A DNA stretch of 64,000 nucleotides from a virus, in the IMG/VR virus record IMGVR_UViG_3300045988_036168; one strand, 5' to 3'. Position 1 is the first letter of the stretch, and each line of letters starts with the position of its first letter. Under the pieces are notes generated by a model. That model worked only from the letters and a program-made list of their open reading frames with translations, searched no databases and was not told the DNA's origin. Shown here in pieces: positions 1 through 64,000 of this stretch. Both the position numbers and the translations under genes were made by a program.

Positions 1-250
1 CATTTTCATTGAAGCCGTTGACCACGTGCAACATGGCCTCCTCAATGCTCCGATAGCGCCTGCAGATGGTTTCCGCCGTTCCCTTGTGGTGCCCAGCAAC
101 CCCGAATGTGAACGGCTGGTAGCTGTCGTCCTCCTTGTGAATGCCGAGGCTCCAGTGCTTGTACTCGAAGAGCTCGTTGTGCCCTGCCTCCCAGCCGCCA
201 GCCTCCTTGAGCCACTGCAGTATCAGTTCTTTTGTCAGGCGTCTGCTCAT
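1..250 (-). CDS. hypothetical phage protein, 3' end beyond left edge
   Basis: ATG at 250-248 with GAGGAGGAAG RBS just upstream; frame open to base 1 (MSRRLTKELILQWLKEAGGWEAGHNELFEYKHW...). Absent from the ORF track only because there is no stop in the window. Confidence 0.5.
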   Translation of the reverse strand, partial: MSRRLTKELILQWLKEAGGWEAGHNELFEYKHWSLGIHKEDDSYQPFTFGVAGHHKGTAETICRRYRSIEEAMLHVVNGFNEN

Positions 251-361
251 GCTTCTTCCTCCTCGTCTAAATTGTAGTGATGGATAACGGTCGGCTCGTC
301 ATGCCCAATGTCATATACGGTTGCCCGCAAGCCCCTTCCAAATCGTTAGATTTGGTGGGGG

Positions 362-832
362 TTATTGACCAACAATTTTCGTGACCCATTCCGCCTTGAT
401 GAGCGGGATATGCGTTACTGGCAGCTCAAACATCTTACCGTTCGGCTTCAGCAAATCCCGTTTGGCAAGCGGCAAAATCATCGAATCTCCGAAGCCAAAA
501 ATAAGGTCGCTGAAACGGTAGAAATCTACTGTAAGTGTTGGAATCTCCTCCGGCACATTCACCACCAGCATTTCTCTGCCGGGGAAATATGCCCCGGACG
601 GCATACCGGCCTTTCGGACAGCTTCGCGAAGCGCATTAAGGTTCTCAAAGGCGTAGCCAAAGATAAGCCCCAGAGCACTTGTCGCGTTGTGCTCGTTAAA
701 CGTATCCAATAGATACCGATACGCTTTTGCATTCGGGTCTGCCAGAGGATGCTTCGACCAATCAGGAACGACGTCCTTTCCGCATTTGATTGCGGATACC
801 CTGCTGGCAGGCTGCGCTGTATAAAACCTCAT
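362..832 (-). CDS. hypothetical protein (156 aa)
   Basis: ORF track; ATGA start/stop overlap with upstream gene at 829-832; no family recognised. Confidence 0.6.
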   Translation of the reverse strand: MRFYTAQPASRVSAIKCGKDVVPDWSKHPLADPNAKAYRYLLDTFNEHNATSALGLIFGYAFENLNALREAVRKAGMPSGAYFPGREMLVVNVPEEIPTLTVDFYRFSDLIFGFGDSMILPLAKRDLLKPNGKMFELPVTHIPLIKAEWVTKIVGQ

Positions 833-1044
833 GCCTGCTCTCCTGCGCCAAACAGAAATGTCTCCTGCTGGCGGTAGTAGGCCAGCGCTTCTGAGAAGCG
901 GCTTGCCGTAAACGTCTTCGTCTGCTGGGTGTGCGCCTTCTTGTTCCAGACATTGACGGTCAGCTCGATATACTCCAGCTCGTAGTTGATGTTCAGGTTC
1001 ATACTGATGTTGAAGTCCTGCTCGTCCCGGACTTTCAGAATCAT
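829..1044 (-). CDS. hypothetical protein (71 aa)
   Basis: ORF track 829..1086 trimmed to the ATG (MILKVRDEQ...) that follows a GGAGGGAG RBS and avoids overlap with the upstream gene. Confidence 0.5.
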   Translation of the reverse strand: MILKVRDEQDFNISMNLNINYELEYIELTVNVWNKKAHTQQTKTFTASRFSEALAYYRQQETFLFGAGEQA

Positions 1045-1057
1045 GTCTTCTCCCTCC

Positions 1058-1357
1058 TCAATACTTACACTTGATGCCGAAGTCATTCTCGATACAACTC
1101 TGAATGAGCTGGCCCATTCGCCACACCTGATCCGATACGAGCGTGTAGCCGCCGATGCCCCAGTGCCACGAGAAGCTCTTGCCGTTCTTTCGGAACAACG
1201 TGCAGGTCACATCTCTTCCTTTCGTCAGGCGCATCATCACTTCATCGCCATTGAAGCAGCCGAGCGAGATCAGGTTCATTTCCTGCCCGTCTTTCACCTT
1301 CAGTACCACACAGGCATCGTTGTTTGACAACAGTTCCACCATGTCCTTCAGTTTCAT
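1058..1357 (-). CDS. hypothetical protein (99 aa)
   Basis: ORF track 1058..1390 trimmed to the ATG (MKLKDMVELL...) preceded by AAGGAGG. Confidence 0.5.
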   Translation of the reverse strand: MKLKDMVELLSNNDACVVLKVKDGQEMNLISLGCFNGDEVMMRLTKGRDVTCTLFRKNGKSFSWHWGIGGYTLVSDQVWRMGQLIQSCIENDFGIKCKY

Positions 1358-1370
1358 TTCGCATTCCTCC

Positions 1371-1667
1371 TTATCTCTTATGTACGGCATAGACCGTCAT
1401 CCCTGCGCTGTTCTTCACAACGCGATCCTCGAACTCCTGCTCCGACATCGGTTCAAGATAGAAGCGAACCGTATCCAGATTCCCGTCGCTGTCGTATTCC
1501 TTCACGCCGTACAGGACGTGGTCTGCGCCGGTCTCTTTCAGAATCTTGAGGGCTTCAGCCTCGAACTTCTGAAGCTCCCGCCCAACATCTCGGATCGGCA
1601 TTTGCCCGAACGCTACCAGTCCGTTCTCTGTCCAATGTCTCCACCGAACCCAGCCGCCATTTTTCAT
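1371..1667 (-). CDS. hypothetical protein (98 aa)
   Basis: ORF track; 4-nt overlap with upstream gene 1664..2032. Confidence 0.6.
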   Translation of the reverse strand: MKNGGWVRWRHWTENGLVAFGQMPIRDVGRELQKFEAEALKILKETGADHVLYGVKEYDSDGNLDTVRFYLEPMSEQEFEDRVVKNSAGMTVYAVHKR

Positions 1668-2032
1668 ACCGCATATCTCCTTCCGCTCAGGACATCGACC
1701 ACCGTAGTTCCGGCACCGAAAGCCGATCTCATTTCGTGCATCTCTTCGCTGCTGGGCTGCCGACTGGCGTAACCTTTCAGAGCCTCCCGCACCTCTGCTT
1801 CGTAGGTGGCGCGAGTGGCGGACACGTTCACGCAGTCAGGAGCGACCAGCTCAACCTTTTCGAGCATATCGTCAGCCAGCGCACGGCCAATGCTGTTGCG
1901 GGCAACGCCGTCGGCGTCAATGGTAATCTTGCACGAGTCCAAGTCGGACTTCACGCGCTCAAGTTCCTTCTTGGCTTCGGTCTGCCAGAACTGGCCGAGC
2001 TTCCCGCTGAGTTCCATCTGAAATCTGGTCAT
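1664..2032 (-). CDS. hypothetical protein (122 aa), first gene after promoter cassette A
   Basis: ORF track; AGGAGG 8 nt before the ATG; lies ~50 nt downstream of the cassette A -10. Confidence 0.6.
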   Translation of the reverse strand: MTRFQMELSGKLGQFWQTEAKKELERVKSDLDSCKITIDADGVARNSIGRALADDMLEKVELVAPDCVNVSATRATYEAEVREALKGYASRQPSSEEMHEMRSAFGAGTTVVDVLSGRRYAV

Positions 2033-2060
2033 CGTTATTTCCTCCTACTGGTTATCTTAA

Positions 2061-2116
2061 ATTATCCATCTGGTTATCTTATGAGTATATTATACTGCGT
2101 TACCTACCTAAGTCAA
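2061..2116 (-). promoter_or_regulatory. promoter cassette A: TTGACT-16 bp-TATAAT plus downstream 18-bp operator
   Basis: Minus-strand -35 at 2116-2111 and -10 at 2094-2089. Operator ATTATCCA-TC-TGGTTATC at 2061-2078, 10 bp past the -10. The ~110-bp block recurs at 36.4, 45.3 and 58.8 kb. Confidence 0.65.
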
Positions 2117-2184
2117 TAGATTTACGTTAATTTTTCTATATTATTTCCATAATCATAAATTATTCCGTTAATGTTATCAGCAGG

Positions 2185-2214
2185 CAGAAAAAGAGCAGGC
2201 CGCAAAGCCTGCTC
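2185..2214 (-). terminator. intrinsic terminator after 2223..2741
   Basis: 8-bp stem GAGCAGGC/GCCTGCTC (2193-2200 / 2207-2214) followed on the minus strand by TTTTTCTG. Confidence 0.6.
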
Positions 2215-2222
2215 TCGGTTTC

Positions 2223-2741
2223 CTATTCAGTTTCGTCGTAGTCGTCGGGGTTCCACATCAGGCCGTTATCTTCGATGTACTGGGCCATGCTCAATAAAGC
2301 TCTGCCGTGGAGTTTGAACACCCGCTTGCGGTACATATCCTCCCGTTCCAACAGATCCTCCTCGTCCCCGTACAGCAGATCCACCACATCGCCCCAGCTT
2401 GCCCCGTCGAGGTATCGGCTTCGGATGACAGCCCGCTCGTCGGAGTGTTTCAGCCGACGGATGATTTTCTCGAAGAACATCCTCTCCCGCCGTCTGTGTT
2501 CCAGCGTCGCCCGGATGTCTTCCTCAAGGTCGAACTTCTGCTGCATCAAGTCTGAGATGCGGTCGTTGGATGGGCTCGGCGATTTTGGCATATCCGTGAG
2601 GGCTTGGGCTCCCACGCCTACCAGCTTCGTCTCCAACCGCTCCAGCCTCTCGGACTGATTTTCGATTTCACGCCTCAGATCACGGAGGTCTATCAGCCGT
2701 TGCTTGACGGCCTCGACGTCGTAGTGTTTTTCCTCGTTCAT
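2223..2741 (-). CDS. putative phage transcription regulator (sigma-70 region-4-like / DUF1492- or ArpU-like)
   Basis: C-terminal SDERAVIRSRYLDGASWGDVVDLLY...YRKRVFKLHGRALLSM resembles the region-4 HTH of phage late activators. It is the last gene of the replication arm and is followed by a terminator. Weak RBS. Confidence 0.45.
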   Translation of the reverse strand: MNEEKHYDVEAVKQRLIDLRDLRREIENQSERLERLETKLVGVGAQALTDMPKSPSPSNDRISDLMQQKFDLEEDIRATLEHRRRERMFFEKIIRRLKHSDERAVIRSRYLDGASWGDVVDLLYGDEEDLLEREDMYRKRVFKLHGRALLSMAQYIEDNGLMWNPDDYDETE

Positions 2742-2790
2742 AGAGTTCGGAAGCCCCGTTCACCTCACTTTCGCTCTGGCCCCGCGAGGC

Positions 2791-3123
2791 TCACGCCTGC
2801 TTGACCCACTCATACCTCTTCTCGAAGGGCTCAAAGTCCTTCTCTCCGAGGATGCCCTTCAAGTTCATGTCCATCTTGATCTGCCAATAGTCCTGCTCGT
2901 CACCCTTCTCCAGAGCGCCGTGGTACTTGTCGAAGACCTTGCCCCACGCCTCCACCACGCGGCGGATGCGCTTCTCGCCGAAGACATCCTTCCCCATGAC
3001 GGCTGGGTCGTTCAAGGTGAGAATGAGCGTATCGGTCATAAACTGGATGTACGTCTCTTTCTCAGCCTGCCGGTAGACGTTGACCGTGTTCCTCTGCCGT
3101 TGCAGGTATCCGTTCTTTCCCAT
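2791..3123 (-). CDS. hypothetical protein (110 aa)
   Basis: ORF track; same operon and strand; no family recognised. Confidence 0.6.
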   Translation of the reverse strand: MGKNGYLQRQRNTVNVYRQAEKETYIQFMTDTLILTLNDPAVMGKDVFGEKRIRRVVEAWGKVFDKYHGALEKGDEQDYWQIKMDMNLKGILGEKDFEPFEKRYEWVKQA

Positions 3124-3135
3124 GACTATCCCTCC

Positions 3136-4308
3136 TTATGACGATGCTTTGAAGTTGTAGATGGGCCTGATAATCTCCAGCACGTCGCAGGTCGGGCCGA
3201 TGCAGCCCATGATCTCCTTCGTGTCCTTGTAGGCGAACGGCGCCTCGTCTATGGTGTCGTAGCTGATACAGGAGCTATGCACGTTCCGCATCGTCTCTCG
3301 GTAGGCTCCGAGAGAAATAGACTCTCGGGCTTTGCTGCGGGACATCAGGCGGCCAGCTCCATGCGGTGCCGACTGGTTCCAATCGTCGTTGCCCTTGCCG
3401 ACGCAGATCAGAGAACCGTCGCGCATATTCATCGGAATAATCAGGCGCTCGCCCTTCTTAGCAGACACAGCACCTTTCCGCAGGATCATGCTCTCGTGGT
3501 CAATGTAGTTGTGCACGGTCGTAAACTGCTCCTGCGGGACGATGTGCATAGCTTTCAGGATGGCCTTTGCGATGGCCTGACGGTTGGCCTCCGCATAACG
3601 CTGGATGATCTCCATGTCGTTCAGGTAATCGTCCATCAGTTCGCCGGTCAGGTACGCGAGGTCGGGTGCCCCGAAGTCGCTGTGCTGTTTTCTCAGTTCT
3701 TCCAGCGCACCGGCGATTTCCTTCTGCCGGCCAGCAGCCTTGTACTCGGTGACAACACGGCTGATTTCCTCACTGGTGGGCTTTGTCATGGCCTCCATCG
3801 CTCTGCGCTGGTGCCAGTTCGCCACCTCAAGGCCGAGCTTTCGGCTGCCGGTGTGGATCACCAGCCAGAGGCCGCCGCTCTTATCCTTGTCAACCTCGAT
3901 GAAGTGATTGCCACCGCCGAGCGTCCCGATGCTGAGGAGCGCACGGCTGTTGTCGATGCCGACGCATTTCAGGCCGCTCAGGTCGAACCACTCCTTCGGG
4001 TAGTTGTGAGTACAGAAACCGGCCGGCACATTCCAGCGGATGGCCTTGTCCAGCTCGTCAAGGTCGAGCCTCACCCGCCCCAGCTTGACGGCCAGCATAC
4101 CGCAGCCGATGTCCACGCCCACGAGGTTCGGGCAGACGCGGTCGTGAATGGTCATCGTCGTTCCGATAGTACACCCAGCGCCGGCGTGAACGTCGGGCAT
4201 GATCCGTACCTTGGAGCCGTCACTCACGGGATGGCGGGACAGCTTCTCAATCTGCTCCGTCGCTTCCTGCTCGATGGTCTTCGCAAAAATCTTCACATCA
4301 TTGGTCAT
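3136..4308 (-). CDS. rtcB: RtcB-family 3'-phosphate RNA ligase
   Basis: Motifs MPDVHAGAGCTIG, GVDIGCGM, GGGNHFIE, HTGSRKLG, HNY and APHGAGR in the RtcB order; GAAAGGAAAAG RBS. Confidence 0.85.
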   Translation of the reverse strand: MTNDVKIFAKTIEQEATEQIEKLSRHPVSDGSKVRIMPDVHAGAGCTIGTTMTIHDRVCPNLVGVDIGCGMLAVKLGRVRLDLDELDKAIRWNVPAGFCTHNYPKEWFDLSGLKCVGIDNSRALLSIGTLGGGNHFIEVDKDKSGGLWLVIHTGSRKLGLEVANWHQRRAMEAMTKPTSEEISRVVTEYKAAGRQKEIAGALEELRKQHSDFGAPDLAYLTGELMDDYLNDMEIIQRYAEANRQAIAKAILKAMHIVPQEQFTTVHNYIDHESMILRKGAVSAKKGERLIIPMNMRDGSLICVGKGNDDWNQSAPHGAGRLMSRSKARESISLGAYRETMRNVHSSCISYDTIDEAPFAYKDTKEIMGCIGPTCDVLEIIRPIYNFKASS

Positions 4309-4320
4309 CGTCTTTTCCTT

Positions 4321-5094
4321 TCACTCGCTCCACGGAAACTCTGTGATAATGTCGTCACCCCAAATGGGCTTCATACTGTCTTTCATGAACACCGGCTTCC
4401 CGGTCGAGCGAGCGTATTCGACAACAGCCTCGATCCACTCGCGTTTCGGAGTGACTTTGCCTTTCCGGTTTCCTGTTTCAGCTCCGAGTATGAACCAGTC
4501 GATGTTCTTCATCTCGTCAGCTACAATCTTTCCGTCGAACGAGCCGAGAACCGGCTCCATGCTCGCAAAGGTGTGGTGCCGATCAGACCAGAACATCGGC
4601 ATTTCGTCATCGGTCGCCGTAGATCCGTACCAGTAATCATCCCCCTCCGGCAGCAAGCCAGCTTTGTAGAGGTCGATGTACCGCTGCGGGTTCTTTGTGA
4701 GGAACAGGTATCTGTGTCCGGGAGCTTCCTTGCAGGCGTCGAACACCTTCTTGATCCACTCGTCAGGCACCCAGTCCCCGAACAGGTCGGCCATCGAACA
4801 AACGAAAATGGTCTTTCCAAGCCCCTTCGTCAACGGGTCGTTGAGGCGGTACTCGTGGAACGTCGGCGTAAAGCCGAAGGGGTAGGCCGCGTTTCTGGTG
4901 ACACCGTCCTTGCTGGTGACGGTCAGGCGTTCCTTCAGGTACACCACGTTCTCGTCAGTCTCTCCACCGGCCGCACAGTCGCAGCCTTTGAAGCGGTTCG
5001 CGGTCGATCTGGCATAGCAATACGGACAGGAATGATAGCAGCCGCTCACGGGATTCCATGTGCTGTCGCACCACTCGATCTTACTCTTTTCCAT
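4321..5094 (-). CDS. phage Gp37/Gp68 family protein (DUF5131)
   Basis: N-terminal signature IEWCDSTWNPVSGCYHSCPYCYA typical of the family; length 257 aa. Confidence 0.6.
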   Translation of the reverse strand: MEKSKIEWCDSTWNPVSGCYHSCPYCYARSTANRFKGCDCAAGGETDENVVYLKERLTVTSKDGVTRNAAYPFGFTPTFHEYRLNDPLTKGLGKTIFVCSMADLFGDWVPDEWIKKVFDACKEAPGHRYLFLTKNPQRYIDLYKAGLLPEGDDYWYGSTATDDEMPMFWSDRHHTFASMEPVLGSFDGKIVADEMKNIDWFILGAETGNRKGKVTPKREWIEAVVEYARSTGKPVFMKDSMKPIWGDDIITEFPWSE

Positions 5095-5108
5095 TCGATG
5101 CTCTCCTA

Positions 5109-5546
5109 TCAGAACGGGAGTTCGCCGGCGTCATCATCGGCAATCTCCGAAAAATCTCCGCTTGGCTGCTGGTAGCCGTTGTCGTAACCGCCGCCATAGC
5201 CGCCGCCAGACCGATTGCCGCCGTCCTTGTTGCTGTCCCCGAAATAGACATTGTCAGCCACAACCTCCGCGCTGCGGCGGTTATTGCCCTCCTTGTCCTT
5301 CCAGTCGCGGATCTGGAGCCGGCCTTCCACGACGGCCATGCGCCCCTTCGTGAAATACTTGCTCACGAACTCGGCGGTGTTTCTCCACGCGACCACGTCG
5401 ATGAAGTCCGTTTCTTTCTCGCCGCCCTGCCCCTTGAAGTCGCGGTCAACGGCCAGCGCAAACGAGGTCACGGCCGTCCCGCTTCCGGTGCGCCGCAGTT
5501 CGGGGTCACGGGTCAATCTGCCCATCAAGATTATCTTGTTCAGCAT
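5109..5546 (-). CDS. ssb: single-stranded DNA-binding protein
   Basis: OB-fold N-terminus MLNKIILMGRLTRDPELRRTGSGTAVTSFALAV, Gly-rich linker and acidic tail DDDAGELPF. Confidence 0.85.
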   Translation of the reverse strand: MLNKIILMGRLTRDPELRRTGSGTAVTSFALAVDRDFKGQGGEKETDFIDVVAWRNTAEFVSKYFTKGRMAVVEGRLQIRDWKDKEGNNRRSAEVVADNVYFGDSNKDGGNRSGGGYGGGYDNGYQQPSGDFSEIADDDAGELPF

Positions 5547-6234
5547 TCTCGGTATCTTCCTTTCGTTTCAGTCTGTATAGCTTGCACAGGTGCTTATCCA
5601 GCAGGACGCCTCTCGTGAGGTGGTGCTTCTTCTGGAACGTCAGCCACCCTATTACGTGGACTTCGGAATGGTGCTCCCTGCAAAGCGGGAGCACCTCCAT
5701 TCCCTCGTGAATGATCTCCTCGCGGTCGCGGCCCGCGCCGACATGATCGACGTGGTGCAGGTCGCACGGTTTCCCGCAGATGCAGCACTTCTTGCTCACC
5801 AAGCAAGCGTACACATAGTCCTGAACATCATCCACGAAATCGAGCAGAGAGAAGCTGCACGGAATGTCCCAGTCGAGGATGAACCGCACCAAAAACCGCT
5901 GGAACGCACACACAAGGCTCATAGGGGCGTTGCTCAGGGAGAACATCTGGTCAGCCGTCTCCTGCAGGTCTTCTGCGATGAACTTCAGCTTCATGTACTC
6001 CTTGGTCGGGTCAAGCCCCATGCCGGTGTAGTTCGAGATCTCTCGAATGAGCTTGTAACAGGTGCGCCTCTGCTTATCGGACAGCGGGCGGCTGTCGATC
6101 ATCTGGATATTGCACTCCTTGTACTCGCGCTTCAGGAGCATCGGCCAGTCGTCGTAGCGGGCCTTGATGGTCACGATGCCGTGCTTGTCGATGTCAACGA
6201 TCCTACCTCGCACTATGTCGATTGGGCTTTTCAT
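5506..6234 (-). CDS. HNH-nuclease-like phage protein
   Basis: C-terminal CCICGKPCDLHHVDHVGAGRDR...PLCREHHSEVH (Cys pair plus His-rich HNH core). Overlaps the ssb start by 41 nt. Confidence 0.5.
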   Translation of the reverse strand: MKSPIDIVRGRIVDIDKHGIVTIKARYDDWPMLLKREYKECNIQMIDSRPLSDKQRRTCYKLIREISNYTGMGLDPTKEYMKLKFIAEDLQETADQMFSLSNAPMSLVCAFQRFLVRFILDWDIPCSFSLLDFVDDVQDYVYACLVSKKCCICGKPCDLHHVDHVGAGRDREEIIHEGMEVLPLCREHHSEVHVIGWLTFQKKHHLTRGVLLDKHLCKLYRLKRKEDTENAEQDNLDGQIDP

Positions 6235-6267
6235 GCCAGCCCTCCTCTCTGCTCAAATCGCGGTTCG

Positions 6268-7257
6268 TTACGCCTCGGGTTCGTCGTACTCGTAGCCGTT
6301 GGGCTCGTTCTCGTCAGCAGGCTCCTCGGTGACAGGCTCTTCCTCTGCGGCAGCGTCGGTCGCATCCGTCTCCTCGGTCGGCTCCTCTTCGCCCGAAGCC
6401 TCTTCCTCGGCGGCACCCTCCATGCCGACATGGGGAGAGTCGATGTCGAACAGAACCTCGCTGCAATCCTCACACTCAATGGAGATGTTCACGATCTCGT
6501 CATCGCCGTAGCCGACGCACACGACGGCGTGACCGACATGGGGGCTCAGCTTCTCAGCGGAGCAGTAGAACGGGTTCTCGGGGCTGGTCGCGGAGGACAG
6601 GACAACCTTGTTGCCCTGCGTACGGACGGTGTAATTGCCCATCGCCTCGGTGACGTTCATCGTCTCACCGATGAACTGGCGGAGCCAACCGAAGGGCTTG
6701 GACGGATCATGCGCGGGGTCGATGGCTTTCTCCTCAAACTCGCCAGCAGCGTCAGGAGTGGCATCCTCTGCGTCTGCGGGTGCAACTTCCTCTCCGTTGA
6801 TGACGTGGCTCTCTGAGGCCGCAGGAAGCCCTCTGGGCCCTTCGTCAACGACGTCATATTGGGTGTTGGCGAAGTCAGCAGAATCGCCGTCACCATCAAA
6901 GAGTGTGGTCTGGCCGTTGTCGATGTCGCGGTAGAAATACTGGCCGCTGGCCTTATCGAAGACCAGCTCGAAGTTACCGGAGAAGCTGCCGCTCTTCTTC
7001 TCCTTGCGCTGGATGACGTAGGCGACGGTGTGGTCGAACTTCGGCTTCGTCACCTCTCTGGTCTGATGGCCGCCGGCCACGGTGTAGTCGGGGGCCGAGT
7101 CATCGGTGAGGGTGATTTTGACCTTAATGTTGATCTCGCCGGTGTTCTGCTCCGTCTCGATCATGCCAGCCAGCACGTCGCGGAGCGTGGTGTCGAAGTC
7201 AGCGCACAGGCTGTTGAAAGCCTCGCCTCTCAGGGACAGAGAATAGTCCTTGCTCAT
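6268..7257 (-). CDS. hypothetical strongly acidic protein
   Basis: ORF track 6268..7275 trimmed to the ATG (MSKDYSL...) preceded by AAGGAGG; long D/E-rich middle and C-terminal tracts. Confidence 0.55.
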   Translation of the reverse strand: MSKDYSLSLRGEAFNSLCADFDTTLRDVLAGMIETEQNTGEINIKVKITLTDDSAPDYTVAGGHQTREVTKPKFDHTVAYVIQRKEKKSGSFSGNFELVFDKASGQYFYRDIDNGQTTLFDGDGDSADFANTQYDVVDEGPRGLPAASESHVINGEEVAPADAEDATPDAAGEFEEKAIDPAHDPSKPFGWLRQFIGETMNVTEAMGNYTVRTQGNKVVLSSATSPENPFYCSAEKLSPHVGHAVVCVGYGDDEIVNISIECEDCSEVLFDIDSPHVGMEGAAEEEASGEEEPTEETDATDAAAEEEPVTEEPADENEPNGYEYDEPEA

Positions 7258-7271
7258 GGTATTTTCCTCCT

Positions 7272-7502
7272 TCATTTTGTCGTGTCGCGGATGTACTTGT
7301 TTCGGCAGGCTTCACAGCAGAAGTCGTGCCACTCGCCATCCACCTTCGTCGTGATCCATCCGAGCCGCTCCCGCAGCTCTTTCCGGTGGGCCTTCGAGTC
7401 GATGTCCTCGCTATCGAACGGGAACGAAACGTCCTTGCCACAGCAGTCGCACGAGTACACGGCTTCGCCTTCCCAATAGCCGCTAAACTCCAGATCTCTC
7501 AT
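7272..7502 (-). CDS. small Cys-rich (zinc-ribbon-like) protein
   Basis: ORF track; CDCCGK...CCEACRNKY; 4-nt overlaps on both sides. Confidence 0.55.
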   Translation of the reverse strand: MRDLEFSGYWEGEAVYSCDCCGKDVSFPFDSEDIDSKAHRKELRERLGWITTKVDGEWHDFCCEACRNKYIRDTTK

Positions 7503-8212
7503 TCGTCCGTCCCATCCTCGCCCATGAAGACCGAGCCGGCCCGCATCGCTCTGCGCTGGATCTCCTCCAGCAGCGTCGCCGTGCTGATGCCGTCAAGGCT
7601 GGGCAGGCCATTGCCGCCGCAGCAGTCGCATTCGCCGCAGCAATCTTCCTCAACCTCGTCGTCCAAAGAGACCAAGAGGTCAGAGTTAAGAAGCAAAGCG
7701 GGGCGGATGCCGTTCGAGCTGGATGCGTAGTAGTTGACGTAGTAGCCATCGGTGCTGACGTACCACACGAAGCTGGTGTCGTAGGTGATCGGGGAGCGGA
7801 GCCACCGACACGCCCAAGGCGTGACGAGCCAGTACCAGTCATCCTCGTTCAGCGGGATCAACTCCTTGAACTGGCCGTACTGCCAGAGCGTCAGGGGCGC
7901 CGCCTTGACCGTGATGGTGCCGTAGCTCTTGCTACGGTCGGTGCAGCTCAGATCCACCTCAAACGGGAGAATGGCCGCGGCCTCCTCCGATGTGCGAGGC
8001 AGGGCCTCCACCCACTTGTCGATGCGCTCCTTCAAGGTGGAGCGGGTGTAGTCGTTGCGGTTCTCCGCATCGTCCTTGTCGTTGAACGGGCAGGACTCCT
8101 TGCTCTGAGCCAGCAGGACGAACGTGGAGCCGTCGCGCTGTTCCATAACAACGAACTTTTCACCGGCGAAGTTGAAAATGCGGCCGGGGCTGAGTTTTGC
8201 GAGTTTCTTCAT
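7499..8212 (-). CDS. DUF6273-like protein with Cys-rich tail
   Basis: Pattern FVVMEQ...NDYTRSTLKERIDKWV...GIRPALLLNSDLLVS; the GIRPAL segment is shared with the tail-fibre-like gene at the right edge. Confidence 0.5.
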   Translation of the reverse strand: MKKLAKLSPGRIFNFAGEKFVVMEQRDGSTFVLLAQSKESCPFNDKDDAENRNDYTRSTLKERIDKWVEALPRTSEEAAAILPFEVDLSCTDRSKSYGTITVKAAPLTLWQYGQFKELIPLNEDDWYWLVTPWACRWLRSPITYDTSFVWYVSTDGYYVNYYASSSNGIRPALLLNSDLLVSLDDEVEEDCCGECDCCGGNGLPSLDGISTATLLEEIQRRAMRAGSVFMGEDGTDE

Positions 8213-8221
8213 GATTGCCTC

Positions 8222-8644
8222 CTATTCTGTTTCCTGAATTGTCACGACAACCCTCGGGTCGTCGCTGAAGAACTTTCTTACCTGTGCGTCTACAATCTGG
8301 GCGTCATCGTGATAGGCGATGTCGTTCAGGGAGTCGCACACGATTTTGCCGATGTTGTCGAAGTCGGGCTTCTTCATCGGTCTGATTTTCCGCTCGCGCA
8401 TGAGCTGCGCTCTCTTTTTGCTGACACTTTTGGGGATGCCGTAGTACGCCGTGATGCGCACATCAAGCGGTGTGTCCTTGGGGAACTTGAAGTCGTTGCA
8501 TTGACGGCGGTATTCGAGCCTGACGAGGTTCTCATAGCTGACCGTCTTCTCCGGTGTGTAGGGCTGAACAAACGCGCCAGCGTTTCGGAATCGCGGCCTG
8601 CCTTTGCCCGCCGGTTCTCCAAGGACGGAAAACTTCAGCTTCAT
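8222..8644 (-). CDS. rusA: RusA-family Holliday junction resolvase
   Basis: ORF track trimmed to MKLKFSVLGEPAGKGRPRF...; KPDFDNIGKIVCDSLNDIAYHDDAQIV catalytic Asp motif. Confidence 0.7.
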   Translation of the reverse strand: MKLKFSVLGEPAGKGRPRFRNAGAFVQPYTPEKTVSYENLVRLEYRRQCNDFKFPKDTPLDVRITAYYGIPKSVSKKRAQLMRERKIRPMKKPDFDNIGKIVCDSLNDIAYHDDAQIVDAQVRKFFSDDPRVVVTIQETE

Positions 8645-8835
8645 TTTGGTATCTCCGCCCCCTCCACCATCGTCTCGCCAATCCAATACTTGACGAGGTA
8701 TTCGTTGCTTCTCCCGTCCTTCTTCTGCTTCACGGGCTGGACGGAATACCCGTTTCGGAACAGGATCGAGGCGACCGTCACGCGGTCGGCTTCACTCCCG
8801 ATTTTGAGGTAGAAGACCTCTTTACTCCCCACCAT
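8641..8835 (-). CDS. hypothetical protein (64 aa)
   Basis: ORF track 8641..8880 trimmed to MVGSKEVFYLKIG...; ATGA coupling to rusA. Confidence 0.5.
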   Translation of the reverse strand: MVGSKEVFYLKIGSEADRVTVASILFRNGYSVQPVKQKKDGRSNEYLVKYWIGETMVEGAEIPK

Positions 8836-9007
8836 GTTCAGACTCCTCGCTGAGTTTGAACTGCGGGCCCCACGTTGCAACGATGTGGCGACTCTCCTGA
8901 TCGACGAACGCGAGCTTCCCGTCGTAAATCGTCATGTTCAGCTTGTACTTGATACAGGCTCTCTCGACGTCAGCGATAAGATGCTGTACCCGCTGCTTCA
9001 TTTCCAT
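8822..9007 (-). CDS. hypothetical protein (61 aa)
   Basis: ORF track 8822..9133 trimmed to MEMKQRVQHL... preceded by AAAGGAGAAG. Confidence 0.5.
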   Translation of the reverse strand: MEMKQRVQHLIADVERACIKYKLNMTIYDGKLAFVDQESRHIVATWGPQFKLSEESEHGGE

Positions 9008-9020
9008 TTGGCTTCTCCTT

Positions 9021-9908
9021 TCAGTCAATATCGAACAGCTTCTCCATCTCCGTGAACCGCCGGCTGGCTTCCTTCTTCCGCCAACTCGGGCCGGTGAACT
9101 GCATCGAGTAGCAGGTCTCGAAGATGCGGTCATAAATGCGGCTGTACCGTCTGTCCTTCTCGTCCTTCATCTCGTCGATGGTCAGGTTCGTGGTCAGGAG
9201 CATCGGGAGCTTCCGCCGATACCGGCTGTCGATGATGTTGTAAATCTTCTCAAGCGCATAATCGGTGTTGCGCTCAGCACCCAGATCGTCGAAGATGACC
9301 AGCTTCGCGCTGTTCATCCGGGCGATGATGTCGCTCTCCTTCTCCTCGCCGCCCTGAATGAGTTCCAGCAGCTTCACAAGGGAGGTCATCATCACGGGGA
9401 CGCCGCGGTTCAGCAGGTGGTTGGCGATACAGGCGGCCGCAAAACTCTTGCCCGTGCCAACGCTTCCCCAGAAAATCAAACCCTGATTTTTGGACACCAT
9501 CTCGTCGAACGCCTCAGCGTATCGGCGGCACAGCTTCAGATTTCGGGCGTTGTACTTCGTGACTTGGAAGCTGTCGAAGGATGCCTCGCGGAGCTTTTCA
9601 TCCATGAGGCTCGCCTTTTTCAGACGGGCGACACGCTCCATGTCCTTTTTGTTCTGCTCGGCCTGCTTCTCGGCAGCCTCCTTGTCGCGGTCGCACTTGC
9701 AGGAGCGGGTGGCCTTGAACGTCATCTTGTTCTCGGGGTTGCCCTCCATCGGAGCGGACACCGTCACCATCCCCTGCCTCGGCTCGCCGCACTTCCCGCA
9801 CATGAGCATTCCGTCATCGTCGAACCAATCGCCGTGGCGGATCTCCTGCCGTTCAAGCCCTTGGGCGGCAATACGGGGCAAAATGGTCTGCGGGTCAAAT
9901 CCTTGCAT
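9021..9908 (-). CDS. DnaC/IstB-like AAA+ ATPase (helicase loader)
   Basis: Walker A FWGSVGTGKSFAAACIAN, Walker B LVIFDDLGAER, then LPMLLTTNL; sits directly after the replisome-organizer-like gene. Confidence 0.7.
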   Translation of the reverse strand: MQGFDPQTILPRIAAQGLERQEIRHGDWFDDDGMLMCGKCGEPRQGMVTVSAPMEGNPENKMTFKATRSCKCDRDKEAAEKQAEQNKKDMERVARLKKASLMDEKLREASFDSFQVTKYNARNLKLCRRYAEAFDEMVSKNQGLIFWGSVGTGKSFAAACIANHLLNRGVPVMMTSLVKLLELIQGGEEKESDIIARMNSAKLVIFDDLGAERNTDYALEKIYNIIDSRYRRKLPMLLTTNLTIDEMKDEKDRRYSRIYDRIFETCYSMQFTGPSWRKKEASRRFTEMEKLFDID

Positions 9909-9911
9909 TTG

Positions 9912-10778
9912 TCATTCCTCCCCGTATTCCGCAAACGGATTTTTGTTGTCGGGCACCGCGTCCTCGGGCGGCTGGGCTTTCTTCTTATCTGGCAGATAGT
10001 CAAGGAACGGCCGGCTGTCGCTCAGGAACGTCTTCGGGTGCTTGATGTACTGCTTCTCGGTGCCGAGCCTCTTGCACTGGGTCGCATAGTTCCGAGCGGC
10101 CATCAGCAGCTCCTCCGGGGAGAAGCCCTCATGGATGCGGGCCTGATACTTCTTGAAGGCGTTGCCTTTCTCAGCCTTTTTCGGGTATGCGTCCCAGAAC
10201 TCGTCGAAGGTCGGCGTGTACTTTGGCGTTGCCGGTTCCGCAGGGGGCTTCGGCGGTTCAGGAGGCTCGGTCGGCGCTTTTTCGGCTGCGGGAGTCTCTC
10301 CCCCGTCGATTTTAAGCTGCTTTTCCTCGCCGTCCGCGGGACCGTCCGTGTGACCGTCCTTCGCCGCATCCGCTTTTTCCTCGTTTTGGGCCGCCGCTTT
10401 GCTGTTCCGCCGACTCTCGCGCTTGCGGGCAGCGTCGCGCTCTCGGGCATCCTTGGCCTTTTGCCATTGGGCTTGCCAAGTCTCCCAGTCGTGGATGCAG
10501 ATTCCGCGAGGCGACCAGTCGAGCCAGCCGCTATCGAAGAGTGCATCCACGATTTTCTTCGGATCGAGCACACAACCTGCGCCGACGCCGTACAGGTATC
10601 GCTCGATGTCCTCTTTTTCTGCATACAGTATGAGCCCGTCCCTCTCAGCGTTCGTAAGCCCCCAGAACCACAAGAAGTTCAGGATGCCCGTCGCCTCGAA
10701 CTTTGAGCAACCGAGCTGCTTATACAGATTCCGCAGCTTCGGCCCGTCGATACTTTCGTGTACGCTGATCCATGCCAT
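9912..10778 (-). CDS. phage replisome organizer / DnaD-like replication initiation protein
   Basis: N-terminus MAWISVHESIDGPKLRNLYKQLGCSKFEATGILNFLWFWG, and C-terminal FDEFWDAYPKKAEKGNAFKKYQ motif common in phage replication proteins. Confidence 0.5.
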   Translation of the reverse strand: MAWISVHESIDGPKLRNLYKQLGCSKFEATGILNFLWFWGLTNAERDGLILYAEKEDIERYLYGVGAGCVLDPKKIVDALFDSGWLDWSPRGICIHDWETWQAQWQKAKDARERDAARKRESRRNSKAAAQNEEKADAAKDGHTDGPADGEEKQLKIDGGETPAAEKAPTEPPEPPKPPAEPATPKYTPTFDEFWDAYPKKAEKGNAFKKYQARIHEGFSPEELLMAARNYATQCKRLGTEKQYIKHPKTFLSDSRPFLDYLPDKKKAQPPEDAVPDNKNPFAEYGEE

Positions 10779-10823
10779 TTTCTCACCTGCCTGTCTGTAT
10801 GACGGCTATGCCGTCGGATCGCA

Positions 10824-11753
10824 TCACTCTTTACCGGGGAAATCGGGCTGGTCGCTGGCAGGAACGGTATCGCTTGCTTCCTGCGGAGCTTCGGGTTCAG
10901 GCTTCTTCTCCTGAGCCATTTCCATGACCTTTTCGGTGATGCGGTGATACACAGACGTAGGCAGGCCCTCCGTGGACTCGTAGCCCTCGGCGGCCAGCAG
11001 GGATTTCAGGATGCCGTTCGCTTCCTGTCCGAAGGCGCTCGTCGCCATCTTGAAAAGCGTCTGACGCTGATCCTGCGTGATGGGTTCATCCTTTTCAGCC
11101 TCGGTCACTTCGCCGGTAGCAGGATCGACCACCAGAGCGAAGCCATCCGTCGGAAGCTCGCCCATGTCGAGGACTTCCTCCTGACTGTAAATGCCCATAA
11201 TCATATCGGGGCAGTTCATGCGGCCAAAGAACGAAGCGGCGCGGTACTGGATCATCACGTCGGGCATGGTCTTCCACTTGCTGCCGTTTTTGCTCGTCCA
11301 GCCTTCGTCGTTCGCCATATTCATCGTGATTTTCGGGCCGTAGACCTTGTGGCCGGAGTAATCCTCTGCCCAAGCGCGGCAGCTCAGGCCGCCGTCGGCT
11401 TTGTCGCGGCCGAACTCGAACTGCAGCTCGGTCTTATACCGGCGGCTGCTGTTAATCATGGCGATGATCCACTGGCTCGACCACGCAGGGCGCCCGTTGA
11501 CGATGTAGAGGTTCTGCATCACCATCATCGGACTGGTGTTGATGCGAGATGCCATCTCAATAGCGATCATGCAGTTGCCGACGTTTCCGTGGTACTCCTT
11601 GGGGACTACCGTAGACGACGCAAGGCACTGGGCCATGCGCAGAGCCGTATTGAAGCTCGCGCCGTCAGCGAAGACGCTCAAGGCTCCCCCGCCGGCCGTT
11701 TTCTGAGCCACAGCCCCAGCGGGCGCCGTGCTCAGTTTGTTTTCGTTGCTCAT
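10824..11753 (-). CDS. recT: RecT-family single-strand annealing recombinase
   Basis: FNTALRMAQCLASSTVVPKEYHGNVGNCMIAIEMASRINTSPMMVMQNLYIVNGRPAWSSQW matches the RecT core pattern. Confidence 0.7.
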   Translation of the reverse strand: MSNENKLSTAPAGAVAQKTAGGGALSVFADGASFNTALRMAQCLASSTVVPKEYHGNVGNCMIAIEMASRINTSPMMVMQNLYIVNGRPAWSSQWIIAMINSSRRYKTELQFEFGRDKADGGLSCRAWAEDYSGHKVYGPKITMNMANDEGWTSKNGSKWKTMPDVMIQYRAASFFGRMNCPDMIMGIYSQEEVLDMGELPTDGFALVVDPATGEVTEAEKDEPITQDQRQTLFKMATSAFGQEANGILKSLLAAEGYESTEGLPTSVYHRITEKVMEMAQEKKPEPEAPQEASDTVPASDQPDFPGKE

Positions 11754-11778
11754 GTTGACCTCCTGTTATTCTCCGGTT

Positions 11779-12525
11779 TTACCGGGTGCTGACGCTGGTG
11801 GTGTATGTTTCGCGGAACTTGATACCGGGTATCTCGACCTGGCCCTTGGACATCTTAATCAGGCGGAGCACCGCAGCCTTATCGACCGGGCGCAGCTCAA
11901 TGCCAACGAGGGACACGGGAACCTTAGACCAGTCGCACTCGGACTCGCAGATTTCCCACGTCTTGCTCTGGGAGATGCCCTTGACCTTGGGCGTCTGATG
12001 CTGGACGCCACCGGCGATGGACACCCCTTCCATCATCTCGGCTTCGGCCATAGCGTACTCTGCGCCAACAGCGTCACCGTTAGCCTCAGCTTCGGCAGCT
12101 TCATTCAGGTGGCGGTCGATCTCGGCCTGAGCCAGTCGGCGCATGGCCTCCTCCTGCTCACGGCGCTTGCGCTCCTGCTCCGCGCTGTACTCGTTCACCT
12201 TGGTCTTGACGATCTTCTCCGCCTTTTCCAGAGGCTCAATCATTTCCTTTCTGTGGTTCAGAACCTCGTCGTAGCTCTTCTTGGCGGACACGCGGAGAGG
12301 CTCCCAATAGTCATTGACCTGCTTCTGGGCCTGCTTGATCTGCTTCAGGAACAGGCCAGCGTCCTCGAAATCCGCTCCAGAGGCGACGACGACCGCTTCG
12401 GCCCGCTGCTCAATCAAGCTGACTTCTTTGCCGAGCTTGCTCTCTTCAGCGTTCATCACGGTCACGTTCTCTTCTGCGGTGTCAAGGACAAGGGCATTGC
12501 TTCCGATGGTCTTTGCGTCGTTCAT
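11779..12525 (-). CDS. coiled-coil protein of the recombination module (possibly DUF1351-like)
   Basis: ORF track 11779..12543 trimmed to MNDAKTIG... preceded by AAAGGAG; sits between the exonuclease and RecT. Confidence 0.5.
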   Translation of the reverse strand: MNDAKTIGSNALVLDTAEENVTVMNAEESKLGKEVSLIEQRAEAVVVASGADFEDAGLFLKQIKQAQKQVNDYWEPLRVSAKKSYDEVLNHRKEMIEPLEKAEKIVKTKVNEYSAEQERKRREQEEAMRRLAQAEIDRHLNEAAEAEANGDAVGAEYAMAEAEMMEGVSIAGGVQHQTPKVKGISQSKTWEICESECDWSKVPVSLVGIELRPVDKAAVLRLIKMSKGQVEIPGIKFRETYTTSVSTR

Positions 12526-12543
12526 ACTGACACTCCTTTTCAT

Positions 12544-13161
12544 TTATTTGTAAGACTGTTCATAGTCGTACAGACATTTCAGCGCCCCGACTACGCGGCA
12601 TCTGGCGGGGTCTTTGGCCGGGAACTCGCGGAACGACCACTTCCCGTCCTTTTTCAGATGCAGGATGTGCTTTCTCTGCGGTGTGATGCCGTGGGAAATA
12701 AGTGCCTGCGAGTAGGCTTCAAGCTGGACACCGCAGGCCATTTCCAGCAGCGTGTACGTCGTCTTGAAGTCGATAAGCTCCAGCAGGCCGCCAATCTCGC
12801 AGAGCAGGTCAATCGTCCCGCCGTAGCGCATCAGCTTATGGTAGATGCGCACCTCAGAGCCGAAGACCCGCGGTTTATACTGCTTCCACCACTCCACGAA
12901 GCCGTTGAAGTAGCCGCGATGCTCCGACGGAATATCGTCGATGCCGAACTTGATCCAGTTCTCGATGCTGTTATGCACCGCAGAGCCTTTGATGGCGGCG
13001 TTCTCAAGCGTCCGCTTGCTGATACCGCCGTAGCACTGGTCTTTCAGCGGCTCCATCAGCTTCGACACGCTCGGGATGATGTCGCCGTTCAGCCGGTAGA
13101 TATGGCTGGCCTCGTCGAAGGTCAGCTCGGGCAGTTCAGGAACCTCAACCGTCATACCCAT
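12544..13161 (-). CDS. PD-(D/E)xK exonuclease (RecB/Cas4-like fold), likely RecT partner
   Basis: ASHIYRLNGDIIPSVSKLM N-terminus and GTIDLLCEIGGLLELIDFKT (D...E-x-K) core. Confidence 0.55.
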   Translation of the reverse strand: MGMTVEVPELPELTFDEASHIYRLNGDIIPSVSKLMEPLKDQCYGGISKRTLENAAIKGSAVHNSIENWIKFGIDDIPSEHRGYFNGFVEWWKQYKPRVFGSEVRIYHKLMRYGGTIDLLCEIGGLLELIDFKTTYTLLEMACGVQLEAYSQALISHGITPQRKHILHLKKDGKWSFREFPAKDPARCRVVGALKCLYDYEQSYK

Positions 13162-13393
13162 CGGGAATGTCCTCCTCGCTCGCAGTTCTCCATTCTCCGC
13201 CCAGCTTCGGTATCAGGACGCAGAGCGGCAGGTCTTCCAAGCAGTCCTCGCACCACGCCTCACCGTCGATAATGCCGTATTCGTCGCCGGGAATAATCGG
13301 CTCTCCGCAGGAGCAGCAGTGCGTTACCGGCGTCGGGTCCGGAGCGTTCGGGCAGCCGCTCAGGCAAGGGCTGTGCATACAGATGTCGCACAT
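13145..13393 (-). CDS. small Cys-rich protein
   Basis: ORF track; MCDICMHSPCLSGC...CCSCGEPI...WCEDC. Confidence 0.55.
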   Translation of the reverse strand: MCDICMHSPCLSGCPNAPDPTPVTHCCSCGEPIIPGDEYGIIDGEAWCEDCLEDLPLCVLIPKLGGEWRTASEEDIPDGYDG

Positions 13394-13626
13394 AAGTTTC
13401 TCCTCCCAATCGCATTGATTCTCTCGCGCATCACATAATCTTCCAGCTCGTTTCTGAACAGGAGCGGCACATACGCCTCGTCCTTGCCGTTCAGGTCTGC
13501 CTTGCGGACGGTGTGCTGCATGATGGCGACCATGTCATCCACATCGAACCAGAAGCCGGTCTCGTTCTGGACGTCCACGATGATGTTTCCCAGCTCCTCG
13601 GTGTTCAGCTTCGCCGTGTCGATCAT
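13360..13626 (-). CDS. hypothetical protein (88 aa)
   Basis: ORF track 13360..13743 trimmed to MIDTAKLNTEEL... (ATGA coupling with the SLT gene stop at 13623). Confidence 0.5.
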   Translation of the reverse strand: MIDTAKLNTEELGNIIVDVQNETGFWFDVDDMVAIMQHTVRKADLNGKDEAYVPLLFRNELEDYVMRERINAIGRRNLCATSVCTALA

Positions 13627-14351
13627 GCCAGCACCTCCGCCCATGCGTCCGCGTATTCCATCACCGTGCGGCTGTACGACGTGGTCGTGTAGCCTTTGCT
13701 GAAGACGTGCTCCTGAGCGCCGCCCTCGCCGTAGTTGTAACAAATCAAGGCTTTGTGCCAGTCCCCGTACTTCCCATACAGGTCGCTCAGGATGAACACG
13801 CCAGCGCGGATATTCTGGTACGGGTCAGTCAGATCCGTGACTCTGATTTTCTCGGACAGCCATTCGGAATTGATGCTGTTGATCTGCATATAGCCGTAGC
13901 AGCTTCCGTTTGCGGCTGTGGCCGTGAACGAGCTTTCGGCCTGAATGACGCCCAGAGCCACGTTCTGAGGGACGCCGTATTCTTCGCAGACCGCAATCAG
14001 ATGGCACTGCAGGTCGAAGTCCAGCGGGATCTCCTCATGCAGATAGCCTTGCTCCAGCAGAGCGGCCTCGATTTTCTCGTTCTCGTCCTCTTCCTCTACG
14101 GGTTCCGGTTCCTGAGTAGGCTCTGCCGTCATCTGGACGTGCTGATATGTACTGTCGTGCTCTGCGACCAGCAGAACCGGCTCAGCCTGCAATGCGGGCG
14201 GCTGCGGTGTTGGTTCGGGCACCGTTTCGGCTGCCCCCCCCCCTGTCAGGGCTACGATGCTGGCCGTGGTCATCGCCAGCACGGCCGCTGTGGTCGCCAG
14301 CTTGATTCGCAAGATGCGGCGGCGTCTTCTTCGCCGTTCCATTCGGGTCAT
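13623..14351 (-). CDS. membrane-anchored lytic transglycosylase (SLT domain)
   Basis: N-terminal Arg-rich segment plus hydrophobic anchor; SLT motifs GVIQAESSF, YGYMQIN and ALICYNYG. Confidence 0.7.
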   Translation of the reverse strand: MTRMERRRRRRRILRIKLATTAAVLAMTTASIVALTGGGAAETVPEPTPQPPALQAEPVLLVAEHDSTYQHVQMTAEPTQEPEPVEEEDENEKIEAALLEQGYLHEEIPLDFDLQCHLIAVCEEYGVPQNVALGVIQAESSFTATAANGSCYGYMQINSINSEWLSEKIRVTDLTDPYQNIRAGVFILSDLYGKYGDWHKALICYNYGEGGAQEHVFSKGYTTTSYSRTVMEYADAWAEVLA

Positions 14352-14482
14352 GATGCTTTGTCCTCCTTTGTTTTCTCAGGTGTCGCGCAGAACGGGGCCA
14401 GATCCAACGGTTTCATCCGCCGAATGGCCTCCGCAAGCTCCCGTGGGCTTTTGATGCCATACTCTTCCGCGAGTATAGCCAT
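14348..14482 (-). CDS. small hypothetical protein (44 aa)
   Basis: Not in the ORF track (below 60 aa). ATG at 14482 (MAILAEEYGIKSPRELAEAIRRMKPLDLAPF...); stop overlaps the SLT start (ATGA). Weak RBS. Confidence 0.4.
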   Translation of the reverse strand: MAILAEEYGIKSPRELAEAIRRMKPLDLAPFCATPEKTKEDKAS

Positions 14483-14486
14483 CAGA

Positions 14487-15002
14487 CTACTTTGATCCAT
14501 GGGCATCACCATCTTCGTTCAGAGCCATCTCTCCGATGGTCTTCAGCTCGCTCACGGTCTTTGCCAGATCGTCGAGGTAGGCCAAAACCTCTTGAAGCGC
14601 CGGTTTCTCGTCTTCGGTGATTTTCCCGTCAGCCGCGATGTCAAGGAGCGTGTCCTTGACATCTCCGAGCTTTTCGGTCTTCAGGCTCTTCAGCAGCTTG
14701 ACCGTCACGCGGTCAATGCCCACCACTTCATCGGAGAGCGAATGCCTGCATCCAATCGGGCACTCGTTCAAGCAGTAGTGGTTCAGCAGCCACGGGGCGT
14801 TGTACCTGTCAGCCATGAGCACCGCCTTATCGACCGGCATGAACTTTGTGTTCCCCAGCTCTGCATCTGCCAGCGAAGATACCGACATTCCGAGTTGCTC
14901 AGCCGCGCTCTCACGGCTACATAGCCTGTCATCATATTCAGCAGCCTTTTTTCTGGCTTGATACCACGGATTTCCCGCCGCTTTCGTAGCGTCACGTCCC
15001 AT
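14487..15002 (-). CDS. HTH (XRE-like) phage regulator with C-terminal helical domain
   Basis: SRESAAEQLGMSVSSLADAELGNTKFMPVDKAVLMADRY HTH segment; second gene of the leftward early operon. Confidence 0.6.
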   Translation of the reverse strand: MGRDATKAAGNPWYQARKKAAEYDDRLCSRESAAEQLGMSVSSLADAELGNTKFMPVDKAVLMADRYNAPWLLNHYCLNECPIGCRHSLSDEVVGIDRVTVKLLKSLKTEKLGDVKDTLLDIAADGKITEDEKPALQEVLAYLDDLAKTVSELKTIGEMALNEDGDAHGSK

Positions 15003-15049
15003 TTTCTCTGAGCCTCCAATCGCCTATAATTACCGTAGTGGCAAGATAA

Positions 15050-15067
15050 ATTATCCAATCGGCTAAT
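15050..15067. promoter_or_regulatory. operator O1 (ATTATCCA-AT-CGGCTAAT)
   Basis: 18-bp imperfect palindrome between the Cro-like gene and the second HTH gene; same consensus as O2 and the cassette operators. Confidence 0.55.
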
Positions 15068-15110
15068 CATCGGGCAAAAAAATATACACCGACGCCGATG
15101 ATGGCCTCGA

Positions 15111-15329
15111 TTAACCAGTTGGCAACTTGCCGTCGAAGAAAAAGTCGTTCACCTGCGCATTGTTCAGCGTGAGCAGGCTGGCGACCTCCGGGACTTCATC
15201 CAAGGTAAACTCTACTTCGCCTCTCTCTTTTCTCCCATAGGAGACTTCCGTGAGGCCGAGCTTCTCTGCCATGTACTTCTGCGTAAATCCAAGCCTTGCG
15301 CGGGCTCCCTTGATTTCGAGTGGTTTCAT
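15111..15329 (-). CDS. Cro-like XRE-family HTH protein (72 aa)
   Basis: ORF track 15111..15545 trimmed to MKPLEIKGARARLGFTQKYMAEKLGLTEVSYGRKERGE preceded by AAAGGGGTGA; divergent from the repressor gene. Confidence 0.75.
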   Translation of the reverse strand: MKPLEIKGARARLGFTQKYMAEKLGLTEVSYGRKERGEVEFTLDEVPEVASLLTLNNAQVNDFFFDGKLPTG

Positions 15330-15383
15330 AATGTTCACCCCTTTCAGCCTATCTTTTTTTGAAGATAATTGACCTATGTGATT

Positions 15384-15412
15384 ATTATAATTATCCACGT
15401 GGCTAATGTCAA
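15384..15412 (-). promoter_or_regulatory. leftward early promoter TTGACA-17 bp-TATAAT with operator O2 in its spacer
   Basis: Minus-strand -35 at 15412-15407 and -10 at 15389-15384; operator ATTATCCA-CG-TGGCTAAT at 15390-15407 fills the spacer. Confidence 0.7.
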
Positions 15413-15443
15413 TAGTTTTTTGCAGTTTTATCGCAAAAAATGT

Positions 15444-15479
15444 TTGCGATTTTACCCAAAGAGCTTTACAATGGCTAAT
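15444..15479 (+). promoter_or_regulatory. rightward promoter of the repressor operon (TTGCGA-17 bp-TACAAT) with abutting half-site TGGCTAAT
   Basis: -35 at 15444-15449, -10 at 15467-15472, half-operator at 15472-15479; ~35 nt upstream of the AAAGGAGAAG RBS of 15514..15852. Confidence 0.55.
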
Positions 15480-15513
15480 ACAAACAATCACGCTGGCAAA
15501 GGAGAAGCACATC

Positions 15514-15852
15514 ATGGAACTCGAACTCGATTTTACCGCCTTCAAGAAGAACCTGCGCGACCTAATTGAAAGCAGGGGTCTCTACGCCAAGGACATCGCC
15601 GCAGAGATCAACGTCTCAACGCCTACCCTGTCGAGATACCTTCAGGGCGTCCGTGAACCCGAACTCAAGTACGTCGTTCGGCTCGCCCGCTACTTCGGCG
15701 TTTCTGTTGACTGGCTGCTGGGCCTCAGCAACGACCGCTACGAGGCAGTCCCCACAGAAGTCCGCGAGTTTGCCACTCTGTACGCTCTGGCCTCGCCAGA
15801 TGACCGTACCATCGTCGAAACTGTACTCAAAAAATATCGAGAGGAGAACTAA
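15514..15852 (+). CDS. CI-like XRE-family HTH repressor (112 aa, no peptidase domain)
   Basis: ORF track 15406..15852 trimmed to MELELDFTAFKKNLRDLIESRGLYAKDIAAEINVSTPTLSRYLQGVREP; heads the plus-strand operon that ends in the integrase. Confidence 0.75.
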   Translation: MELELDFTAFKKNLRDLIESRGLYAKDIAAEINVSTPTLSRYLQGVREPELKYVVRLARYFGVSVDWLLGLSNDRYEAVPTEVREFATLYALASPDDRTIVETVLKKYREEN

Positions 15853-15854
15853 CC

Positions 15855-16772
15855 ATGATCTTCGGCAAAGACTTGGGACGTTCTGCCTTCTTTGCCGAAA
15901 TCGGCTCGGAGGTTGAACGTCTGGACAGCATCCCCAGCAACTACACAAGCCTCGTCTGCATTGGGCAGGGCGTCAGCCTCACCGATACCGTAGGACGTGA
16001 GTATCGCATCGACCTGTTCATCTCGCCCACCGGCTGTATCGCCGTTCGGCTCCCCCCTCCCCTTGCCGGTGCGTCGCCGACCGACGCCGATCCCAAGCAT
16101 CTACGCCGCGTTGCCTCCATTGTGCGGGCGTGGAGCGTGGAGCAGCTCAACGAGGTCTGTGCCGACCATTTCTACCACGCCGAAGGACAGGCCGCCGACA
16201 TCATCGACGTCCTCGTTCGCGCCGGTCTTGCGGGTTTCTCCGACAAAGGCAATGTCAGCAAGGCTCTCGCCGCAACGCTGGCCGGTGGCGAATTACTCTT
16301 CGAGGTCATCGACTCAGCCTCCGCACACAAGGTCTTTACCAGCCGTGAACTCATTGACCGATTCTCTGCCGCAAAAGGCGTTGACCCAGACGACGTGACC
16401 GAGTTCATCGGTGCCCTCGAAGTCATGGACGGCTTCAGCGCCGTCTCCATCGGCCGCGAGATCATCGTTCAATATGCTCCGCTCGGCGACGGCCGCCCGT
16501 ACCAGCTCTTCAAGTTCACCATCGGGCAGCATCGCTCGGACGTGGTGGCCGAGCCCCGTGTCACCCGACACCAGCTCCAGAGCAACGGGCGAGGTCCTGC
16601 CGAGGCCGACAGTTTCTTTGAGGCCCTCATTCCCTATGCGGACACGGCCTCAATGCAGCCTGCACCAGACGGCTCCATCAGTGTCTTGCCTCTCAGCATT
16701 GACGCCCTGATGGATGGCACGATGGGGCTTGTGGCAGCGGCCAGAGGCTTCGCAAAAGCAGTCTCGCAATAA
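15855..16772 (+). CDS. hypothetical protein (305 aa) of the lysogeny operon
   Basis: ORF track; GAGAGGAGAA RBS; starts 2 nt after the repressor stop; no motif recognised. Confidence 0.65.
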   Translation: MIFGKDLGRSAFFAEIGSEVERLDSIPSNYTSLVCIGQGVSLTDTVGREYRIDLFISPTGCIAVRLPPPLAGASPTDADPKHLRRVASIVRAWSVEQLNEVCADHFYHAEGQAADIIDVLVRAGLAGFSDKGNVSKALAATLAGGELLFEVIDSASAHKVFTSRELIDRFSAAKGVDPDDVTEFIGALEVMDGFSAVSIGREIIVQYAPLGDGRPYQLFKFTIGQHRSDVVAEPRVTRHQLQSNGRGPAEADSFFEALIPYADTASMQPAPDGSISVLPLSIDALMDGTMGLVAAARGFAKAVSQ

Positions 16773-16820
16773 AAACACATACGGGGCATCGCAGCAGCGG
16801 TGCCCCAAAACTATATCTAA

Positions 16821-16872
16821 CGGTTACGTTACGTTTACGGTATAGGTTACGGTTACGGTATGGTTACGGTTA
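16821..16872. repeat. degenerate tandem hexamer array (CGGTTA-like, ~9 units)
   Basis: CGGTTACGTTACGTTTACGGTATAGGTTACGGTTACGGTATGGTTACGGTTA, between the 305-aa gene and the integrase. Confidence 0.6.
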
Positions 16873-16877
16873 TACAC

Positions 16878-16909
16878 GGAACGTCCGTGGATTTTTGGTC
16901 GGACGTTCC
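16878..16909. promoter_or_regulatory. perfect 10-bp inverted repeat with T-rich centre (candidate attP core or int regulatory site)
   Basis: GGAACGTCCG (16878-16887) - TGGATTTTTGGT - CGGACGTTCC (16900-16909), 31 nt upstream of the integrase ATG. Confidence 0.45.
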
Positions 16910-16940
16910 TATGGAATATCCCGAAAAAGGAGGACTTCGT

Positions 16941-18659
16941 ATGGCTTCTCGCATCGCCGAGAAACTGGCCGCGAAGAAGGCGGCCATCTATATTCGCGTT
17001 TCTACTCATTGGCAGGTGGACAAAGACTCCCTCAAAGTTCAGCGCCGCGAACTTATCGCCTATGTCACGCTGGTGCTGGGCATCACCGACTACGTCGTGT
17101 TTGAAGACCCCGGCTACTCGGCCAAGAACACAGACCGCCCAGAATATCAGGCCATGATGGATCGCATCCGCGCAGGCGAGTTTACCCACCTTGTCGTCTG
17201 GAAGATTGACCGTATCAGCCGCAACCTGATTGACTTCGCCGCCATGCACGACGAACTGCAGTCCCTCGGTGTCACCTTCGTCTCCAAGAACGAGCAGTTC
17301 GACACCTCCTCCGCCATCGGTGAGGCCATGATGCGCATTATCCTGATTTTCGCCGAGCTGGAGCGCAAGACCACCGCCGAGCGCGTCACGGCCGTCATGC
17401 TCTCCCGTGCCTCAGACGGTCAATGGAATGGTGGCCGTGTTCCCTTCGGCTATTCGTGGTCGAAGGAAACAAAGACATTCTCCATCGTCCCCGAGGAGGC
17501 AAAGGCCATCCGCCGCATGGCCGAACTGTACGAGCAGTACCAGTCCTTGCTCTATGTCGCCAAGTACCTCAACGACGCCGGTATCGTCACGAAGACGGGC
17601 GGCCAATGGACGCCAACCACGGTGCGCACCATCCTGACAAACCCGTGGTACATCGGCCAGTATGTCTATAACGTCCACTCAGACGGCAAGGGCATCGAGA
17701 AGCGCGACTCTGACGAATGGATCACCGTCGAGAACCACCACGAACCCATTCTGAACGAAGATGTATTCTGCCGCATGAAGTTCCTGCTGACTCGGAACAA
17801 GCGCGGCGGCGTTCCCTCTCACAAAACATACGTCAGGAAGAACATCCACGTCTTTGCTGGCCTGCTCCGCTGCGGTCAGTGCGGCTCCAACATGACAGCC
17901 AACCTCGACCGGCGGCGAGCGAACGGCTTCCGCCCCTCCCAATACGCCTGCGGCAGCCGGCGGCGCAAAGGAACCTCCTGCACCAACAAGTACATCTCCG
18001 ACACCACGCTCGGCCCGTTCGTCCTGAACTACGTCGCCAACATCATCAGAGCCTCCAAGAACTTTTCTGAGACCACGACGCCCGATGTTCTGGAGCGTAA
18101 GCTGCTCCGCGGCGAAGCGTTCGAGGACGTGGCCTCCGTCAGCACCGACGCTCTGGGCCAGCTTCTCGATGCGTTCCGATCCGCCGGTGACGCCGTGGAG
18201 TACCGCCCGCAAATCGCCTTCTCCGGTGATGACAACTCCATCCGTGAAATTGACACCCTCCGCGCTCGGCGCCGCAAGCTCGACAACGCCCTCGCTCGTT
18301 TGAACGCCCTGTACCTCTACGACGACGAAGCCATGCCAGAGAAAGACTTCGTCATGCAGCGCGGCCAGATCACCAAACAGCTCGAAGAAGTCAATGCCCG
18401 CATTGAGGAACTGCAGAACCAAGAGTCCAGCGAGGAACTGGGCGACGACTTCATCGGCAAGGCCAGCTACTACATCATGGCGAACAAGCTGATCGAAGAC
18501 CGCTACATCGACTACGAGAAGTACATCCGAGCCATTGACCCCTCTATCCCGCGCAGCTTCCTCCAGCAGATCATAGACCACATCGTCGTGAACGATGGCC
18601 GCGTCACCTCCATCACATTCAAGAACGGTGCGACCCACACATTCACCTACAAGACATGA
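16941..18659 (+). CDS. large serine recombinase (phage integrase)
   Basis: ORF track 16860..18659 trimmed to MASRIAEKL... after AAAAGGAGG. Has the resolvase catalytic motif AAIYIRVSTHWQ, a recombinase domain, a Cys cluster CGQCGSNM...C and a C-terminal coiled coil. Confidence 0.85.
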   Translation: MASRIAEKLAAKKAAIYIRVSTHWQVDKDSLKVQRRELIAYVTLVLGITDYVVFEDPGYSAKNTDRPEYQAMMDRIRAGEFTHLVVWKIDRISRNLIDFAAMHDELQSLGVTFVSKNEQFDTSSAIGEAMMRIILIFAELERKTTAERVTAVMLSRASDGQWNGGRVPFGYSWSKETKTFSIVPEEAKAIRRMAELYEQYQSLLYVAKYLNDAGIVTKTGGQWTPTTVRTILTNPWYIGQYVYNVHSDGKGIEKRDSDEWITVENHHEPILNEDVFCRMKFLLTRNKRGGVPSHKTYVRKNIHVFAGLLRCGQCGSNMTANLDRRRANGFRPSQYACGSRRRKGTSCTNKYISDTTLGPFVLNYVANIIRASKNFSETTTPDVLERKLLRGEAFEDVASVSTDALGQLLDAFRSAGDAVEYRPQIAFSGDDNSIREIDTLRARRRKLDNALARLNALYLYDDEAMPEKDFVMQRGQITKQLEEVNARIEELQNQESSEELGDDFIGKASYYIMANKLIEDRYIDYEKYIRAIDPSIPRSFLQQIIDHIVVNDGRVTSITFKNGATHTFTYKT

Positions 18660-18664
18660 GAAAA

Positions 18665-18693
18665 GCCCCGGCCTCATATACTGAGGTCGGGGC
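18665..18693. terminator. bidirectional terminator-like hairpin after the integrase
   Basis: 11-bp stem GCCCCGGCCTC / GAGGTCGGGGC with one wobble pair; AAAA before it and a weak T-run after it on plus, so TTTTCTC follows it on minus. Confidence 0.5.
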
Positions 18694-18855
18694 CATCTTA
18701 TGCAGTCTATGCAGTATCGCCGCAACATTATGCGTCAAAAAAGTTGTTCAATTTTATAAGCATCCCCTCAAAGCTAACGATGCGTGATGCTTTCCGGTTA
18801 TCCACGCGGCTTTTTCTGCTTTTTGCGCCGGTTAAGCCGTTTTCCTCGAAAACCT

Positions 18856-18972
18856 TTATTTTTCGGGCTTTTCGCCGTTTTCAGCCTTGGATGGCATCAC
18901 GTCTCCAATGAACATCGCATCACCGATGCTCACGCGAAGTGTGATTTTCGGATTTTCTGCATAGTAATTCAT
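18856..18972 (-). CDS. small hypothetical protein (38 aa)
   Basis: Not in the ORF track. ATG at 18972 preceded by GGAGGGAACG (MNYYAENPKITLRVSIGDAMFIGDVMPSKAENGEKPEK); last ORF of the toxin-antitoxin operon. Confidence 0.35.
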   Translation of the reverse strand: MNYYAENPKITLRVSIGDAMFIGDVMPSKAENGEKPEK

Positions 18973-19050
18973 CGTTCCCTCCATACTTTGCAGATGCAAG
19001 GCGCAGCAGTCAAGACCGCCGCGCCACATTCTGCAATCTTTCTCGTATTT

Positions 19051-19254
19051 TCAGACGGTGGGTGTCTGGGGCTGCTTCCCTATTTCGGAGCAGAACGCCA
19101 GATAGTCGTCCACTGCCTTATGAAACTCTTCCTCCAAGCCCTCTGCATTTGCGGACTCGAAGTTCACTAAGTCGTTGATGCCGAGGAGCCTTCCGAAGAA
19201 GGCCCCGTCCTCGGCGGAGTATTCGGGCCTTGCCGAATACCCCTTGTACGTCAT
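19051..19254 (-). CDS. HicB-family antitoxin-like protein (no HicA partner seen)
   Basis: MTYKGYSARPEYSAEDGAFFGRLLGINDLVNFESANAEGLEEEFHKAVDDYLAFC matches the HicB N-terminal domain pattern. Start trimmed to the second ATG, which has a GGAG upstream. Confidence 0.55.
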   Translation of the reverse strand: MTYKGYSARPEYSAEDGAFFGRLLGINDLVNFESANAEGLEEEFHKAVDDYLAFCSEIGKQPQTPTV

Positions 19255-19272
19255 CGCTGCCTGCTCCATAGT

Positions 19273-19548
19273 TCAGAACAGGTCACTGTGGGTTCCAGTT
19301 CTGGACAGCAGCAGCAAAAGCTCCTGCTCCCTGTACTGGTACACCAGCAGCCAATCGGGCGTGATATGGCACTCACGGAAACCGCCGTAATCGCCGGTCA
19401 GGAGGTGGTCTTTGTACTTCTCGTCGAGCTTCATGCCGTTGGCAAGCAATTCGATCACCTCGAAAATAAGCCTCTGGTCGTACCCACGTTTCTGCACCAG
19501 CTTCATATCCTTCTTGAAGCGGGTGGACATCCTCACATCGTACTTCAT
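19273..19548 (-). CDS. yafQ: YafQ/RelE-family type II toxin (mRNA interferase)
   Basis: MKYDVRMSTRFKKDMKLVQKRGYD...YKDHLLTGDYGGFRECHITPDWLLVY...LLLSRTGTHSDLF, a near-textbook YafQ pattern; 4-nt overlap with the antitoxin gene. Confidence 0.85.
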   Translation of the reverse strand: MKYDVRMSTRFKKDMKLVQKRGYDQRLIFEVIELLANGMKLDEKYKDHLLTGDYGGFRECHITPDWLLVYQYREQELLLLLSRTGTHSDLF

Positions 19549-19820
19549 GCCTCCAAAGCCCTCTTCAGGTCTTCCATACTGTGGAAGGTCTCATACTGCT
19601 CAGGGTGGTTTACCATGTCATCAGCTTCCCGCATAGCGGCGATGGTGTCCGCATTGGGAACCTCGCGCTGAATGGAAAACGGGATGCAATTCTCGCGGAT
19701 CGACTGCCGCAGAAAGATGTTGATTGCGGTGGACAGGTCAAGGCCGAAGTCTGCGAACAGAGCTTGAGCCTGTGCTTTCACATCGGCGTCAATGGAAATG
19801 CTGGTTGATACTTTCGCCAT
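19545..19820 (-). CDS. relB: RelB/DinJ-family antitoxin
   Basis: MAKVSTSISIDADVKAQAQALFADFGLDLSTAINIFLRQSIRENCIPFSI ribbon-helix-helix pattern; sits upstream of and overlaps the toxin gene. Confidence 0.85.
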   Translation of the reverse strand: MAKVSTSISIDADVKAQAQALFADFGLDLSTAINIFLRQSIRENCIPFSIQREVPNADTIAAMREADDMVNHPEQYETFHSMEDLKRALEA

Positions 19821-19851
19821 CTGAAATCACTCCTTTAATTTCTTTGAGTAT

Positions 19852-19879
19852 ATTATATCATATTATACCTCGAAGTCAA
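19852..19879 (-). promoter_or_regulatory. promoter of the relB-yafQ operon (TTGACT-16 bp-TATAAT)
   Basis: Minus-strand -35 at 19879-19874 and -10 at 19857-19852, ~30 nt upstream of the relB ATG. Confidence 0.55.
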
Positions 19880-19943
19880 TATGTTATACATATTTTGTGG
19901 CAAGAAAGCAAAGAGGCCGGGAAAATCCCGGCCTCTCCCCTAC

Positions 19944-20216
19944 TCAGTCTTCGGTTTTCAAGGTGCCAACGCACCGCCGAACATCGTTGACGGCGTAGAT
20001 GGCATCCACCACTCGGCAATCTCCAGCCAGACGGTCGAGGTCATCCGACACCTTCCTGATGGCGTCCCAAAGGGCATAGAAGGCATCCGTTGCCATGTCG
20101 GCTCGCGCTCTGTCAGCCGGCGCCACATCCAGCTCCAGATAGGTATTCTCGAAAGCAAACATGATGGCCTCCACCTTTGCGATGTCGAAAATTGCCTCGT
20201 TCAGATTTCTGTTCAT
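19944..20216 (-). CDS. hypothetical protein (90 aa), paralog of 46010..46282
   Basis: ORF track trimmed to MNRNLNEAIF... after GAAGGAG. Shares FENTYLELD / AFYALWDAIRKV...VVDAIYAVNDV with FESTYFYFLD / AFYEIKDRVHAL...VCNAIFAVNFA. Confidence 0.6.
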   Translation of the reverse strand: MNRNLNEAIFDIAKVEAIMFAFENTYLELDVAPADRARADMATDAFYALWDAIRKVSDDLDRLAGDCRVVDAIYAVNDVRRCVGTLKTED

Positions 20217-20377
20217 TTTCTTTACTCCTTCGTGATGTATTGGCACTCGTACACCGGGGTAAAGACTTCATTCATAGCGGCACTGTCGGCTGCTCTCATG
20301 GGTGGGGAGTTGTTACGGGCCCTGTGCGAGCGTCGAGAGCAACGTCCGTGCCTCTTTTTTGCTTTCCGCTTCTGTAT

Positions 20378-20808
20378 TTACTTTGCAACGTGAGCCGTCA
20401 CGAATCGGCCCAGCATTTCTCTCGCGTCCTCCACCCTGCCGGCAGCACAGACGTCGAAGATGTACGCGCAGTCCTTGGCTGACATGATATGCTCTGGTAG
20501 CGTGTCGTCGCGGATCGTGTCGAGGAACAGCTCCTCGCGCTCATGGAGTGTCAGGTGCGTCTCCCGAACTATGCGGCAAATCTGCTTTGCGAGGCGATCC
20601 GCAATGACTGGCTCAGCGTACACGCCGCTCGTGACGAAGTAGAACGTCAGCATTCCCAGCTTCAGGGCATCGGTGTATCGCTTCTCACTCTCAAGGATCT
20701 CAGCCATCTCCATCAGCCATTCGACAGCCTGCGCGATCTGGCCGGCGCGGATGCAGTCGTTGTACTGTCGTGCGGCGGCCTCGTAGCCACCGTGCTCGCC
20801 TGTTGTCA
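20378..20808 (-). CDS. hypothetical helical protein (~143 aa)
   Basis: ORF track 20378..20851. Start placed at the ATG 8 nt after GGAGG (alternatives at 20814 and 20851); no family recognised. Confidence 0.5.
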
Positions 20809-20867
20809 TAGTCATTCCCTCCGTTATCAAAGAGGCCAAAAGCGTTCGCAAAGCCTCTGTATTTGTG

Positions 20868-20896
20868 ATTATACCACCAGTAAATGTGATTGTGAA
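20868..20896 (-). promoter_or_regulatory. promoter TTCACA-17 bp-TGG-TATAAT (extended -10)
   Basis: Minus-strand -35 at 20896-20891 and -10 at 20873-20868 with TG at -15/-14. The leader carries an AGAGGC/GCCTCT hairpin before the RBS of 20378..20808. Confidence 0.5.
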
Positions 20897-20908
20897 GTCA
20901 GGACACCG

Positions 20909-21133
20909 TCAGGAATCGCCTGAAGCCGTCAGTAACGTGTCCGTTTCATTTCCGTGGGTGTGTGGGTGGGTATCTGTAAAATCGTCGCACGCGGCCTCTA
21001 CGCCGCTTTTACGCAGGCCGTCTATGATGGCCTCTTCCGATGGGAAGAAACGGAGAGCTGCCGACTCGTTTCCGTTGATACGCACCGACAGCTCTCCAGT
21101 ATCAGGCCACGAAAACCGCAGCTCACTTTTCAT
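20909..21133 (-). CDS. hypothetical protein (74 aa)
   Basis: ORF track; overlaps the upstream gene end by 11 nt. Confidence 0.5.
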   Translation of the reverse strand: MKSELRFSWPDTGELSVRINGNESAALRFFPSEEAIIDGLRKSGVEAACDDFTDTHPHTHGNETDTLLTASGDS

Positions 21134-21872
21134 CAGGGTCGTCCATCACGCACTGCTCCCCGTTGGGGAACATCTGACTTCCAATGCGATTGTACTCCTC
21201 GAAAATCTTGTCGAACGCCTCCTGCCAGACCTCGTCGTGGTCGTGCTCAACGCCGACCGCTACATGGGCAAGTTCGTGTGCAAGGATTTCGACCGCGTTG
21301 GCGACCTCAAGGCTCGGCTTGACGAAGACAGCATCAGATCCATCATCGGCAAAGTCAGTCAGGCCGTACACGGGCTTGCCATCCTCTTCGTCGCGGATCT
21401 GCGGCTCCCAGTAAATCTCGCAGTCCTTGTCTGGGTACAACTTCTTGAACGCTCCCCAGACCATAGCGAACATATCGTTCTGGAACGGCGCGATCAGCCG
21501 GTTTTTCAGATCCAGCGGAGAGAGCCGCGTCTCCTCGTACATCCGCAGGCGCTCTCTGGTCTCTGCGAAGGCCCACGCCATCGTGTAGAGCAGGGCAACC
21601 ACGCCCTCAATCGTATCAATGCCGTCGAACAGCCACTCAGAGGTCGCACACGAAAGCTCCAAATCGTCTTTGAGGCGTACATTCTCCAAGGTTTCGGGGC
21701 TGTACTTCTGCAGAATGTCCCGCGTCACGTTGCTCAGGGTCGCGTCTGAGAAGTCAGGCGCCGGCCCATAGCCGCGGACGTAAACCTCTTCGTCCTTGAT
21801 GAACACCAAGTTCAGCGCCGCCTCCACATTGTCCTGCGGGTCGTCGGTCACAATGGGCACATACTTTTTCAT
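21123..21872 (-). CDS. putative zinc metallopeptidase (HExxH)
   Basis: C-terminal EILAHELAHVAVGVEHDHDEVW contains HELAH followed by further His/Asp/Glu residues; the N-terminal 170 aa are unassigned. Confidence 0.45.
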   Translation of the reverse strand: MKKYVPIVTDDPQDNVEAALNLVFIKDEEVYVRGYGPAPDFSDATLSNVTRDILQKYSPETLENVRLKDDLELSCATSEWLFDGIDTIEGVVALLYTMAWAFAETRERLRMYEETRLSPLDLKNRLIAPFQNDMFAMVWGAFKKLYPDKDCEIYWEPQIRDEEDGKPVYGLTDFADDGSDAVFVKPSLEVANAVEILAHELAHVAVGVEHDHDEVWQEAFDKIFEEYNRIGSQMFPNGEQCVMDDPDEK

Positions 21873-22135
21873 TTCGCTTCCTCCTTCTCCTGCTCCCAGC
21901 GCAGGAACTCAACGCTTCCGATGACCCACTTCAGGGTCTTCCCGCCGTACATTTTCTGCAACTGCTCAAACACGTTTTCGGGGACGCTGAAGCTGTCGCA
22001 GACGCAGACCGCCGGCACCTCGCCACGGCTGTTGCGCACCAGTACCAGATCATCCTTCTTCAAGTCTCTCTCCTCGGGTACTCCGAAAAGGTAGTGCTGC
22101 GCATCGTTCAGGTGATGCACGATGACGATTTTCAT
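21869..22135 (-). CDS. hypothetical protein (88 aa)
   Basis: ORF track; 4-nt overlaps on both sides. Confidence 0.55.
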   Translation of the reverse strand: MKIVIVHHLNDAQHYLFGVPEERDLKKDDLVLVRNSRGEVPAVCVCDSFSVPENVFEQLQKMYGGKTLKWVIGSVEFLRWEQEKEEAK

Positions 22136-22473
22136 TTGAAATCACCTCCTTCGTCGCGGATCAAGCCTTGCATACGGGCCGCAGACAGCAGTTCTCCGAG
22201 CACCGCCTGCATCTTCCGAGGCCGATCCTCTTCGCTGGCACGGTTTGCCTCCGCAGCCCGCCACGCCAGTTGGCTGAGCACCCCTCTCAGGTGGATCATC
22301 CGGTCGTGGTCTTCCTTGGCAGAGGCAGCCATTCGCAACGCCTCCGCCATATCCTCGTTGTTCCGTCTGGCCGTGTCGTAACGGGTAATGCCAGTCTCCT
22401 GATAGTTCTGGAACGCCGTGTCAGCCTTGCGCTGATACCGTTCCGCCAGCTCCAACAATTTCTTTTCGTCCAT
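22132..22473 (-). CDS. hypothetical helical protein (113 aa)
   Basis: ORF track; coupled to the downstream gene. Confidence 0.55.
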   Translation of the reverse strand: MDEKKLLELAERYQRKADTAFQNYQETGITRYDTARRNNEDMAEALRMAASAKEDHDRMIHLRGVLSQLAWRAAEANRASEEDRPRKMQAVLGELLSAARMQGLIRDEGGDFK

Positions 22474-22486
22474 GTCTTGCTCCTTT

Positions 22487-24349
22487 CTACACCGCCACCA
22501 TGTCCAGCAGGGCGGCCATTGTCGTGATGGTGTCGCCTACTTTGGCGACGTATTCGGGGAAGTTTGCCCTTGCAACAGCCGCAGCCATCGGCGGGCAGAC
22601 GGCGTTGCCACAGCGGGCGACCTGTTCGTTCTTCGGGTACGGGTTGCCCATGTAATCGCGGTCGATGATGTAATCGGGTGGGAACCCCATCGCATTGTAA
22701 AGCTCTCTCGGGGAGAGCATCCGCAGGCCGATGTCTGCGATGAAGTAGAGCGTCCCGCCGATGCTCAGAAGCAGCAGGTCGTCATCGGCCAGCTTATAAC
22801 CGCAGTAGCGGTTCAGCAGTTCGCGGATCAGCGGCCAACGATACAGGTTCTCGTCCGGGCCAGCCTTGCAAAGCAGCGTGTCGCAGAGGGCGAAGGTTCC
22901 TCCGCCGCAAGCCTTTTTCTGGCCCGCGCCTGCCGTTACGGTCTGCATCGGTTCTGCAGGGCTGCTCCCCAAGTTGTCTCCCTTGAACTTCACCACATGG
23001 GCCGCGCACACCGCATTGTGGTCGATGGCCGTCACCGTCGGAAGCGGCTCTTCCATCTTCTCGCCGACCACACCGCTGTAATACTTCACCAGATTTGCGC
23101 AGGTCAGACCGTAGCGGTTCGAGGCATCCACGGTGGGGATTGGAGCGCCGAGGCCAGAGGCTCGGACGTTTTCTGTCTGCTCGGTATGGTACTGAATGAG
23201 CGAGGGCGCCACGATACCGCCCGTATGCTTGGCGGTAATGGTTTTGTATGGGCCACGCACATCGGCGACGTGGCCGCCTCCTGCGTGATTACATTCGGCC
23301 AGATATGGGGTTACAAGCATCTGGTTCCCTGCTGTCGTCACGGTATGTACCGGATCACCGGCAGGCGCTCCGACGCTGTTGCTGGTGTTCGTCGCCGTGA
23401 ACGGTGCCAGCACCGGCTTGCAGAGGTTGTGCTTGCCGCTCCCGACCACCGTAGGCAGCGGTTCCTCAATGTCGTGTACCCGTGGGGCCTGTCCCTTTCG
23501 TTCTCCATAGCCGGTCGGGACGATATACGGCTGGCCGCTCTTGATGGTGAATTTATCCACGCCGCGGATGATGCGCCGCATGGTGTTGTCCGCCAAAGGC
23601 CGCACCGCCTTCAAATTGTACCGCTCCTTGATTTCCTCCTTGGTGTCGAAGATGGACGGGCAAGGTAGGCTCCAGTCGATGATTTCCGCCGCACTGCGCC
23701 ACGGTTTCAGCCTGCCGCTCTTCACGGCTTCGCTGTCCCGCGGAGCGTGGGTCGGTTCGGGCCACACAATGGGCTTTCCGTCGCAACGGGCAATCAGGAC
23801 AAACCGCTTGCGGCTGGTCGGTGCGCCATAATCAGCCGCCACCAGCTCACGCCATTCGACCTCGTAGCCGAGATCCCGAAGCTGACCGATGAACTTTCTG
23901 AACGTCGTGCCTGCCAACTTCTTTACAGGCTTGCCCTTTCTGACCGGCCCCCATGTCTGGAACTCTTCGACATTTTCGAGGAAAATCACTCGTGGCCGCA
24001 CCAAAGCGGCCCATCTCAGGGTGATCCACGCAAGGCCGCGGATTTTCTTGTCAACGAGAGCTGCGCCCTTAGCCTTGCTGAAATGCTTGCAGTCGGGCGA
24101 GAACCACGCACCGCCCACGGGACGCCCGCGGCATACGTCACGCGGGTCAACATCCCAAACGGACGCCTGATAATGCTCCGTGTACGGGTGGTTCGTCTTG
24201 TGCATCAGGATCGCCGCAGGGTCGTGGTTGATGGCCGCCGCCACCGTAATGCCGAGGCCGACCTCCATGCCCGTCGATGCGCCGCCACCGCCCGCGAAGC
24301 TGTCAACGAAGATTTCGTCGTCGATGCCGATTTGTGCGCAATTTCTCAT
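22487..24349 (-). CDS. DNA (cytosine-5)-methyltransferase with an unusually long target-recognition region
   Basis: Motif I DSFAGGGGAS, IV SPDCKHFSKA, VI FLENVEEF, VIII TSRKRFVLIA, IX SPRELYNAMGFPPDY, X CGNAVCPPMA. About 350 aa lie between motifs VIII and IX. Confidence 0.85.
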   Translation of the reverse strand: MRNCAQIGIDDEIFVDSFAGGGGASTGMEVGLGITVAAAINHDPAAILMHKTNHPYTEHYQASVWDVDPRDVCRGRPVGGAWFSPDCKHFSKAKGAALVDKKIRGLAWITLRWAALVRPRVIFLENVEEFQTWGPVRKGKPVKKLAGTTFRKFIGQLRDLGYEVEWRELVAADYGAPTSRKRFVLIARCDGKPIVWPEPTHAPRDSEAVKSGRLKPWRSAAEIIDWSLPCPSIFDTKEEIKERYNLKAVRPLADNTMRRIIRGVDKFTIKSGQPYIVPTGYGERKGQAPRVHDIEEPLPTVVGSGKHNLCKPVLAPFTATNTSNSVGAPAGDPVHTVTTAGNQMLVTPYLAECNHAGGGHVADVRGPYKTITAKHTGGIVAPSLIQYHTEQTENVRASGLGAPIPTVDASNRYGLTCANLVKYYSGVVGEKMEEPLPTVTAIDHNAVCAAHVVKFKGDNLGSSPAEPMQTVTAGAGQKKACGGGTFALCDTLLCKAGPDENLYRWPLIRELLNRYCGYKLADDDLLLLSIGGTLYFIADIGLRMLSPRELYNAMGFPPDYIIDRDYMGNPYPKNEQVARCGNAVCPPMAAAVARANFPEYVAKVGDTITTMAALLDMVAV

Positions 24350-24675
24350 ATCTTCAACTCCTCCTCGTGCGGCTGAAGGAACCGGAAGGTCGCCGAGAGC
24401 TGCAGATCGTTGTTTTTTTCTTCCTGCCTCTCGTAAACGACAGCGTCGTGTTCCATCACATATTCCGCAATGTTGTGCGCAGTCTCCGCTCGGAGCATCT
24501 TCTCCATTTCAGCCTCGTGCGTTCTGGCAAAGGCAGGCACGATTTTCACCGTCCTGACTGTCTGGATGTCGTAATGGAGAGCCTGCACGATGGGCGCAGA
24601 AAACATCGCCTCTGCGCGTGTCAGGCCGCCGAGCGCATGGATGATTTTTGCCTTCAGCCTGTCAATCCATTTCAT
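24346..24675 (-). CDS. hypothetical protein (109 aa)
   Basis: ORF track; ATGA-type overlap with the methyltransferase stop. Confidence 0.55.
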   Translation of the reverse strand: MKWIDRLKAKIIHALGGLTRAEAMFSAPIVQALHYDIQTVRTVKIVPAFARTHEAEMEKMLRAETAHNIAEYVMEHDAVVYERQEEKNNDLQLSATFRFLQPHEEELKI

Positions 24676-25183
24676 GTGCGGCCTCCTTCATCAGCTTCCC
24701 GTTCTGAACTCGGTATGCTTTGTCGTCCCAATACTCAGTCGCGCCGACCTTGCGGGTTTCATTACCGTAAAACTTCTTCCACGACGGCAAGCTGTCGTTC
24801 ACGGCGTCGAAATGCAGGCCCCATCTGGCACAGGCTTCGAGCGCGTTCTCAAGCAGCTCTCCCTCTCGGCACGTCCAGAGAATGAGTCCCGCGCCAGCGA
24901 TCTGCTCTGCCGCCGCTGCGACGATAATCTCCCAGTTCGGAGCGCCAATGTCTGGGTATGCGTTTGCGCAGAGGCAACCGTCAAAGTCGATGGCGATTGC
25001 CTTCTGCAGCGTCTGCGCGTACTGTTTCCGACGCTCTTCGTCGTCTGCCCGCATCTGCTCCAATACCTCCTTTGCCAGTTTCGTCGTGCATCCTCTGCCC
25101 TCTCTTAATTTCTCCAGCGGGCATTCCCTGCAGTTCGGCTCAGCACAGCACCTCAGCGCCTTCACGATAACCCCTCGTCTCAT
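24662..25183 (-). CDS. HAD-like phage hydrolase-fold protein with Cys-rich N-terminus
   Basis: ORF track trimmed to MRRGVIVKALRCC... (ATGA coupling at 25180-25183). IAIDFDGCLCANAYPDIGAPN...LILWTCREG...FDAVN matches the phage HAD-like pattern. Confidence 0.5.
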   Translation of the reverse strand: MRRGVIVKALRCCAEPNCRECPLEKLREGRGCTTKLAKEVLEQMRADDEERRKQYAQTLQKAIAIDFDGCLCANAYPDIGAPNWEIIVAAAAEQIAGAGLILWTCREGELLENALEACARWGLHFDAVNDSLPSWKKFYGNETRKVGATEYWDDKAYRVQNGKLMKEAAHEMD

Positions 25184-25866
25184 GCCAGCGCCTCCTCTCT
25201 GCCGATCTGCTGGAACTTGTAGACGAAGACCCACGGGTTCGCATACCATCCCAACTCGTCGAGTTGGTCTGCAGAGATTGTGCTGTTCCAGAGATCCCGA
25301 AAATCCATGCGCATCGCTCTGTACGGCTGGTTCCGGTCAATGCCTTCAGCCTTTAACCCGCCGCCGTTGATGTCTCCGAGCCTCTCCACGGAAACGTCCA
25401 CGATTTTCAGGAATGTCCTCGCCGCCTCTTTTGGCATGAAAATCGAGGGGTTCCACTTGGAGTCGGTACTCCACTTAGCGATAAACTGGTCAAATGCCTC
25501 TCTGGATTCCGAGTCGGAGCATCCGCCGGGGAACTGGATTTTCCCGAGCGGGCCACCTGCTCGGAACTCGATCTTTGCATCCGCCTCGAAGCGGTGCGCA
25601 GACTGAACGTGCCACGTCTCTCTGATATAGAGCACGTCGCCGAACCAGAACTTCGGCTTGACGGTCTCCGCCCAGTCGCAGAAGACGCCGCCGGCCCCGT
25701 TGTTTCCGCACATCAGGTCGAACGTCCGGTTCTCTTCATCGCAGTCGAGGACGAACCGTGCGCCCTCGGGCTGCGGGAGAACTACGCGCCGCGTCTCAGT
25801 TTTTTTGCCGGCCATGATTTTCTGCACCATCTCCGTATTGAACAGGATCGGTTTCAGCTTTGCCAC
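25180..25866 (-). CDS. ASCH-domain-like protein
   Basis: N-terminal PILFNTEMVQKIMAGKKTETRR and later WNPSIFMPKEAARTFLKIVDVSVERL resemble phage ASCH/PUA-like proteins. Confidence 0.45.
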   Translation of the reverse strand: MAKLKPILFNTEMVQKIMAGKKTETRRVVLPQPEGARFVLDCDEENRTFDLMCGNNGAGGVFCDWAETVKPKFWFGDVLYIRETWHVQSAHRFEADAKIEFRAGGPLGKIQFPGGCSDSESREAFDQFIAKWSTDSKWNPSIFMPKEAARTFLKIVDVSVERLGDINGGGLKAEGIDRNQPYRAMRMDFRDLWNSTISADQLDELGWYANPWVFVYKFQQIGREEALA

Positions 25867-25869
25867 TTG

Positions 25870-26100
25870 CTATCCCTCCTTCTTGTAAAGCGGGTCATCC
25901 TTGCCGAGCACGGGGTAGTCTACCTGCCCGCCTTTTTTGATGACGACCCGATATTTTTTGTTGATCCCCCGCCGCGCCCGGTTTGCCAAGACGTAAAAGC
26001 CGTCGAGGCTGGCGCATCCAAGGGCTTTCCGACACTCGGCCGCGTTGCCTCTGGTCAGCAGTTCGCCGCTGTATCGGTCATAGATTTCGTAATAATTCAT
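25870..26100 (-). CDS. hypothetical protein (76 aa)
   Basis: ORF track; 4-nt overlap with the upstream gene. Confidence 0.55.
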   Translation of the reverse strand: MNYYEIYDRYSGELLTRGNAAECRKALGCASLDGFYVLANRARRGINKKYRVVIKKGGQVDYPVLGKDDPLYKKEG

Positions 26101-26489
26101 CGCTCCACCTTCTCAATGCTGTCCATCGGCACCAACCGCTTCTTGTTCTCGGCGTAGTAAACGATGGCGAACGGCTTCGGGTTGATTGAGCTACATTGAA
26201 AGCCGCTTCTTCCGTACGGAGGGTCATTCCACTCACAAAAAAGTTCCGTGCAGAGCCATGTCACGCCGACGAAGACTCCGGTGAACAAAGCCGTTTTCGT
26301 GACGAACTTCTCGCAGGACTCGTAATCTTCAATCTCCTCGCCCTCCGTTGCGTCTTTCCTCCACAGTAGCGCCTTTCCTGCGTCTCCGTTGTCGATCTCG
26401 AAGTGATTGCCGCTCGGTCTGATGTATGCGCTGCATGATACTCGATCTCCGAGCCGCAGCTTCGACATTTCAGTCGTACTCGTAGTCAC
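26097..26489 (-). CDS. hypothetical protein (130 aa)
   Basis: ORF track; same operon. Confidence 0.55.
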   Translation of the reverse strand: MTTSTTEMSKLRLGDRVSCSAYIRPSGNHFEIDNGDAGKALLWRKDATEGEEIEDYESCEKFVTKTALFTGVFVGVTWLCTELFCEWNDPPYGRSGFQCSSINPKPFAIVYYAENKKRLVPMDSIEKVER

Positions 26490-26664
26490 CCAGTTTCACC
26501 TCCGTTTCGCAGTCGGGGCATTCGACGTAGCCCCAGTCGTCGCCCCAGCACTCAGGGACATCGAGTTCTCGCCACGGAACCGTGACTTCTCTGCCACAGT
26601 GCGGGCAAGTAAATGTGACCGATACCGGCTTCACGTCGATGTGGAAGCCTACCGCTTTGCTCAT
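26470..26664 (-). CDS. small zinc-ribbon protein (64 aa)
   Basis: ORF track 26470..26727 trimmed to MSKAVGFHIDV... after AAAGGAGG; CPHCG...CPDC. Confidence 0.55.
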   Translation of the reverse strand: MSKAVGFHIDVKPVSVTFTCPHCGREVTVPWRELDVPECWGDDWGYVECPDCETEVKLGDYEYD

Positions 26665-26802
26665 GGCCACGCCTCCTTTCTCTGTGGTATTTTGAATTAG
26701 CCAAGCGGCAACCAGAGGGTAGAGCAAGGCTCTACATCCTCTGGAGCATCACGCAATGATGAAAGTATTGCCGTCCACGGCTGGAATCGCTCTATTCGGG
26801 TC

Positions 26803-27564
26803 TTACATCGGCTTTCTGATCTTGACGATGCGGGTAACGACATCTGTGCCACTTTCGCGGAACGCCCCCGGCTCCAGCTTGATCGTCTGAGCATACACGC
26901 TGCCGAGGAAGTCTCTGAACTCTACGGACTTCTTATCGCTGCGGAAGAACGTGCTCTCGCACATGATTGCAACCAGAACGCCGCCGGCATCCAGCAAATC
27001 GTAGGCATGGCGCACATGGTCGATGTCCTGATGGCGCGTAAAGGGCGGGTTCATCACGACGCGGTTGATAGCGCCGATTTCCTTCTTCGTCACGTCCAGA
27101 AAATCGCGGTAGCTCACGCCATAGGGCTTCTCGGACAGATACCGCTTCATGTCGGTGTTCAGCTCGAAACAGCACATACCGGCGGGCAAATGCTCCCAAA
27201 TGACATCCGCCAGTTGGCCGTTGCCGCAGGACGGCTCCAGTACCTCGGATGCGCTGTCGATCTCTGCCATCTCGCACATTCGCTCGGCGACGGCGCGGGG
27301 CGTCGGGAAGAACTGATACTCGCGCTTCAGGTCTTTCACTTCCTGCGTGAGCATGACGTTCTCCAGCATCTCCGCCACATTGTCATCCTCAGCGAAGACG
27401 TGGGCCTTTGCCTTTCGGTTCCACTTGCCGCCCATGTTCTCCAGAACCTTGTTGACCTCCGTGTAGGTCTTGCGGTCAAGCTGAACACTCGGCAGGTAAA
27501 GCAGGTTTCCGTCCGCTCTGCACTCGCCCAGCACGTTCAGCACATTCTCAGGGATCTTTGCCAT
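26803..27564 (-). CDS. N6-adenine DNA methyltransferase (motif I before NPPF, gamma-type order)
   Basis: SAM motif VLEPSCGNGQLADVI and catalytic VVMNPPFT; N-terminal LDRKTYTEVNKVLENMGGKWNRKAKAHVF module. Confidence 0.65.
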   Translation of the reverse strand: MAKIPENVLNVLGECRADGNLLYLPSVQLDRKTYTEVNKVLENMGGKWNRKAKAHVFAEDDNVAEMLENVMLTQEVKDLKREYQFFPTPRAVAERMCEMAEIDSASEVLEPSCGNGQLADVIWEHLPAGMCCFELNTDMKRYLSEKPYGVSYRDFLDVTKKEIGAINRVVMNPPFTRHQDIDHVRHAYDLLDAGGVLVAIMCESTFFRSDKKSVEFRDFLGSVYAQTIKLEPGAFRESGTDVVTRIVKIRKPM

Positions 27565-27578
27565 TTGTTTCGTCCTCC

Positions 27579-27917
27579 TTATTTTTTCACCGGCCGCGCT
27601 CCGATGAACTCCTCGGCCAGTTGTTGATACTCTTCTGGCGTGATATACCCACGCCGCTTCTGCTGCTTCCAGTAGGCCATGATCTCGTCGTACCGAGTCT
27701 TCAGCGAGGCGTATCGTCCATAGGCGCCGTTCAGCTCATGGCAGATCCGCTCCAGCTCAACTCGCTTCTCCGCGAAGTTCTCAGCCAGTTCAAGGCTCGG
27801 TGCCCGTCCAAGTCTCGCAGACCCACAGGCGCAACACATCTTCGGCGCTATGCCCTGCACGGCAAAGGCAGCTCCGCAGTCAAGGCATATCCACTTTTGC
27901 TGCCGTCCTCTTGCCAT
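27579..27917 (-). CDS. zinc-ribbon plus coiled-coil protein (112 aa)
   Basis: ORF track; CLDCG...CCACG. Confidence 0.55.
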   Translation of the reverse strand: MARGRQQKWICLDCGAAFAVQGIAPKMCCACGSARLGRAPSLELAENFAEKRVELERICHELNGAYGRYASLKTRYDEIMAYWKQQKRRGYITPEEYQQLAEEFIGARPVKK

Positions 27918-27932
27918 TCAGGCTACCTCCTA

Positions 27933-28172
27933 TCACACAGGTTTTTTCCACCGGCATCCGCGGCAGGCTCCTTCGTGTTCCTGCTTGTACTTACCGCACA
28001 TATAGCACAGTTCATTGACAGCCGTGCGGTACTCTTGCTCCAGCTTGCGGATCTCGGCCGGTTCGCGTTCTGTGTCTTCATAGTCGGCCAGCCGGTAAAA
28101 CACAGCCTCAACCGTCGTGCTGGTCGGCTGCGATACCGTGCCGTCGCTGTTGCGTATCGTCAGGCGTTCCAT
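27933..28172 (-). CDS. hypothetical protein (79 aa), Cys-rich C-terminus
   Basis: ORF track 27933..28355 trimmed to MERLTIRNSDGTV... after GGAGGTG. Confidence 0.5.
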   Translation of the reverse strand: MERLTIRNSDGTVSQPTSTTVEAVFYRLADYEDTEREPAEIRKLEQEYRTAVNELCYMCGKYKQEHEGACRGCRWKKPV

Positions 28173-28174
28173 CG

Positions 28175-28618
28175 TCACACCTCCTGATACCGGATGGGCC
28201 TCTCGCCGCGTTCGTCGAAGTCGAGGCAGGCTTTTTTCGACTGGCAACAATAAAGCGGCGTCCCAGCTCGCGGGTAATGCTTGTTCTTGCGAACCTCGCA
28301 GATGCCTGACGCCTTCATAGGCTCTCTGAGGAAGTGATGGCACTGCCCGCAACATTGGCCGAGGCTCTCAGGTCTGACCTTCAGCCGCCCCTCCTTCTCC
28401 GCTTTGAGCAGGTCGAGAACGTGCTGAAGGCTCATGCCGTCGCGGATCAGCTCGTCCTCAAACTTCCTGTACTCCGCGCAGGCTTCAGCCGGGATGTTGG
28501 CATCCTCGTACATTTTCAACACTCCGAGCGCCTTTTCAACCGTTTTGATCTCCTCAGGCTCAAAGCAAAAATCCTGCTCATTGATGATGTCTTGCAGCCT
28601 CTTCGCGTATTTCTCCAT
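28175..28618 (-). CDS. hypothetical protein (147 aa)
   Basis: ORF track; Cys-rich C-terminal half. Confidence 0.55.
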   Translation of the reverse strand: MEKYAKRLQDIINEQDFCFEPEEIKTVEKALGVLKMYEDANIPAEACAEYRKFEDELIRDGMSLQHVLDLLKAEKEGRLKVRPESLGQCCGQCHHFLREPMKASGICEVRKNKHYPRAGTPLYCCQSKKACLDFDERGERPIRYQEV

Positions 28619-28619
28619 C

Positions 28620-28961
28620 TCAATACTCCTTTACTTCCGGTTCGTCGAGCCGTGCGCCGCAATGCTGGCAGAACGGCTCTGTGCAATTCACTTCTTCTCC
28701 GCAGTTGGAACAATGCGCATCTCCCAGCCAGTCGATGACGAGGTGTGCGTGGATCTGCTCCGGTCGGCACTCAATGATACTGCCGCCCTTGCTCGCTCTC
28801 CTGTTCCACACTTCGATTTTGTCCGCCTTAATTACAAAACCGGAAAGAACGCAGCCGTTGTACCAGTGCTTCCACTCCCCACGGTTTGCCGTTCTCATGA
28901 TTGCGCCCATAGGCTTATTGTCTGCGCCACAGAACGGGCAGGGCTTCAGTTTTACTTCCAT
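28620..28961 (-). CDS. Lar-like (restriction alleviation family) zinc-ribbon protein with an extra C-terminal zinc ribbon
   Basis: ORF track trimmed to MEVKLKPCPFCGADNKP...KIEVWNRRA (the KPCPFCG...WNRR pattern of Lar-family proteins) after GGAGG; C-terminal CSNCG...CQHCG. Confidence 0.45.
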   Translation of the reverse strand: MEVKLKPCPFCGADNKPMGAIMRTANRGEWKHWYNGCVLSGFVIKADKIEVWNRRASKGGSIIECRPEQIHAHLVIDWLGDAHCSNCGEEVNCTEPFCQHCGARLDEPEVKEY

Positions 28962-29182
28962 TGTTCCGCCTCCATCTGCTCTATCTGGGCGCACAGTTCA
29001 TCCGTTACGTCATTACCGTAGCTGAGTTCTTCGTAACCCCAGCCACCGCCATCGCTCAATTTCTCCACATCTATCCCGTTCCGTTCCAACCAGAGTCCCA
29101 CTTCACGGTCAAGATTGCTTGCCATTCCTGCGTAGAGTGCAATCCGGTGCATCTTCTCGCGGATATGCTTCGGCACTTTCAT
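28952..29182 (-). CDS. hypothetical protein (76 aa)
   Basis: ORF track 28952..29341 trimmed to MKVPKHIREKMHRIALY... Confidence 0.45.
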   Translation of the reverse strand: MKVPKHIREKMHRIALYAGMASNLDREVGLWLERNGIDVEKLSDGGGWGYEELSYGNDVTDELCAQIEQMEAEQWK

Positions 29183-29202
29183 TCCGTTTCTTCGCACTCC
29201 TC

Positions 29203-29877
29203 TCAATCGCAGTCCACATACCACCATCCGGTGCATCTGTCTTCTTCGCCAGACCGTGCATCTTCTACCGGGTCGTAATACCCGGTATGAAAAACAACTT
29301 CTTCGCCCTGTGCGGCGTAGAGCTGGAAAAGCAGGTCGCACATGGCGTCCACAATGGCTTCCGTCTTACACATCAGCTCGTCGCCGTTTCCCCAAACCTC
29401 GCCATCTGAATAGTCCCGCATCCGACTCAGGAACAACTCGAACCAGTCGATTTTTTCCCGCGCGTCAATGTGTTTGACGGGCGGATGGTCTGCCGCCCAG
29501 AAGTCAACTCCTTGGAAGTTATCAGCGTCGAGGATATACTCGCCATTTTTCCAGCGGCGTTCAACTTCGCGCAGGGCCGCCTCCTCGCTTTCTGCCTCCA
29601 CCGCCACCTGTGTCTCAAGTGTCTCGCGGATGTTGATGCTGAACTCTTTCTTCTGCGGCTGATTCTTCCAGCACTCAGGGCAAAGCACGTTGTCCGTTTC
29701 GGACAGCATCTTTCTGAAATCCTCTTCGCCGCAGGCTTTCTTGAAACAGTTCGTGCAGAAGTGTTTCCCGCACCGTTCGCACTCCCACACATCCCCGCGG
29801 TGGTCGTCGTGCGCGTCCCACTTTTCACGGAACCCGCAGATGTCGCACTCGTATTCGTCACTTCCCATTAAGTACAT
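29203..29877 (-). CDS. hypothetical protein with N-terminal double zinc ribbon
   Basis: ORF track 29203..29928 trimmed to MYLMGSDEYECDICG...CERCGKHFCTNC... after GAGGAGG. Confidence 0.5.
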   Translation of the reverse strand: MYLMGSDEYECDICGFREKWDAHDDHRGDVWECERCGKHFCTNCFKKACGEEDFRKMLSETDNVLCPECWKNQPQKKEFSINIRETLETQVAVEAESEEAALREVERRWKNGEYILDADNFQGVDFWAADHPPVKHIDAREKIDWFELFLSRMRDYSDGEVWGNGDELMCKTEAIVDAMCDLLFQLYAAQGEEVVFHTGYYDPVEDARSGEEDRCTGWWYVDCD

Positions 29878-29887
29878 ATCGTCCTCC

Positions 29888-30163
29888 TCAGTAATCGAAA
29901 CAGGCCATATAGAAGTGAATTTTCCCATCCTTGATTTCGTGGGTGCAGCACTTCCACAGGTCGTGGTAGAGGAACCACACGGTTCCCATCTCGTTCAGGT
30001 ATTCCAGATTGAAGTCCTTCAGGTACTTTCTGAGGACGTCGTTCACGCTCTCGCTGCCCTTCTGCAGTTCCAGAGGAACATTGAACCACGGAACCTCTGC
30101 GGTGATGGGGCCACGGGGCTTGCGCTTCTGGAAGTCAGCGCACAGATCATCAAACCTCGCCAT
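29888..30163 (-). CDS. hypothetical protein (91 aa)
   Basis: ORF track. Confidence 0.55.
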   Translation of the reverse strand: MARFDDLCADFQKRKPRGPITAEVPWFNVPLELQKGSESVNDVLRKYLKDFNLEYLNEMGTVWFLYHDLWKCCTHEIKDGKIHFYMACFDY

Positions 30164-30446
30164 CGTCCCCGCCTCCGCAATATTCGTTGTAGATGCGCTT
30201 CAGCTCTCGCGCAACGATGCCGTCCTCAATGTCCTCCAACAGATCATCGAGATTCCACCGCGCCAACTCAAGCCGCTGCCTTACCTGCTCTTTGTTGGCG
30301 CGGCGGTATTCCGCTGGCAGGTCGGGGGCATTTTTGAGGATGCTCTGGCACAGCTCGATTTCGCCGCAAAGCTCTTCGAGCCGATGGGCCACCCGCGAAA
30401 CCATGCAGTCGTCATGCACGAGCAGGGTCTTTCCTTTTCCAATCAT
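30150..30446 (-). CDS. hypothetical protein (98 aa)
   Basis: ORF track; ATGA coupling upstream. Confidence 0.55.
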   Translation of the reverse strand: MIGKGKTLLVHDDCMVSRVAHRLEELCGEIELCQSILKNAPDLPAEYRRANKEQVRQRLELARWNLDDLLEDIEDGIVARELKRIYNEYCGGGDDGEV

Positions 30447-30751
30447 TCCGCATTCTCCTTTCCTACGAAAATGCCGGCGTACACAGCGCCGTCAATCAGG
30501 TAATGGTAGAACTGATGTCCCTCAGGAACCTCGTCTACCGCCAGCTTCGTCTTCCGCATCACCAGCGGATGGGTGCCGACCATGACAACATACTCGCCAT
30601 CTGGCACGAGCTGCTTCATCCACTCGCTCGGCTTTTCCGAGCTGTGCGTCGTGTGGTCGAACAGGCTGATAGCCGGTGTTCCCGTAATGGGCAGAGGTGC
30701 AAAGAACGTCATCTGTTCCCACGCTCCACCGGCAATCATGCCGTTACTCAT
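30443..30751 (-). CDS. hypothetical protein (102 aa)
   Basis: ORF track 30443..30886 trimmed to MSNGMIAGGAWEQ... (8-nt overlap with the upstream stop). Confidence 0.45.
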   Translation of the reverse strand: MSNGMIAGGAWEQMTFFAPLPITGTPAISLFDHTTHSSEKPSEWMKQLVPDGEYVVMVGTHPLVMRKTKLAVDEVPEGHQFYHYLIDGAVYAGIFVGKENAE

Positions 30752-30995
30752 ACTGCGCACGTCCCTTCTTGGCCTCGGCCATGATTTCCTCGATGTTGTT
30801 TCGGAGCAAGAAGCGGTAGTCCTGCATCCGCTCCTCCAAAATCTCGGCCGCCTCTCTGCGAACAGCCTCAGGTGTGATGCTCTCACAGTTGCAATGTACG
30901 GCCAGAATCAGATCCTTGAACGTGAACCCGTCGAGGATGTTGTCCTCGGCGCTCACATCGTCGCCCAGCTTCCATCTCTTGCTTTCAGTCTCCAT
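30744..30995 (-). CDS. hypothetical protein (83 aa)
   Basis: ORF track 30744..31022 trimmed to METESKRWKLG... after GGAGGAAACAGGG. Confidence 0.5.
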   Translation of the reverse strand: METESKRWKLGDDVSAEDNILDGFTFKDLILAVHCNCESITPEAVRREAAEILEERMQDYRFLLRNNIEEIMAEAKKGRAQYE

Positions 30996-31356
30996 CCCTG
31001 TTTCCTCCAAATACCGCCTCAATGGCTTCGTACCAAGTCGTATTCTCGCCGACGTTGCAATCGGTCTTCTGGAAGAAGTAGCTCACGATCTCAGGGATGC
31101 TCTCCTTAGCCTCCTCGAAGGTGATGCCGTAACTGGTTTCAAACTCTTTCTCGTATTCGGCTCGGTCTTCGTCGGAAACGGCGTCCAGATCTTCGATACC
31201 GAACGCATACGAGGTCAGCATACGGAGCGCGTCCGCTTTGCGATACTGCATCTCCTGATACCGGTACGCCGCCTCGATTTCTTCCGGGGCCATCCGGTAG
31301 GACTTGCCATAATACTCGAAGTCGATCAGCTCTCTGGTGTTTTCCATCGTAATCAT
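30985..31356 (-). CDS. hypothetical protein (123 aa)
   Basis: ORF track 30985..31506 trimmed to MITMENTRELIDFEYYG... (ATGA coupling at 31353-31356). Confidence 0.5.
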   Translation of the reverse strand: MITMENTRELIDFEYYGKSYRMAPEEIEAAYRYQEMQYRKADALRMLTSYAFGIEDLDAVSDEDRAEYEKEFETSYGITFEEAKESIPEIVSYFFQKTDCNVGENTTWYEAIEAVFGGNRDGD

Positions 31357-32315
31357 TTTGCTTCCTCCTGAATTACCTTCTGAACCAGCTCGTTCATGCA
31401 GTCGAAAAACCGCTGTGAGCAGGCAGCGCCTTTGGCCTTGTAATACTGCAGACCGTCGCACCTGCCGTCTTTGATGGTGACGTTCGCCAGCTTGCTGCAG
31501 ATCCAACCCTGCGTTCTCAGGGGAACGCCCACTTTGTACCGGCGCATGAGGAGCAAAACAATCGGCTCGTTGTGTCCGACATCCCCCACGCGGTAGTCGA
31601 TGCGGTCGTTGTTCAGGCGCCCACCCTCTCGGATGATTTTGACGGCTGCCTCGATCTCCTGCTTTGCCTTTGCATTTATCTCCTCGGCCTCTCGGTGCCG
31701 CTTCTCCGCCTCTTCTGCGGCTATTTTTTCTTTCTCTTTCTGGATGTACTCCTGATGGGCCTCAGACAGCTTCACGCACTCGTCTAACTTGTTCAAGACG
31801 CAGGCTCCGACATAATCGGGATGTGTCAGGCCGCCGTTCTTCTCGCTCTGGAGATAGAACTTAACGTGGCTTGCAAGTTGCTTACTGATGCTGGCAACCC
31901 ACCTCTCAGGCTGGCTCCCAAGGCGCGTAACGACTTCTTCCTCTCGCTTCATTGCCTCGGACACGCTGGTCGGCTGGTTCCACCCATCCCGTTCTCTCAG
32001 CTCATTGAAGAAGGCGATCCGCCCCTCTTTGCTGCCGTACAGTTCGTTCACCGCGGGCAGGTAGCCGCAGTTGTCGATCATCTGGAACTCCGTCATGCGC
32101 AACGGAATCAGGTAATTGTTCACCTCAACGTGCAGTATATAGCGGTCATTGTCGCACCGCGGGTACTCTATCTCAGGCTTTCCGTCCTTGCGCCACAGCC
32201 GATAGGTCGTGGTTCCGTCGGCAACCTCCTTGATGAACACAGCTCGCATCCGACGGCCGGTGCGATTATACATACCGCCGTCGAACAGCGGTGTCATCAA
32301 TTTTACTTCAGGCAT
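31353..32315 (-). CDS. hypothetical protein (320 aa) with central coiled coil
   Basis: ORF track; no family recognised. Confidence 0.6.
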   Translation of the reverse strand: MPEVKLMTPLFDGGMYNRTGRRMRAVFIKEVADGTTTYRLWRKDGKPEIEYPRCDNDRYILHVEVNNYLIPLRMTEFQMIDNCGYLPAVNELYGSKEGRIAFFNELRERDGWNQPTSVSEAMKREEEVVTRLGSQPERWVASISKQLASHVKFYLQSEKNGGLTHPDYVGACVLNKLDECVKLSEAHQEYIQKEKEKIAAEEAEKRHREAEEINAKAKQEIEAAVKIIREGGRLNNDRIDYRVGDVGHNEPIVLLLMRRYKVGVPLRTQGWICSKLANVTIKDGRCDGLQYYKAKGAACSQRFFDCMNELVQKVIQEEAK

Positions 32316-32317
32316 CT

Positions 32318-32869
32318 TTATCCCTCCCTAAAATTCGGATTGAAGGTGTCGCTGTACGCGGCTGTTTCATTCCAGTCGTCGTACCGCACCTTCTCGGTTT
32401 GCTTCCCATGTCGGAACGTGATGTTCGGGCGGATGTGGTTCCCATCTTCCCACCAGCCCTGATGCTTATAGCAGGTCAGCCAGCGGGCAAACGGTTCTCT
32501 GCAAAGCTGCCGCATGAGGTATCCGCCATTATCCATTCTTCGCCAGATCTCTGTATCTGTACCTTCCAAGACGCACACAAACTCGACATCAACCGTCTTT
32601 GGCGGATTCCGGGTCGTGTCATTCTTGTAGGCGTTCCATGACACCTTCGGGAACCATTCGTCGCAGAGCTTGCTATACTCCATCGTCGAGTTCTCAGCGA
32701 TATACCGCTCACCGAGTACGTCGATTTCTTCCTCTTTCATGTAGAGCTTGCCAGAGTTGCCGTCGGCGTCGGTGAATACGACCGTCTTGCGCCCCGTCAA
32801 AACGGCGCTGTTGTTGCCTCCGTACGGGGCCGCCTCTTCGGGCGTGATGTCTCTGATCTCGATTTGCAT
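32318..32869 (-). CDS. hypothetical protein (183 aa)
   Basis: ORF track. Confidence 0.6.
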   Translation of the reverse strand: MQIEIRDITPEEAAPYGGNNSAVLTGRKTVVFTDADGNSGKLYMKEEEIDVLGERYIAENSTMEYSKLCDEWFPKVSWNAYKNDTTRNPPKTVDVEFVCVLEGTDTEIWRRMDNGGYLMRQLCREPFARWLTCYKHQGWWEDGNHIRPNITFRHGKQTEKVRYDDWNETAAYSDTFNPNFREG

Positions 32870-32873
32870 ATCC

Positions 32874-33278
32874 TCACCTCCATTGAAGCGAACGCATAAA
32901 CGGAAGGGCTTTCTTCATTCGTTCAACCTCTCTCCACCTCGAACTCCCCGGCTGCGCCGTCTTATTCTTCTCAACGTAGCGTTCCATTTCCTCCAGAGTT
33001 CCGGGACCGTATCCAATAGCGTCGAGGATGGTCTTGGCTCCATCGCAACGTATGGCCTTCAGCGAATCGAGGTCGATGCTCCGACCGCCCGGAAACGGCT
33101 GATACTGTGACAGCCGGCACAGTGGGAGATACTTTCCTGCTATTGGATAGCGGATGTTCCAGACCATATAGCCATGCGGTACGGCGTTCACGATCTCGTA
33201 TGTATGCTCAGGGAACGTGCCGAGCCGTTCTGTGACGCGCCGGCCGTCCGCAGAGAACGTTACTTCATACTCGTTCAT
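32874..33278 (-). CDS. hypothetical protein (134 aa)
   Basis: ORF track 32874..33545 trimmed to MNEYEVTFSADGRRV...; the longer form would overlap the upstream gene. Confidence 0.5.
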   Translation of the reverse strand: MNEYEVTFSADGRRVTERLGTFPEHTYEIVNAVPHGYMVWNIRYPIAGKYLPLCRLSQYQPFPGGRSIDLDSLKAIRCDGAKTILDAIGYGPGTLEEMERYVEKNKTAQPGSSRWREVERMKKALPFMRSLQWR

Positions 33279-33291
33279 CTTCCGCTCCTCC

Positions 33292-33732
33292 TTAGAACGA
33301 AAATCCCGCCGCTTCGCGTAGCTCCTTTGCCGCCACCTCAAGCCCGTGTCGGAGCCGCTCGTCGTTTTCGATCCGCTCCATCGTAAAGCCGCAGGCTTCC
33401 ACGGTTTCCTCGACCTCACAGGTGTAGGTGTACTCGTGATCGCGAAGCTCGTACAGAAACATATCCTTGATGAACCCATCTCCGGTTTCATCTGCCTGGA
33501 TGGCGTCCTCCACTTCCTTGAAGTTTCGGGCCAGCGTATCGGCAATCATCTGCGCATCTTTGGCGAGGCAGAAGCCGCCGCCAAAGGTATTGCAGAGCTT
33601 ATCGGTGTCGTTCTTCGTAAGCCCCAGTTCCTTCAGGACTTCGTCGAAGCGTTCCTCTGTGAACGCCCAGTAAATCGGAAGTGCGTTGACTTCCTCCTGA
33701 TGGCGTTTCTTCATTTCTGCGTATGTGTTCAC
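33292..33732 (-). CDS. hypothetical protein (~146 aa)
   Basis: ORF track 33292..33888 trimmed to the GTG at 33732 (GTGA coupling, AAAGGAGG 10 nt upstream); alternative ATG at 33714. Confidence 0.45.
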   Translation of the reverse strand: MNTYAEMKKRHQEEVNALPIYWAFTEERFDEVLKELGLTKNDTDKLCNTFGGGFCLAKDAQMIADTLARNFKEVEDAIQADETGDGFIKDMFLYELRDHEYTYTCEVEETVEACGFTMERIENDERLRHGLEVAAKELREAAGFSF

Positions 33733-33920
33733 CGTTCGATGGCCTCCTTTGCATTTTCGTTGACCGTTATCGGCGTCGTATGGTGAAGCCGCGTCCGCTT
33801 CACCATGAACTTCTTCTTGCAGTAGAAACACGGAACCTTGTAGTTCCCGTTCCATCCTACCATGTTCGCTCTCCCGCAATGTGGGCAATCAATGATGCCA
33901 AGCACCGGCTTGTTCGCCAT
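33729..33920 (-). CDS. small zinc-ribbon protein (63 aa)
   Basis: ORF track 33729..34034 trimmed to MANKPVLGIIDCPHCG...CFYCKKKF after GAGGAGGGA. Confidence 0.5.
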   Translation of the reverse strand: MANKPVLGIIDCPHCGRANMVGWNGNYKVPCFYCKKKFMVKRTRLHHTTPITVNENAKEAIER

Positions 33921-33934
33921 AGCTCGTTCCCTCC

Positions 33935-34711
33935 TCAATACCAAATCAGGTTGATACCGCCGAGCTGCTCCACGCGGCCGGTCATCGCCTCCACGTCCAC
34001 AAGTTTCTTTGGCAGCCGCTCGTCTTCGTTCCACGCTCGGATCAGTTTCTCCAACTCCTTATCGGGAGCTGGTACGGCGAAGTCGCACCCGAAATTGTAG
34101 ACCATCTGATCGAGCAACTCCTCGTAGATGCCTTCCTTGCCGGCCACAACCTTCTTTCTCTGGTCGCCGTGAAAATTGATGCTGCCGAGGAACAGTCGCC
34201 CGTGCATCATCTTCAGCGCCCGCAACTGTTCGCGGTTCCAGTCGTTGTATGTGGCATCAGCTTCTCTCGGTTCCAGATACCCGCCGGTGCTGCGGATGTA
34301 ATCGAACTGCATCTTTCTGGCGAATGCGAACGTGATGCTGCCCTCCAGCTTGGTCTTCCAGTCCAGACTTCTCAGGTTCAGTTTTCCGTTGTTTGCCCAG
34401 CCCATGTCGAGCTGGCCGTTTGCGTCGCTGTTCTCGAACGACCAGAAATGGTCACGATACACGCACTCGCTGTTGACGTTCACGCCCCTGTCCTTGGCCT
34501 CAGAGCGGGAATAGCGAACCGGCTGACGGTCAACCTCGCGGTTGTGCTCCTCGTCCTCCTTCAGATAGAACAAAACCGTGTTCTTATCTCTCTCGGCCCC
34601 GTGATAGCTCGGGCGATAAGCGACCACGCCCAGCTTCTCCGCGATCTCGTCGAGGGTTTTCTGCTGCTGCGTGTACCAGACGTCAGCCGCCGTTACCAAC
34701 TTCATCGTCAT
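33935..34711 (-). CDS. hypothetical protein (258 aa)
   Basis: ORF track; no family recognised. Confidence 0.6.
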   Translation of the reverse strand: MTMKLVTAADVWYTQQQKTLDEIAEKLGVVAYRPSYHGAERDKNTVLFYLKEDEEHNREVDRQPVRYSRSEAKDRGVNVNSECVYRDHFWSFENSDANGQLDMGWANNGKLNLRSLDWKTKLEGSITFAFARKMQFDYIRSTGGYLEPREADATYNDWNREQLRALKMMHGRLFLGSINFHGDQRKKVVAGKEGIYEELLDQMVYNFGCDFAVPAPDKELEKLIRAWNEDERLPKKLVDVEAMTGRVEQLGGINLIWY

Positions 34712-34838
34712 CCTCTCCTTTCAAGGTCATTTCGTCTGTGAATATCAGTCGGCCGCATCCGTTGCAAACGAACCCGCCGCTGTCGAGCCTGATCCAATCA
34801 GTGCAACCGCACTCCGGGCAGGCCGCGAAAATCTTCAT
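34683..34838 (-). CDS. small zinc-ribbon protein (51 aa)
   Basis: Not in the ORF track. MKIFAACPECGCTDWIRLDSGGFVCNGCGRLIF...; ATGA coupling with the upstream stop at 34835; its 3' end overlaps the next gene's start. Confidence 0.45.
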   Translation of the reverse strand: MKIFAACPECGCTDWIRLDSGGFVCNGCGRLIFTDEMTLKGEDDDEVGNGG

Positions 34839-35092
34839 GCCGCCATCCTCCGTTCGTAGTCCTTGATTTCCTCAAGCGTCAGCCACTCAGGCTTGCCGCT
34901 TTCTGGGAAGCTCCACCAAAGGGCTTTCATGTACTCGATATGGTCGGCTACGTTGCCGGCCCAAAGATACTTCGTGACTCGGTTGCCGCACCCGAGGAAA
35001 TACTCGCAATCCTGCTTCATACGGTCGAGCATCTGGTATCTGAGCTGCAGGCTCCACGCCAGAACCGTGCCGACCTTATCAGCCACGGCCAT
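34835..35092 (-). CDS. hypothetical protein (85 aa)
   Basis: ORF track 34835..35122 trimmed to MAVADKVGTVLAWS... (TAATG 1-nt overlap with the upstream stop). Confidence 0.5.
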   Translation of the reverse strand: MAVADKVGTVLAWSLQLRYQMLDRMKQDCEYFLGCGNRVTKYLWAGNVADHIEYMKALWWSFPESGKPEWLTLEEIKDYERRMAA

Positions 35093-35739
35093 TACTGTTC
35101 GCCTCCAACCAGTGCTTTCCACCCCGGCTCCTCACCGAGCCACATCGCCCGCAGCCAGTCGTTCTCGCAGAAGTACCGGCGATAGTGGCTCGGCATCGAG
35201 TTCACCGCGAAATTGCGGATCTGGCGCTTGCGCTCCTTGCCGGTCTGCAAGCGAGCCTCCCAGCCGATAAGCTCGGCCTGAGACTCGTTGATGAACTGGC
35301 GGTTTCCGTCGACCTCAATACCGATGCGCTCCTCCGTGCAACCGGAGTATGGATTGCGGCAGGTGCCGCACCAAAAGACCTTGCCAACACTTCCCTTCTT
35401 AAACTTGCGGCCGGCGATCACGCGCACTGTATCGCCGACGTGGATTTTCATGGCCTGCATCCGGTTCGTGCGCCCGTCAAACAGGGACTTGCCGAGCGTC
35501 TTCCAGTAGTGGTAGACCTTGCGGAGCACCTCAGGCGTGGCGTCGATCTCAGCGCGGCCACTGCAGGCGCAGCGGGTGGTGTCGAATAGAACCTTGTCGA
35601 TGGTCTGCTTCTCTTCGTTCCAGCAGATTGCGTACCAGTCGGAATCGTCGTAGCCGTTGTGCTCGTACCAGTCGAGGACGCAGCCCTCGTAGTCAGGGGT
35701 GTGACCGTCCCCGTAGACGTTGGTGAAAATAGCCATCAC
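35092..35739 (-). CDS. hypothetical protein (215 aa)
   Basis: ORF track. Confidence 0.6.
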   Translation of the reverse strand: MMAIFTNVYGDGHTPDYEGCVLDWYEHNGYDDSDWYAICWNEEKQTIDKVLFDTTRCACSGRAEIDATPEVLRKVYHYWKTLGKSLFDGRTNRMQAMKIHVGDTVRVIAGRKFKKGSVGKVFWCGTCRNPYSGCTEERIGIEVDGNRQFINESQAELIGWEARLQTGKERKRQIRNFAVNSMPSHYRRYFCENDWLRAMWLGEEPGWKALVGGEQ

Positions 35740-36287
35740 TTGCCCTCCTTCATCATCAGGTCGTACAGCTTAGCCTTCAGCTCCATGATCGTCATGTCGC
35801 GGTCGTGAACCTCCGCTTCGAGCTGGCCGATTTTCTTCTGAGCGGCCTGCTCAGCGTCAACAGCCTCCCGGCATCTTCTGTGTTCCACATCGCGGTCATC
35901 CTTGGCCCGTTTCAGTTCTCCGTTCAGCTCCTTGACCTGCTGGTGAAGCATCTTGTTCTCTTCCAGCGCATCAATGACCGGGAAGTTGCTGTGCTGATTG
36001 TAGAAGCGGGTCGCATCCTCCCAGCTCCAGATCTTAAAAGCTACCTGATAGAAATACTTGCTCAGTCCAACGCGGCCAGAGGAATAAGTACCACGCGGAT
36101 CAGGTTCGCCGTCGAACCCATTCAGGCGGCCGTTGTCATTGGCGAGCCGAATAAGCTCTTTCACTTCGCTGCGACCGAAAATGTCTTGCGCTCTGCAAAT
36201 GTCCTCAGGCTTGGTGCTCAGACCGTGTGCCGCTACTTCCTTCAGAAGTTCCTCTGCGGTTTTGATGCTGTCATACTGGCTTGCCAT
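35736..36287 (-). CDS. hypothetical coiled-coil protein (183 aa), first gene after promoter cassette B
   Basis: ORF track; ~90-nt leader after the cassette B -10. Confidence 0.6.
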   Translation of the reverse strand: MASQYDSIKTAEELLKEVAAHGLSTKPEDICRAQDIFGRSEVKELIRLANDNGRLNGFDGEPDPRGTYSSGRVGLSKYFYQVAFKIWSWEDATRFYNQHSNFPVIDALEENKMLHQQVKELNGELKRAKDDRDVEHRRCREAVDAEQAAQKKIGQLEAEVHDRDMTIMELKAKLYDLMMKEGK

Positions 36288-36354
36288 ATCGCTGTCTCCT
36301 TTTCTTTGTAAGAAAACCGGAGACTTTCCTGAACTGTTGCTCTGGCTATCTCCG

Positions 36355-36410
36355 ATTATCCATCTGGTTATTTTGTAACTTTATTATACTGCGATACCTA
36401 CCTATGTCAA
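36355..36410 (-). promoter_or_regulatory. promoter cassette B: TTGACA-16 bp-TATAAT plus downstream 18-bp operator
   Basis: Minus-strand -35 at 36410-36405 and -10 at 36388-36383; operator ATTATCCA-TC-TGGTTATT at 36355-36372, 10 bp past the -10. Confidence 0.65.
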
Positions 36411-36593
36411 TATGTTTTCGTTAATTTTTATGAAGAAATTTTCTATCTATATACGTTTCGCGATATGCCCGTAAACAGCCCGTACAGGGCCTATACCGCC
36501 TCGTAGCGTCAGCGGTGTGAATGGATGCAGAGGGCCGTGACGGTCGTGTGCGTGGCCGTACGGGGTGCAGCGGGTGTACGGGGCATTTGGGTA

Positions 36594-36630
36594 TAAAAAA
36601 TCACCCTCCCGGTCGTAACCGAGAGGGTGG
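36594..36630 (-). terminator. intrinsic terminator after 36644..37141
   Basis: Stem CACCCTC/GAGGGTG (36602-36608 / 36623-36629) followed on the minus strand by TTTTTT. Confidence 0.6.
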
Positions 36631-36643
36631 CTTCATCGTGCGC

Positions 36644-37141
36644 TTATTCTTTTTTCGGCCCCTTTTCGATCTGGGTGCCATACTTCTCCACGAATGCGGC
36701 GGCGACGCTGGATTGGACTGTCCGCAGCCTGTCCTTGGACGTGTCCGTGTGATACTCCGCCATGAAATACCGGCCTTCGCTGTCAACGTACAACTCAGCG
36801 GCTTCGCCGTCTGCATTGAACTCGTTGACGCCGTCCTCATAAAAGCTGTTCGAGATGGCCTCCGCAGCCGCGGTATCGAACGTAATCTTGTCGCAGTTAC
36901 CGCACAGCCTGCGGCCGTGCCCGCTGACGTGAGGCTTCAGGATCTCGCCAGTCTTGCGCATCGTGAAGGTCACATCGACGCCGAGAACGTCCATGAGTGC
37001 CAAAAACTCGTCAGCCCTGATGCTGTTCCGGTTCAAACGCAGGTTGAAGTTCTGCGGAGTCCAACCCATTTGACGGGCGAGCCACGCCTGCGAGTTCTTC
37101 GTTTTCGCCAGAGCTGCATCCATAAGTTCTCTCGATGTCAT
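36644..37141 (-). CDS. HTH-domain protein (XRE-like N-terminus) with unknown C-terminal domain
   Basis: ORF track 36644..37240 trimmed to MTSRELMDAALAKTKNSQAWLARQMGWTPQNFNLRLNRNSIRADEF after GGAGGTG. Confidence 0.55.
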   Translation of the reverse strand: MTSRELMDAALAKTKNSQAWLARQMGWTPQNFNLRLNRNSIRADEFLALMDVLGVDVTFTMRKTGEILKPHVSGHGRRLCGNCDKITFDTAAAEAISNSFYEDGVNEFNADGEAAELYVDSEGRYFMAEYHTDTSKDRLRTVQSSVAAAFVEKYGTQIEKGPKKE

Positions 37142-37259
37142 ATCTTCACCTCCGTTTCGAGTATCTCTGTGCTTGCTATGATACATCGAAACAGATGCAA
37201 AATCAAGATTTTCTTTGCCAGCATTATCGTTTCCGTTCATATCGTGGAAATTACTCCCC

Positions 37260-37616
37260 CTAAATCTTCGGAATAGTGCCGCCGTACACGCCGGCCATTT
37301 TCAGTTTCCGCAGCGTCCCAATCTGCTTCCGGTTAATGCTGAGGCCGTAGCAGCAGTCGTTGTTCCACACAGCCACAGCATTTGCCTGCATACAAAGCCA
37401 CGTCAGGAAGTCGTAGTAATACTCCCGAGGGCACAGGTCGTTCAGTTCTTGCCGCGATACGCCCTTCTTCTGGCAGGCTAAGGCGATCAGCTTCTCTTGG
37501 TGCGACGGAACCGCGTATTCCACAGTCCCATCCTCCAAAATCACGACCTCCAAATACTGCACATACGTCTGCTTGTGCTTTTCGAGATCGAACGCGCAGT
37601 AGATGTCATAGGCCAT
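37260..37616 (-). CDS. hypothetical protein (118 aa)
   Basis: ORF track; immediately downstream of the MazF-like gene. Confidence 0.55.
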   Translation of the reverse strand: MAYDIYCAFDLEKHKQTYVQYLEVVILEDGTVEYAVPSHQEKLIALACQKKGVSRQELNDLCPREYYYDFLTWLCMQANAVAVWNNDCCYGLSINRKQIGTLRKLKMAGVYGGTIPKI

Positions 37617-37620
37617 CGTG

Positions 37621-38151
37621 TCAGGCCCCCGCCGGTGCCGTCGGGATGAACCCGCGGATCAGATCCTCGTACAGTCTGCGGTATGTATCACGTTCAGCCT
37701 TTACCGTCGCCAGTTCCAAAGCGGCCTTTGTATCGGTCTCCTTGCTGACGACAGCTTCCCGCTTTTCGACCTGCTGTTCGCGTTCCTTCAGGCGCTCGAT
37801 CAGGCCGGGGTACTTCTTGAGGCCCAGAGCCGTCGCAACCGCGATGTCGATGTCGCGCATCTCCTCCGCCGTACAGCGCCCGATGTAATTGCCGAGCCGT
37901 TCCAGCGATACCGTATTGATCTGCTCACACATGACCGTGCTCGCCCTTCCTGTACTCAGGATCTCAACGTGGGTCGGCAGATTGCTCTTCGGCTGCGTCG
38001 TGCAAAAGGCCACCTGCACGGTTTCGGAGTAGCGGTTCCCTTCGTCACAGGAAACAACCACGCCGGGACGCCCCGTATGTTCCTCGCTTCCGACCTGAAT
38101 GCCGAACTTGTGGACATAGAAGATGTCGCCACGTCTGATGCTGAAGCTCAC
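37621..38151 (-). CDS. MazF/PemK-family toxin domain fused to a ~60-aa C-terminal coiled coil
   Basis: RRGDIFYV...GSEEHTGRPGVVVSCDEGNRYSETVQVAFCTTQPKSNLPTHVEI...STVMCEQINTVSLERL matches the PemK fold pattern; residues ~115-176 are helical and charged. Confidence 0.65.
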   Translation of the reverse strand: MSFSIRRGDIFYVHKFGIQVGSEEHTGRPGVVVSCDEGNRYSETVQVAFCTTQPKSNLPTHVEILSTGRASTVMCEQINTVSLERLGNYIGRCTAEEMRDIDIAVATALGLKKYPGLIERLKEREQQVEKREAVVSKETDTKAALELATVKAERDTYRRLYEDLIRGFIPTAPAGA

Positions 38152-38558
38152 ACTCCATCTCTCCCTTCAAAATATCGGCTTCGCTCTTCCGGTGTAGGCC
38201 AGTCTGGGTCGATGCCACGCTTGCGGCGGTTGCGTCGCCAGCCGTTGTAGACCTTCACATCGCGTTCGTCAATGCTGTACCCGACGCCGCGTTCGGCGCG
38301 GTCGTGGACTAACAGCGGGCGCGGATAGTTCGGGTTCCGCGCCCTCAGAACCTCGTATGCGCCAACAGGCTCTTCGAGCTTCCATCCGCTTTGCTTCAGG
38401 TATGTTTTGAGGTCGGACAACATCCCGTGCCTGACCGTCACTCTGTTCTTCATCTGCTCCTCCATTTCCTGCTTCCGGTAAAACCGCTCTCGGTCGAGGA
38501 AGCCTTTCGTGGCGTAGTATTCGCCAGCATCCATGCCGCAAAAATCAGCCTCGCTCAT
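38148..38558 (-). CDS. hypothetical protein (136 aa) translationally coupled to the MazF-like gene
   Basis: ORF track; stop overlaps the MazF-like start (ATGA); no antitoxin fold recognised. Confidence 0.55.
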   Translation of the reverse strand: MSEADFCGMDAGEYYATKGFLDRERFYRKQEMEEQMKNRVTVRHGMLSDLKTYLKQSGWKLEEPVGAYEVLRARNPNYPRPLLVHDRAERGVGYSIDERDVKVYNGWRRNRRKRGIDPDWPTPEERSRYFEGRDGV

Positions 38559-38662
38559 TCGTCATCCTCCATCGGGTGCCAATGGTAGCTGCAGTCCGGG
38601 TTCTCGCATTCTCCGTTGAACATGAGTTGTCCACACAGCGGGCAGGTCGTCACTTCATACAT
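38555..38662 (-). CDS. mini zinc-ribbon protein (35 aa)
   Basis: Not in the ORF track. MYEVTTCPLCGQLMFNGECENPDCSYHWHPMEDDE; overlaps both neighbours (ATGTATGA upstream, ATGA downstream). Confidence 0.4.
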   Translation of the reverse strand: MYEVTTCPLCGQLMFNGECENPDCSYHWHPMEDDE

Positions 38663-38876
38663 CTGAGATTCCACAGCTTTTCTCCTCCTTGTCCGTCAGC
38701 CGCTTCAACGCGGCCGCTTGCTCTTCGATAAGGTCTGCGGCAGCCTTTGCCACCGTGCCGGCGCATTTGAACCGTGCTGGCCGCTCAAACGCAGGGCATT
38801 GCTCCTTCGGGCAGCGTCCTGTTTCGATGGCCGATTGATGGCATCGAAGCGCCAAAAGAACTTCTTGCGGTGTCAT
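38655..38876 (-). CDS. hypothetical protein (73 aa)
   Basis: ORF track 38655..38939 trimmed to MTPQEVLLALRCHQ... (TGATG overlap with the methyltransferase stop). Confidence 0.5.
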   Translation of the reverse strand: MTPQEVLLALRCHQSAIETGRCPKEQCPAFERPARFKCAGTVAKAAADLIEEQAAALKRLTDKEEKSCGISDV

Positions 38877-39649
38877 CAGCCCACCTCCTTGCTGTGGCTT
38901 CTGCAGCACTCGCGGAGGCGGGTGCGCATCACGTCGCAATACTGCTTTTCATTCTCAATGCCTATGTACTGCCGCCCCGTTCTGCAGCAGGCAACACCGA
39001 TGGAGGCACTTCCAGCGCAGCAGTCGAGCACGACCTCGCCGGGGTTGGTATATGTGAGCACCAGTCTCTCGCACAGCCATACCGGCTTCTGCGTCGGGTG
39101 CAGGTGGCTCGTCTGCTTATCGCTGGGGCCTTTGACAACACTTCGCGGGTAGCGGTCTGTGTTGCCGCCGCCCTTGACTTCCTTCGTCGCCTTCTGGTAG
39201 ATCTCAGTGCGGTTCTGCGTGTCGATGTAATGGGTGTAGCTGTTCACCGGCTGATGGCCGTCCGTCTTCTGCGGGTTGTACGTCGGCTGGCGGCGGTAGA
39301 AAATCAGGATGTTCTCATGCGCCCGCATGGGCATTCGCTTCGCATTTAGATGGCCGGTGGCGTTGCTCTTCTCCCAGATCCACTCGTACCGCAGATTTCT
39401 CAGGTTGCTGCATCCCAGCACCTTGTCGAACGGCGTCTGCGCAAACAGAGCTACCGCTCCATCCTTTTTCACGACGCGGTCGGCTTCGCTCCAGAACGCA
39501 TCAAGGTCAATCGGCGTGTCCCACTTGCAGTTTGTTCGCCCATACGGCAGATCCGTGAAAAGGAAATCCACGCTTCCCGCCGGCAGGAGCCGCATCCCGT
39601 CGATGCAGTCTCCCAAATAGGTCTTATAGTTCCAGTCTTTGCGCTCCAT
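38876..39649 (-). CDS. beta-class N4-cytosine/N6-adenine DNA methyltransferase
   Basis: Catalytic FTDLPYG (DPPY-type) precedes HPTQKPVWLCERLV...GEVVLDCCAGSASIG (the SAM motif), which is the PF01555-like order. Confidence 0.75.
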   Translation of the reverse strand: MERKDWNYKTYLGDCIDGMRLLPAGSVDFLFTDLPYGRTNCKWDTPIDLDAFWSEADRVVKKDGAVALFAQTPFDKVLGCSNLRNLRYEWIWEKSNATGHLNAKRMPMRAHENILIFYRRQPTYNPQKTDGHQPVNSYTHYIDTQNRTEIYQKATKEVKGGGNTDRYPRSVVKGPSDKQTSHLHPTQKPVWLCERLVLTYTNPGEVVLDCCAGSASIGVACCRTGRQYIGIENEKQYCDVMRTRLRECCRSHSKEVG

Positions 39650-39661
39650 GTGGCACCACCC

Positions 39662-39895
39662 TCACTCGAAGTACCCGCAGGGCGGCTCGTCACAGTAAGC
39701 CTCGCGGTCGTGTTCTTCACACCACCCGACACCGTTTGCGTCCTCGTCCCCGAATCGCTGGCATCCACCGCAGCACATCTCCCGCGGCTCTTTCAGGGCG
39801 TGTAAGGCAATGCCGATTGCTGTGTCCAGCTCAGACTCAAAGCAGCCCTTGCTCTGCTCTCGTTCAATGATGGCGATTGCGTCGCTTCGTTTCAT
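39662..39895 (-). CDS. small Cys-rich protein (77 aa)
   Basis: ORF track; MCCGGCQRFGDEDANGVGWCEEH... Confidence 0.55.
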   Translation of the reverse strand: MKRSDAIAIIEREQSKGCFESELDTAIGIALHALKEPREMCCGGCQRFGDEDANGVGWCEEHDREAYCDEPPCGYFE

Positions 39896-39898
39896 CCA

Positions 39899-40066
39899 TC
39901 ACGCCTCCTTCGCGTCGTAGTGCTCGCACCCTACCGATACGTCGAGGCTTTTCTTGGCGTTCTCGACCTCGTTGTAGCGCCCGGTGACGATGAACATATT
40001 GAAGATCGCCAACGACCGCTTCAAGCAGACGTCAACGTGGCGGCAATTCTGACACTTTCGTTCCAT
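39899..40066 (-). CDS. small Cys-rich protein (55 aa)
   Basis: Not in the ORF track. MERKCQNCRHVDVCLKRS...; ATG follows GGAGGCGGAGTAA, which contains the stop of the upstream gene. Confidence 0.45.
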   Translation of the reverse strand: MERKCQNCRHVDVCLKRSLAIFNMFIVTGRYNEVENAKKSLDVSVGCEHYDAKEA

Positions 40067-40732
40067 TTACTCCGCCTCCTTGTAGCAGTAGTCGGTGCAT
40101 CCGTCATCGTTCAGGCCCGGAGCCCTGCCGGTGACGAACGGCGCTTTGCAGATCCCGTCAGGATTGAACACGCAATGCTCGGAATCGCACTCGCAGCACA
40201 AGCTCGTCAAGAACAATGCCTGTGCAACCTCTCGATCCTTTGGCTCGCCCACGAGCAGCAGCTTTGCAACGCCGCGGCTGTATCGTTCGTCGAACCATTC
40301 CCAGACCTCCTCCCGGTTCGTTCCAGCCGGGAAGCAAAGGAACTGAGCCTCGATTTCTTCCGTCTCGGGGTTCATTGGCACATCCCCAAACTCAGCCCAG
40401 AGCCGCTCCAGCCGCTTGTCTCGCTCTTTCAGCGTCGGGATTGCCTTTGCTCTCTGCTCGTTCAGGTAGGCTTCATAGTATGCGTACTCGTCCTCGAAGG
40501 TTTCGCCGCTCTTTCGGAACTCGTCAAGCGTGTTGCAAATCAGGCCGACCACATCAGCCTCGGGCGTTGCCTTGACGTATTCGTCAGGGTCGAGTTCCTC
40601 CGCTTTCAGGTGCCCAAAGTAGAACCAGTTGTCGCCGATCTGGCAGACAGTCCCATGATCCATATTCGGATCTTTGACGAAGCGAACGCTTCCGTTGCGG
40701 ATGCCTTCGCGCACCATATCCTCAGTAATCAT
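40067..40732 (-). CDS. hypothetical protein (221 aa)
   Basis: ORF track; ATGA coupling upstream. Confidence 0.6.
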   Translation of the reverse strand: MITEDMVREGIRNGSVRFVKDPNMDHGTVCQIGDNWFYFGHLKAEELDPDEYVKATPEADVVGLICNTLDEFRKSGETFEDEYAYYEAYLNEQRAKAIPTLKERDKRLERLWAEFGDVPMNPETEEIEAQFLCFPAGTNREEVWEWFDERYSRGVAKLLLVGEPKDREVAQALFLTSLCCECDSEHCVFNPDGICKAPFVTGRAPGLNDDGCTDYCYKEAE

Positions 40733-41124
40733 CCAAACGTCACCTCCCCGAACAAAGCGAGCTGCACAATCTCGTCAGCGCAGGCAGCGTCGATTTGGCA
40801 GCAGTCAACAGTGCCGTCTTTCTGCACAGCCCCGTATTCGTCGAGGCCCTGCTCGACCCACAGCTTGAAGCCATTCAGGAACTTCTCCAGATCCAGCTCC
40901 CACTTCTCGTCGATGTCCTCGACGTCGTGGAGAACCAGGGCGCCGCCGCGGGCAATCTGCTCATGCCCCCAGTCGGCACAGCGCCGTTCTTCCACAACCT
41001 CGGCTTCGGAGCACCAGTAGTTGATGCCGCCCTCCAAAGCCGCAACCATGATGTCGTCGATGTCCTCGACCGTCAGTTTGACATCGCGCTCAGTGTGAAC
41101 GCTGAAGGTTTGCTTCTTCTCCAT
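40729..41124 (-). CDS. hypothetical protein, tandem paralog 2
   Basis: ORF track 40729..41139 trimmed to MEKKQTFSVH... after GAGGAGGGA; shares ...DIDDIMVAALEGG...ADEIVQLALFGEVTFG with its neighbour. Confidence 0.55.
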   Translation of the reverse strand: MEKKQTFSVHTERDVKLTVEDIDDIMVAALEGGINYWCSEAEVVEERRCADWGHEQIARGGALVLHDVEDIDEKWELDLEKFLNGFKLWVEQGLDEYGAVQKDGTVDCCQIDAACADEIVQLALFGEVTFG

Positions 41125-41135
41125 GTTGTCCCTCC

Positions 41136-41504
41136 TCAAAACTTCGTTTCTCCGAAAAGGGCGAACTGCACGATCACGTCCGCCTCGTTCGTTGTCAGGT
41201 CATCCAGAACCAGCCGTTCATCCTCAATGCGGATGTGGCAGCTCTCCTCTATGTACTGCTTGATTCCAGCGGTCAGCTTCGCCTTGTCCAGCTCATACCA
41301 CGTTCCATCGGTTCCTCGGATGGCAATTTCGCCGCCGTTGGACACCTGCTCGCAAACTCGCTTGCCCAGAATGTTGCCAACGGCCATCACGCGGTCGGCC
41401 CAGCCAGCGATGCCGCCGGCGTTCAGAGCCTCAAACAAAATGACGTCAAGATCTTCCTTCGTGATCTGTACCGCCACTTCCGCTCTCAGGTTGATGTTGT
41501 TCAT
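41136..41504 (-). CDS. hypothetical protein, tandem paralog 1
   Basis: ORF track; strong GGAGGT RBS; ...DLDVILFEALNAGG...ADVIVQFALFGETKF. Confidence 0.6.
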   Translation of the reverse strand: MNNINLRAEVAVQITKEDLDVILFEALNAGGIAGWADRVMAVGNILGKRVCEQVSNGGEIAIRGTDGTWYELDKAKLTAGIKQYIEESCHIRIEDERLVLDDLTTNEADVIVQFALFGETKF

Positions 41505-41796
41505 CCAGATACCTCCTCATTTCTTCCGCATCATCGCGGACTTGTTCGTTGAGCCACCGCTTCAACTCAGATCGCTCCCACGATTGCTTCTGCATCGGGC
41601 GTACCGGCACCATCGCAGCAATGCCGCCCGTATCTCTGGCAAGCCCTTTAAGAGCGTCGCACCTTTCCTGTGTGGCGGGTACATCCTCAAAAACCAGCGT
41701 TGTGCTGCCGCCAGATGTATATACCGACTTTACCGTGAACGGTTGGTCACTGATGTTGACGATGTCGCCCGGTTGCAAATCGGCTACCGTCTTCAC
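41446..41796 (-). CDS. hypothetical protein (~116 aa) with SWERSELKRWLNE motif
   Basis: ORF track 41446..41907 trimmed to the GTG at 41796 (GGAGG 9 nt upstream, just after the upstream stop); 59-nt overlap with the next gene. Confidence 0.4.
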   Translation of the reverse strand: MKTVADLQPGDIVNISDQPFTVKSVYTSGGSTTLVFEDVPATQERCDALKGLARDTGGIAAMVPVRPMQKQSWERSELKRWLNEQVRDDAEEMRRYLDEQHQPESGSGGTDHEGRS

Positions 41797-41797
41797 G

Positions 41798-42142
41798 TCA
41801 CTCGTCCTCCTCGTCGTCGATTTCAGGCAGAGCCGAACTCGGGTGCTGCCAGTCGCAGTACCAGAACAGGTGTCTGGCCTTCTCCACGTCCCCGCCGCAC
41901 TCTTCAATGAAGTCGTTGCCGGTGTAGCAGCAACCGACGATTTCCTCCACGTCCTCCGGGCCGTTCGCGGGTTCCGTGACCGGAATCAGGTTCAGGGCAA
42001 GGTCGGGAATGTAAATGATGTCGTCGCCCTGTTCAAATCGAGCAGCCTTGAAGATTTCACAATCCTGACCGTTTCTGAACGCGAACAGGTTGTCCATGAT
42101 GGCTCCGCCGAGCAATTTCTCGCGCAATTCTGCCTTTGTCAT
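41798..42142 (-). CDS. hypothetical acidic protein (114 aa)
   Basis: ORF track 41798..42163 trimmed to MTKAELREKLLGG... (ATGA coupling at 42139-42142). Confidence 0.5.
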   Translation of the reverse strand: MTKAELREKLLGGAIMDNLFAFRNGQDCEIFKAARFEQGDDIIYIPDLALNLIPVTEPANGPEDVEEIVGCCYTGNDFIEECGGDVEKARHLFWYCDWQHPSSALPEIDDEEDE

Positions 42143-42648
42143 TCCTGAGTGCCTCCTCTGCAAAGACTTTCGCCACAGCCGGGGCAGTAGTCGGGGTAAT
42201 CGGGAGCGTCGCAGTCCTCATACCAGATGTGGTTGCACCGGAGGCATCTATACTGCCGCAGTTCCACGTCCTCGGCAGGCCCGTCGCCTGTCTCGTATTT
42301 TCTCTGTGCTTTTGCCGCCTGAGCGGCTTCCTTTTCCCCGGCCAGCCACATCATGCACTCGGTCAGGTCGGGGAACTCTTCCGTCCAAGCGTCGCCGGTG
42401 CTATTGTCGATGCCGATGTACTCAACGCCAGTCTCCAGCACGAACAGGCCACGAGGCCCGCGGTGTTCGATGATGGCGTTTGCCTCCTGCTGGCTGACGT
42501 ATTTGAACCACCGATAGTCCTCATGTACCACGCCGCAGTTGGGGCAAACCCAAAGTGGGACGTTGTTGCGCTTCCCGAACCTGCCAAAGTAGATGTCCCG
42601 TGAAACGTAGCTTCCGCAGTCATAGCATCTTGTAGCCTGAGCTATCAT
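42139..42648 (-). CDS. hypothetical protein with three CxxC zinc-ribbon pairs
   Basis: ORF track 42139..42714 trimmed to MIAQATRCYDCGS... after GAAGGAGGTG. Confidence 0.5.
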   Translation of the reverse strand: MIAQATRCYDCGSYVSRDIYFGRFGKRNNVPLWVCPNCGVVHEDYRWFKYVSQQEANAIIEHRGPRGLFVLETGVEYIGIDNSTGDAWTEEFPDLTECMMWLAGEKEAAQAAKAQRKYETGDGPAEDVELRQYRCLRCNHIWYEDCDAPDYPDYCPGCGESLCRGGTQE

Positions 42649-42661
42649 TTCCACACCTCCT

Positions 42662-42880
42662 TCAGTTCCAGCACAAGTTTCGGATCTCTCGATCAGAAAG
42701 TCCAATCGTTCCATCCAACATCTCGGTCAGGAAGTCGTACTGTTCGTCGCCTCCCATGCGGTCGGCGTACTCCAAAACGTTTCGGAGGATGCGAGCCGCA
42801 GCGCCGTCAATGTCGAACTCTTCCAACAGCCACTCATACGCCTTTTCCATATTAGCGGCCACCAGCCCTTTCGTATTCAT
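42662..42880 (-). CDS. hypothetical protein (~72 aa)
   Basis: ORF track 42662..42913; start uncertain (ATG at 42880 or 42850); weak RBS. Confidence 0.4.
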   Translation of the reverse strand: MNTKGLVAANMEKAYEWLLEEFDIDGAAARILRNVLEYADRMGGDEQYDFLTEMLDGTIGLSDREIRNLCWN

Positions 42881-43772
42881 GCACCGTCCGGTGCTCGCCG
42901 TCGTCTTCAACATAGGGGCGGTGGATGTCGAACCCGTGGTCGAGCATCACCTGCTGCACCGCATCGACAGCCTCGCCGATGTGGTACATATCCCAGTCGA
43001 ACTCGTCCTCGTCCTGTTCCAGAAGAACCAGCAGGAACCGGTACATAGCGTTGTCGATCTCGTCCAGACGCTCAATCTGGCGAGGCGACAGCTCTGCTCG
43101 GTCATCTTCGTCATCAGACTTGCCTTGCAGCACATCCTCCATCGCAGACGCCAGCTTGTTCAGCATCAGTTTGATGTCATCAGCATCCTTCACAAGCGTC
43201 TTGAGGTCAGGGACGCCGGACACCCGTCCCTGTGCTTCAATCCACATCTTGGCGTGTTCCTCAGCGTCGAAGCCATTCGCATAGGAACGAATCTCGCGCA
43301 CCATGTCGTCCGCGTTGCGGACGTCGCTCGCGCTGATGTCGAAAGAGAAATCTTCACCGGCGGGGCTGTTCTGGATGAACTCCCATTCGGTGTCGCTTTC
43401 GCGGACGCACCAGCCAAGCTCCTCGGCTTTATCGAGCAGATCGTCGATGTTCACGTCGTTCCCCAACTCACCGAGGTCAATCTCGATGACGGGCATCTCC
43501 TGGCTGAGGCCCACACAGTATTCGCACCAAGCGTCAGTCGGTTCGTCCGTGTCTTCGTCGTAATCGCAGAGGGCAAGGCTTTCGATGCCAGCGGCCTGCG
43601 CAATCTCGCGCATCACGTCTCCATAGCAGGAGCCGTTGCGCTCGAAGCCACGCATCCGCTCTTTGATGCTCTGCTCAATGTCGTCGGCCTGTTCCTGCGG
43701 AACGACCATAACGCTGTCCATCCAGCGGTTCATTTCGGATTTGCACCGAATGGCTACCATGTTTTCACTCAT
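42852..43772 (-). CDS. hypothetical strongly acidic protein (306 aa)
   Basis: ORF track; AGGAAAGGA RBS; D/E-rich runs (DYDEDTDEPTD, SDDEDDRAE, EQDEDEFDWD). Confidence 0.6.
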   Translation of the reverse strand: MSENMVAIRCKSEMNRWMDSVMVVPQEQADDIEQSIKERMRGFERNGSCYGDVMREIAQAAGIESLALCDYDEDTDEPTDAWCEYCVGLSQEMPVIEIDLGELGNDVNIDDLLDKAEELGWCVRESDTEWEFIQNSPAGEDFSFDISASDVRNADDMVREIRSYANGFDAEEHAKMWIEAQGRVSGVPDLKTLVKDADDIKLMLNKLASAMEDVLQGKSDDEDDRAELSPRQIERLDEIDNAMYRFLLVLLEQDEDEFDWDMYHIGEAVDAVQQVMLDHGFDIHRPYVEDDGEHRTVHEYERAGGR

Positions 43773-43955
43773 ATCGTCTGTCCTTTCCTACACATCCGCA
43801 TTGACGCGGACGTAATTTCAAATTAGCCGCATGGAAACCAACACCCGTAGAAGCCCCTGAGAGGCTCTGTATGGCACGTTTCCGTGCGGTGGTGAAAGTG
43901 TATGCTTTTCGCCGTAGAGCACGTTCTCGGTCTTGTGCGTCGGTTTTGGCAGGTG

Positions 43956-44240
43956 TTACGCCTTGCTGTTGGGACTGCTCAGTAGCTCCAGCTCTCTCTC
44001 GATGGTCTCGTCGAGCCTGTGCGAGAGGTTCTGGGTGAGCCACAAATCGGTCGGCGTGTACTCCGTAACATCTTCCCCAGTCTGCCGGTAGAAGCCATCC
44101 ATCGCCGCCTGACCCATGCCGTACTCAGCTCTGCTCTCTCGCCAAGCATCAGTCAGCTTGACCCGATGCCTCTGAAGCTGTTCGAGCGTCATCCGCCCGA
44201 TGTCCTCGGTAAGCAGCTTCCTCGCCTGTGCTATCTTCAT
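43956..44240 (-). CDS. hypothetical protein (94 aa)
   Basis: ORF track; AGGAGGAAG RBS. Confidence 0.6.
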   Translation of the reverse strand: MKIAQARKLLTEDIGRMTLEQLQRHRVKLTDAWRESRAEYGMGQAAMDGFYRQTGEDVTEYTPTDLWLTQNLSHRLDETIERELELLSSPNSKA

Positions 44241-44252
44241 CTGTGCTTCCTC

Positions 44253-44432
44253 CTACAAGATGCCGAGCTGCCGGTTACGGTTATGTACGTCAACGCCGAT
44301 CTCACCGATGGCGGCGAGCAGGTCGCGCTTCTCTTCTGTGTCGTTGGACTTCTCCCAGCGGTCGATAGCCTCCTTCAAGGCGTCGATGTAGCTGGCATTC
44401 GTGCGGAGCAACTCCACCGCCGTCTTATTCAT
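44253..44432 (-). CDS. small hypothetical protein (59 aa)
   Basis: One residue below the ORF-track cutoff. MNKTAVELLRTNASYIDALKEAIDRWEKS...; ATGA coupling with the upstream stop at 44429. Confidence 0.5.
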   Translation of the reverse strand: MNKTAVELLRTNASYIDALKEAIDRWEKSNDTEEKRDLLAAIGEIGVDVHNRNRQLGIL

Positions 44433-44803
44433 TCCGACGCCTCCATTTCATCGACCAGTTCCCACCGGGTCTTGTACTGCTTCTGGATTTTCCAGTCAAC
44501 GATGCGCATATCGTTGGCGGTGTCCTCGTCAATCACAATGTCGATGCCGAAGCCGCCACACATCTGCGTCTGGGTATGGGTGCCTTTGCTGCGTTCGCGG
44601 ATCAGCGCGTTCAGAGCATCGACTGCGGCCTGCTGGCTCTTGAACGTATGGCGGCCGACCCAGTTCATTTCCTGCCAGCCCTTCGCCATGTTCTCCAAAA
44701 TCCAGAACCCGCGGCCGCTGCGCTTCATCCACGCATCCTGATAGAGAACGCGCCATACCGGAATCAGTTCCACGCCGTCAACAACGATCTTCTTGTCTTC
44801 CAT
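44429..44803 (-). CDS. hypothetical protein (124 aa)
   Basis: ORF track 44429..45022 trimmed to MEDKKIVVDGVELIPV... after AAAGGAAG; the longer form is Arg/His-rich and overlaps the upstream gene. Confidence 0.5.
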   Translation of the reverse strand: MEDKKIVVDGVELIPVWRVLYQDAWMKRSGRGFWILENMAKGWQEMNWVGRHTFKSQQAAVDALNALIRERSKGTHTQTQMCGGFGIDIVIDEDTANDMRIVDWKIQKQYKTRWELVDEMEASE

Positions 44804-44805
44804 GT

Positions 44806-45066
44806 TTACGCTTCCTTTCTGGAGCAAAGCTCCGGTTGATACTGCAGAACCTCTTCGATGATGTGCTTGGCCTTGACGATGCCGAACTCCTGAAGAAGCT
44901 GCTGCGGCGTGTAGATGTCCGCCATCCTGACCGACCGGCGGCCGGTCGTGTACGCTTTCTTGAGCGCCGTCTTGCTGGTGTACTCGGTGCTGAACGCCCA
45001 GCGCATATACTCGGAACCGCACTGGTTGTTGCCGCTACGCTTGACGAAGTAATACGCCTTCCCCAT
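44806..45066 (-). CDS. hypothetical protein (86 aa)
   Basis: ORF track. Confidence 0.55.
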   Translation of the reverse strand: MGKAYYFVKRSGNNQCGSEYMRWAFSTEYTSKTALKKAYTTGRRSVRMADIYTPQQLLQEFGIVKAKHIIEEVLQYQPELCSRKEA

Positions 45067-45077
45067 AGCTGTTCTCC

Positions 45078-45305
45078 TTATCCGTAAATCTGAGTGACGA
45101 TCTCAACGCCGGCATTGATGGCTGCCGGGATGTCCGTCCCGAGCTGCCGGTAGAAGTCAGGATGAACAATGCACTCATAAGCTCTGCACATCGTATCTCT
45201 CTGCTCCGCCGTGATGTTGATGCGGAAACCCTTTGCAATCCGAAGGGCCTCTTTGAAGTTGCCCGCGGCTACGGCTTCGCGCACGATGTCAGATTTACGT
45301 TTCAT
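45078..45305 (-). CDS. hypothetical protein (75 aa), first gene after promoter cassette C
   Basis: ORF track; ~40-nt leader after the cassette C -10. Confidence 0.6.
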   Translation of the reverse strand: MKRKSDIVREAVAAGNFKEALRIAKGFRINITAEQRDTMCRAYECIVHPDFYRQLGTDIPAAINAGVEIVTQIYG

Positions 45306-45323
45306 GGTCTCCGTCCCTTTCTA

Positions 45324-45379
45324 ATTAGCCGGTTGGTTAATTTGTAACTTTATTATACTGCGATACCTACCTATGTCAA
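45324..45379 (-). promoter_or_regulatory. promoter cassette C: TTGACA-16 bp-TATAAT plus downstream 18-bp operator variant
   Basis: Minus-strand -35 at 45379-45374 and -10 at 45357-45352; operator ATTAGCCG-GT-TGGTTAAT at 45324-45341, 10 bp past the -10. Confidence 0.65.
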
Positions 45380-45447
45380 TATGTTTTCGTTAATTTTACA
45401 AATTATTTTTCTGTATCATATTCACATACGTTTATATTCGACAGGCA

Positions 45448-45479
45448 GAAAAAGACGGCCCCGGCACAAGGCCGAGGCC
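45448..45479 (-). terminator. intrinsic terminator after 45486..46013
   Basis: On the minus strand, a 9-bp stem GGCCTCGGC/GCCGGGGCC (one G-U pair) with a 5-nt loop, followed by G-TCTTTTTC. Confidence 0.55.
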
Positions 45480-45485
45480 GCCCAC

Positions 45486-46013
45486 TCACGCTTCTGCGGT
45501 CACTATGTACTTTTTGAGCTCAAGCAGCTCCAACAAAATCGCGTCGATTCGCCGGTTGATGGCGTCGCTTCCAGCTTTAGGGGGAGGTGTCGGCTTCTCG
45601 GGGACAGCTACCTGCGTCGGTGCTGGCAGCTCCGTCGGCGTCTGCTCGTCTGGCTTTCCCAGCTTACAGGCGAACACCTTGCCCTCGATCCATGCCCTCG
45701 TTTCCTTGCTGCATCCGAAGATGTCCAAAATCATCCGCCCGCAGCGTTCGGTCACGAAGTACATCGGCACAGACCGGCGGGATGCGCCACCCGTCTTCCC
45801 GTTGACCGGAAAAGGCAGTTTCACCAGCTTCACGTCGCTCTCGCTCTTTGCTTCGCGCTGGCACCACTTGGTCGGATAGGCGCAGCCACAGGCGGCCAGC
45901 AGATCCCGTGCCGCATACATCGTCTCGCCTTCGTTCAGGAGAACGCGGACTGCGCTTCCCTCCTGCTCCACAACGGCTACTCTGCCAATGAAGCTCTTGA
46001 CGGTCTCGCTCAT
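45486..46013 (-). CDS. hypothetical protein, possibly Bro-N/KilA-N-like (antirepressor-family) DNA-binding domain
   Basis: AVRVLLNEGETMYAARDLLAACGCAYPTKW...MYFVTERCGRMILDIFGCSKETRAWIEGKVF loosely follows the Bro-N/P22-Ant N-terminal pattern; Pro-rich linker and short C-terminal helix. Confidence 0.35.
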   Translation of the reverse strand: MSETVKSFIGRVAVVEQEGSAVRVLLNEGETMYAARDLLAACGCAYPTKWCQREAKSESDVKLVKLPFPVNGKTGGASRRSVPMYFVTERCGRMILDIFGCSKETRAWIEGKVFACKLGKPDEQTPTELPAPTQVAVPEKPTPPPKAGSDAINRRIDAILLELLELKKYIVTAEA

Positions 46014-46282
46014 ACCGCACCGCCTTTCTCCGCTTCACGGTTCGCAAAGTTCACCGCGAAGATGGCGTTGCAGACCTCCATGTGGCCGGCGAACTCTTCC
46101 ATCTCACCCATCAGCGCGTGAACTCTGTCCTTGATCTCGTAGAAGGCCAAGGCGCCTCTGTCCCTCTTCTCTGCCTCTCCCTCGGCCATGTCGAGGAAGT
46201 AGAAGTAGGTGGACTCGAACATCTCCAGAAATACATCCAGCTTTGCCGCGTCCGCTCTCAATTTGTCGGGGGTCGTCATCAT
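46010..46282 (-). CDS. hypothetical protein (90 aa), paralog of 19944..20216
   Basis: ORF track; GAAAGGAG RBS; preceded by a ~150-nt structured leader. Confidence 0.6.
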   Translation of the reverse strand: MMTTPDKLRADAAKLDVFLEMFESTYFYFLDMAEGEAEKRDRGALAFYEIKDRVHALMGEMEEFAGHMEVCNAIFAVNFANREAEKGGAV

Positions 46283-46307
46283 AAGTGTATTGCTCCTTTC
46301 GTCGTTC

Positions 46308-46336
46308 TTGACAGCGGCCGGCAGCCATGTTACACT
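46308..46336 (+). promoter_or_regulatory. plus-strand promoter TTGACA-17 bp-TACACT with extended TG, inside the leader of the minus-strand operon
   Basis: -35 at 46308-46313 and -10 at 46331-46336, preceded by TGT. Confidence 0.45.
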
Positions 46337-46342
46337 TACCTT

Positions 46343-46427
46343 GCTCAGAGGTGTGTAACGCAGTCACAGGTGGCTGCCGAACCGCCGGAACCCTTGGTGT
46401 TGCAAGCACTGAGGGTTCTTTTTTGTT
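46343..46427 (+). ncRNA. candidate ~85-nt cis-antisense RNA opposite the 5' leader of 46010..46282
   Basis: Starts ~7 nt after the plus-strand -10. Ends at the 7-bp hairpin GAACCCT/AGGGTTC (46388-46394 / 46412-46418) followed by TTTTTTGTTT. No plus-strand ORF with an RBS. Confidence 0.4.
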
Positions 46428-46439
46428 TCCTGTGATTTG

Positions 46440-46467
46440 ATTATAACATTTTACCTACCTAAAGCAA
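46440..46467 (-). promoter_or_regulatory. promoter E: TTGCTT-16 bp-TATAAT sharing the cassette spacer TAGGTAGGTAA
   Basis: Minus-strand -35 at 46467-46462 and -10 at 46445-46440; the spacer is homologous to cassettes A-D but there is no downstream operator. Confidence 0.5.
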
Positions 46468-46488
46468 GATAGGTGCGCGGTAATAACA

Positions 46489-46506
46489 TTTAACCGTTCG
46501 GATAAC
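46489..46506. promoter_or_regulatory. operator-like site TTTAACCG-TT-CGGATAAC upstream of promoter E
   Basis: Fits the 18-bp operator consensus with mismatches at the two outermost positions; lies ~22 bp upstream of the promoter E -35. Confidence 0.4.
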
Positions 46507-46509
46507 AGC

Positions 46510-46548
46510 AAAAACGCGAAAAAGCCCTGCGTCAGACGACGCGGGGCT
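46510..46548 (-). terminator. intrinsic terminator after the HTH gene 46578..46931
   Basis: 11-bp stem AGCCCTGCGTC/GACGCGGGGCT with one mismatch, followed on the minus strand by TTTTTCGCGTTTTT. Confidence 0.6.
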
Positions 46549-46577
46549 ATGCTCGTTTTTACGCTCATATACTTTGC

Positions 46578-46931
46578 CTATCTCTCTTTCAGAATGACCC
46601 CGGCCATCTCCGCAAGCATCTCAATCTGGGACGGTGTCGGATCGGACTCAGAAAAAATTTTTTGAATTTTTTCGGCCTCCGTGCCTTCCACGAGGTCTGG
46701 CAGGATATAATTCGGTGAAACTCGTAATTCGCGGCATAAAGTGGCGAATACCGGCAGGCTCGGCAACTTCTTTCCGCCCTCAATCTGGCGCAGATACGTC
46801 GAATTGATGTTGCAAGCCTCTGCCAGCTTCTCAGCCGTCAGGCCGCGGTCTTTTCGGGCTTTGTTGATTCTCGTTCCAAATAGCTTCTTGTCCACTTTTT
46901 GCTCCTCCAATAATGTATGCCGTCGGTTCAT
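46578..46931 (-). CDS. XRE-family HTH regulator divergent from the nuclease gene
   Basis: ORF track 46578..46946 trimmed to MNRRHTLLEEQ... after AGAGGTGG. HTH segment: LFGTRINKARKDRGLTAEKLAEACNINSTYLRQIEGGKKLPSLPVFATLCREL. Confidence 0.7.
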   Translation of the reverse strand: MNRRHTLLEEQKVDKKLFGTRINKARKDRGLTAEKLAEACNINSTYLRQIEGGKKLPSLPVFATLCRELRVSPNYILPDLVEGTEAEKIQKIFSESDPTPSQIEMLAEMAGVILKER

Positions 46932-46960
46932 ACCACCTCTTCTCATAGCTTACAGCCCCG

Positions 46961-46989
46961 TTGACGCTCACGAAATCCACTGTTAGAAT
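46961..46989 (+). promoter_or_regulatory. promoter of the nuclease gene: TTGACG-17 bp-TGT-TAGAAT (extended -10)
   Basis: -35 at 46961-46966 and -10 at 46984-46989 with TG at -15/-14. A divergent minus-strand TGG-TATAGT element for the HTH gene lies in the same 90-bp gap. Confidence 0.55.
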
Positions 46990-47037
46990 ATAGGCCATGA
47001 GCCAGTAGACTATACCACATGAACGGAGGATATTTTC

Positions 47038-48123
47038 ATGGGTCTTTCAGGGTCTAAACTCTACCGCCTTTCCGGTGGCACCGTCATCCCGGCCAGCGAG
47101 GCTCTATATCCCGCAGAGGCCGATCTTCAGCAGCTTATTGCAGAAAATCCGCAACTGCTGCTCAGCTCCCCCAATGAGGGCCAGCGCCTTTACCTGTTGC
47201 GTCGAGAACAGCCCGTGCGCGATGCTCCAGATGGGCCAGCCCTTTTCTCCATTGACCATCTCTTCATTGACCAAGACGGTCTTCCCGTGCTCGTCGAGGT
47301 GAAGCGGAGCACCGACACCAGAATCCGCCGCGAGGTCGTAGGCCAGATGCTCGACTACGCCTCCCGTATGCGGGCGTGGAGCGCCAGCGAACTCAGGTCG
47401 TCCGCGTCGCTTCTGGATGTTCCAGATGATCTATGGGCCGCTCTCGACGGCAATCTGAAGGCCGAGCGGATGCGGCTGATTTTCGCGGCAGACTCTATCC
47501 CTGGCTCCTTGGCCTCCATGATCGACTTCCTCGACCGCAGCATGGACGCTATCGAGGTCTGCGGCGTCGAGATTAAGCGGTACGTTTCCGAGGACGGTGC
47601 CGAGCTGATCTCCTCCACGATTGTCGGCGGTGGCAATTCGCCTGTCAAGCGGGCTGCCAGATACTCCACTATCTGGGACGCCGACAGCATGGCCGAGCAG
47701 CTCAACCAGCGCGAAAACTCAGCCATCGTTCCGGTTGTCGCCGCTCTCACATCGTTCGCCTCCAGCGCCGGTCTGCAGATCAGTTATGGCCGCGGGACGA
47801 AGTTTGGCGTGTGCAGGGCGCTTCGGAACGGCCGCAAGGTATTTAGTGTGACCTCGTGGGAAAAGGGCCATACGGGTCTCAGGACAGCCGTTGAGGTATC
47901 TTTACCGTCGTTGGTAGACCAGACCTGCGGCACGTTCGAGGAAGGTGCGCTACGCTCCATGCTCCTGACGTTCCCCGACGCTTCCCCAGCCGACGCCGAG
48001 CAATTCATCTTCGGCTCCAGCCAGTTCCAGTATATCGACCTGCGATTACTTGCAGAGCCATCAAACCTCTCGCATTTCCAGAACGCCATCACTCAAATCG
48101 TTCAGGCCATCCCTGAAGAATAA
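47038..48123 (+). CDS. NucS/DUF91-like PD-(D/E)xK nuclease-domain protein with unknown ~165-aa C-terminal domain
   Basis: SIDHLFIDQDGLPVLVEVKRSTDTRIRREVVGQMLDYA gives D73...E87-x-K89...Q103...Y107, as in NucS-type nucleases. ACGGAGGAT RBS. It is the only substantial plus-strand gene in 40 kb of minus-strand genes. Confidence 0.6.
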   Translation: MGLSGSKLYRLSGGTVIPASEALYPAEADLQQLIAENPQLLLSSPNEGQRLYLLRREQPVRDAPDGPALFSIDHLFIDQDGLPVLVEVKRSTDTRIRREVVGQMLDYASRMRAWSASELRSSASLLDVPDDLWAALDGNLKAERMRLIFAADSIPGSLASMIDFLDRSMDAIEVCGVEIKRYVSEDGAELISSTIVGGGNSPVKRAARYSTIWDADSMAEQLNQRENSAIVPVVAALTSFASSAGLQISYGRGTKFGVCRALRNGRKVFSVTSWEKGHTGLRTAVEVSLPSLVDQTCGTFEEGALRSMLLTFPDASPADAEQFIFGSSQFQYIDLRLLAEPSNLSHFQNAITQIVQAIPEE

Positions 48124-48127
48124 GAAA

Positions 48128-48168
48128 AGCGGCTACGCCCCGAAATGGAGCATAGCCGCTATTTTACT
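48128..48168. terminator. bidirectional terminator between the convergent nuclease and GIY-YIG genes
   Basis: 8-bp stem AGCGGCTA/TAGCCGCT (48128-48135 / 48153-48160); ATTTTACT after it on plus and TTTTCTTATTC after it on minus. Confidence 0.55.
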
Positions 48169-48245
48169 GCCCTCTGGAGCCGCTGGAACGTCGCAGAATG
48201 ATGGATTGTATGCCGGCGGCAACGTAAATCGACCTACGCTGGTCT

Positions 48246-48761
48246 TTACCGATGCCACAGCTCCTCGGAAACCTCGACCGACTCTTCTTTGAGTGCAGAG
48301 AGCCGTTCCTCGAACTCGTATTCCGTGATTTCGCCCGTCTTCCGCAGGCCGCGGAGTATCGAGATCTCCTGCGGGATCTCCGCATAGCGTTTCCGCAGGT
48401 GGTCAATGCGGGAGTCCTGCTTCGCAATCTCCTGCCGCCACCCTTCCCAGAGCGGCGTCGTGAACTCCTTCCATTCCAACTCAGGCAGCGTCACGCTCAG
48501 GTCATCCCTCGCCTTGTCGTCCACGTTCAGTGGCGGATGGAGCCGCAGGATGTAGTAGATCTCGTACAGGTTCATATCCGCTTCGCTCCCCAACTCCGCA
48601 TACTCGATCTTCGTCACCTGCTCTATGTTGACGGTGCGGTGCATCGGCTTGCTGAACAGGTGGCCGCGTATTCTGCTCTGCAGCGGCTGCTTGGTGCGGC
48701 CAACGTACACGAGGCAGCCCCCGTACCAGATCCGATAAATCAGGAACCCTTGCACCCTCAT
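48246..48761 (-). CDS. GIY-YIG nuclease-domain protein with C-terminal helical domain
   Basis: ORF track trimmed to MRVQGFLIYRIWYGGCLVYVGRTKQPLQSRIRGH...NLYEIYYILRLHPPLN (GIY...YVG...R..H...E...N pattern); ATGA coupling at 48758. Confidence 0.55.
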   Translation of the reverse strand: MRVQGFLIYRIWYGGCLVYVGRTKQPLQSRIRGHLFSKPMHRTVNIEQVTKIEYAELGSEADMNLYEIYYILRLHPPLNVDDKARDDLSVTLPELEWKEFTTPLWEGWRQEIAKQDSRIDHLRKRYAEIPQEISILRGLRKTGEITEYEFEERLSALKEESVEVSEELWHR

Positions 48762-48991
48762 TTGACGCACCTGAAACCAGCAAATTGTGCCAGACCCGCA
48801 CTCCCGTCCGGGCATTTGCAGGGAATGTGCATCGGCACGTTATTTCGCGTGAACGGGTTCGCTGCGAGCTGCTGATGCTGGATCACTTTGCCGAGCAGGG
48901 CCGGGAGCATTTCCGTCGGCACCTCCTGAGGCTGTGATCTGGACAACAGCCGACCGCACAACGGGCATTTGTAAACCGGCTGATACTTCAT
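48758..48991 (-). CDS. small Cys-containing protein (77 aa)
   Basis: ORF track 48758..49021 trimmed to MKYQPVYKCPLCGRLL... (ATGA coupling at 48988). Confidence 0.5.
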   Translation of the reverse strand: MKYQPVYKCPLCGRLLSRSQPQEVPTEMLPALLGKVIQHQQLAANPFTRNNVPMHIPCKCPDGSAGLAQFAGFRCVK

Positions 48992-49782
48992 TCCGCATAC
49001 CCCTCCGGTCGTTGCTCCCAATACGCAGAACGCTGCGCAATCGCCATGTCGATCAGCCAGAACTTTTCACGTTCATCCATCAGGACATCGACCGACCATT
49101 GCCCTGTCAGTCCTTGCACATCCCGCATTGCATCAGCGACCTTATCCTGAATGGCGTCCTTGAAGTGCGCGTACACGCCTTCCAATCTCTCTCGCTCATG
49201 CTCAAAAACGATCTTGTCGGTGGCATGGTACAGGTGCGGGTAAACGTAGTCGTAGTCCCAATAGTTCGCGGTGAAAATCGGCTCTCTGGTGTCGAAGTCG
49301 TAGAACACGCGGAACTCGGGCCGTAAGGGTAGGCCGTTGTAGATGCAAGGCGTCATCCCCACGGAACTTTCGATGAACTTTCGCACCACGATTTCGCCCG
49401 CGCCTTCTGCTCCGCAGCATATCGCCTCGTAGTTGATTAGGATGATCGCCCGGTACAGCTCATGCAGGCCGTACAGGTTGCACGTCCCATTCGCATTGAA
49501 CTTGTTGCTGAAGCGGCCATTCTTGACGAACACATGGCCGGTCAGCCCCATCTCTTTCAGCTTCGGGATGACGCGCTCCTCCAGATACACCTTGACAACC
49601 TCTTCGTCCTCCTTCGGGTGCTCCATGTAGAACGCCTCATAGAGCCGTTTCGCGTATTCCGGTTCCTTCTCCGCACTCGGCAGTTTCGTGTAGAACGTCA
49701 GCGGTGTCGGGATGCCGCAGTCCTTAATTTTCGGATACCAGAAGCTAAAGTCGTTCTCGTGTTCTCTCGTGTAGTCAAACAT
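48988..49782 (-). CDS. ATP-grasp-fold protein (phage R2K-like clade)
   Basis: ORF track trimmed to MFDYTREHEND... after AAAAGGAGGAGA. HVFVKNGRFSNKF, EIVVRKFIES, PEFRVFYDF and WSVDVLMDEREKFWLIDMAIAQRSAYW follow the ATP-grasp pattern. Confidence 0.5.
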   Translation of the reverse strand: MFDYTREHENDFSFWYPKIKDCGIPTPLTFYTKLPSAEKEPEYAKRLYEAFYMEHPKEDEEVVKVYLEERVIPKLKEMGLTGHVFVKNGRFSNKFNANGTCNLYGLHELYRAIILINYEAICCGAEGAGEIVVRKFIESSVGMTPCIYNGLPLRPEFRVFYDFDTREPIFTANYWDYDYVYPHLYHATDKIVFEHERERLEGVYAHFKDAIQDKVADAMRDVQGLTGQWSVDVLMDEREKFWLIDMAIAQRSAYWEQRPEGYAE

Positions 49783-50029
49783 CTTTTGTCTCCTCCTTTT
49801 CGTATTCGGTGAACTCCTCCGGCGTGTCGAGGAACTGCACTTGCTGGGCCTCCACCAGCCCAACCGTGCCATCCCGGCTTTCCAGTACGGCATAGGCGCC
49901 AGCAACAACACCACCGCCATGCCCGCCACGTAGGGGCGACGGCGGCACGATCTGCGAGATTTGCGTGAACCCGTGGAACAGGTAGAGCTCTTCGCCCACT
50001 TTGCACGGGCGCAGCTTGTTTGTGTTCAT
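49775..50029 (-). CDS. hypothetical protein (84 aa)
   Basis: ORF track. Confidence 0.55.
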   Translation of the reverse strand: MNTNKLRPCKVGEELYLFHGFTQISQIVPPSPLRGGHGGGVVAGAYAVLESRDGTVGLVEAQQVQFLDTPEEFTEYEKEETKDV

Positions 50030-50040
50030 TCTTGCCCTCC

Positions 50041-50436
50041 TCAGTATTTCAGTCGCACACCCTCAGGCAGCGGCGGCATCTCACGCCAGAACCTCGGCAC
50101 CCACACAAACGGAACGAACGTCGGGCGTTCAGAGCCGCAAAGCCTTTGCCACACGCAGCTAAAGATGTGACCGTACGAGTCCTTCGTCAAGACCTCTTGC
50201 CCCTCCCGTGGCTTTTGTTCTTTGAGCGTGTGCCATCCATCCTCCAGCATTGGCATCCACCATTTCACATGAACGTCCGGTTCCAAACCGTCCGGACGGA
50301 AGAGCGGCGGTTCCTTCGGGTCGTATACCACGAGGGAGCCATCGGTCACATGGCCCCATTTGCTGATAATCAGAACCCTCTCGCCAGCGGGAGGCAACGC
50401 CTCCTTTGTGGCCGTCCATCCGTTTGCCATCATCAA
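50041..50436 (-). CDS. hypothetical protein, possibly DUF551-like
   Basis: ORF track; W..T.EALPPAGERVLII pattern; ATGA coupling upstream. Confidence 0.45.
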   Translation of the reverse strand: MMMANGWTATKEALPPAGERVLIISKWGHVTDGSLVVYDPKEPPLFRPDGLEPDVHVKWWMPMLEDGWHTLKEQKPREGQEVLTKDSYGHIFSCVWQRLCGSERPTFVPFVWVPRFWREMPPLPEGVRLKY

Positions 50437-50852
50437 CCTCCATCGCCGAGCATAAGCTGGCCGGTCTGGAACACCTCATAGAGTGTCTTCTCATTTCGGT
50501 CAATCAGCTTCGGGAAGAACAGCTCGTCCATCGTGGCCTGCTCCGTCTCCACGAGGGCGACCTGCGCGGCGATCCAGTCCTTCAGGTTGCGCCACGCGAT
50601 GCGCTCGGCTTGTTCGTCGTCGCACTTGGTACGCTCTTTTGCCATCACTGCCTTAACGCCGTCCGGTCGTGCTTCCAGTCGGAAACCATGCAGGGAGCCG
50701 CAGCAGTCCAGCGCGAATGTGACTGCCGTGACTTTGCCGTTTTCGGCGTAGTCCATCATCACCTTTCGTGCTCCGTGCGCGGCGAGGATGCCTTGGATCT
50801 CGCCGACGGTCTGAACCGCCGGCACCTTGGTCGTGTAGTTCTTAATCGGCAT
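50433..50852 (-). CDS. hypothetical protein (139 aa)
   Basis: ORF track 50433..50906 trimmed to MPIKNYTTKVPAVQTVGEIQ... Confidence 0.5.
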   Translation of the reverse strand: MPIKNYTTKVPAVQTVGEIQGILAAHGARKVMMDYAENGKVTAVTFALDCCGSLHGFRLEARPDGVKAVMAKERTKCDDEQAERIAWRNLKDWIAAQVALVETEQATMDELFFPKLIDRNEKTLYEVFQTGQLMLGDGG

Positions 50853-50866
50853 CTGCAGTCCTCCTC

Positions 50867-51466
50867 TCAGTCGATGAACCGGATGTTCTCCGCCGCCGTG
50901 CTCCACACCTTGCCGTGCTCGTCCTCGACAATGCCCGTTGTGACAGGGACGGCCCCATTATCGAACTCCTCGAACGTGCTTCCCCATGTGTGGAACCATG
51001 CGACAAATTCATCCTCGCGCCACCCGTCGTTCGTGCGCTCATACACATGGGCGATGCACTTACGGCAGGTCGGCACGGGTGGCTTCCCGCGCAAAGGCCC
51101 TCCCTCCTGCCACGGGCGGAACTGCTGGATCTTTTCCAGCAGGCCCTTCGGATTGCCGTCGAAGAGCAAGGCTCGGTCATCGACATAGACCTTCGCAGGT
51201 GGCTTTTCCGCCGCCACATCGTCAACCTCAATGCCGTTCTCCCGAAGGTAGCGCCGCACCGCTCCCATGCCCTCAGGCGTGGCGCATCTGGTGGACACGA
51301 CCACCACTCTGTACCCCGCGGCTCTGATCCGCTTGATTTCTTCGTCAATGAGCGACACGGGCGGGTCGGGTACAACGCCTGCGCCCTGCCAGCCACTCAC
51401 ATAGGAATGGATGACGCCGTCAAAATCCAGCACCACATTCGGCTGATACTTCATCTCCCAAGCCAT
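50867..51466 (-). CDS. HAD-like phosphatase-fold protein with extra C-terminal domain
   Basis: VVLDFDGVIHSY (DxDxV/T motif), VVVVSTR, KPPAKVYVDDRAL. Confidence 0.5.
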   Translation of the reverse strand: MAWEMKYQPNVVLDFDGVIHSYVSGWQGAGVVPDPPVSLIDEEIKRIRAAGYRVVVVSTRCATPEGMGAVRRYLRENGIEVDDVAAEKPPAKVYVDDRALLFDGNPKGLLEKIQQFRPWQEGGPLRGKPPVPTCRKCIAHVYERTNDGWREDEFVAWFHTWGSTFEEFDNGAVPVTTGIVEDEHGKVWSTAAENIRFID

Positions 51467-51894
51467 TACTGCGCCTCCTTGCCAGTTCCAGTGCTGCCCC
51501 AGCCGCCGCGGTTCGGGTTGCCGAGATCCTCGACCTGCTCGAACTCAACAGGCTCGTCCTGCTTCACGAGGCGGAACTGGCAGATGCGCGTCCCCTTCGG
51601 GATTTCCGTATGACGGATGGCAACCGCCGGGAAGCCCCAGATGTCATCGTTACCGCAGTAGCTATGCTCGATGATGCCCACGCTGTTCGCCATGATGACG
51701 CCGAAGTTCTTGCAGGTCGAGCTTCTGGGAACGACCTGCGCATAGTAGCCGGCAGGAAGTTCCATCGCAATGCCGAGCGAAATGATTTTGCAGTCCAACG
51801 GCTCCAGAACGATGTCCTCGGCGGTGTAAAGGTCAACCCACTCGCCATGTGACTCGGGCAGCGGGTTCCCGTGCGTGTTGATTTTGACTTTCAT
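51466..51894 (-). CDS. dut: dUTP diphosphatase (trimeric dUTPase)
   Basis: ORF track trimmed to MKVKINTHGNPLP... after AAGGAGGG; VPRSS, GIIEHSYCGNDD and C-terminal NRGGWGSTG motifs. Confidence 0.8.
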   Translation of the reverse strand: MKVKINTHGNPLPESHGEWVDLYTAEDIVLEPLDCKIISLGIAMELPAGYYAQVVPRSSTCKNFGVIMANSVGIIEHSYCGNDDIWGFPAVAIRHTEIPKGTRICQFRLVKQDEPVEFEQVEDLGNPNRGGWGSTGTGKEAQ

Positions 51895-51895
51895 G

Positions 51896-52444
51896 TTAAG
51901 CCCTCCTTGATGTTTCGTATCTGTAATCGTAGCCATCGAGCCTGTACGGGTCTTTCACTTCACCCGTACATCTGGCCCAGATGGCGTTTTGACTGATGTA
52001 GTTCTTCTTGGCCGCCTCTCGTCCAGAAGAGTAAATGGCGACCACTTGACCGTCCTGATCGACCTTCATCACGGCCTTGCGCCGGTTTGCGCTGGAGATT
52101 TTGCCGCTGACCTGCTTGCTGGCGAACGACAGGTTCACCAGCTCGCAATCCATCTTTGCGCCGTTTCGATGGATGATGTTGTACCCCGGCCTGCGACCTC
52201 CCATGAAGGCGTCGGCCATGAGCCACACAACAGGCACATCTACTTTTCGGTTGTCCGCTGTCCGCATCTTCACGCAGGCGCGGGTTCGTCCGCTGATGTA
52301 CGGCTTCAGGACGTACCACTCGCCACTCTCCAGTTCCTTTCGGACGACTGCCTCGCGGTTGATTTGGTATCGGAAGCGATAGCCGGGGATTTCTACCCAT
52401 TCCGCGCTGTCAGGAGTTTGGCTTTTACACCGCTTCGCGCTCAT
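51896..52444 (-). CDS. HNH homing-endonuclease-like protein (NUMOD4 plus HNH_3-like)
   Basis: EWVEIPGYRFRYQINREAVV (NUMOD4-like), NIIHRNGAKMDCELVNL (HNH core), C-terminal DNA-binding-like repeat. Confidence 0.6.
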   Translation of the reverse strand: MSAKRCKSQTPDSAEWVEIPGYRFRYQINREAVVRKELESGEWYVLKPYISGRTRACVKMRTADNRKVDVPVVWLMADAFMGGRRPGYNIIHRNGAKMDCELVNLSFASKQVSGKISSANRRKAVMKVDQDGQVVAIYSSGREAAKKNYISQNAIWARCTGEVKDPYRLDGYDYRYETSRRA

Positions 52445-53034
52445 GCCTTGTCTCCGGTTTCGTCCAGATAGGTCGCCTGCAGATCGGCGATGTGCAGCAA
52501 GACGGCCAGCGGGAACTTGTCAAAGGCGTTGCCAACGCTGTACCCGCCGCCTTGGAAGTCGTTATCCGAGAACCCCATGTGCCAACGGATTGCCATAGCC
52601 TCCTCGCGGCTCAGGCGCATAAACCCAGAGATGATGTAGACGCTCTTCTCACCATGCCCGTAGGGCAGCTTGTCATCGACCACATAGAACGGGTACTGTT
52701 CCCACCTGCCCTGATCGTTCTTGCGGTTGCGCATCTCGACCGCGTAGAAGTTCGCCTTGCAGATGTCGTGAAGCAGACCGCAAACCGCAATCGTCTCCAT
52801 CGACGGCTCATTGAAGCCCGGAGTGATGGTCGCCTCGTTGGCACAAATTGCCTTCATCCGTTCAAATACATGGAGGCTGTGCTCAAGCAACCCGCCGGGG
52901 CTGGACAGGTGGAAACGGGTGCTGGCCGGTGCCGTAAAGAAGTCCGAGGACTCGATCCACGCCAGCAGCTTGTCAGCGCCCGGTCGCGTGATATTCTCTG
53001 TGTACGCCTTGATAAACTTGTCTTTCATGCTCAT
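52441..53034 (-). CDS. HD-domain phosphohydrolase
   Basis: GGLLEHSLHV...VCGLLHDICKA...YGHGEKS...WHMG (H...HD...H...D-type metal ligands). Confidence 0.6.
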   Translation of the reverse strand: MSMKDKFIKAYTENITRPGADKLLAWIESSDFFTAPASTRFHLSSPGGLLEHSLHVFERMKAICANEATITPGFNEPSMETIAVCGLLHDICKANFYAVEMRNRKNDQGRWEQYPFYVVDDKLPYGHGEKSVYIISGFMRLSREEAMAIRWHMGFSDNDFQGGGYSVGNAFDKFPLAVLLHIADLQATYLDETGDKA

Positions 53035-53041
53035 ATCCTCC

Positions 53042-53200
53042 TCAAAAATACATCATGCTCAGTGCCCAAGACGCCAGATGCAGAACGCCCGCAGCCGCGA
53101 ACAGCGCGATATAGACGTGCTTACCTCTGCCGCTCTCGCCGATGACGCCGACGGTTGCCAGCACCATCACGATCATCGTAAACACCTGAAAGAACCTCAC
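53042..53200 (-). CDS. small two-TM membrane protein (52 aa)
   Basis: Not in the ORF track. GTG at 53200 overlaps the upstream stop (GTGA). ...MIVMVLATVGVIGESGRGKHVYIALFAAAGVLHLASWALSMMYF; alternative ATG at 53176. Confidence 0.4.
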   Translation of the reverse strand: MRFFQVFTMIVMVLATVGVIGESGRGKHVYIALFAAAGVLHLASWALSMMYF

Positions 53201-53556
53201 TTCACATACGCCCCCTTCCATGCTTCGATTGCTTCATCGCAGAACTCGCCGTCGCACTGACCGACAACGCCCTTTCTGCCCTCGCAGTATTCGCACAGAT
53301 CCGTTTCGAGCATATCGACGATCTGGTCATCGGTCATGTCCCCGTAATACTCGCCATTGGTGAGCTTCACCGCTATGAAAACGCGCCCGCTGTCGATAGC
53401 CTGCTGGCAGGTCCTCAACTTCCATTCCAACAGCACAGCCTTGTGCATCGTCTTCGTTGTGCGATGACCACAATGGACGATGAACCAGTCATGCTCCAGA
53501 AGTTCGGCCACGCTGTCAACGCGGTCTCCCTGTTTGTACTTTCTCTTCATTTTCAT
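53197..53556 (-). CDS. hypothetical protein (119 aa)
   Basis: ORF track 53197..53607 trimmed to MKMKRKYKQGD... after TAGGAGGTAAC. Confidence 0.55.
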   Translation of the reverse strand: MKMKRKYKQGDRVDSVAELLEHDWFIVHCGHRTTKTMHKAVLLEWKLRTCQQAIDSGRVFIAVKLTNGEYYGDMTDDQIVDMLETDLCEYCEGRKGVVGQCDGEFCDEAIEAWKGAYVK

Positions 53557-53564
53557 GTTACCTC

Positions 53565-54413
53565 CTAAAATCCGTTCCATATTTGCTTGCCGTGATACTC
53601 GAAGCATTCGGCATCGCAGCAGTCTTCGGGAGTCAGATCCGCAAGCCGCTTTCGGCTGCGGGAGATGAACAGGTCGGAGTCCATAGGCGGCTTCGGGTTC
53701 TTATCCCTCAGCAGCTCGTCTACCTCCAGCAGCTTCGCGTAAGTCTGCGGCTGGTGTTCCTTGAGGTTCTCGAAGAAATAGTTTCGGTGGAACGGGCAAA
53801 AGCAGCAGGCGGACGCCTTGGTGTCCAGCCCCCAGACATCCAGTATGTAGGCGTAGTTGTCAGCCCTCGTCAGCTCCATGTCCACCAACGGGAAACGGTT
53901 CACAAACATCGGGTTCGGGCTGTCCTTGCACCGCTGTTTTTCCTCGAAGCTGAACCCCATGTGCATCTCGTGGGCCTTCTTGTCCTCGTCGCGGAGCCGC
54001 TGGCCTTTCTTGTAGCCGAGCACTTCCCAGCGGACGAACTTTGAGATGCGCTCCACCTTGTAGTCGAGGGTGCAGTTTCGCGGCATCCTTGACTTGTGAC
54101 CGTCATCCCGCAGCGTCCACCATGGGATGCTGACCGTGCGGCGTCTCCCGAAGTTCTGCATCAGATCCCGATGCAGCAGCGCGTCCAGCATCTCATATCG
54201 AATACCGGCGGCGTCGCAGGCTCGGTGTACGAACTCGGCCTGTTGCATGACCCACGGCGGCTCGAAGCCGAGGTCGCAGAAGACGACCAGATCGTAAACC
54301 GGAACCAGCGGGTACGGGCGTTCGTGGCCTTTGCGCTCGGCGTCCACATTCTCACAGGACATCAGGGCCAAGGCCGTCGATTGCATTCCCGCACCGAAGG
54401 ACAAAATCTTCAC
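53565..54413 (-). CDS. PAPS-reductase-like PP-loop ATP pyrophosphatase family protein
   Basis: GTG start. N-terminal MKILSFGAGMQSTALALM (an SGGxDS-type PP-loop variant common in phage PAPS-reductase-like proteins); Cys-rich C-terminus. Confidence 0.55.
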   Translation of the reverse strand: MKILSFGAGMQSTALALMSCENVDAERKGHERPYPLVPVYDLVVFCDLGFEPPWVMQQAEFVHRACDAAGIRYEMLDALLHRDLMQNFGRRRTVSIPWWTLRDDGHKSRMPRNCTLDYKVERISKFVRWEVLGYKKGQRLRDEDKKAHEMHMGFSFEEKQRCKDSPNPMFVNRFPLVDMELTRADNYAYILDVWGLDTKASACCFCPFHRNYFFENLKEHQPQTYAKLLEVDELLRDKNPKPPMDSDLFISRSRKRLADLTPEDCCDAECFEYHGKQIWNGF

Positions 54414-55066
54414 GTTTGCCCCTCCACGCTTTCCCCGCGCCGGAACTCAGCGGCCATCATGTCGGCAGCCTCGCGGCTGATGCCGATTGCCTCGAACTGC
54501 TGGTAAATCTCCTCGCAGTCTTCAGGGGCCGCAGAGACCAGCGCAAAGGTCAATTCAGCATCCGTCGGAGCAGGCTTCTCGGGTTGTTCCTCAGCTTCAG
54601 CCTCAAGGTGCCGTGCTACCCTCTCCATGTATTCCTCGATCTTCGGCTTTCCGAACTCGACCACAGCCGTCATATAGTCCTCGTGCTCGGAAGCGTTTTC
54701 CTCGAACTCGCGGCTCCAGTTCAAAATGTGGTGGAACAGGTCGCGGCTGTCGATTTCTGCGCCGTTCGAGCCGAGCATCTGCGCCGCCAGCGCAGAGAGG
54801 TCATAGACGCACTCGCAAAGGCGGATCTCGCTGTCTTCACCCACCGTGGTCACGAACTTCTCGCCGGCGTCGCTGTAACCACAGGTCTTGCAGTCCCAGA
54901 CGTCTTCCCTGTCCGGTTCGTGCGTGACCTCGATGCAGTCATTCAGGCACCGAACGAACGTGCCGCTGTCATCCAGTTCCCAGTCCTGCGTAACGTGCGC
55001 CGTCGCGCAAAAGGTCTTTCCGCCGCAACGTGGGCAGCGCAGAACCTCATTTTCTTTCAAAATCAT
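54410..55066 (-). CDS. hypothetical protein with N-terminal zinc ribbon
   Basis: ORF track 54410..55084 trimmed to MILKENEVLRCPRCGG...CKTCG after GGAGGAGC. Confidence 0.5.
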   Translation of the reverse strand: MILKENEVLRCPRCGGKTFCATAHVTQDWELDDSGTFVRCLNDCIEVTHEPDREDVWDCKTCGYSDAGEKFVTTVGEDSEIRLCECVYDLSALAAQMLGSNGAEIDSRDLFHHILNWSREFEENASEHEDYMTAVVEFGKPKIEEYMERVARHLEAEAEEQPEKPAPTDAELTFALVSAAPEDCEEIYQQFEAIGISREAADMMAAEFRRGESVEGQT

Positions 55067-55412
55067 CACTTGCTCCTCCATCACTCAGGCGCTTTTTCAG
55101 CCCTGCATATACTCCCTCAAGGGTTTCAACGAGTCCATCTGCCTCAAGGCTGTCCGTCGAAACCAGCCTGCAATCGCTCATGCTGATGTCGTCGATCAGA
55201 TGGACGCCGTAGAACTGTTCGTCAGGCTCCAAACCGGCCTTGTTCTCAATCAGCGCCGCCGTTATCTCTCCGTTCTGTTCTTTCTCGGCCTTTGCCACGA
55301 GGAAGTAGGTCGAAGAGCGGTCGCCGTTGACCGTGGTTGGGCCGTTGCCCAGATCCGCCATCATCGCCTCTGCCAGTTCTTTCGGGGCGATTGCAAAATT
55401 GAACCTTTTCAT
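55047..55412 (-). CDS. hypothetical protein (121 aa)
   Basis: ORF track 55047..55424 trimmed to MKRFNFAIAPKEL... (ATGA coupling at 55409). Confidence 0.5.
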   Translation of the reverse strand: MKRFNFAIAPKELAEAMMADLGNGPTTVNGDRSSTYFLVAKAEKEQNGEITAALIENKAGLEPDEQFYGVHLIDDISMSDCRLVSTDSLEADGLVETLEGVYAGLKKRLSDGGASDDFERK

Positions 55413-55801
55413 CCCTGGAGCCACCCTTCCATTTCTTCCTTGAAGTAGTCCTCGTCGCCATCATCGCAGGCACCGGACATAATCTGCTTGCCCTTGTAGA
55501 GCACGAAGTACCACATTCCGTCGGGGTTCCCCACCATCTTGCGCCACACCGCTGCAAAGTCGGCCACGCTGTTGAAGACGTAGCAGGTGCGGATCGTGGC
55601 CGCATCTTTGAAGTCGTCCACGAAGTTTTCCGCATCCTTCTCGGGGTTGCTGTCATCCGCGAACATCATCACGACCAGCCCCCTCGGGATAGCCACATCG
55701 AAGGACTGCCCGCACTTCGGGCAAATCCCTTTCCAGCCGAGGCCGTCACGCACGATGGACTCTTCAAACTCGAACCCGCAGTCCGCACAGGTCAATTTCA
55801 T
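55409..55801 (-). CDS. hypothetical protein with N-terminal zinc ribbon (130 aa)
   Basis: ORF track; CADCG...CPKCG. Confidence 0.55.
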   Translation of the reverse strand: MKLTCADCGFEFEESIVRDGLGWKGICPKCGQSFDVAIPRGLVVMMFADDSNPEKDAENFVDDFKDAATIRTCYVFNSVADFAAVWRKMVGNPDGMWYFVLYKGKQIMSGACDDGDEDYFKEEMEGWLQG

Positions 55802-56154
55802 TTCAAACCCTCCTCAAACATTTCGATGTAACTGTCCGCGCTCTGAAGCTGGCGCTCCACCTCCGCATCCGTGTTTGCTGTGAAGCAGTACCGCGCCACC
55901 GCGTAACCCTTCTTGCTGATCCACCAACTTGTCTTGCTGTTGAACGCATTTCTGACCGGGGAGAAAACGTAGTCCCCGAAAATCCGTTGCTCCGGTGTCG
56001 TCTTTGCCGCTGCTTCTGCGGCCTTGGCCTTCGCCTGCCACCATTTCAGCTTGCGGTCGAGCGAGTCAAACGCTCGGGCGAAGTCACAGGGAGCATCGCC
56101 GTAGCAGACATCTCTGCAGTGCTTGCGGTACGGGCAAAGTCTGCATCTTTTCAT
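55798..56154 (-). CDS. hypothetical Cys-rich protein (118 aa)
   Basis: ORF track; MKRCRLCPYRKHCRDVCYGDAPC. Confidence 0.55.
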   Translation of the reverse strand: MKRCRLCPYRKHCRDVCYGDAPCDFARAFDSLDRKLKWWQAKAKAAEAAAKTTPEQRIFGDYVFSPVRNAFNSKTSWWISKKGYAVARYCFTANTDAEVERQLQSADSYIEMFEEGLK

Positions 56155-56402
56155 CAGAACGCCCTCCGGTACACACGCTTGACGCTGATGAACGCCGCCT
56201 CCGGGTGCTTCAGCAGGTAGAACCGCCGCTGGCTCTCGTTCGGGTAGGTGTTCCCGTTTTCGAGGCGGCCGAGCAGATGGTGGTTCTCGTCGAAGAGTTC
56301 CACGAAGTAGGCCGTCTCCACGCCCATGTTCGGGTCATCCTTGGCGTAATCGTCGAGGACGGGCAGGTGCTCAACCCGTGTTCCATCTCTTTTCAGGTAC
56401 AT
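56154..56402 (-). CDS. hypothetical protein (82 aa)
   Basis: ORF track. Confidence 0.55.
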   Translation of the reverse strand: MYLKRDGTRVEHLPVLDDYAKDDPNMGVETAYFVELFDENHHLLGRLENGNTYPNESQRRFYLLKHPEAAFISVKRVYRRAF

Positions 56403-56413
56403 ATCAGATCCTC

Positions 56414-56644
56414 CTATTCCATCGCGGCCCTCAGGACCTCGATTGCTTCCGTGATGTTGTCGTGCGCCGTGTCCAGATTGTCGGCCGCGGCTTCAATGGC
56501 CGCATAGCGTTCGCTGCCTTCCAACCCCTCAGGAGCATTGTCGAACTTCTCCTGCTCGTCGTCGTGCAGGCTCTCCACCTCGTCGCCGAGGGTTTCAAGG
56601 GCGTTGACGATTTTCTCAATGGCCGCCCGCGTTGCTTTGTTCAT
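56414..56644 (-). CDS. hypothetical helical protein (76 aa)
   Basis: ORF track. Confidence 0.55.
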   Translation of the reverse strand: MNKATRAAIEKIVNALETLGDEVESLHDDEQEKFDNAPEGLEGSERYAAIEAAADNLDTAHDNITEAIEVLRAAME

Positions 56645-56653
56645 GACTCCTCC

Positions 56654-57100
56654 TCAATAGTCGGCGTCGAGGTTTTCATCTCGCTCGTCGTACTTGACTC
56701 CGTCGTAGCCGGTGGTCGTCATGATGTGCTCGTAGCACTTCGCACAGACACGGCGAAACGGGATGCCGTAGTAGTCGCGGGTGCCGTACATCTCGAACGG
56801 GCGCGCCTCCTTGCCGCACTTCGGGCAGGTCTCTTTCACCAGCCGATAGCCCGGAAGCGACGTCAGGTGGCCGCCGTCGTCAATCAGGAAGTCATCCCAT
56901 GTGCCGTCATCGAACAGTTTGCAGGCGGCCTCATACGCGCTGTCGAAGCTGTCGTGCTCAGACAACGGCTTGTGGTAGCGGCAACCGGCGGCCACATCTT
57001 CGACCTTCAAAATCACGCCGCCGCGCCCGCACTTCGGGCAGTCTGCGCCGATCTGCTTCTCGTAGCCGCAGAACGGGCAATTCACGTTCTTCTTTTCCAT
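56654..57100 (-). CDS. hypothetical protein with multiple zinc ribbons (148 aa)
   Basis: ORF track; CPFCG...CPKCG, CPKCG...CAKC. Confidence 0.55.
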   Translation of the reverse strand: MEKKNVNCPFCGYEKQIGADCPKCGRGGVILKVEDVAAGCRYHKPLSEHDSFDSAYEAACKLFDDGTWDDFLIDDGGHLTSLPGYRLVKETCPKCGKEARPFEMYGTRDYYGIPFRRVCAKCYEHIMTTTGYDGVKYDERDENLDADY

Positions 57101-57345
57101 CAGTTCTCATCCTTGCCGAGCCAGACCAGCAAACGGATCTGGTCGTGCATCGCTACAAGCCTGCGCTGGGCATCTGCCAGCTCCTCGATCATGGCGGGGA
57201 CGAACTGGATGATGTCGTCCACATCGGAGTTGGCGATGTAATGCCGCAATTCGATTACCTTCCGAGCCTGCCAGCACCCCGTCTCCCCGATCTTTTGGCT
57301 CAGTTCCTCAACCTTGCGGTCGATGGACTTCTTCAGGTCGCTCAT
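57100..57345 (-). CDS. hypothetical protein (81 aa)
   Basis: ORF track. Confidence 0.55.
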   Translation of the reverse strand: MSDLKKSIDRKVEELSQKIGETGCWQARKVIELRHYIANSDVDDIIQFVPAMIEELADAQRRLVAMHDQIRLLVWLGKDEN

Positions 57346-57357
57346 TTCAAAACCTCC

Positions 57358-57597
57358 TTACCGTCTGCTTGCTCTGCGCCGCTGACGGGCAAGCCGTCTC
57401 TGACGCTGTTCTTCTCTGTACTGACGCTCTACCTCTTCGTCGTCCTCGTAATCAGGCAGGCGGTCGAGGTATCGCTGGATGAACGGGATATGCGGAAAAA
57501 CATAGTCGGCGATCAGAGCGCCGATACCGAGAACCACGAGAAAACCAGCCAAAATCATCAGGTCGACGACGGCCTCTCCGATCAGATCAGGTGTCAT
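57358..57597 (-). CDS. small membrane protein with Arg-rich tail (79 aa)
   Basis: ORF track; hydrophobic segment VVDLMILAGFLVVLGIGALIADYVF. Confidence 0.55.
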   Translation of the reverse strand: MTPDLIGEAVVDLMILAGFLVVLGIGALIADYVFPHIPFIQRYLDRLPDYEDDEEVERQYREEQRQRRLARQRRRASRR

Positions 57598-57610
57598 TTC
57601 CTTTCCTCCT

Positions 57611-57829
57611 TCATTTTAAGAACAGCCTTCTGGGCAATGCGTCCAGAGTGCATCGGTTCTTAAACCACTTCTCGTAGCTACTGTACTTGAAGGCAATTTC
57701 ATTGGCTTTCACGAGGTAGCGGTTCATGGCGTCAAATCCTCCGTCGCCTATCTCTGCAACGAAAATCGGCTCAGCGGTCCTTGGGTCCAGTCTGTCGTTT
57801 CTGCGACATACAATCCACAGTTCCGTCAT
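57611..57829 (-). CDS. hypothetical protein (72 aa)
   Basis: ORF track; ATGA coupling upstream. Confidence 0.55.
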   Translation of the reverse strand: MTELWIVCRRNDRLDPRTAEPIFVAEIGDGGFDAMNRYLVKANEIAFKYSSYEKWFKNRCTLDALPRRLFLK

Positions 57830-58155
57830 CTCGTTTCCTCCTTCAGATACGGAAGCTCGTTCTTCACAAAATCCTCCGCCAAACAGCTCTCTTCCTCACT
57901 CAGCTCACTTGCCCACTCGCTCAGGTACTCCTTTCGAGCGGCCGTGTTCATCCAATTTTCTTTTCTCAACCCGGCGGATGCGAGAACAATGCAGCCGTCT
58001 GCTCCCACACCGTACAGTTGAGAGCCGTGCTTTTGCTCCCACTCAATCTCCGCGTCGATGGTTTCCGCATCAGCCTTGATGATGTACTCGACCACCGAAT
58101 GGTCGAAATCGTATCGGAACAGCTTGCCGCTGACCTTGACTGGATTACTTTTCAC
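57826..58155 (-). CDS. hypothetical protein (~109 aa)
   Basis: ORF track 57826..58185; start placed at the GTG at 58155 (GTGA coupling, GGAGG 10 nt upstream); alternative ATG at 58185. Confidence 0.45.
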   Translation of the reverse strand: MKSNPVKVSGKLFRYDFDHSVVEYIIKADAETIDAEIEWEQKHGSQLYGVGADGCIVLASAGLRKENWMNTAARKEYLSEWASELSEEESCLAEDFVKNELPYLKEETR

Positions 58156-58412
58156 AGGTTGTACGCCTCCTTGCCCGCTTTCCATTCCTTCATGAAGTCC
58201 TTGTAGTCTTCCTTGCCATCCACGGCCACTTCCGCCCAGAGGAACCCCGGTTCTCCAAAGATGTCGAAGCCGTAGCCCGTCTCCTCCAGAATTGCTACCA
58301 CCTTGTCTTCCTCTTCTTCGGTGAAAGAGATAATTGCCGCCGGTTCAAGCGGTCTCACCAGCTTGTCGCCGAAGGAGTTCACCGTCTGGCGTCCCTTGTA
58401 CTGCACGTTCAT
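58152..58412 (-). CDS. hypothetical protein (86 aa)
   Basis: ORF track 58152..58463 trimmed to MNVQYKGRQTVNS... after GGCAGGAGAC. Confidence 0.5.
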   Translation of the reverse strand: MNVQYKGRQTVNSFGDKLVRPLEPAAIISFTEEEEDKVVAILEETGYGFDIFGEPGFLWAEVAVDGKEDYKDFMKEWKAGKEAYNL

Positions 58413-58428
58413 GTTCTTGTCTCCTGCC

Positions 58429-58752
58429 TCACATCTGAATTTCAAACCGGCTGAAATCATCATTTGCGGTCAGCACGTACTCTTTACGGTTGACAGCCAC
58501 GGGAACGCGCTCGCCGTCTCTATATGCTGACGTTTCCATGTAGCCAGCCCAGCGGTCTTCGCTCTCTTTGCGGGTCAGGGTCACGCGGGCATGGGGAGAA
58601 ACGCTCAGCATATTCTCGGCTTCATACACGGTGAACGCCGTCATGTGGCGCCCCTCTGCTTTGAGCTGCTTCGCAAGCTCTCTGGTGTTGTCGCTTGCAG
58701 CGTTCAGAGCGTCCAGCAGATCCATGAGAGGATAGGTCTGGTTCAGCTTCAT
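58429..58752 (-). CDS. hypothetical protein (107 aa), first gene after promoter cassette D
   Basis: ORF track; ~57-nt leader after the cassette D -10. Confidence 0.6.
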   Translation of the reverse strand: MKLNQTYPLMDLLDALNAASDNTRELAKQLKAEGRHMTAFTVYEAENMLSVSPHARVTLTRKESEDRWAGYMETSAYRDGERVPVAVNRKEYVLTANDDFSRFEIQM

Positions 58753-58786
58753 AGTTGCCTCCTGATTTGCCGTCTGGCTTCTTTCA

Positions 58787-58842
58787 ATTATCCATGTGGT
58801 TATCTTATGTGTTAATTATACTTTATTACCTACCTATGTCAA
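58787..58842 (-). promoter_or_regulatory. promoter cassette D: TTGACA-16 bp-TATAAT plus downstream 18-bp operator
   Basis: Minus-strand -35 at 58842-58837 and -10 at 58820-58815; operator ATTATCCA-TG-TGGTTATC at 58787-58804, 10 bp past the -10. Confidence 0.65.
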
Positions 58843-59061
58843 TAGGTTTTTGCATATTTTTACGAATATTTTTACCATATATCATTATATCCGTTTACGC
58901 TTTTGAAACAAATTCAGAACCTTTCTGTACGGCCCGTAGACGGCCTCTGGCGGCGTTTTGGCGGAAGGGGTGAAAGTATATAAGAAAAGACGTAGCGCAT
59001 CGTAGCGGTCTTGTAGGCGAATTTGGCGGTATGCTGGGGCCGTTGCGAAGAGAAACCTCCT

Positions 59062-59109
59062 GAAAACGCAAAAACACCCCCATCCCGGCCGAAGCCGAAA
59101 TGGGGGTGT
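59062..59109 (-). terminator. intrinsic terminator closing the lysis operon
   Basis: 10-bp stem ACACCCCCAT/ATGGGGGTGT (59074-59083 / 59100-59109) with an inner CGGC/GCCG stem, followed on the minus strand by TTTTTGCGTTTTC. Confidence 0.7.
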
Positions 59110-59199
59110 TCAATCTATCCGCTATGCAGTTGTCAGGGCCAGCGAGGGGGCGCAAGCCCTCTGCATGGCGGGCGTATCGGGCCGGAGGTCGAAGCCCGT

Positions 59200-59697
59200 T
59201 TACGCTTTCTTCAGGACAGCCTCCATGATGGCTCGCAGGATTTCGTCCTTGCGGGTCAGACCGTCCAGCTCAATGCCGTATTCCTCCGCTTTCTTTTTCA
59301 GCTCGGGAACGGTCAGCTTGAGCAGCTCGATTGCGAGGTCAGCGGCGGCTACCGCCACATCGGTTTTCACCTCTTCGGGCGTCTTGACCACGCCTGCCTC
59401 GCTGTTCGCCTTGTATTCGTCGGCATACTTCCGCATCCAGTCGAAAATCGTCTGGGCGATGCTCTGAAGGCGCTCGGGGGTGAAGATTTTCTTCAGAGGG
59501 GCCGGGATCTTGAGATACAGGCCGTTGACGACCTGAGACATCTTTTCCGCGCCGGTCAGACCGGACGCCTCAGCCAGTGCAATGAGTTCGCTCACCGCAC
59601 CGAGGACGTTGCCTCTGACCTTGAAGAAAAGCATGAAGCCGTAGGTGATCGCACAGATGGCGACCACAATGATTTCGAGTACGCTGAGAAAATCCAT
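59200..59697 (-). CDS. membrane-anchored lysis-cassette protein (LL-H-holin-like N-terminus, HeH/Rho-N-like C-terminus)
   Basis: N-terminal TM segment FLSVLEIIVVAICAITYGFMLFF; C-terminal LTVPELKKKAEEYGIELDGLTRKDEILRAIMEAV helix-extension-helix motif. Confidence 0.45.
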   Translation of the reverse strand: MDFLSVLEIIVVAICAITYGFMLFFKVRGNVLGAVSELIALAEASGLTGAEKMSQVVNGLYLKIPAPLKKIFTPERLQSIAQTIFDWMRKYADEYKANSEAGVVKTPEEVKTDVAVAAADLAIELLKLTVPELKKKAEEYGIELDGLTRKDEILRAIMEAVLKKA

Positions 59698-59731
59698 TGC
59701 ATTTTCCTCCTGACTTGCGGCTCAGGGCCGC

Positions 59732-59905
59732 TTAATATTGTTCCTGCTTCGGGTGCCGCTGGTCATACTCTGGACACGGAAAAGGCTCCGTGTCGTGGCA
59801 TTTCTCGCAACACTCTTCGCAGGTGGGACCGTATTTCTGGTTGTAGATGCACGGCTTGACCTCTACGATCTCTTTTCCGCAGACCGCGCATCTCAGGGTG
59901 CTCAC
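59732..59905 (-). CDS. small Cys-rich protein (57 aa)
   Basis: Not in the ORF track. GTG at 59905 overlaps the endolysin stop (GTGA). STLRCAVCGKEIVEVKPCIYNQKYGPTCEECCEKCHDTEPFPCPEY...; no SD sequence. Confidence 0.4.
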   Translation of the reverse strand: MSTLRCAVCGKEIVEVKPCIYNQKYGPTCEECCEKCHDTEPFPCPEYDQRHPKQEQY

Positions 59906-61407
59906 GACGGCAGCTTGAGCTTCTGGCCGGGACGGATCACGGTCGAACTCAAGCCGTTCAGCGTCATGATTTCCTTGTAGCGGTTGCCATTGCCGAGACG
60001 CTTCTGGGCGATGCCCCAGAGAGAGTCGCCGGCGACCACCGTATAGACCGACTGCTCCGCGCCAGAGTCGGTGCCGATGTCGGCAGCATTGACCCAGCCG
60101 TAGACGGTGCAGCCGCCGCCCTGATTGACAAGATGGTACGGATGCTTTGCTCCCTTCGCAATGCTTGTTACCTTCGCCTTGCCAGGTTTGCAGGGCACTC
60201 CGTTCATCGCCTGACTGCTGACGTAGTGCGTCTTGCCGTTGAACTGGACGATGTCACCGATCTTGTAGTCTGCGCCGCTTGTCTGACCGCCGGCGCTTGG
60301 CTTCGTCGGCGTGACGGGCGTGGTCGTTCCAGCGCCGTCGTACTTCGGGCGGCCATAGCCGACGATCTTCGCGCTGTTCAGCGCATAGCTGCGACGCGCA
60401 CACTTGTTGCTGGTATTGCCCTCGATTGTGTAGACCTTCGAGGAATCTGCCTTCTCCACGAGGCCGGTGTGGGTGCAGTTGTCAATCGACGTTCCGAAGA
60501 AAATCTGATCGCCCACCTGCGGGTTGGACGTGAAGAACTGCCCCTTCTGCTTGTAATACTTCGCAGACCAAGTGCAGCCAGCGCCGCAGGAGCGCTCGGG
60601 CTGGCAGAGCAGCCGCAGGGCGTTCTCATAGCCAAACGCGGTCACGAAGCACCAGTCCACGAACATATCGCACCATTCGTAGCCGTTCTTCTTGCCGTTG
60701 TACCACTTCGGGTACTTCTCGTCGAAGTCTCTGGCGTATTTTGTCCAGTTCGCACGACCGGGGTTGGCGGTCTTACTGTCGAGCTGACTGTTGGACGCCT
60801 TTTCGACATAGCCGAGTTCGCCGATTGCGACGGCGATCACGGCGGAAGCGTAGCATTTGCTCACTCCAGACACTCCTTTCTGGGCCGTGGAGTCGGTGGC
60901 GTACTTGTCGTAGAACTTCTTGCCAAACCCAGCGCGGCGGGCCTTCGCCGCATCGCTTTGGTCTGCCGGTCGCTCGAAGTTCAGCAGGACGCTATCGGAT
61001 GCAGCCCGCACGGTCTTCGCCGTTTTCAGTGTCGAGATGACGACCGTGTAGCCTTGCAGCTCGTTCCAGAGGAAATCGAGCTGCATCTCCAAGTCGCCGA
61101 TGCTCTTGCCCTTCTTCTTGGCAAAGTCGAGCAGGTTCTTCTTCCGACTCCAATATGTCCACTGCGCCAGACCGTAGCCGGCGCTATCTTTCACGAAGTT
61201 CTGGTACGTCCCGTTGTCCACCGCAGCCGTGTAGGCGGCGTCGGTGAAGCTGAGGGCCTTCTCGTAGCTGTTTTGCAGGTTGGTGGGAATCAGGCAGCTT
61301 TCCGCATACAAGTTCCCCATCAGACCGGCAATCCCGCAATCGGGTAGTCCCTTGGCTTTCAGGTAGTTCCAGATCTTCTCTTCATTTGTGCTTCCAATCA
61401 GCGACAT
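59902..61407 (-). CDS. multidomain endolysin (lysozyme-like + CHAP + SH3-like + LysM)
   Basis: N-terminal GIAGLMGNLYAESC...GYGLAQWT, a phage-tail-lysozyme-like domain. CHAP Cys/His region (YEWCDMFVDW ... CTHTGLVE). C-terminal LysM YTVVAGDSLWGIAQKRLGNGNRYKEIMTLNGL. Confidence 0.8.
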   Translation of the reverse strand: MSLIGSTNEEKIWNYLKAKGLPDCGIAGLMGNLYAESCLIPTNLQNSYEKALSFTDAAYTAAVDNGTYQNFVKDSAGYGLAQWTYWSRKKNLLDFAKKKGKSIGDLEMQLDFLWNELQGYTVVISTLKTAKTVRAASDSVLLNFERPADQSDAAKARRAGFGKKFYDKYATDSTAQKGVSGVSKCYASAVIAVAIGELGYVEKASNSQLDSKTANPGRANWTKYARDFDEKYPKWYNGKKNGYEWCDMFVDWCFVTAFGYENALRLLCQPERSCGAGCTWSAKYYKQKGQFFTSNPQVGDQIFFGTSIDNCTHTGLVEKADSSKVYTIEGNTSNKCARRSYALNSAKIVGYGRPKYDGAGTTTPVTPTKPSAGGQTSGADYKIGDIVQFNGKTHYVSSQAMNGVPCKPGKAKVTSIAKGAKHPYHLVNQGGGCTVYGWVNAADIGTDSGAEQSVYTVVAGDSLWGIAQKRLGNGNRYKEIMTLNGLSSTVIRPGQKLKLPS

Positions 61408-61419
61408 TTCATGTCTCCT

Positions 61420-61866
61420 TTACTGGTCGCGGTTCTTCTGTTCAGCGGTGAACGATGGCTCGAAGTCCTGCGCGGGCTGCTGTGCCTCGCGCTCCATTCT
61501 CTGCCGGTCTTCCTCCGCCCATTTCCGATCCTGCTGCTTGTCTTTGGTGGTCTTGATCCAACCCATGACGCCGCACTCGCCGCCGAGCAGCGCGAACACA
61601 CACTGGCACAACGTATCAGGAATACCGCCAGTCGTTTCGTACAGCGTGAGCATACGGTGCGTAAACCAGACGAGCGACACGCCGATGATGACCAGAATCA
61701 AGTCCATCGTTTTGATGCCTTTCTTCTTGCCGGTCGCCTGCGGCTCGGTGCAACGCCGCGCCGTGCGATTGCGAATGCGCGACGCGATGTTGCTCACCAG
61801 CCACGAAATGACGACGCCAAGCAGGAAGCCGGCGGCGCAGAACAGGACGATGTTCAGGGCGCTCAT
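61420..61866 (-). CDS. putative holin (three hydrophobic segments)
   Basis: TM-like LNIVLFCAAGFLLGVVISWLV, MDLILVIIGVSLVWF and CQCVFALLGGECGVMGWI, then a charged tail; sits directly upstream of the endolysin. Confidence 0.55.
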   Translation of the reverse strand: MSALNIVLFCAAGFLLGVVISWLVSNIASRIRNRTARRCTEPQATGKKKGIKTMDLILVIIGVSLVWFTHRMLTLYETTGGIPDTLCQCVFALLGGECGVMGWIKTTKDKQQDRKWAEEDRQRMEREAQQPAQDFEPSFTAEQKNRDQ

Positions 61867-61878
61867 GCAACCGCCTCC

Positions 61879-62301
61879 TTACTTTTTCAGTGGCAGAGCA
61901 TCGACGCCCTCAACGATAATGTCGGCATCTCCGTTTCCACCGAGTCCCTTGTGGTAGCAGTCGTGCATGGCATGGAAGCGGCGTCTGTCGTCGTAGGAAA
62001 TCTCCCCCTTGGCGATGTATCCCTGCCCAAGATAAAGCACCCTGTCGAGCAGGATCTGTTTCAGTGCCTCAGACTGTGCGGCGTCGCTGCTGCGGAGGCT
62101 CTTGATGTCCTCCTGCAGACCGGCGATCGTCTTTGCCAGTTCAGCGGTCTTATCCGCTTTCTCCTCCTCGCGGTCTTCCTTCGCCGCCTTCCGTCCAGCT
62201 TTGAACTTCCACCGTTCGTTGATGCCGTTGATAACGGCTGCTCCCGCCGCACCGCCAGCCACAGCCAGCAGCACGGCGGTCAAGATTTCTCCGATATTCA
62301 T
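61879..62301 (-). CDS. N-terminally anchored coiled-coil protein of the lysis cassette
   Basis: ORF track 61879..62382 trimmed to MNIGEILTAVLLAVAGGAAGAAVING... (TM segment) followed by a charged coiled coil. Confidence 0.5.
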   Translation of the reverse strand: MNIGEILTAVLLAVAGGAAGAAVINGINERWKFKAGRKAAKEDREEEKADKTAELAKTIAGLQEDIKSLRSSDAAQSEALKQILLDRVLYLGQGYIAKGEISYDDRRRFHAMHDCYHKGLGGNGDADIIVEGVDALPLKK

Positions 62302-62445
62302 ACTCTCGTACCTCTCTTCAACAGTTTTTTGGTTGGACTCGCTCTCTGCCGTTGAACCGGGAAACTGCATGGCGAGAGGCATCCAGATTTATTTGTGATG
62401 TAATACGGGGGCCAGCCGCATCGGCCAGCCCCCGCCGCCCGGAGA

Positions 62446-62562
62446 TTAGATCTCGACCTCGCAGTCCTTCAGGATCTCCTCGACCTGCTTACGCAGCAGA
62501 GGGGGGACCTGATCGATGGTCTTCTTGCCCTTGATAATCAGGGTAGCGTACACAACAGCCAT
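62446..62562 (-). CDS. small phage protein (38 aa), tandem paralog
   Basis: Not in the ORF track. MAVVYATLIIKGKKTIDQVPPLLRKQVEEILKDCEVEI after AAAGGAGGAAAAAG; this YATLI.KG.KT.D.VP pattern is common in Clostridia phage tail/lysis regions. Confidence 0.55.
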   Translation of the reverse strand: MAVVYATLIIKGKKTIDQVPPLLRKQVEEILKDCEVEI

Positions 62563-62615
62563 TTCTTTTTCCTCCTTTCTCAGTAAGATTTTTAGACAAA
62601 ACTCACGGAGAACGC

Positions 62616-62726
62616 TCATACGGCGCCCTCTGCGAGCAGAGCCTCCACGGCAGCCCGCAGCTTCGGCGGGACATCCTCGACGGTCTTTTCGCCCTTACGA
62701 ATCAGGGTCGCGTAAATTCTTTCCAT
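62616..62726 (-). CDS. small phage protein (36 aa), tandem paralog
   Basis: Not in the ORF track. MERIYATLIRKGEKTVEDVPPKLRAAVEALLAEGAV after GGAGGGATAAAGCT. Confidence 0.55.
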   Translation of the reverse strand: MERIYATLIRKGEKTVEDVPPKLRAAVEALLAEGAV

Positions 62727-62730
62727 AGCT

Positions 62731-63312
62731 TTATCCCTCCGTAGCCGAAGTCACTGCGATGACCTGCTCGTAGACATCGCACAATGCCATCTGAGTTTCA
62801 GTCATCTGCTTCTCCAGAGACGAGATCTTATCCGCAAACGCACCGTCGCTGACCGCAGCGGTGATGCTGGTGAGCTGTGCCGTCGCGGCATCGAGGATCG
62901 TCTTCATCTGCGCGGTCAGGTCTTCCGGCAGATTGTCACCATACTGGATGGCGCCAATGACGGCGTTGTCCGTCTCGCGCTTAATCCACTTCTTCAGGAG
63001 GTTGCAGTAGGTCGTGTGCTTCGTGACGTAGTTCTTATAGGCTGCGTACAGCACAACGACATCGGCGGCAGAGTAGGTCTTGACCTCCCCACCGTCGCAA
63101 TGGTACTGCTGCTCCTTCGCGCCGAGCGTGACGGCGGTAAACATGGATTCGATATTCGCCTGATCGTGCGTCTCCAGAGAAAAATGCTCCGTCCCACCGC
63201 TCAGTTCTACGTCGATACCGGCGTAGATCTTCTGCTGGCAGGTTTCGTTCGCCATGCTGATCTGCTTCTCGGACAGCGTCAGCAGGTCATCCTTTCTCCA
63301 TACGAGTCCCAT
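62731..63312 (-). CDS. tail-fibre-associated protein (possibly DUF4376-like)
   Basis: ORF track; sits directly after the tail-fibre-like gene; C-terminal coiled coil. Confidence 0.5.
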   Translation of the reverse strand: MGLVWRKDDLLTLSEKQISMANETCQQKIYAGIDVELSGGTEHFSLETHDQANIESMFTAVTLGAKEQQYHCDGGEVKTYSAADVVVLYAAYKNYVTKHTTYCNLLKKWIKRETDNAVIGAIQYGDNLPEDLTAQMKTILDAATAQLTSITAAVSDGAFADKISSLEKQMTETQMALCDVYEQVIAVTSATEG

Positions 63313-63324
63313 GACTTTCCCTCC

Positions 63325-64000
63325 TTACTGGAACGCGCCACTCACGCCGGAGATATATCCGCCGGCGGACGTGCCGCGCTCCACAGTGATGCGGAAGTTG
63401 AACGCCGCGCCGTTTACCGCGGTCTTATTCTTGAACACGATGTTTGCGCCGCTCTTGGCCTCCGCGGTGACGTCCTGCCACACTGGGCTGGTGTCCTTCG
63501 CGTTGTTGGTTGCCTCGACCTTGTAGACCGCGCCGGCCGGGATCTGCCCCACGACCGACATGACCGCCGCCGTGATGTCGCCGGAAACCGCCAGCGGCGT
63601 CTTCAGCGTGATGGTCGCCTTGTGGACGGCTTTCGTGAAGGTGGCCGTGAAGGTCGCACTCGCCTTTCCATCGCTCACTTCGATGGTGATGGTGTGCGTT
63701 CCGTTGAGAATCTTCTGGAACTCCGCCGCGGTGCTGACGCACTCGAAGGTGAGCTGCGTACCGCTGGTGACATTCGTGCGCGTCTTCTTCACGACACTGT
63801 CCAGCTTTTCCGTGACCGTCAGCTTGTCGCCGTCGGCATCGTTGGGCGTGTACTTGAAGCTGAACGCCGCCGTCTTACTGCCGAGGTTCACGCCACTCGC
63901 ACCGCTGGTACTGGTGATGGTCGGGGGCGTATTCGTGGATACGGTGCCGTCATCAGAGACCAAGAGTGTAGAGGGAAGAACCAAAGCGGGGCGGATGCCG
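63325..64000 (-). CDS. tail fibre / receptor-binding-like protein, 5' end beyond the right edge
   Basis: The ORF-track entry starts at a TTG (63984) but the frame stays open to base 64000 (..GIRPALVLPSTLLVS..). Thr/Ser/Val-rich beta-strand repeats typical of Ig-like tail-fibre domains. Confidence 0.6.
   Translation of the reverse strand, partial: GIRPALVLPSTLLVSDDGTVSTNTPPTITSTSGASGVNLGSKTAAFSFKYTPNDADGDKLTVTEKLDSVVKKTRTNVTSGTQLTFECVSTAAEFQKILNGTHTITIEVSDGKASATFTATFTKAVHKATITLKTPLAVSGDITAAVMSVVGQIPAGAVYKVEATNNAKDTSPVWQDVTAEAKSGANIVFKNKTAVNGAAFNFRITVERGTSAGGYISGVSGAFQ

Follow-up and report, generated by a model that had tools for sequence, protein, structure and literature searches.

PDC-S11, or Madara, of E. 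coli ECOR34 is a single-protein modification-dependent restriction enzyme (bioRxiv 10.64898/2026.09.05.749240). It restricts T4 containing glucosyl-hmC but not plain-C T4, and the nuclease-motif change D63A abolishes defence; the evidence on Madara comes from this one preprint of September 2026 (bioRxiv 10.64898/2026.09.05.749240). END-Mag, in which a NucS-like nuclease is combined with an inactivated EndoIII sensor, was plaque-assayed as an END-family defence nuclease (PMC12191111). Other systems with which the present locus can be compared are the housekeeping mismatch endonucleases NucS and EndoMS of archaea and actinobacteria (2vld, 5gke), the single-gene nuclease Shedu (SduA, DUF4263) and the type IV enzymes GmrSD, BrxU and SspE (DUF262 with DUF1524).

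The locus lies in a 64,000-nucleotide stretch of viral DNA (IMG/VR record IMGVR_UViG_3300045988_036168), hereafter referred to as the window. Like Madara (358 aa), its 361-aa protein begins with a NucS-like PD-(D/E)xK nuclease, which a linker connects to a C-terminal domain of about 150 aa, and is encoded by a single gene without a methyltransferase partner. The C-terminal domain of Madara is described as EVE-like; that of the window protein is predicted to be an alpha/beta domain, for which Foldseek gave a weak best match to YjbR/YdhG-like proteins and none to PUA or EVE. Madara is located in a BREX-linked enterobacterial island, while the window gene is part of a Firmicute prophage. NucS and EndoMS have the same D...ExK...QxxxY layout and are the best structural match. 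However, their N-terminal DNA-binding and dimerisation barrel appears, in the predicted model, to be replaced by a short beta-hairpin in the window protein. At its C-terminus, where NucS has a sliding-clamp-binding motif, the window protein has an unrelated domain of about 150 aa, and its gene is a mobile one carried by a phage, not a housekeeping gene. Shedu belongs to the same NucS-like branch of PD-(D/E)xK enzymes, but its variable sensor is N-terminal and its nuclease C-terminal, the reverse of the order found here. In END-Mag, a single-protein defence, a NucS-like PD-(D/E)xK module likewise does the cutting and a separate, swappable domain the sensing, but its sensor has a helix-hairpin-helix EndoIII/Ogg fold, for which Foldseek and Pfam gave no match in the window protein. 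With GmrSD/BrxU/SspE the window protein shares only an accessory domain: proteins P0144 and P0231 carry its C-terminal domain, whereas the window protein has neither DUF262 nor DUF1524.

The window belongs to a temperate phage, as the first-pass annotation had supposed. Its lysogeny module, on the plus strand, encodes a serine integrase and a second HTH protein. A prophage with 95% identity to the window was found integrated in a 182-kb bacterial contig with host-like flanks. The nuclease ORF is indeed alone on the plus strand, over 37-58 kb according to the gene calls and over 19-35 kb in the 95%-identical prophage. Three methyltransferases had been attributed to the phage; the C5 and N6/N4 enzymes were confirmed, and the third is a candidate known by an NPPF motif only. 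RecT and replication genes are also encoded by the phage. The phage has other toxin-antitoxin genes, RelB/YafQ and PemK. An Rfam search of the window and its control regions returned nothing.

Features of the window, with nucleotide positions (relative to its first letter) and strand
Feature	Position	Strand	Remarks
PDDEXK_1 nuclease	12544-13161		near RecT gene
Lysogeny module	15406-18659	+	other plus-strand block of the window
C5 methyltransferase	22487-24349		confirmed
Third methyltransferase candidate	26803-27564		basis: NPPF motif only
N6/N4 methyltransferase	38876-39649		confirmed
HTH-gene intrinsic terminator	46510-46548	-	hairpin followed by UUUUUCGCGUUUUU; stem conserved in L018 and L119
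XRE-family HTH regulator, 105 aa	46578-46895	-	ORF open up to 46946
Divergent control region	46896-47037	.	nuclease promoter, RBS and candidate operator pair
Candidate operator 9-mer ATAGCTTAC	46945-46953	+	flanks nuclease promoter
Nuclease promoter TTGACG-17-TAGAAT, upstream TG	46961-46989	+	-35 at 46961-46966, extended -10 at 46984-46989
Candidate operator 9-mer ATAGTCTAC	47005-47013	-	flanks nuclease promoter
Nuclease ORF, 361 aa	47038-48123	+	ATG start; RBS GGAGGA at 47025-47030
Nuclease domain, residues 1-199	47038-47634	+	NucS-like PD-(D/E)xK fold
Catalytic codon E57	47206-47208	+
Catalytic codon D73	47254-47256	+
Catalytic codon E87	47296-47298	+
Catalytic codon K89	47302-47304	+
Catalytic codon Q103	47344-47346	+
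Catalytic codon Y107	47356-47358	+
Flexible interdomain linker, residues 200-209	47635-47664	+	sole AF2 segment with pLDDT <50; length variable in alignment
C-terminal alpha/beta domain, residues 210-361 and stop	47665-48123	+	putative sensor or target-recognition module
Bidirectional intrinsic terminator	48128-48160	.	between convergent nuclease gene and minus-strand gene 48246-48761

An ENA contig contains an exactly identical call of the nuclease gene. The sigma-70 promoter previously assigned to the gene was recovered with a scan score of 10/12, with the TG included; its -35 and -10 elements are invariant in L018, a diverged relative, while spacer and flanks vary. The downstream hairpin, previously taken for the gene's own terminator, is real (-20.4 kcal/mol, z -3.9, tail AUUUUAC on the plus strand) but works in both directions. 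The minus strand gives the more stable fold (-27.7 kcal/mol, z -6.8, tail UUUUCUUAUUC), and the hairpin thus also stops the incoming minus-strand operon. With its promoter and terminator the gene forms, like a moron, an independent unit, all gene calls around it being on the opposite strand.

The divergently transcribed neighbour is an XRE-family regulator, as proposed, with Pfam matches above the gathering thresholds to HTH_19 (42.9 bits, threshold 30.2) and HTH_3 (42.2 bits, threshold 23) at E = 5e-11 to 8e-11. Its start, however, had been placed at 46931, and is likely to be the GTG at 46895, which is preceded by a GGAGGA RBS and agrees with the ENA call. The protein was also matched by the PADLOC HTH_VI, capH and RM control-protein models and weakly by NCBIfam models of HipB-like and MqsA-like antitoxins, and is 65% identical to the product of the syntenic L018 gene. 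Its terminator was borne out by folding on the minus strand (-23.8 kcal/mol, z -3.75, with U-runs after the hairpin). No consensus promoter for this gene was found in the control region. Both candidate operator 9-mers are conserved in L018, and the pattern ATAGNNTAC, which was defined post hoc, occurs five times in the window versus 1.5 expected.

The combination of regulator and nuclease into one module did not hold up. The HTH partner is a peculiarity of this phage lineage: no such gene lies beside homologs of the nuclease in the other phage contexts with Pfam-annotated gene calls, nor is it a recurrent neighbour at 37 genomic loci. The unit is therefore the single gene. The HTH protein may equally plausibly be a regulator of the phage.

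The fold proposed for the nuclease half was supported by structure prediction and alignment. The AF2 model of the whole protein (pLDDT 88.9) has two domains; its nuclease core begins near residue 25, with nothing but a beta-hairpin (residues 8-22) ahead of it. A Foldseek search with the nuclease domain returned NucS 2vld as the best match (E = 4e-4), EndoMS 5gke, and then Exo5, SfsA, SduA 8ps4 and Card1, all of them PD-(D/E)xK nucleases. The proposed active-site residues D73, E87, K89, Q103 and Y107, which form a RecB-like D...ExK plus QxxxY layout, are, together with E57, invariant in 39 homologs, down to 30% identity; the active site is intact.

Assignment of the protein to the NucS/DUF91 family, on the other hand, failed. 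Scores against the NCBIfam NucS models were far below the family thresholds (NF003270, 17.3 bits versus 216; NF002876, 14.8 versus 252), the NucS N-terminal domain is missing, and Pfam NucS_C was matched only weakly, in 4 of 39 family members. Nor does the protein belong to Shedu, named earlier as a precedent: PF14082 (SduA_C) scored 16.6 bits versus a threshold of 27 and was aligned over profile positions 4-60 of 159 only. Similarly weak SduA_C matches were seen in 11 of the 39 members (best E 2e-4). Searches of the 39 members against Pfam gave nothing above threshold; PHROGs had no family matching the nuclease, and a PDB sequence search returned only spurious repeat matches to designed armadillo proteins and, with the family profile, nothing.

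The suspected link to defence came instead from PADLOC. Its model PDLC04916 of PDC-S11, then a candidate and later found experimentally to be a modification-dependent restriction enzyme, matched residues 10-195 at E = 1.9e-9 (profile positions 9-182 of 358). PDC-S11 models matched all 39 family members (best E = 2.4e-20), several of which also matched PDC-S18; scores were 35-70 bits, far under those expected for true members. The extent of the matches was followed in 11 proteins: they stop at positions 182-216 of the 358-position profile and cover the nuclease half only. The established homology to Madara therefore extends over the nuclease half and not over the sensor half.

The C-terminal domain has no Pfam family and no confident structural match by Pfam and Foldseek. 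Its stand-alone AF2 model is of high quality (pLDDT 94, pTM 0.88). The best PDB match by Foldseek, YjbR 2fki, was weak (E = 0.03, TM 0.45/0.56), and was followed by the YdhG-like 9t2w. None of the modified-base readers (EVE, PUA, SRA, YTH, ASCH, winged helix, EndoIII) was among the Foldseek matches, and Pfam likewise gave no recognised reader fold. We also considered DUF4268, present in a protein that overlaps one of the homologs (L010). An hhalign comparison gave a probability of 2%, with an alignment confined to the nuclease motif region, and DUF4268 was therefore rejected as the identity of the C-terminal domain.

A profile of the C-terminal domain collected 2303 clusters at 50% identity. 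Fusions were also seen with DUF262 enzymes of the GmrSD/SspE/BrxU type (P0144 and P0231), with CBS plus RxxxxH (HEPN-like) proteins and with a Ser/Thr kinase, as were tandem copies of the domain. Across the family its identity is 13-29% versus 41-68% for the nuclease domain, which corresponds to divergence two to three times faster. With a median pI of 5.9 the domain ranges from neutral to acidic, and the protein as a whole is acidic, unlike a typical DNA-binding module. The HEPN-like and kinase fusions would suit a generic infection sensor as well as a DNA reader.

Members of the family, all annotated as hypothetical, were found in at least 487 bacterial and archaeal species, mostly outside phages. 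The autonomous opposite-strand layout noted at first recurs: in each of seven distinct phage contexts the homolog stands alone on the strand opposite to its neighbours. As is the case for morons, their positions are unrelated (early region, tail module, viral contigs L121 and L122), one homolog being inserted between tape-measure and tail-chaperone genes. Megablast and tblastn searches of 50,697 deposited phage genomes yielded no match at E <= 1e-3 and noise at E <= 10; the family is thus unseen in cultured phages. Chromosomal homologs are located in variable regions, next to WYL/WCX regulators, SNF2 with an Eco57I/MmeI-type methylase, an integrase, McrBC, NERD, PIN, type I restriction enzymes and PDC-S02. 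Neighbours at the 37 genomic loci are heterogeneous and include housekeeping genes, defence genes being a minority, and no conserved operon partner was detected among 147 flanking ORFs. A nuclease with a separate putative sensor domain and with no conserved partner or cognate methyltransferase, at these loci and in the phage contexts, corresponds to the layout of type IV enzymes.

The cutting half of the protein is related to a validated anti-phage restriction protein and the other half is undescribed and sensor-like; the gene is therefore most likely a weapon against rival phages that the prophage gives to its host. In full, this explanation, to which we assign an even chance as a whole, states that 47038-48123 encodes a single-gene anti-phage nuclease of the Madara or type IV kind, that a temperate phage with an Oscillospiraceae-like gut host carries this gene as a moron, and that its family is a large uncharacterised sister group of PDC-S11. 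The nuclease gene faces against the lytic operons, fenced by the bidirectional terminator on one side and by the terminated XRE gene and a restart promoter on the other, and the lysogen would transcribe it independently of the lytic programme. The XRE protein may keep nuclease levels low, perhaps by way of the two conserved ATAGNNTAC sites on either side of the promoter. The C-terminal domain would recognise a feature of incoming foreign DNA; by analogy with Madara, END nucleases and GmrSD/BrxU, non-canonical or modified bases are the likeliest such feature. Recognition could license dimerisation of the nuclease domain, in the fashion of NucS, and subsequent cleavage of that DNA, while the prophage's own methylated genome and the host chromosome would be spared as non-substrates. 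The lysogen would thus become immune to superinfection by rival phages.

A more far-reaching proposal is put forward tentatively. The C-terminal domain could be an undescribed widespread immunity sensor, present in at least 2,300 clusters and on at least four effector types, that reads a cue outside the known reader domains; its fusion to the nuclease would then be a new single-gene defence system, placed as an antisense moron in gut phages to exclude rivals. The cue, as part of the same tentative proposal, might be a DNA modification class or a phage product.

A defence nuclease need not read modifications. In a Shedu or abortive-infection style, the C-terminal domain would auto-inhibit the nuclease and sense some cue of infection, be it a phage protein, free DNA ends or something else, whereupon the nuclease would cut DNA indiscriminately or cut phage DNA ends. 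We regard this as rather unlikely. Its appeal derives from the weak SduA_C matches in 11 of 39 members, the presence of SduA 8ps4 among the Foldseek matches, the fusion of the C-terminal domain to non-DNA effectors (RxxxxH/HEPN-like proteins and a kinase), and the fact that this domain is not basic and has no known base-reader fold. The SduA_C score, however, does not reach the Pfam threshold, the nuclease half has a modification-dependent enzyme as its closest characterised relative, and the C-terminal domain is also appended to type IV enzymes of the GmrSD/BrxU type. The gene could also be selfish, a mobile element similar to homing endonucleases that spreads by cutting phage genomes devoid of it and brings the host no benefit. 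The unrelated positions in different phages, one of them inside a tail-gene module, and a single gene with its own expression signals are what such an element would display. Yet the family is present in the genomes of at least 487 bacterial and archaeal species and mostly outside phages, in two phage lineages it keeps its position and has diverged along with the genes around it (45% identity versus 60-65% for the neighbours), and its C-terminal domain is common to GmrSD-type, HEPN-like and kinase proteins. It is morons, rather than homing endonuclease genes, that typically lie on the opposite strand, which also counts against a selfish element, and we consider such an element improbable.

Slightly less probable again is a role in the phage's own biology, for example degradation of host DNA, recombination or mismatch repair in the manner of NucS, although among solved structures the repair enzymes NucS and EndoMS come closest and the phage has RecT and replication genes. 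Mismatch repair was rejected, since the NucS HMM scores (15-17 bits versus cut-offs of 216-252) fail the thresholds and the NucS N-terminal domain is absent. A role as exonuclease partner of RecT is unlikely because a separate PDDEXK_1 nuclease is already encoded near the RecT gene, so that the window nuclease is not needed for recombination. Moreover, the gene is directed against every lytic operon, is fenced by terminators, occurs in this manner in seven phage contexts and has no homolog in the 50,697 genomes of deposited cultured phages. XRE HTH proteins are common antitoxins and controllers, and the nuclease could be a toxin for which the XRE protein is a transcriptional antidote, an addiction pair that stabilises the prophage. 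The weak HipB-like and MqsA-like NCBIfam matches of the HTH protein, its PADLOC matches to RM control proteins and the RelB/YafQ and PemK genes of the phage point in this direction. But the two genes are divergent and do not form an operon, and the HTH gene is neither present beside homologs in other Pfam-annotated phage contexts nor recurrent in genomes, which makes addiction the least probable of the explanations considered.

If the anti-phage reading is correct, a function would be provided for a very common family with thousands of bacterial and archaeal members, no Pfam entry and 'hypothetical' annotations, and the family would take its place beside Madara and END-Mag in the growing set of single-protein restriction enzymes with a NucS-like nuclease. 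Its C-terminal half would represent a new sensor domain of the swappable kind, with a ligand that could be found through domain swaps. The locus would also be a clean case of temperate gut phages arming their hosts, with the same gene placed backwards in early, late and tail-gene modules of unrelated phages, and would bear on gut phage-host dynamics and on the design of phage therapy.

The promoter scan also returned a minus-strand 'promoter' at 46894-46867, which was disregarded as it is inside the HTH coding sequence.

A lone plus-strand ORF within a long run of minus-strand genes had been pointed out by the first-pass annotation. Its presence was confirmed by an independent gene call in an ENA assembly, where a 104,607-bp contig encodes the identical protein, and by gene calls around it: the minus strand holds every other gene at 37-58 kb of the window and likewise at 19-35 kb, as judged from the gene calls of a 95%-identical prophage. 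In the L018 phage, whose nuclease is only 45% identical, the -35 TTGAC and -10 GTTAGAATA elements of the nuclease promoter are unchanged while the spacer and surroundings have diverged, which argues that this promoter is functional. The hairpin behind the gene folds on both the plus (-20.4 kcal/mol, z -3.9) and minus (-27.7 kcal/mol, z -6.8) strands and so would both end the nuclease transcript and stop the incoming minus-strand operon before it runs antisense through the nuclease gene. The earlier description of the locus stood as a whole, with slight corrections: this terminator is bidirectional, and the HTH protein starts at a GTG at 46895, its reading frame staying open as far as 46946. 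The promoter is flanked by two conserved 9-mers, ATAGCTTAC and an imperfect inverted copy, a pattern defined post hoc. Among phage contexts with Pfam-annotated gene calls, the HTH neighbour is limited to the window and L018 lineages. The convergent neighbour of the nuclease gene also has a counterpart in the L018 phage, with 60% protein identity.

Coordinates of the nuclease locus and other features of the window
Feature	Position	Strand	Remarks
Nuclease ORF	47038-48123	+	361 aa; ATG start; RBS GGAGGA 7 nt upstream
Sigma-70-type promoter	46961-46989	+	TTGACG, 17 nt, TAGAAT; TG upstream
Bidirectional terminator hairpin	48128-48160	both	U-rich tracts after it on either strand
XRE-family HTH protein	46578-46895	-	above Pfam thresholds; 105 aa; good RBS
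Terminator of HTH gene	46510-46548	-	-23.8 kcal/mol
Gene convergent with nuclease	48246-48761	-	171 aa; weak sub-threshold GIY-YIG and SHOCT matches
Predicted promoter TTGACA-17-TACACT	46308-46336	+	within 46283-46577
Strong terminator	46387-46419	+	within 46283-46577
Extended -10 promoter TTGCTT-16-TGtTATAAT	-10 at 46445..46440	-	within 46283-46577
Second HTH_3 protein	15406-15852	+	precedes serine recombinase
305-aa ORF		+	also ahead of serine recombinase
Large serine recombinase	16860-18659	+	lysogeny module
RelB/YafQ toxin-antitoxin pair	19273-19820	-	91 + 91 aa; Pfam on (near-)identical genes in related contigs
C5 DNA methyltransferase	22487-24349	-	620 aa
ORF with NPPF motif	26803-27564	-	253 aa
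PemK-like toxin	37621-38151	-	176 aa; Pfam on (near-)identical gene in related contigs
RtcB-type RNA ligase	3136-4308	-	PHROG E = 4e-129
HAD domain of 'Swiss Army Knife' RNA-repair proteins	50867-51466	-	weak match

A search of 5.8 billion proteins revealed more than 3,800 relatives of the window protein, nearly all 340-390 aa long. Every name given to them is 'hypothetical', and none contains a Pfam domain. Alignment of 39 relatives (to 30% identity) revealed invariant E57, D73, E87-V-K89, R90, R98-E99, Q103, Y107, W133, F149, D152 and E178. Together these residues form the PD-(D/E)xK signature of the RecB/NucS type, QxxxY helix included. AlphaFold2 gave a confident two-domain model (pLDDT 88.9) in which residues 200-209, between the domains, are the sole disordered stretch. 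Foldseek matches of the nuclease in the PDB were all PD-(D/E)xK nucleases: NucS (2vld, E = 4e-4) and EndoMS, then Exo5, SfsA, Shedu SduA and Card1. Among viral models the best match was Bacillus phage G gp54 (BFVD G3MBC4; E = 2.7e-10, 331 aligned columns); judged from the models, this protein of a cultured phage may be very distantly related. No sequence similarity, to gp54 included, was found by tblastn against deposited phages. Membership in the NucS family was rejected (15-17 bits against cut-offs of 216-252, with the NucS N-terminal domain missing), as was membership in Shedu (16.6 bits against 27).

The sole significant family match in the PADLOC library was PDC-S11 (PDLC04916, E = 1.9e-9). 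This profile is matched by 39 of the 39 relatives (best E = 2.4e-20), many of which also match PDC-S18, and in every protein examined the match spans profile positions ~9 to 182-216 of 358 and so takes in only the nuclease half and linker. PDC-S11 has been renamed 'Madara'; it restricts T4 with glucosyl-hydroxymethylcytosine but not plain-cytosine T4, loses defence upon a D63A substitution in its NucS-like N-terminal nuclease, and has a C-terminal domain with distant EVE-fold resemblance (preprint of September 2026, bioRxiv 10.64898/2026.09.05.749240). Thus, by profile homology, the window protein is, in its cutting half, sister to a type IV-like enzyme already validated. Among END-family defence nucleases, END-Mag joins a NucS-like nuclease to an inactivated EndoIII sensor (PMC12191111). 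Madara and END-Mag are NucS-like single-protein restriction systems, and the nuclease half studied here is of the same known kind. No entry in Pfam, PHROGs or NCBIfam, no full-length PADLOC model and none of the papers found covers the exact architecture. In it this nuclease is united with a domain that is undescribed and that recurs in GmrSD-type and other effectors, and phages carry the gene as an antisense moron.

The C-terminal domain, modelled alone (pLDDT 94, pTM 0.88), is an alpha/beta fold with a four-stranded meander. Foldseek returned nothing significant for it; the best matches were E. coli YjbR (E = 0.03, TM 0.45/0.56) and a YdhG-like protein, and no EVE, SRA, YTH, ASCH, winged-helix or EndoIII reader was among the matches. 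A profile of the domain collected 2,303 representatives at 50% identity from 1.84 billion proteins; for 1,028 representatives the E-value was 1e-10 or lower. The best 150 of the 2,303 are mostly carriers of the NucS-like N-terminus or truncated fragments thereof, and include 15 full-length proteins without it. P0144 and P0231 have N-terminal DUF262 domains matching SspE and BrxU and are, by these matches, GmrSD-type type IV enzymes. P0207, P0246, P0254 and P0222 each combine paired CBS domains, confirmed by a PDB match in P0207 and read by eye in the others, with a HEPN-like RxxxxH segment, likewise read by eye; P0238 is Ser/Thr-kinase-like (by eye), and P0122 contains the domain in two copies. 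Across the family, identity to the window protein is 41-68% in the nuclease half versus 13-29% in the C-terminal domain. Since the domain is mobile, fast-evolving and joined to several immune-type effectors, it looks like a sensor or specificity module; caution is due because it is not basic (median pI 5.9) and some partner effectors are non-DNA. Sequence comparison and structure prediction show how the domains are arranged, that the active site is intact, that the cutting half is homologous to Madara and that the C-terminal domain is modular.

On contig L010 a 322-aa DUF4268 protein (7036-8004), which has a NucS-like motif 'ENQ...DH.HLGK..TY' at its N-terminus, overlaps the start of family member P0090 by 4 bp. 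A DUF4268-like segment also appears to end the C-terminal-domain carriers P0123, P0207 and P0254 (by eye). These observations hint that shuffled modules form a broader network.

In seven distinct phage settings the nuclease gene stands alone, oriented against neighbours that otherwise all point one way. These are the window lineage (14 near-identical IMG/VR contigs); the L018/L119 lineage, syntenic including the HTH gene, with identities of 65% for the HTH, 60-62% for flanking genes and 45% for the nuclease; a phage with the gene between early genes and a SAM synthetase/Dam-like methylase/terminase block; the early region of a phage, alongside PemK, HD, RusA and DnaC genes; a myophage with the gene between tape-measure and tail-chaperone genes; and two more viral contigs, L121 and L122. 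Among cellular organisms, at least 487 species have the family; Oscillospiraceae are closest (39-40% identity), and the range extends to Planctomycetota, Actinomycetota, Chloroflexota and methanogenic archaea. The gene lies there in variable regions. Some relatives lie directly behind WYL/WCX regulators, one beside an SNF2 helicase and a 1,753-aa Eco57I/MmeI-type methylase on an island that also bears an integrase, and others near McrBC, NERD, PIN, type I restriction enzymes, C5 methylase, Schlafen-like helicase and PDC-S02 proteins; ordinary housekeeping genes also adjoin some. There is no conserved partner gene beside cellular relatives, and the functional unit is therefore one gene.

The window is a temperate phage. 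A related, 95% identical prophage is located in a 182-kb bacterial contig (L103); homology breaks off at 18908, adjoining the integrase gene (L103 position 15442), and past this point L103 holds host-like genes (tgt, Wzy_C, glycosyltransferases), so lysogens exist. The attachment site is probably at 18660-18908, because homology stops beside the recombinase gene. The plus strand is the phage 'lysogeny strand', with the nuclease the sole other substantial gene there. Expression signals that are autonomous and conserved are likewise shown, as is a moron layout that recurs in temperate phages. The window also encodes RecT, DnaD/DnaC-like replication genes, RtcB, an endolysin, dUTPase, a PemK-like toxin and the RelB/YafQ pair. 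The exact 620-aa C5 methyltransferase occurs in 765 public assembly-index blocks, so the phage lineage is very common in gut metagenomes.

The best explanation of the whole, to which we give about an even chance, is a lysogen-expressed defence nuclease that reads incoming DNA. The gene would be switched on in the lysogen and its expression limited by the XRE protein, with the 9-mers flanking the promoter as candidate sites. The C-terminal domain would sense some feature of the DNA that enters, with unusual bases the likeliest cue, upon which the nuclease domains would pair and cut, protecting the lysogen against other phages. The first-pass annotation suggested that a nuclease which discriminates by modification would fit a phage with methyltransferases of its own, a reasonable conjecture; one C5 and one N6/N4 enzyme were found where three methyltransferases had been counted. 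A Shedu- or abortive-type variant of the same defence idea is clearly less probable, though it deserves real consideration. Little weight is given to a selfish homing-type gene, to a nuclease serving the phage itself or to an addiction pair. On the preferred reading of a DNA-sensing defence nuclease, the gene is a good candidate for defence that lends itself to testing, and its putative sensor domain is new and of interest.

The ORF with the NPPF motif is a candidate for the third methyltransferase of the earlier count; its homolog has no Pfam match on record. The RtcB-type ligase and the weak HAD match suggest that the phage may carry RNA-repair counter-defence against anticodon nucleases.

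The intergenic stretch 46283-46577, just downstream of the HTH gene, has 87% column identity between the window and the L018/L119 phages and is better conserved than flanking coding DNA (flanking proteins 60-65% identical). Its plus-strand promoter and terminator would give an RNA of ~85 nt (46343-46428), and its minus-strand promoter would restart the minus-strand operon, to whose 5' UTR the predicted RNA would be antisense. Rfam had no match for this RNA. In the terminator stem pairing is retained despite three one-sided changes.
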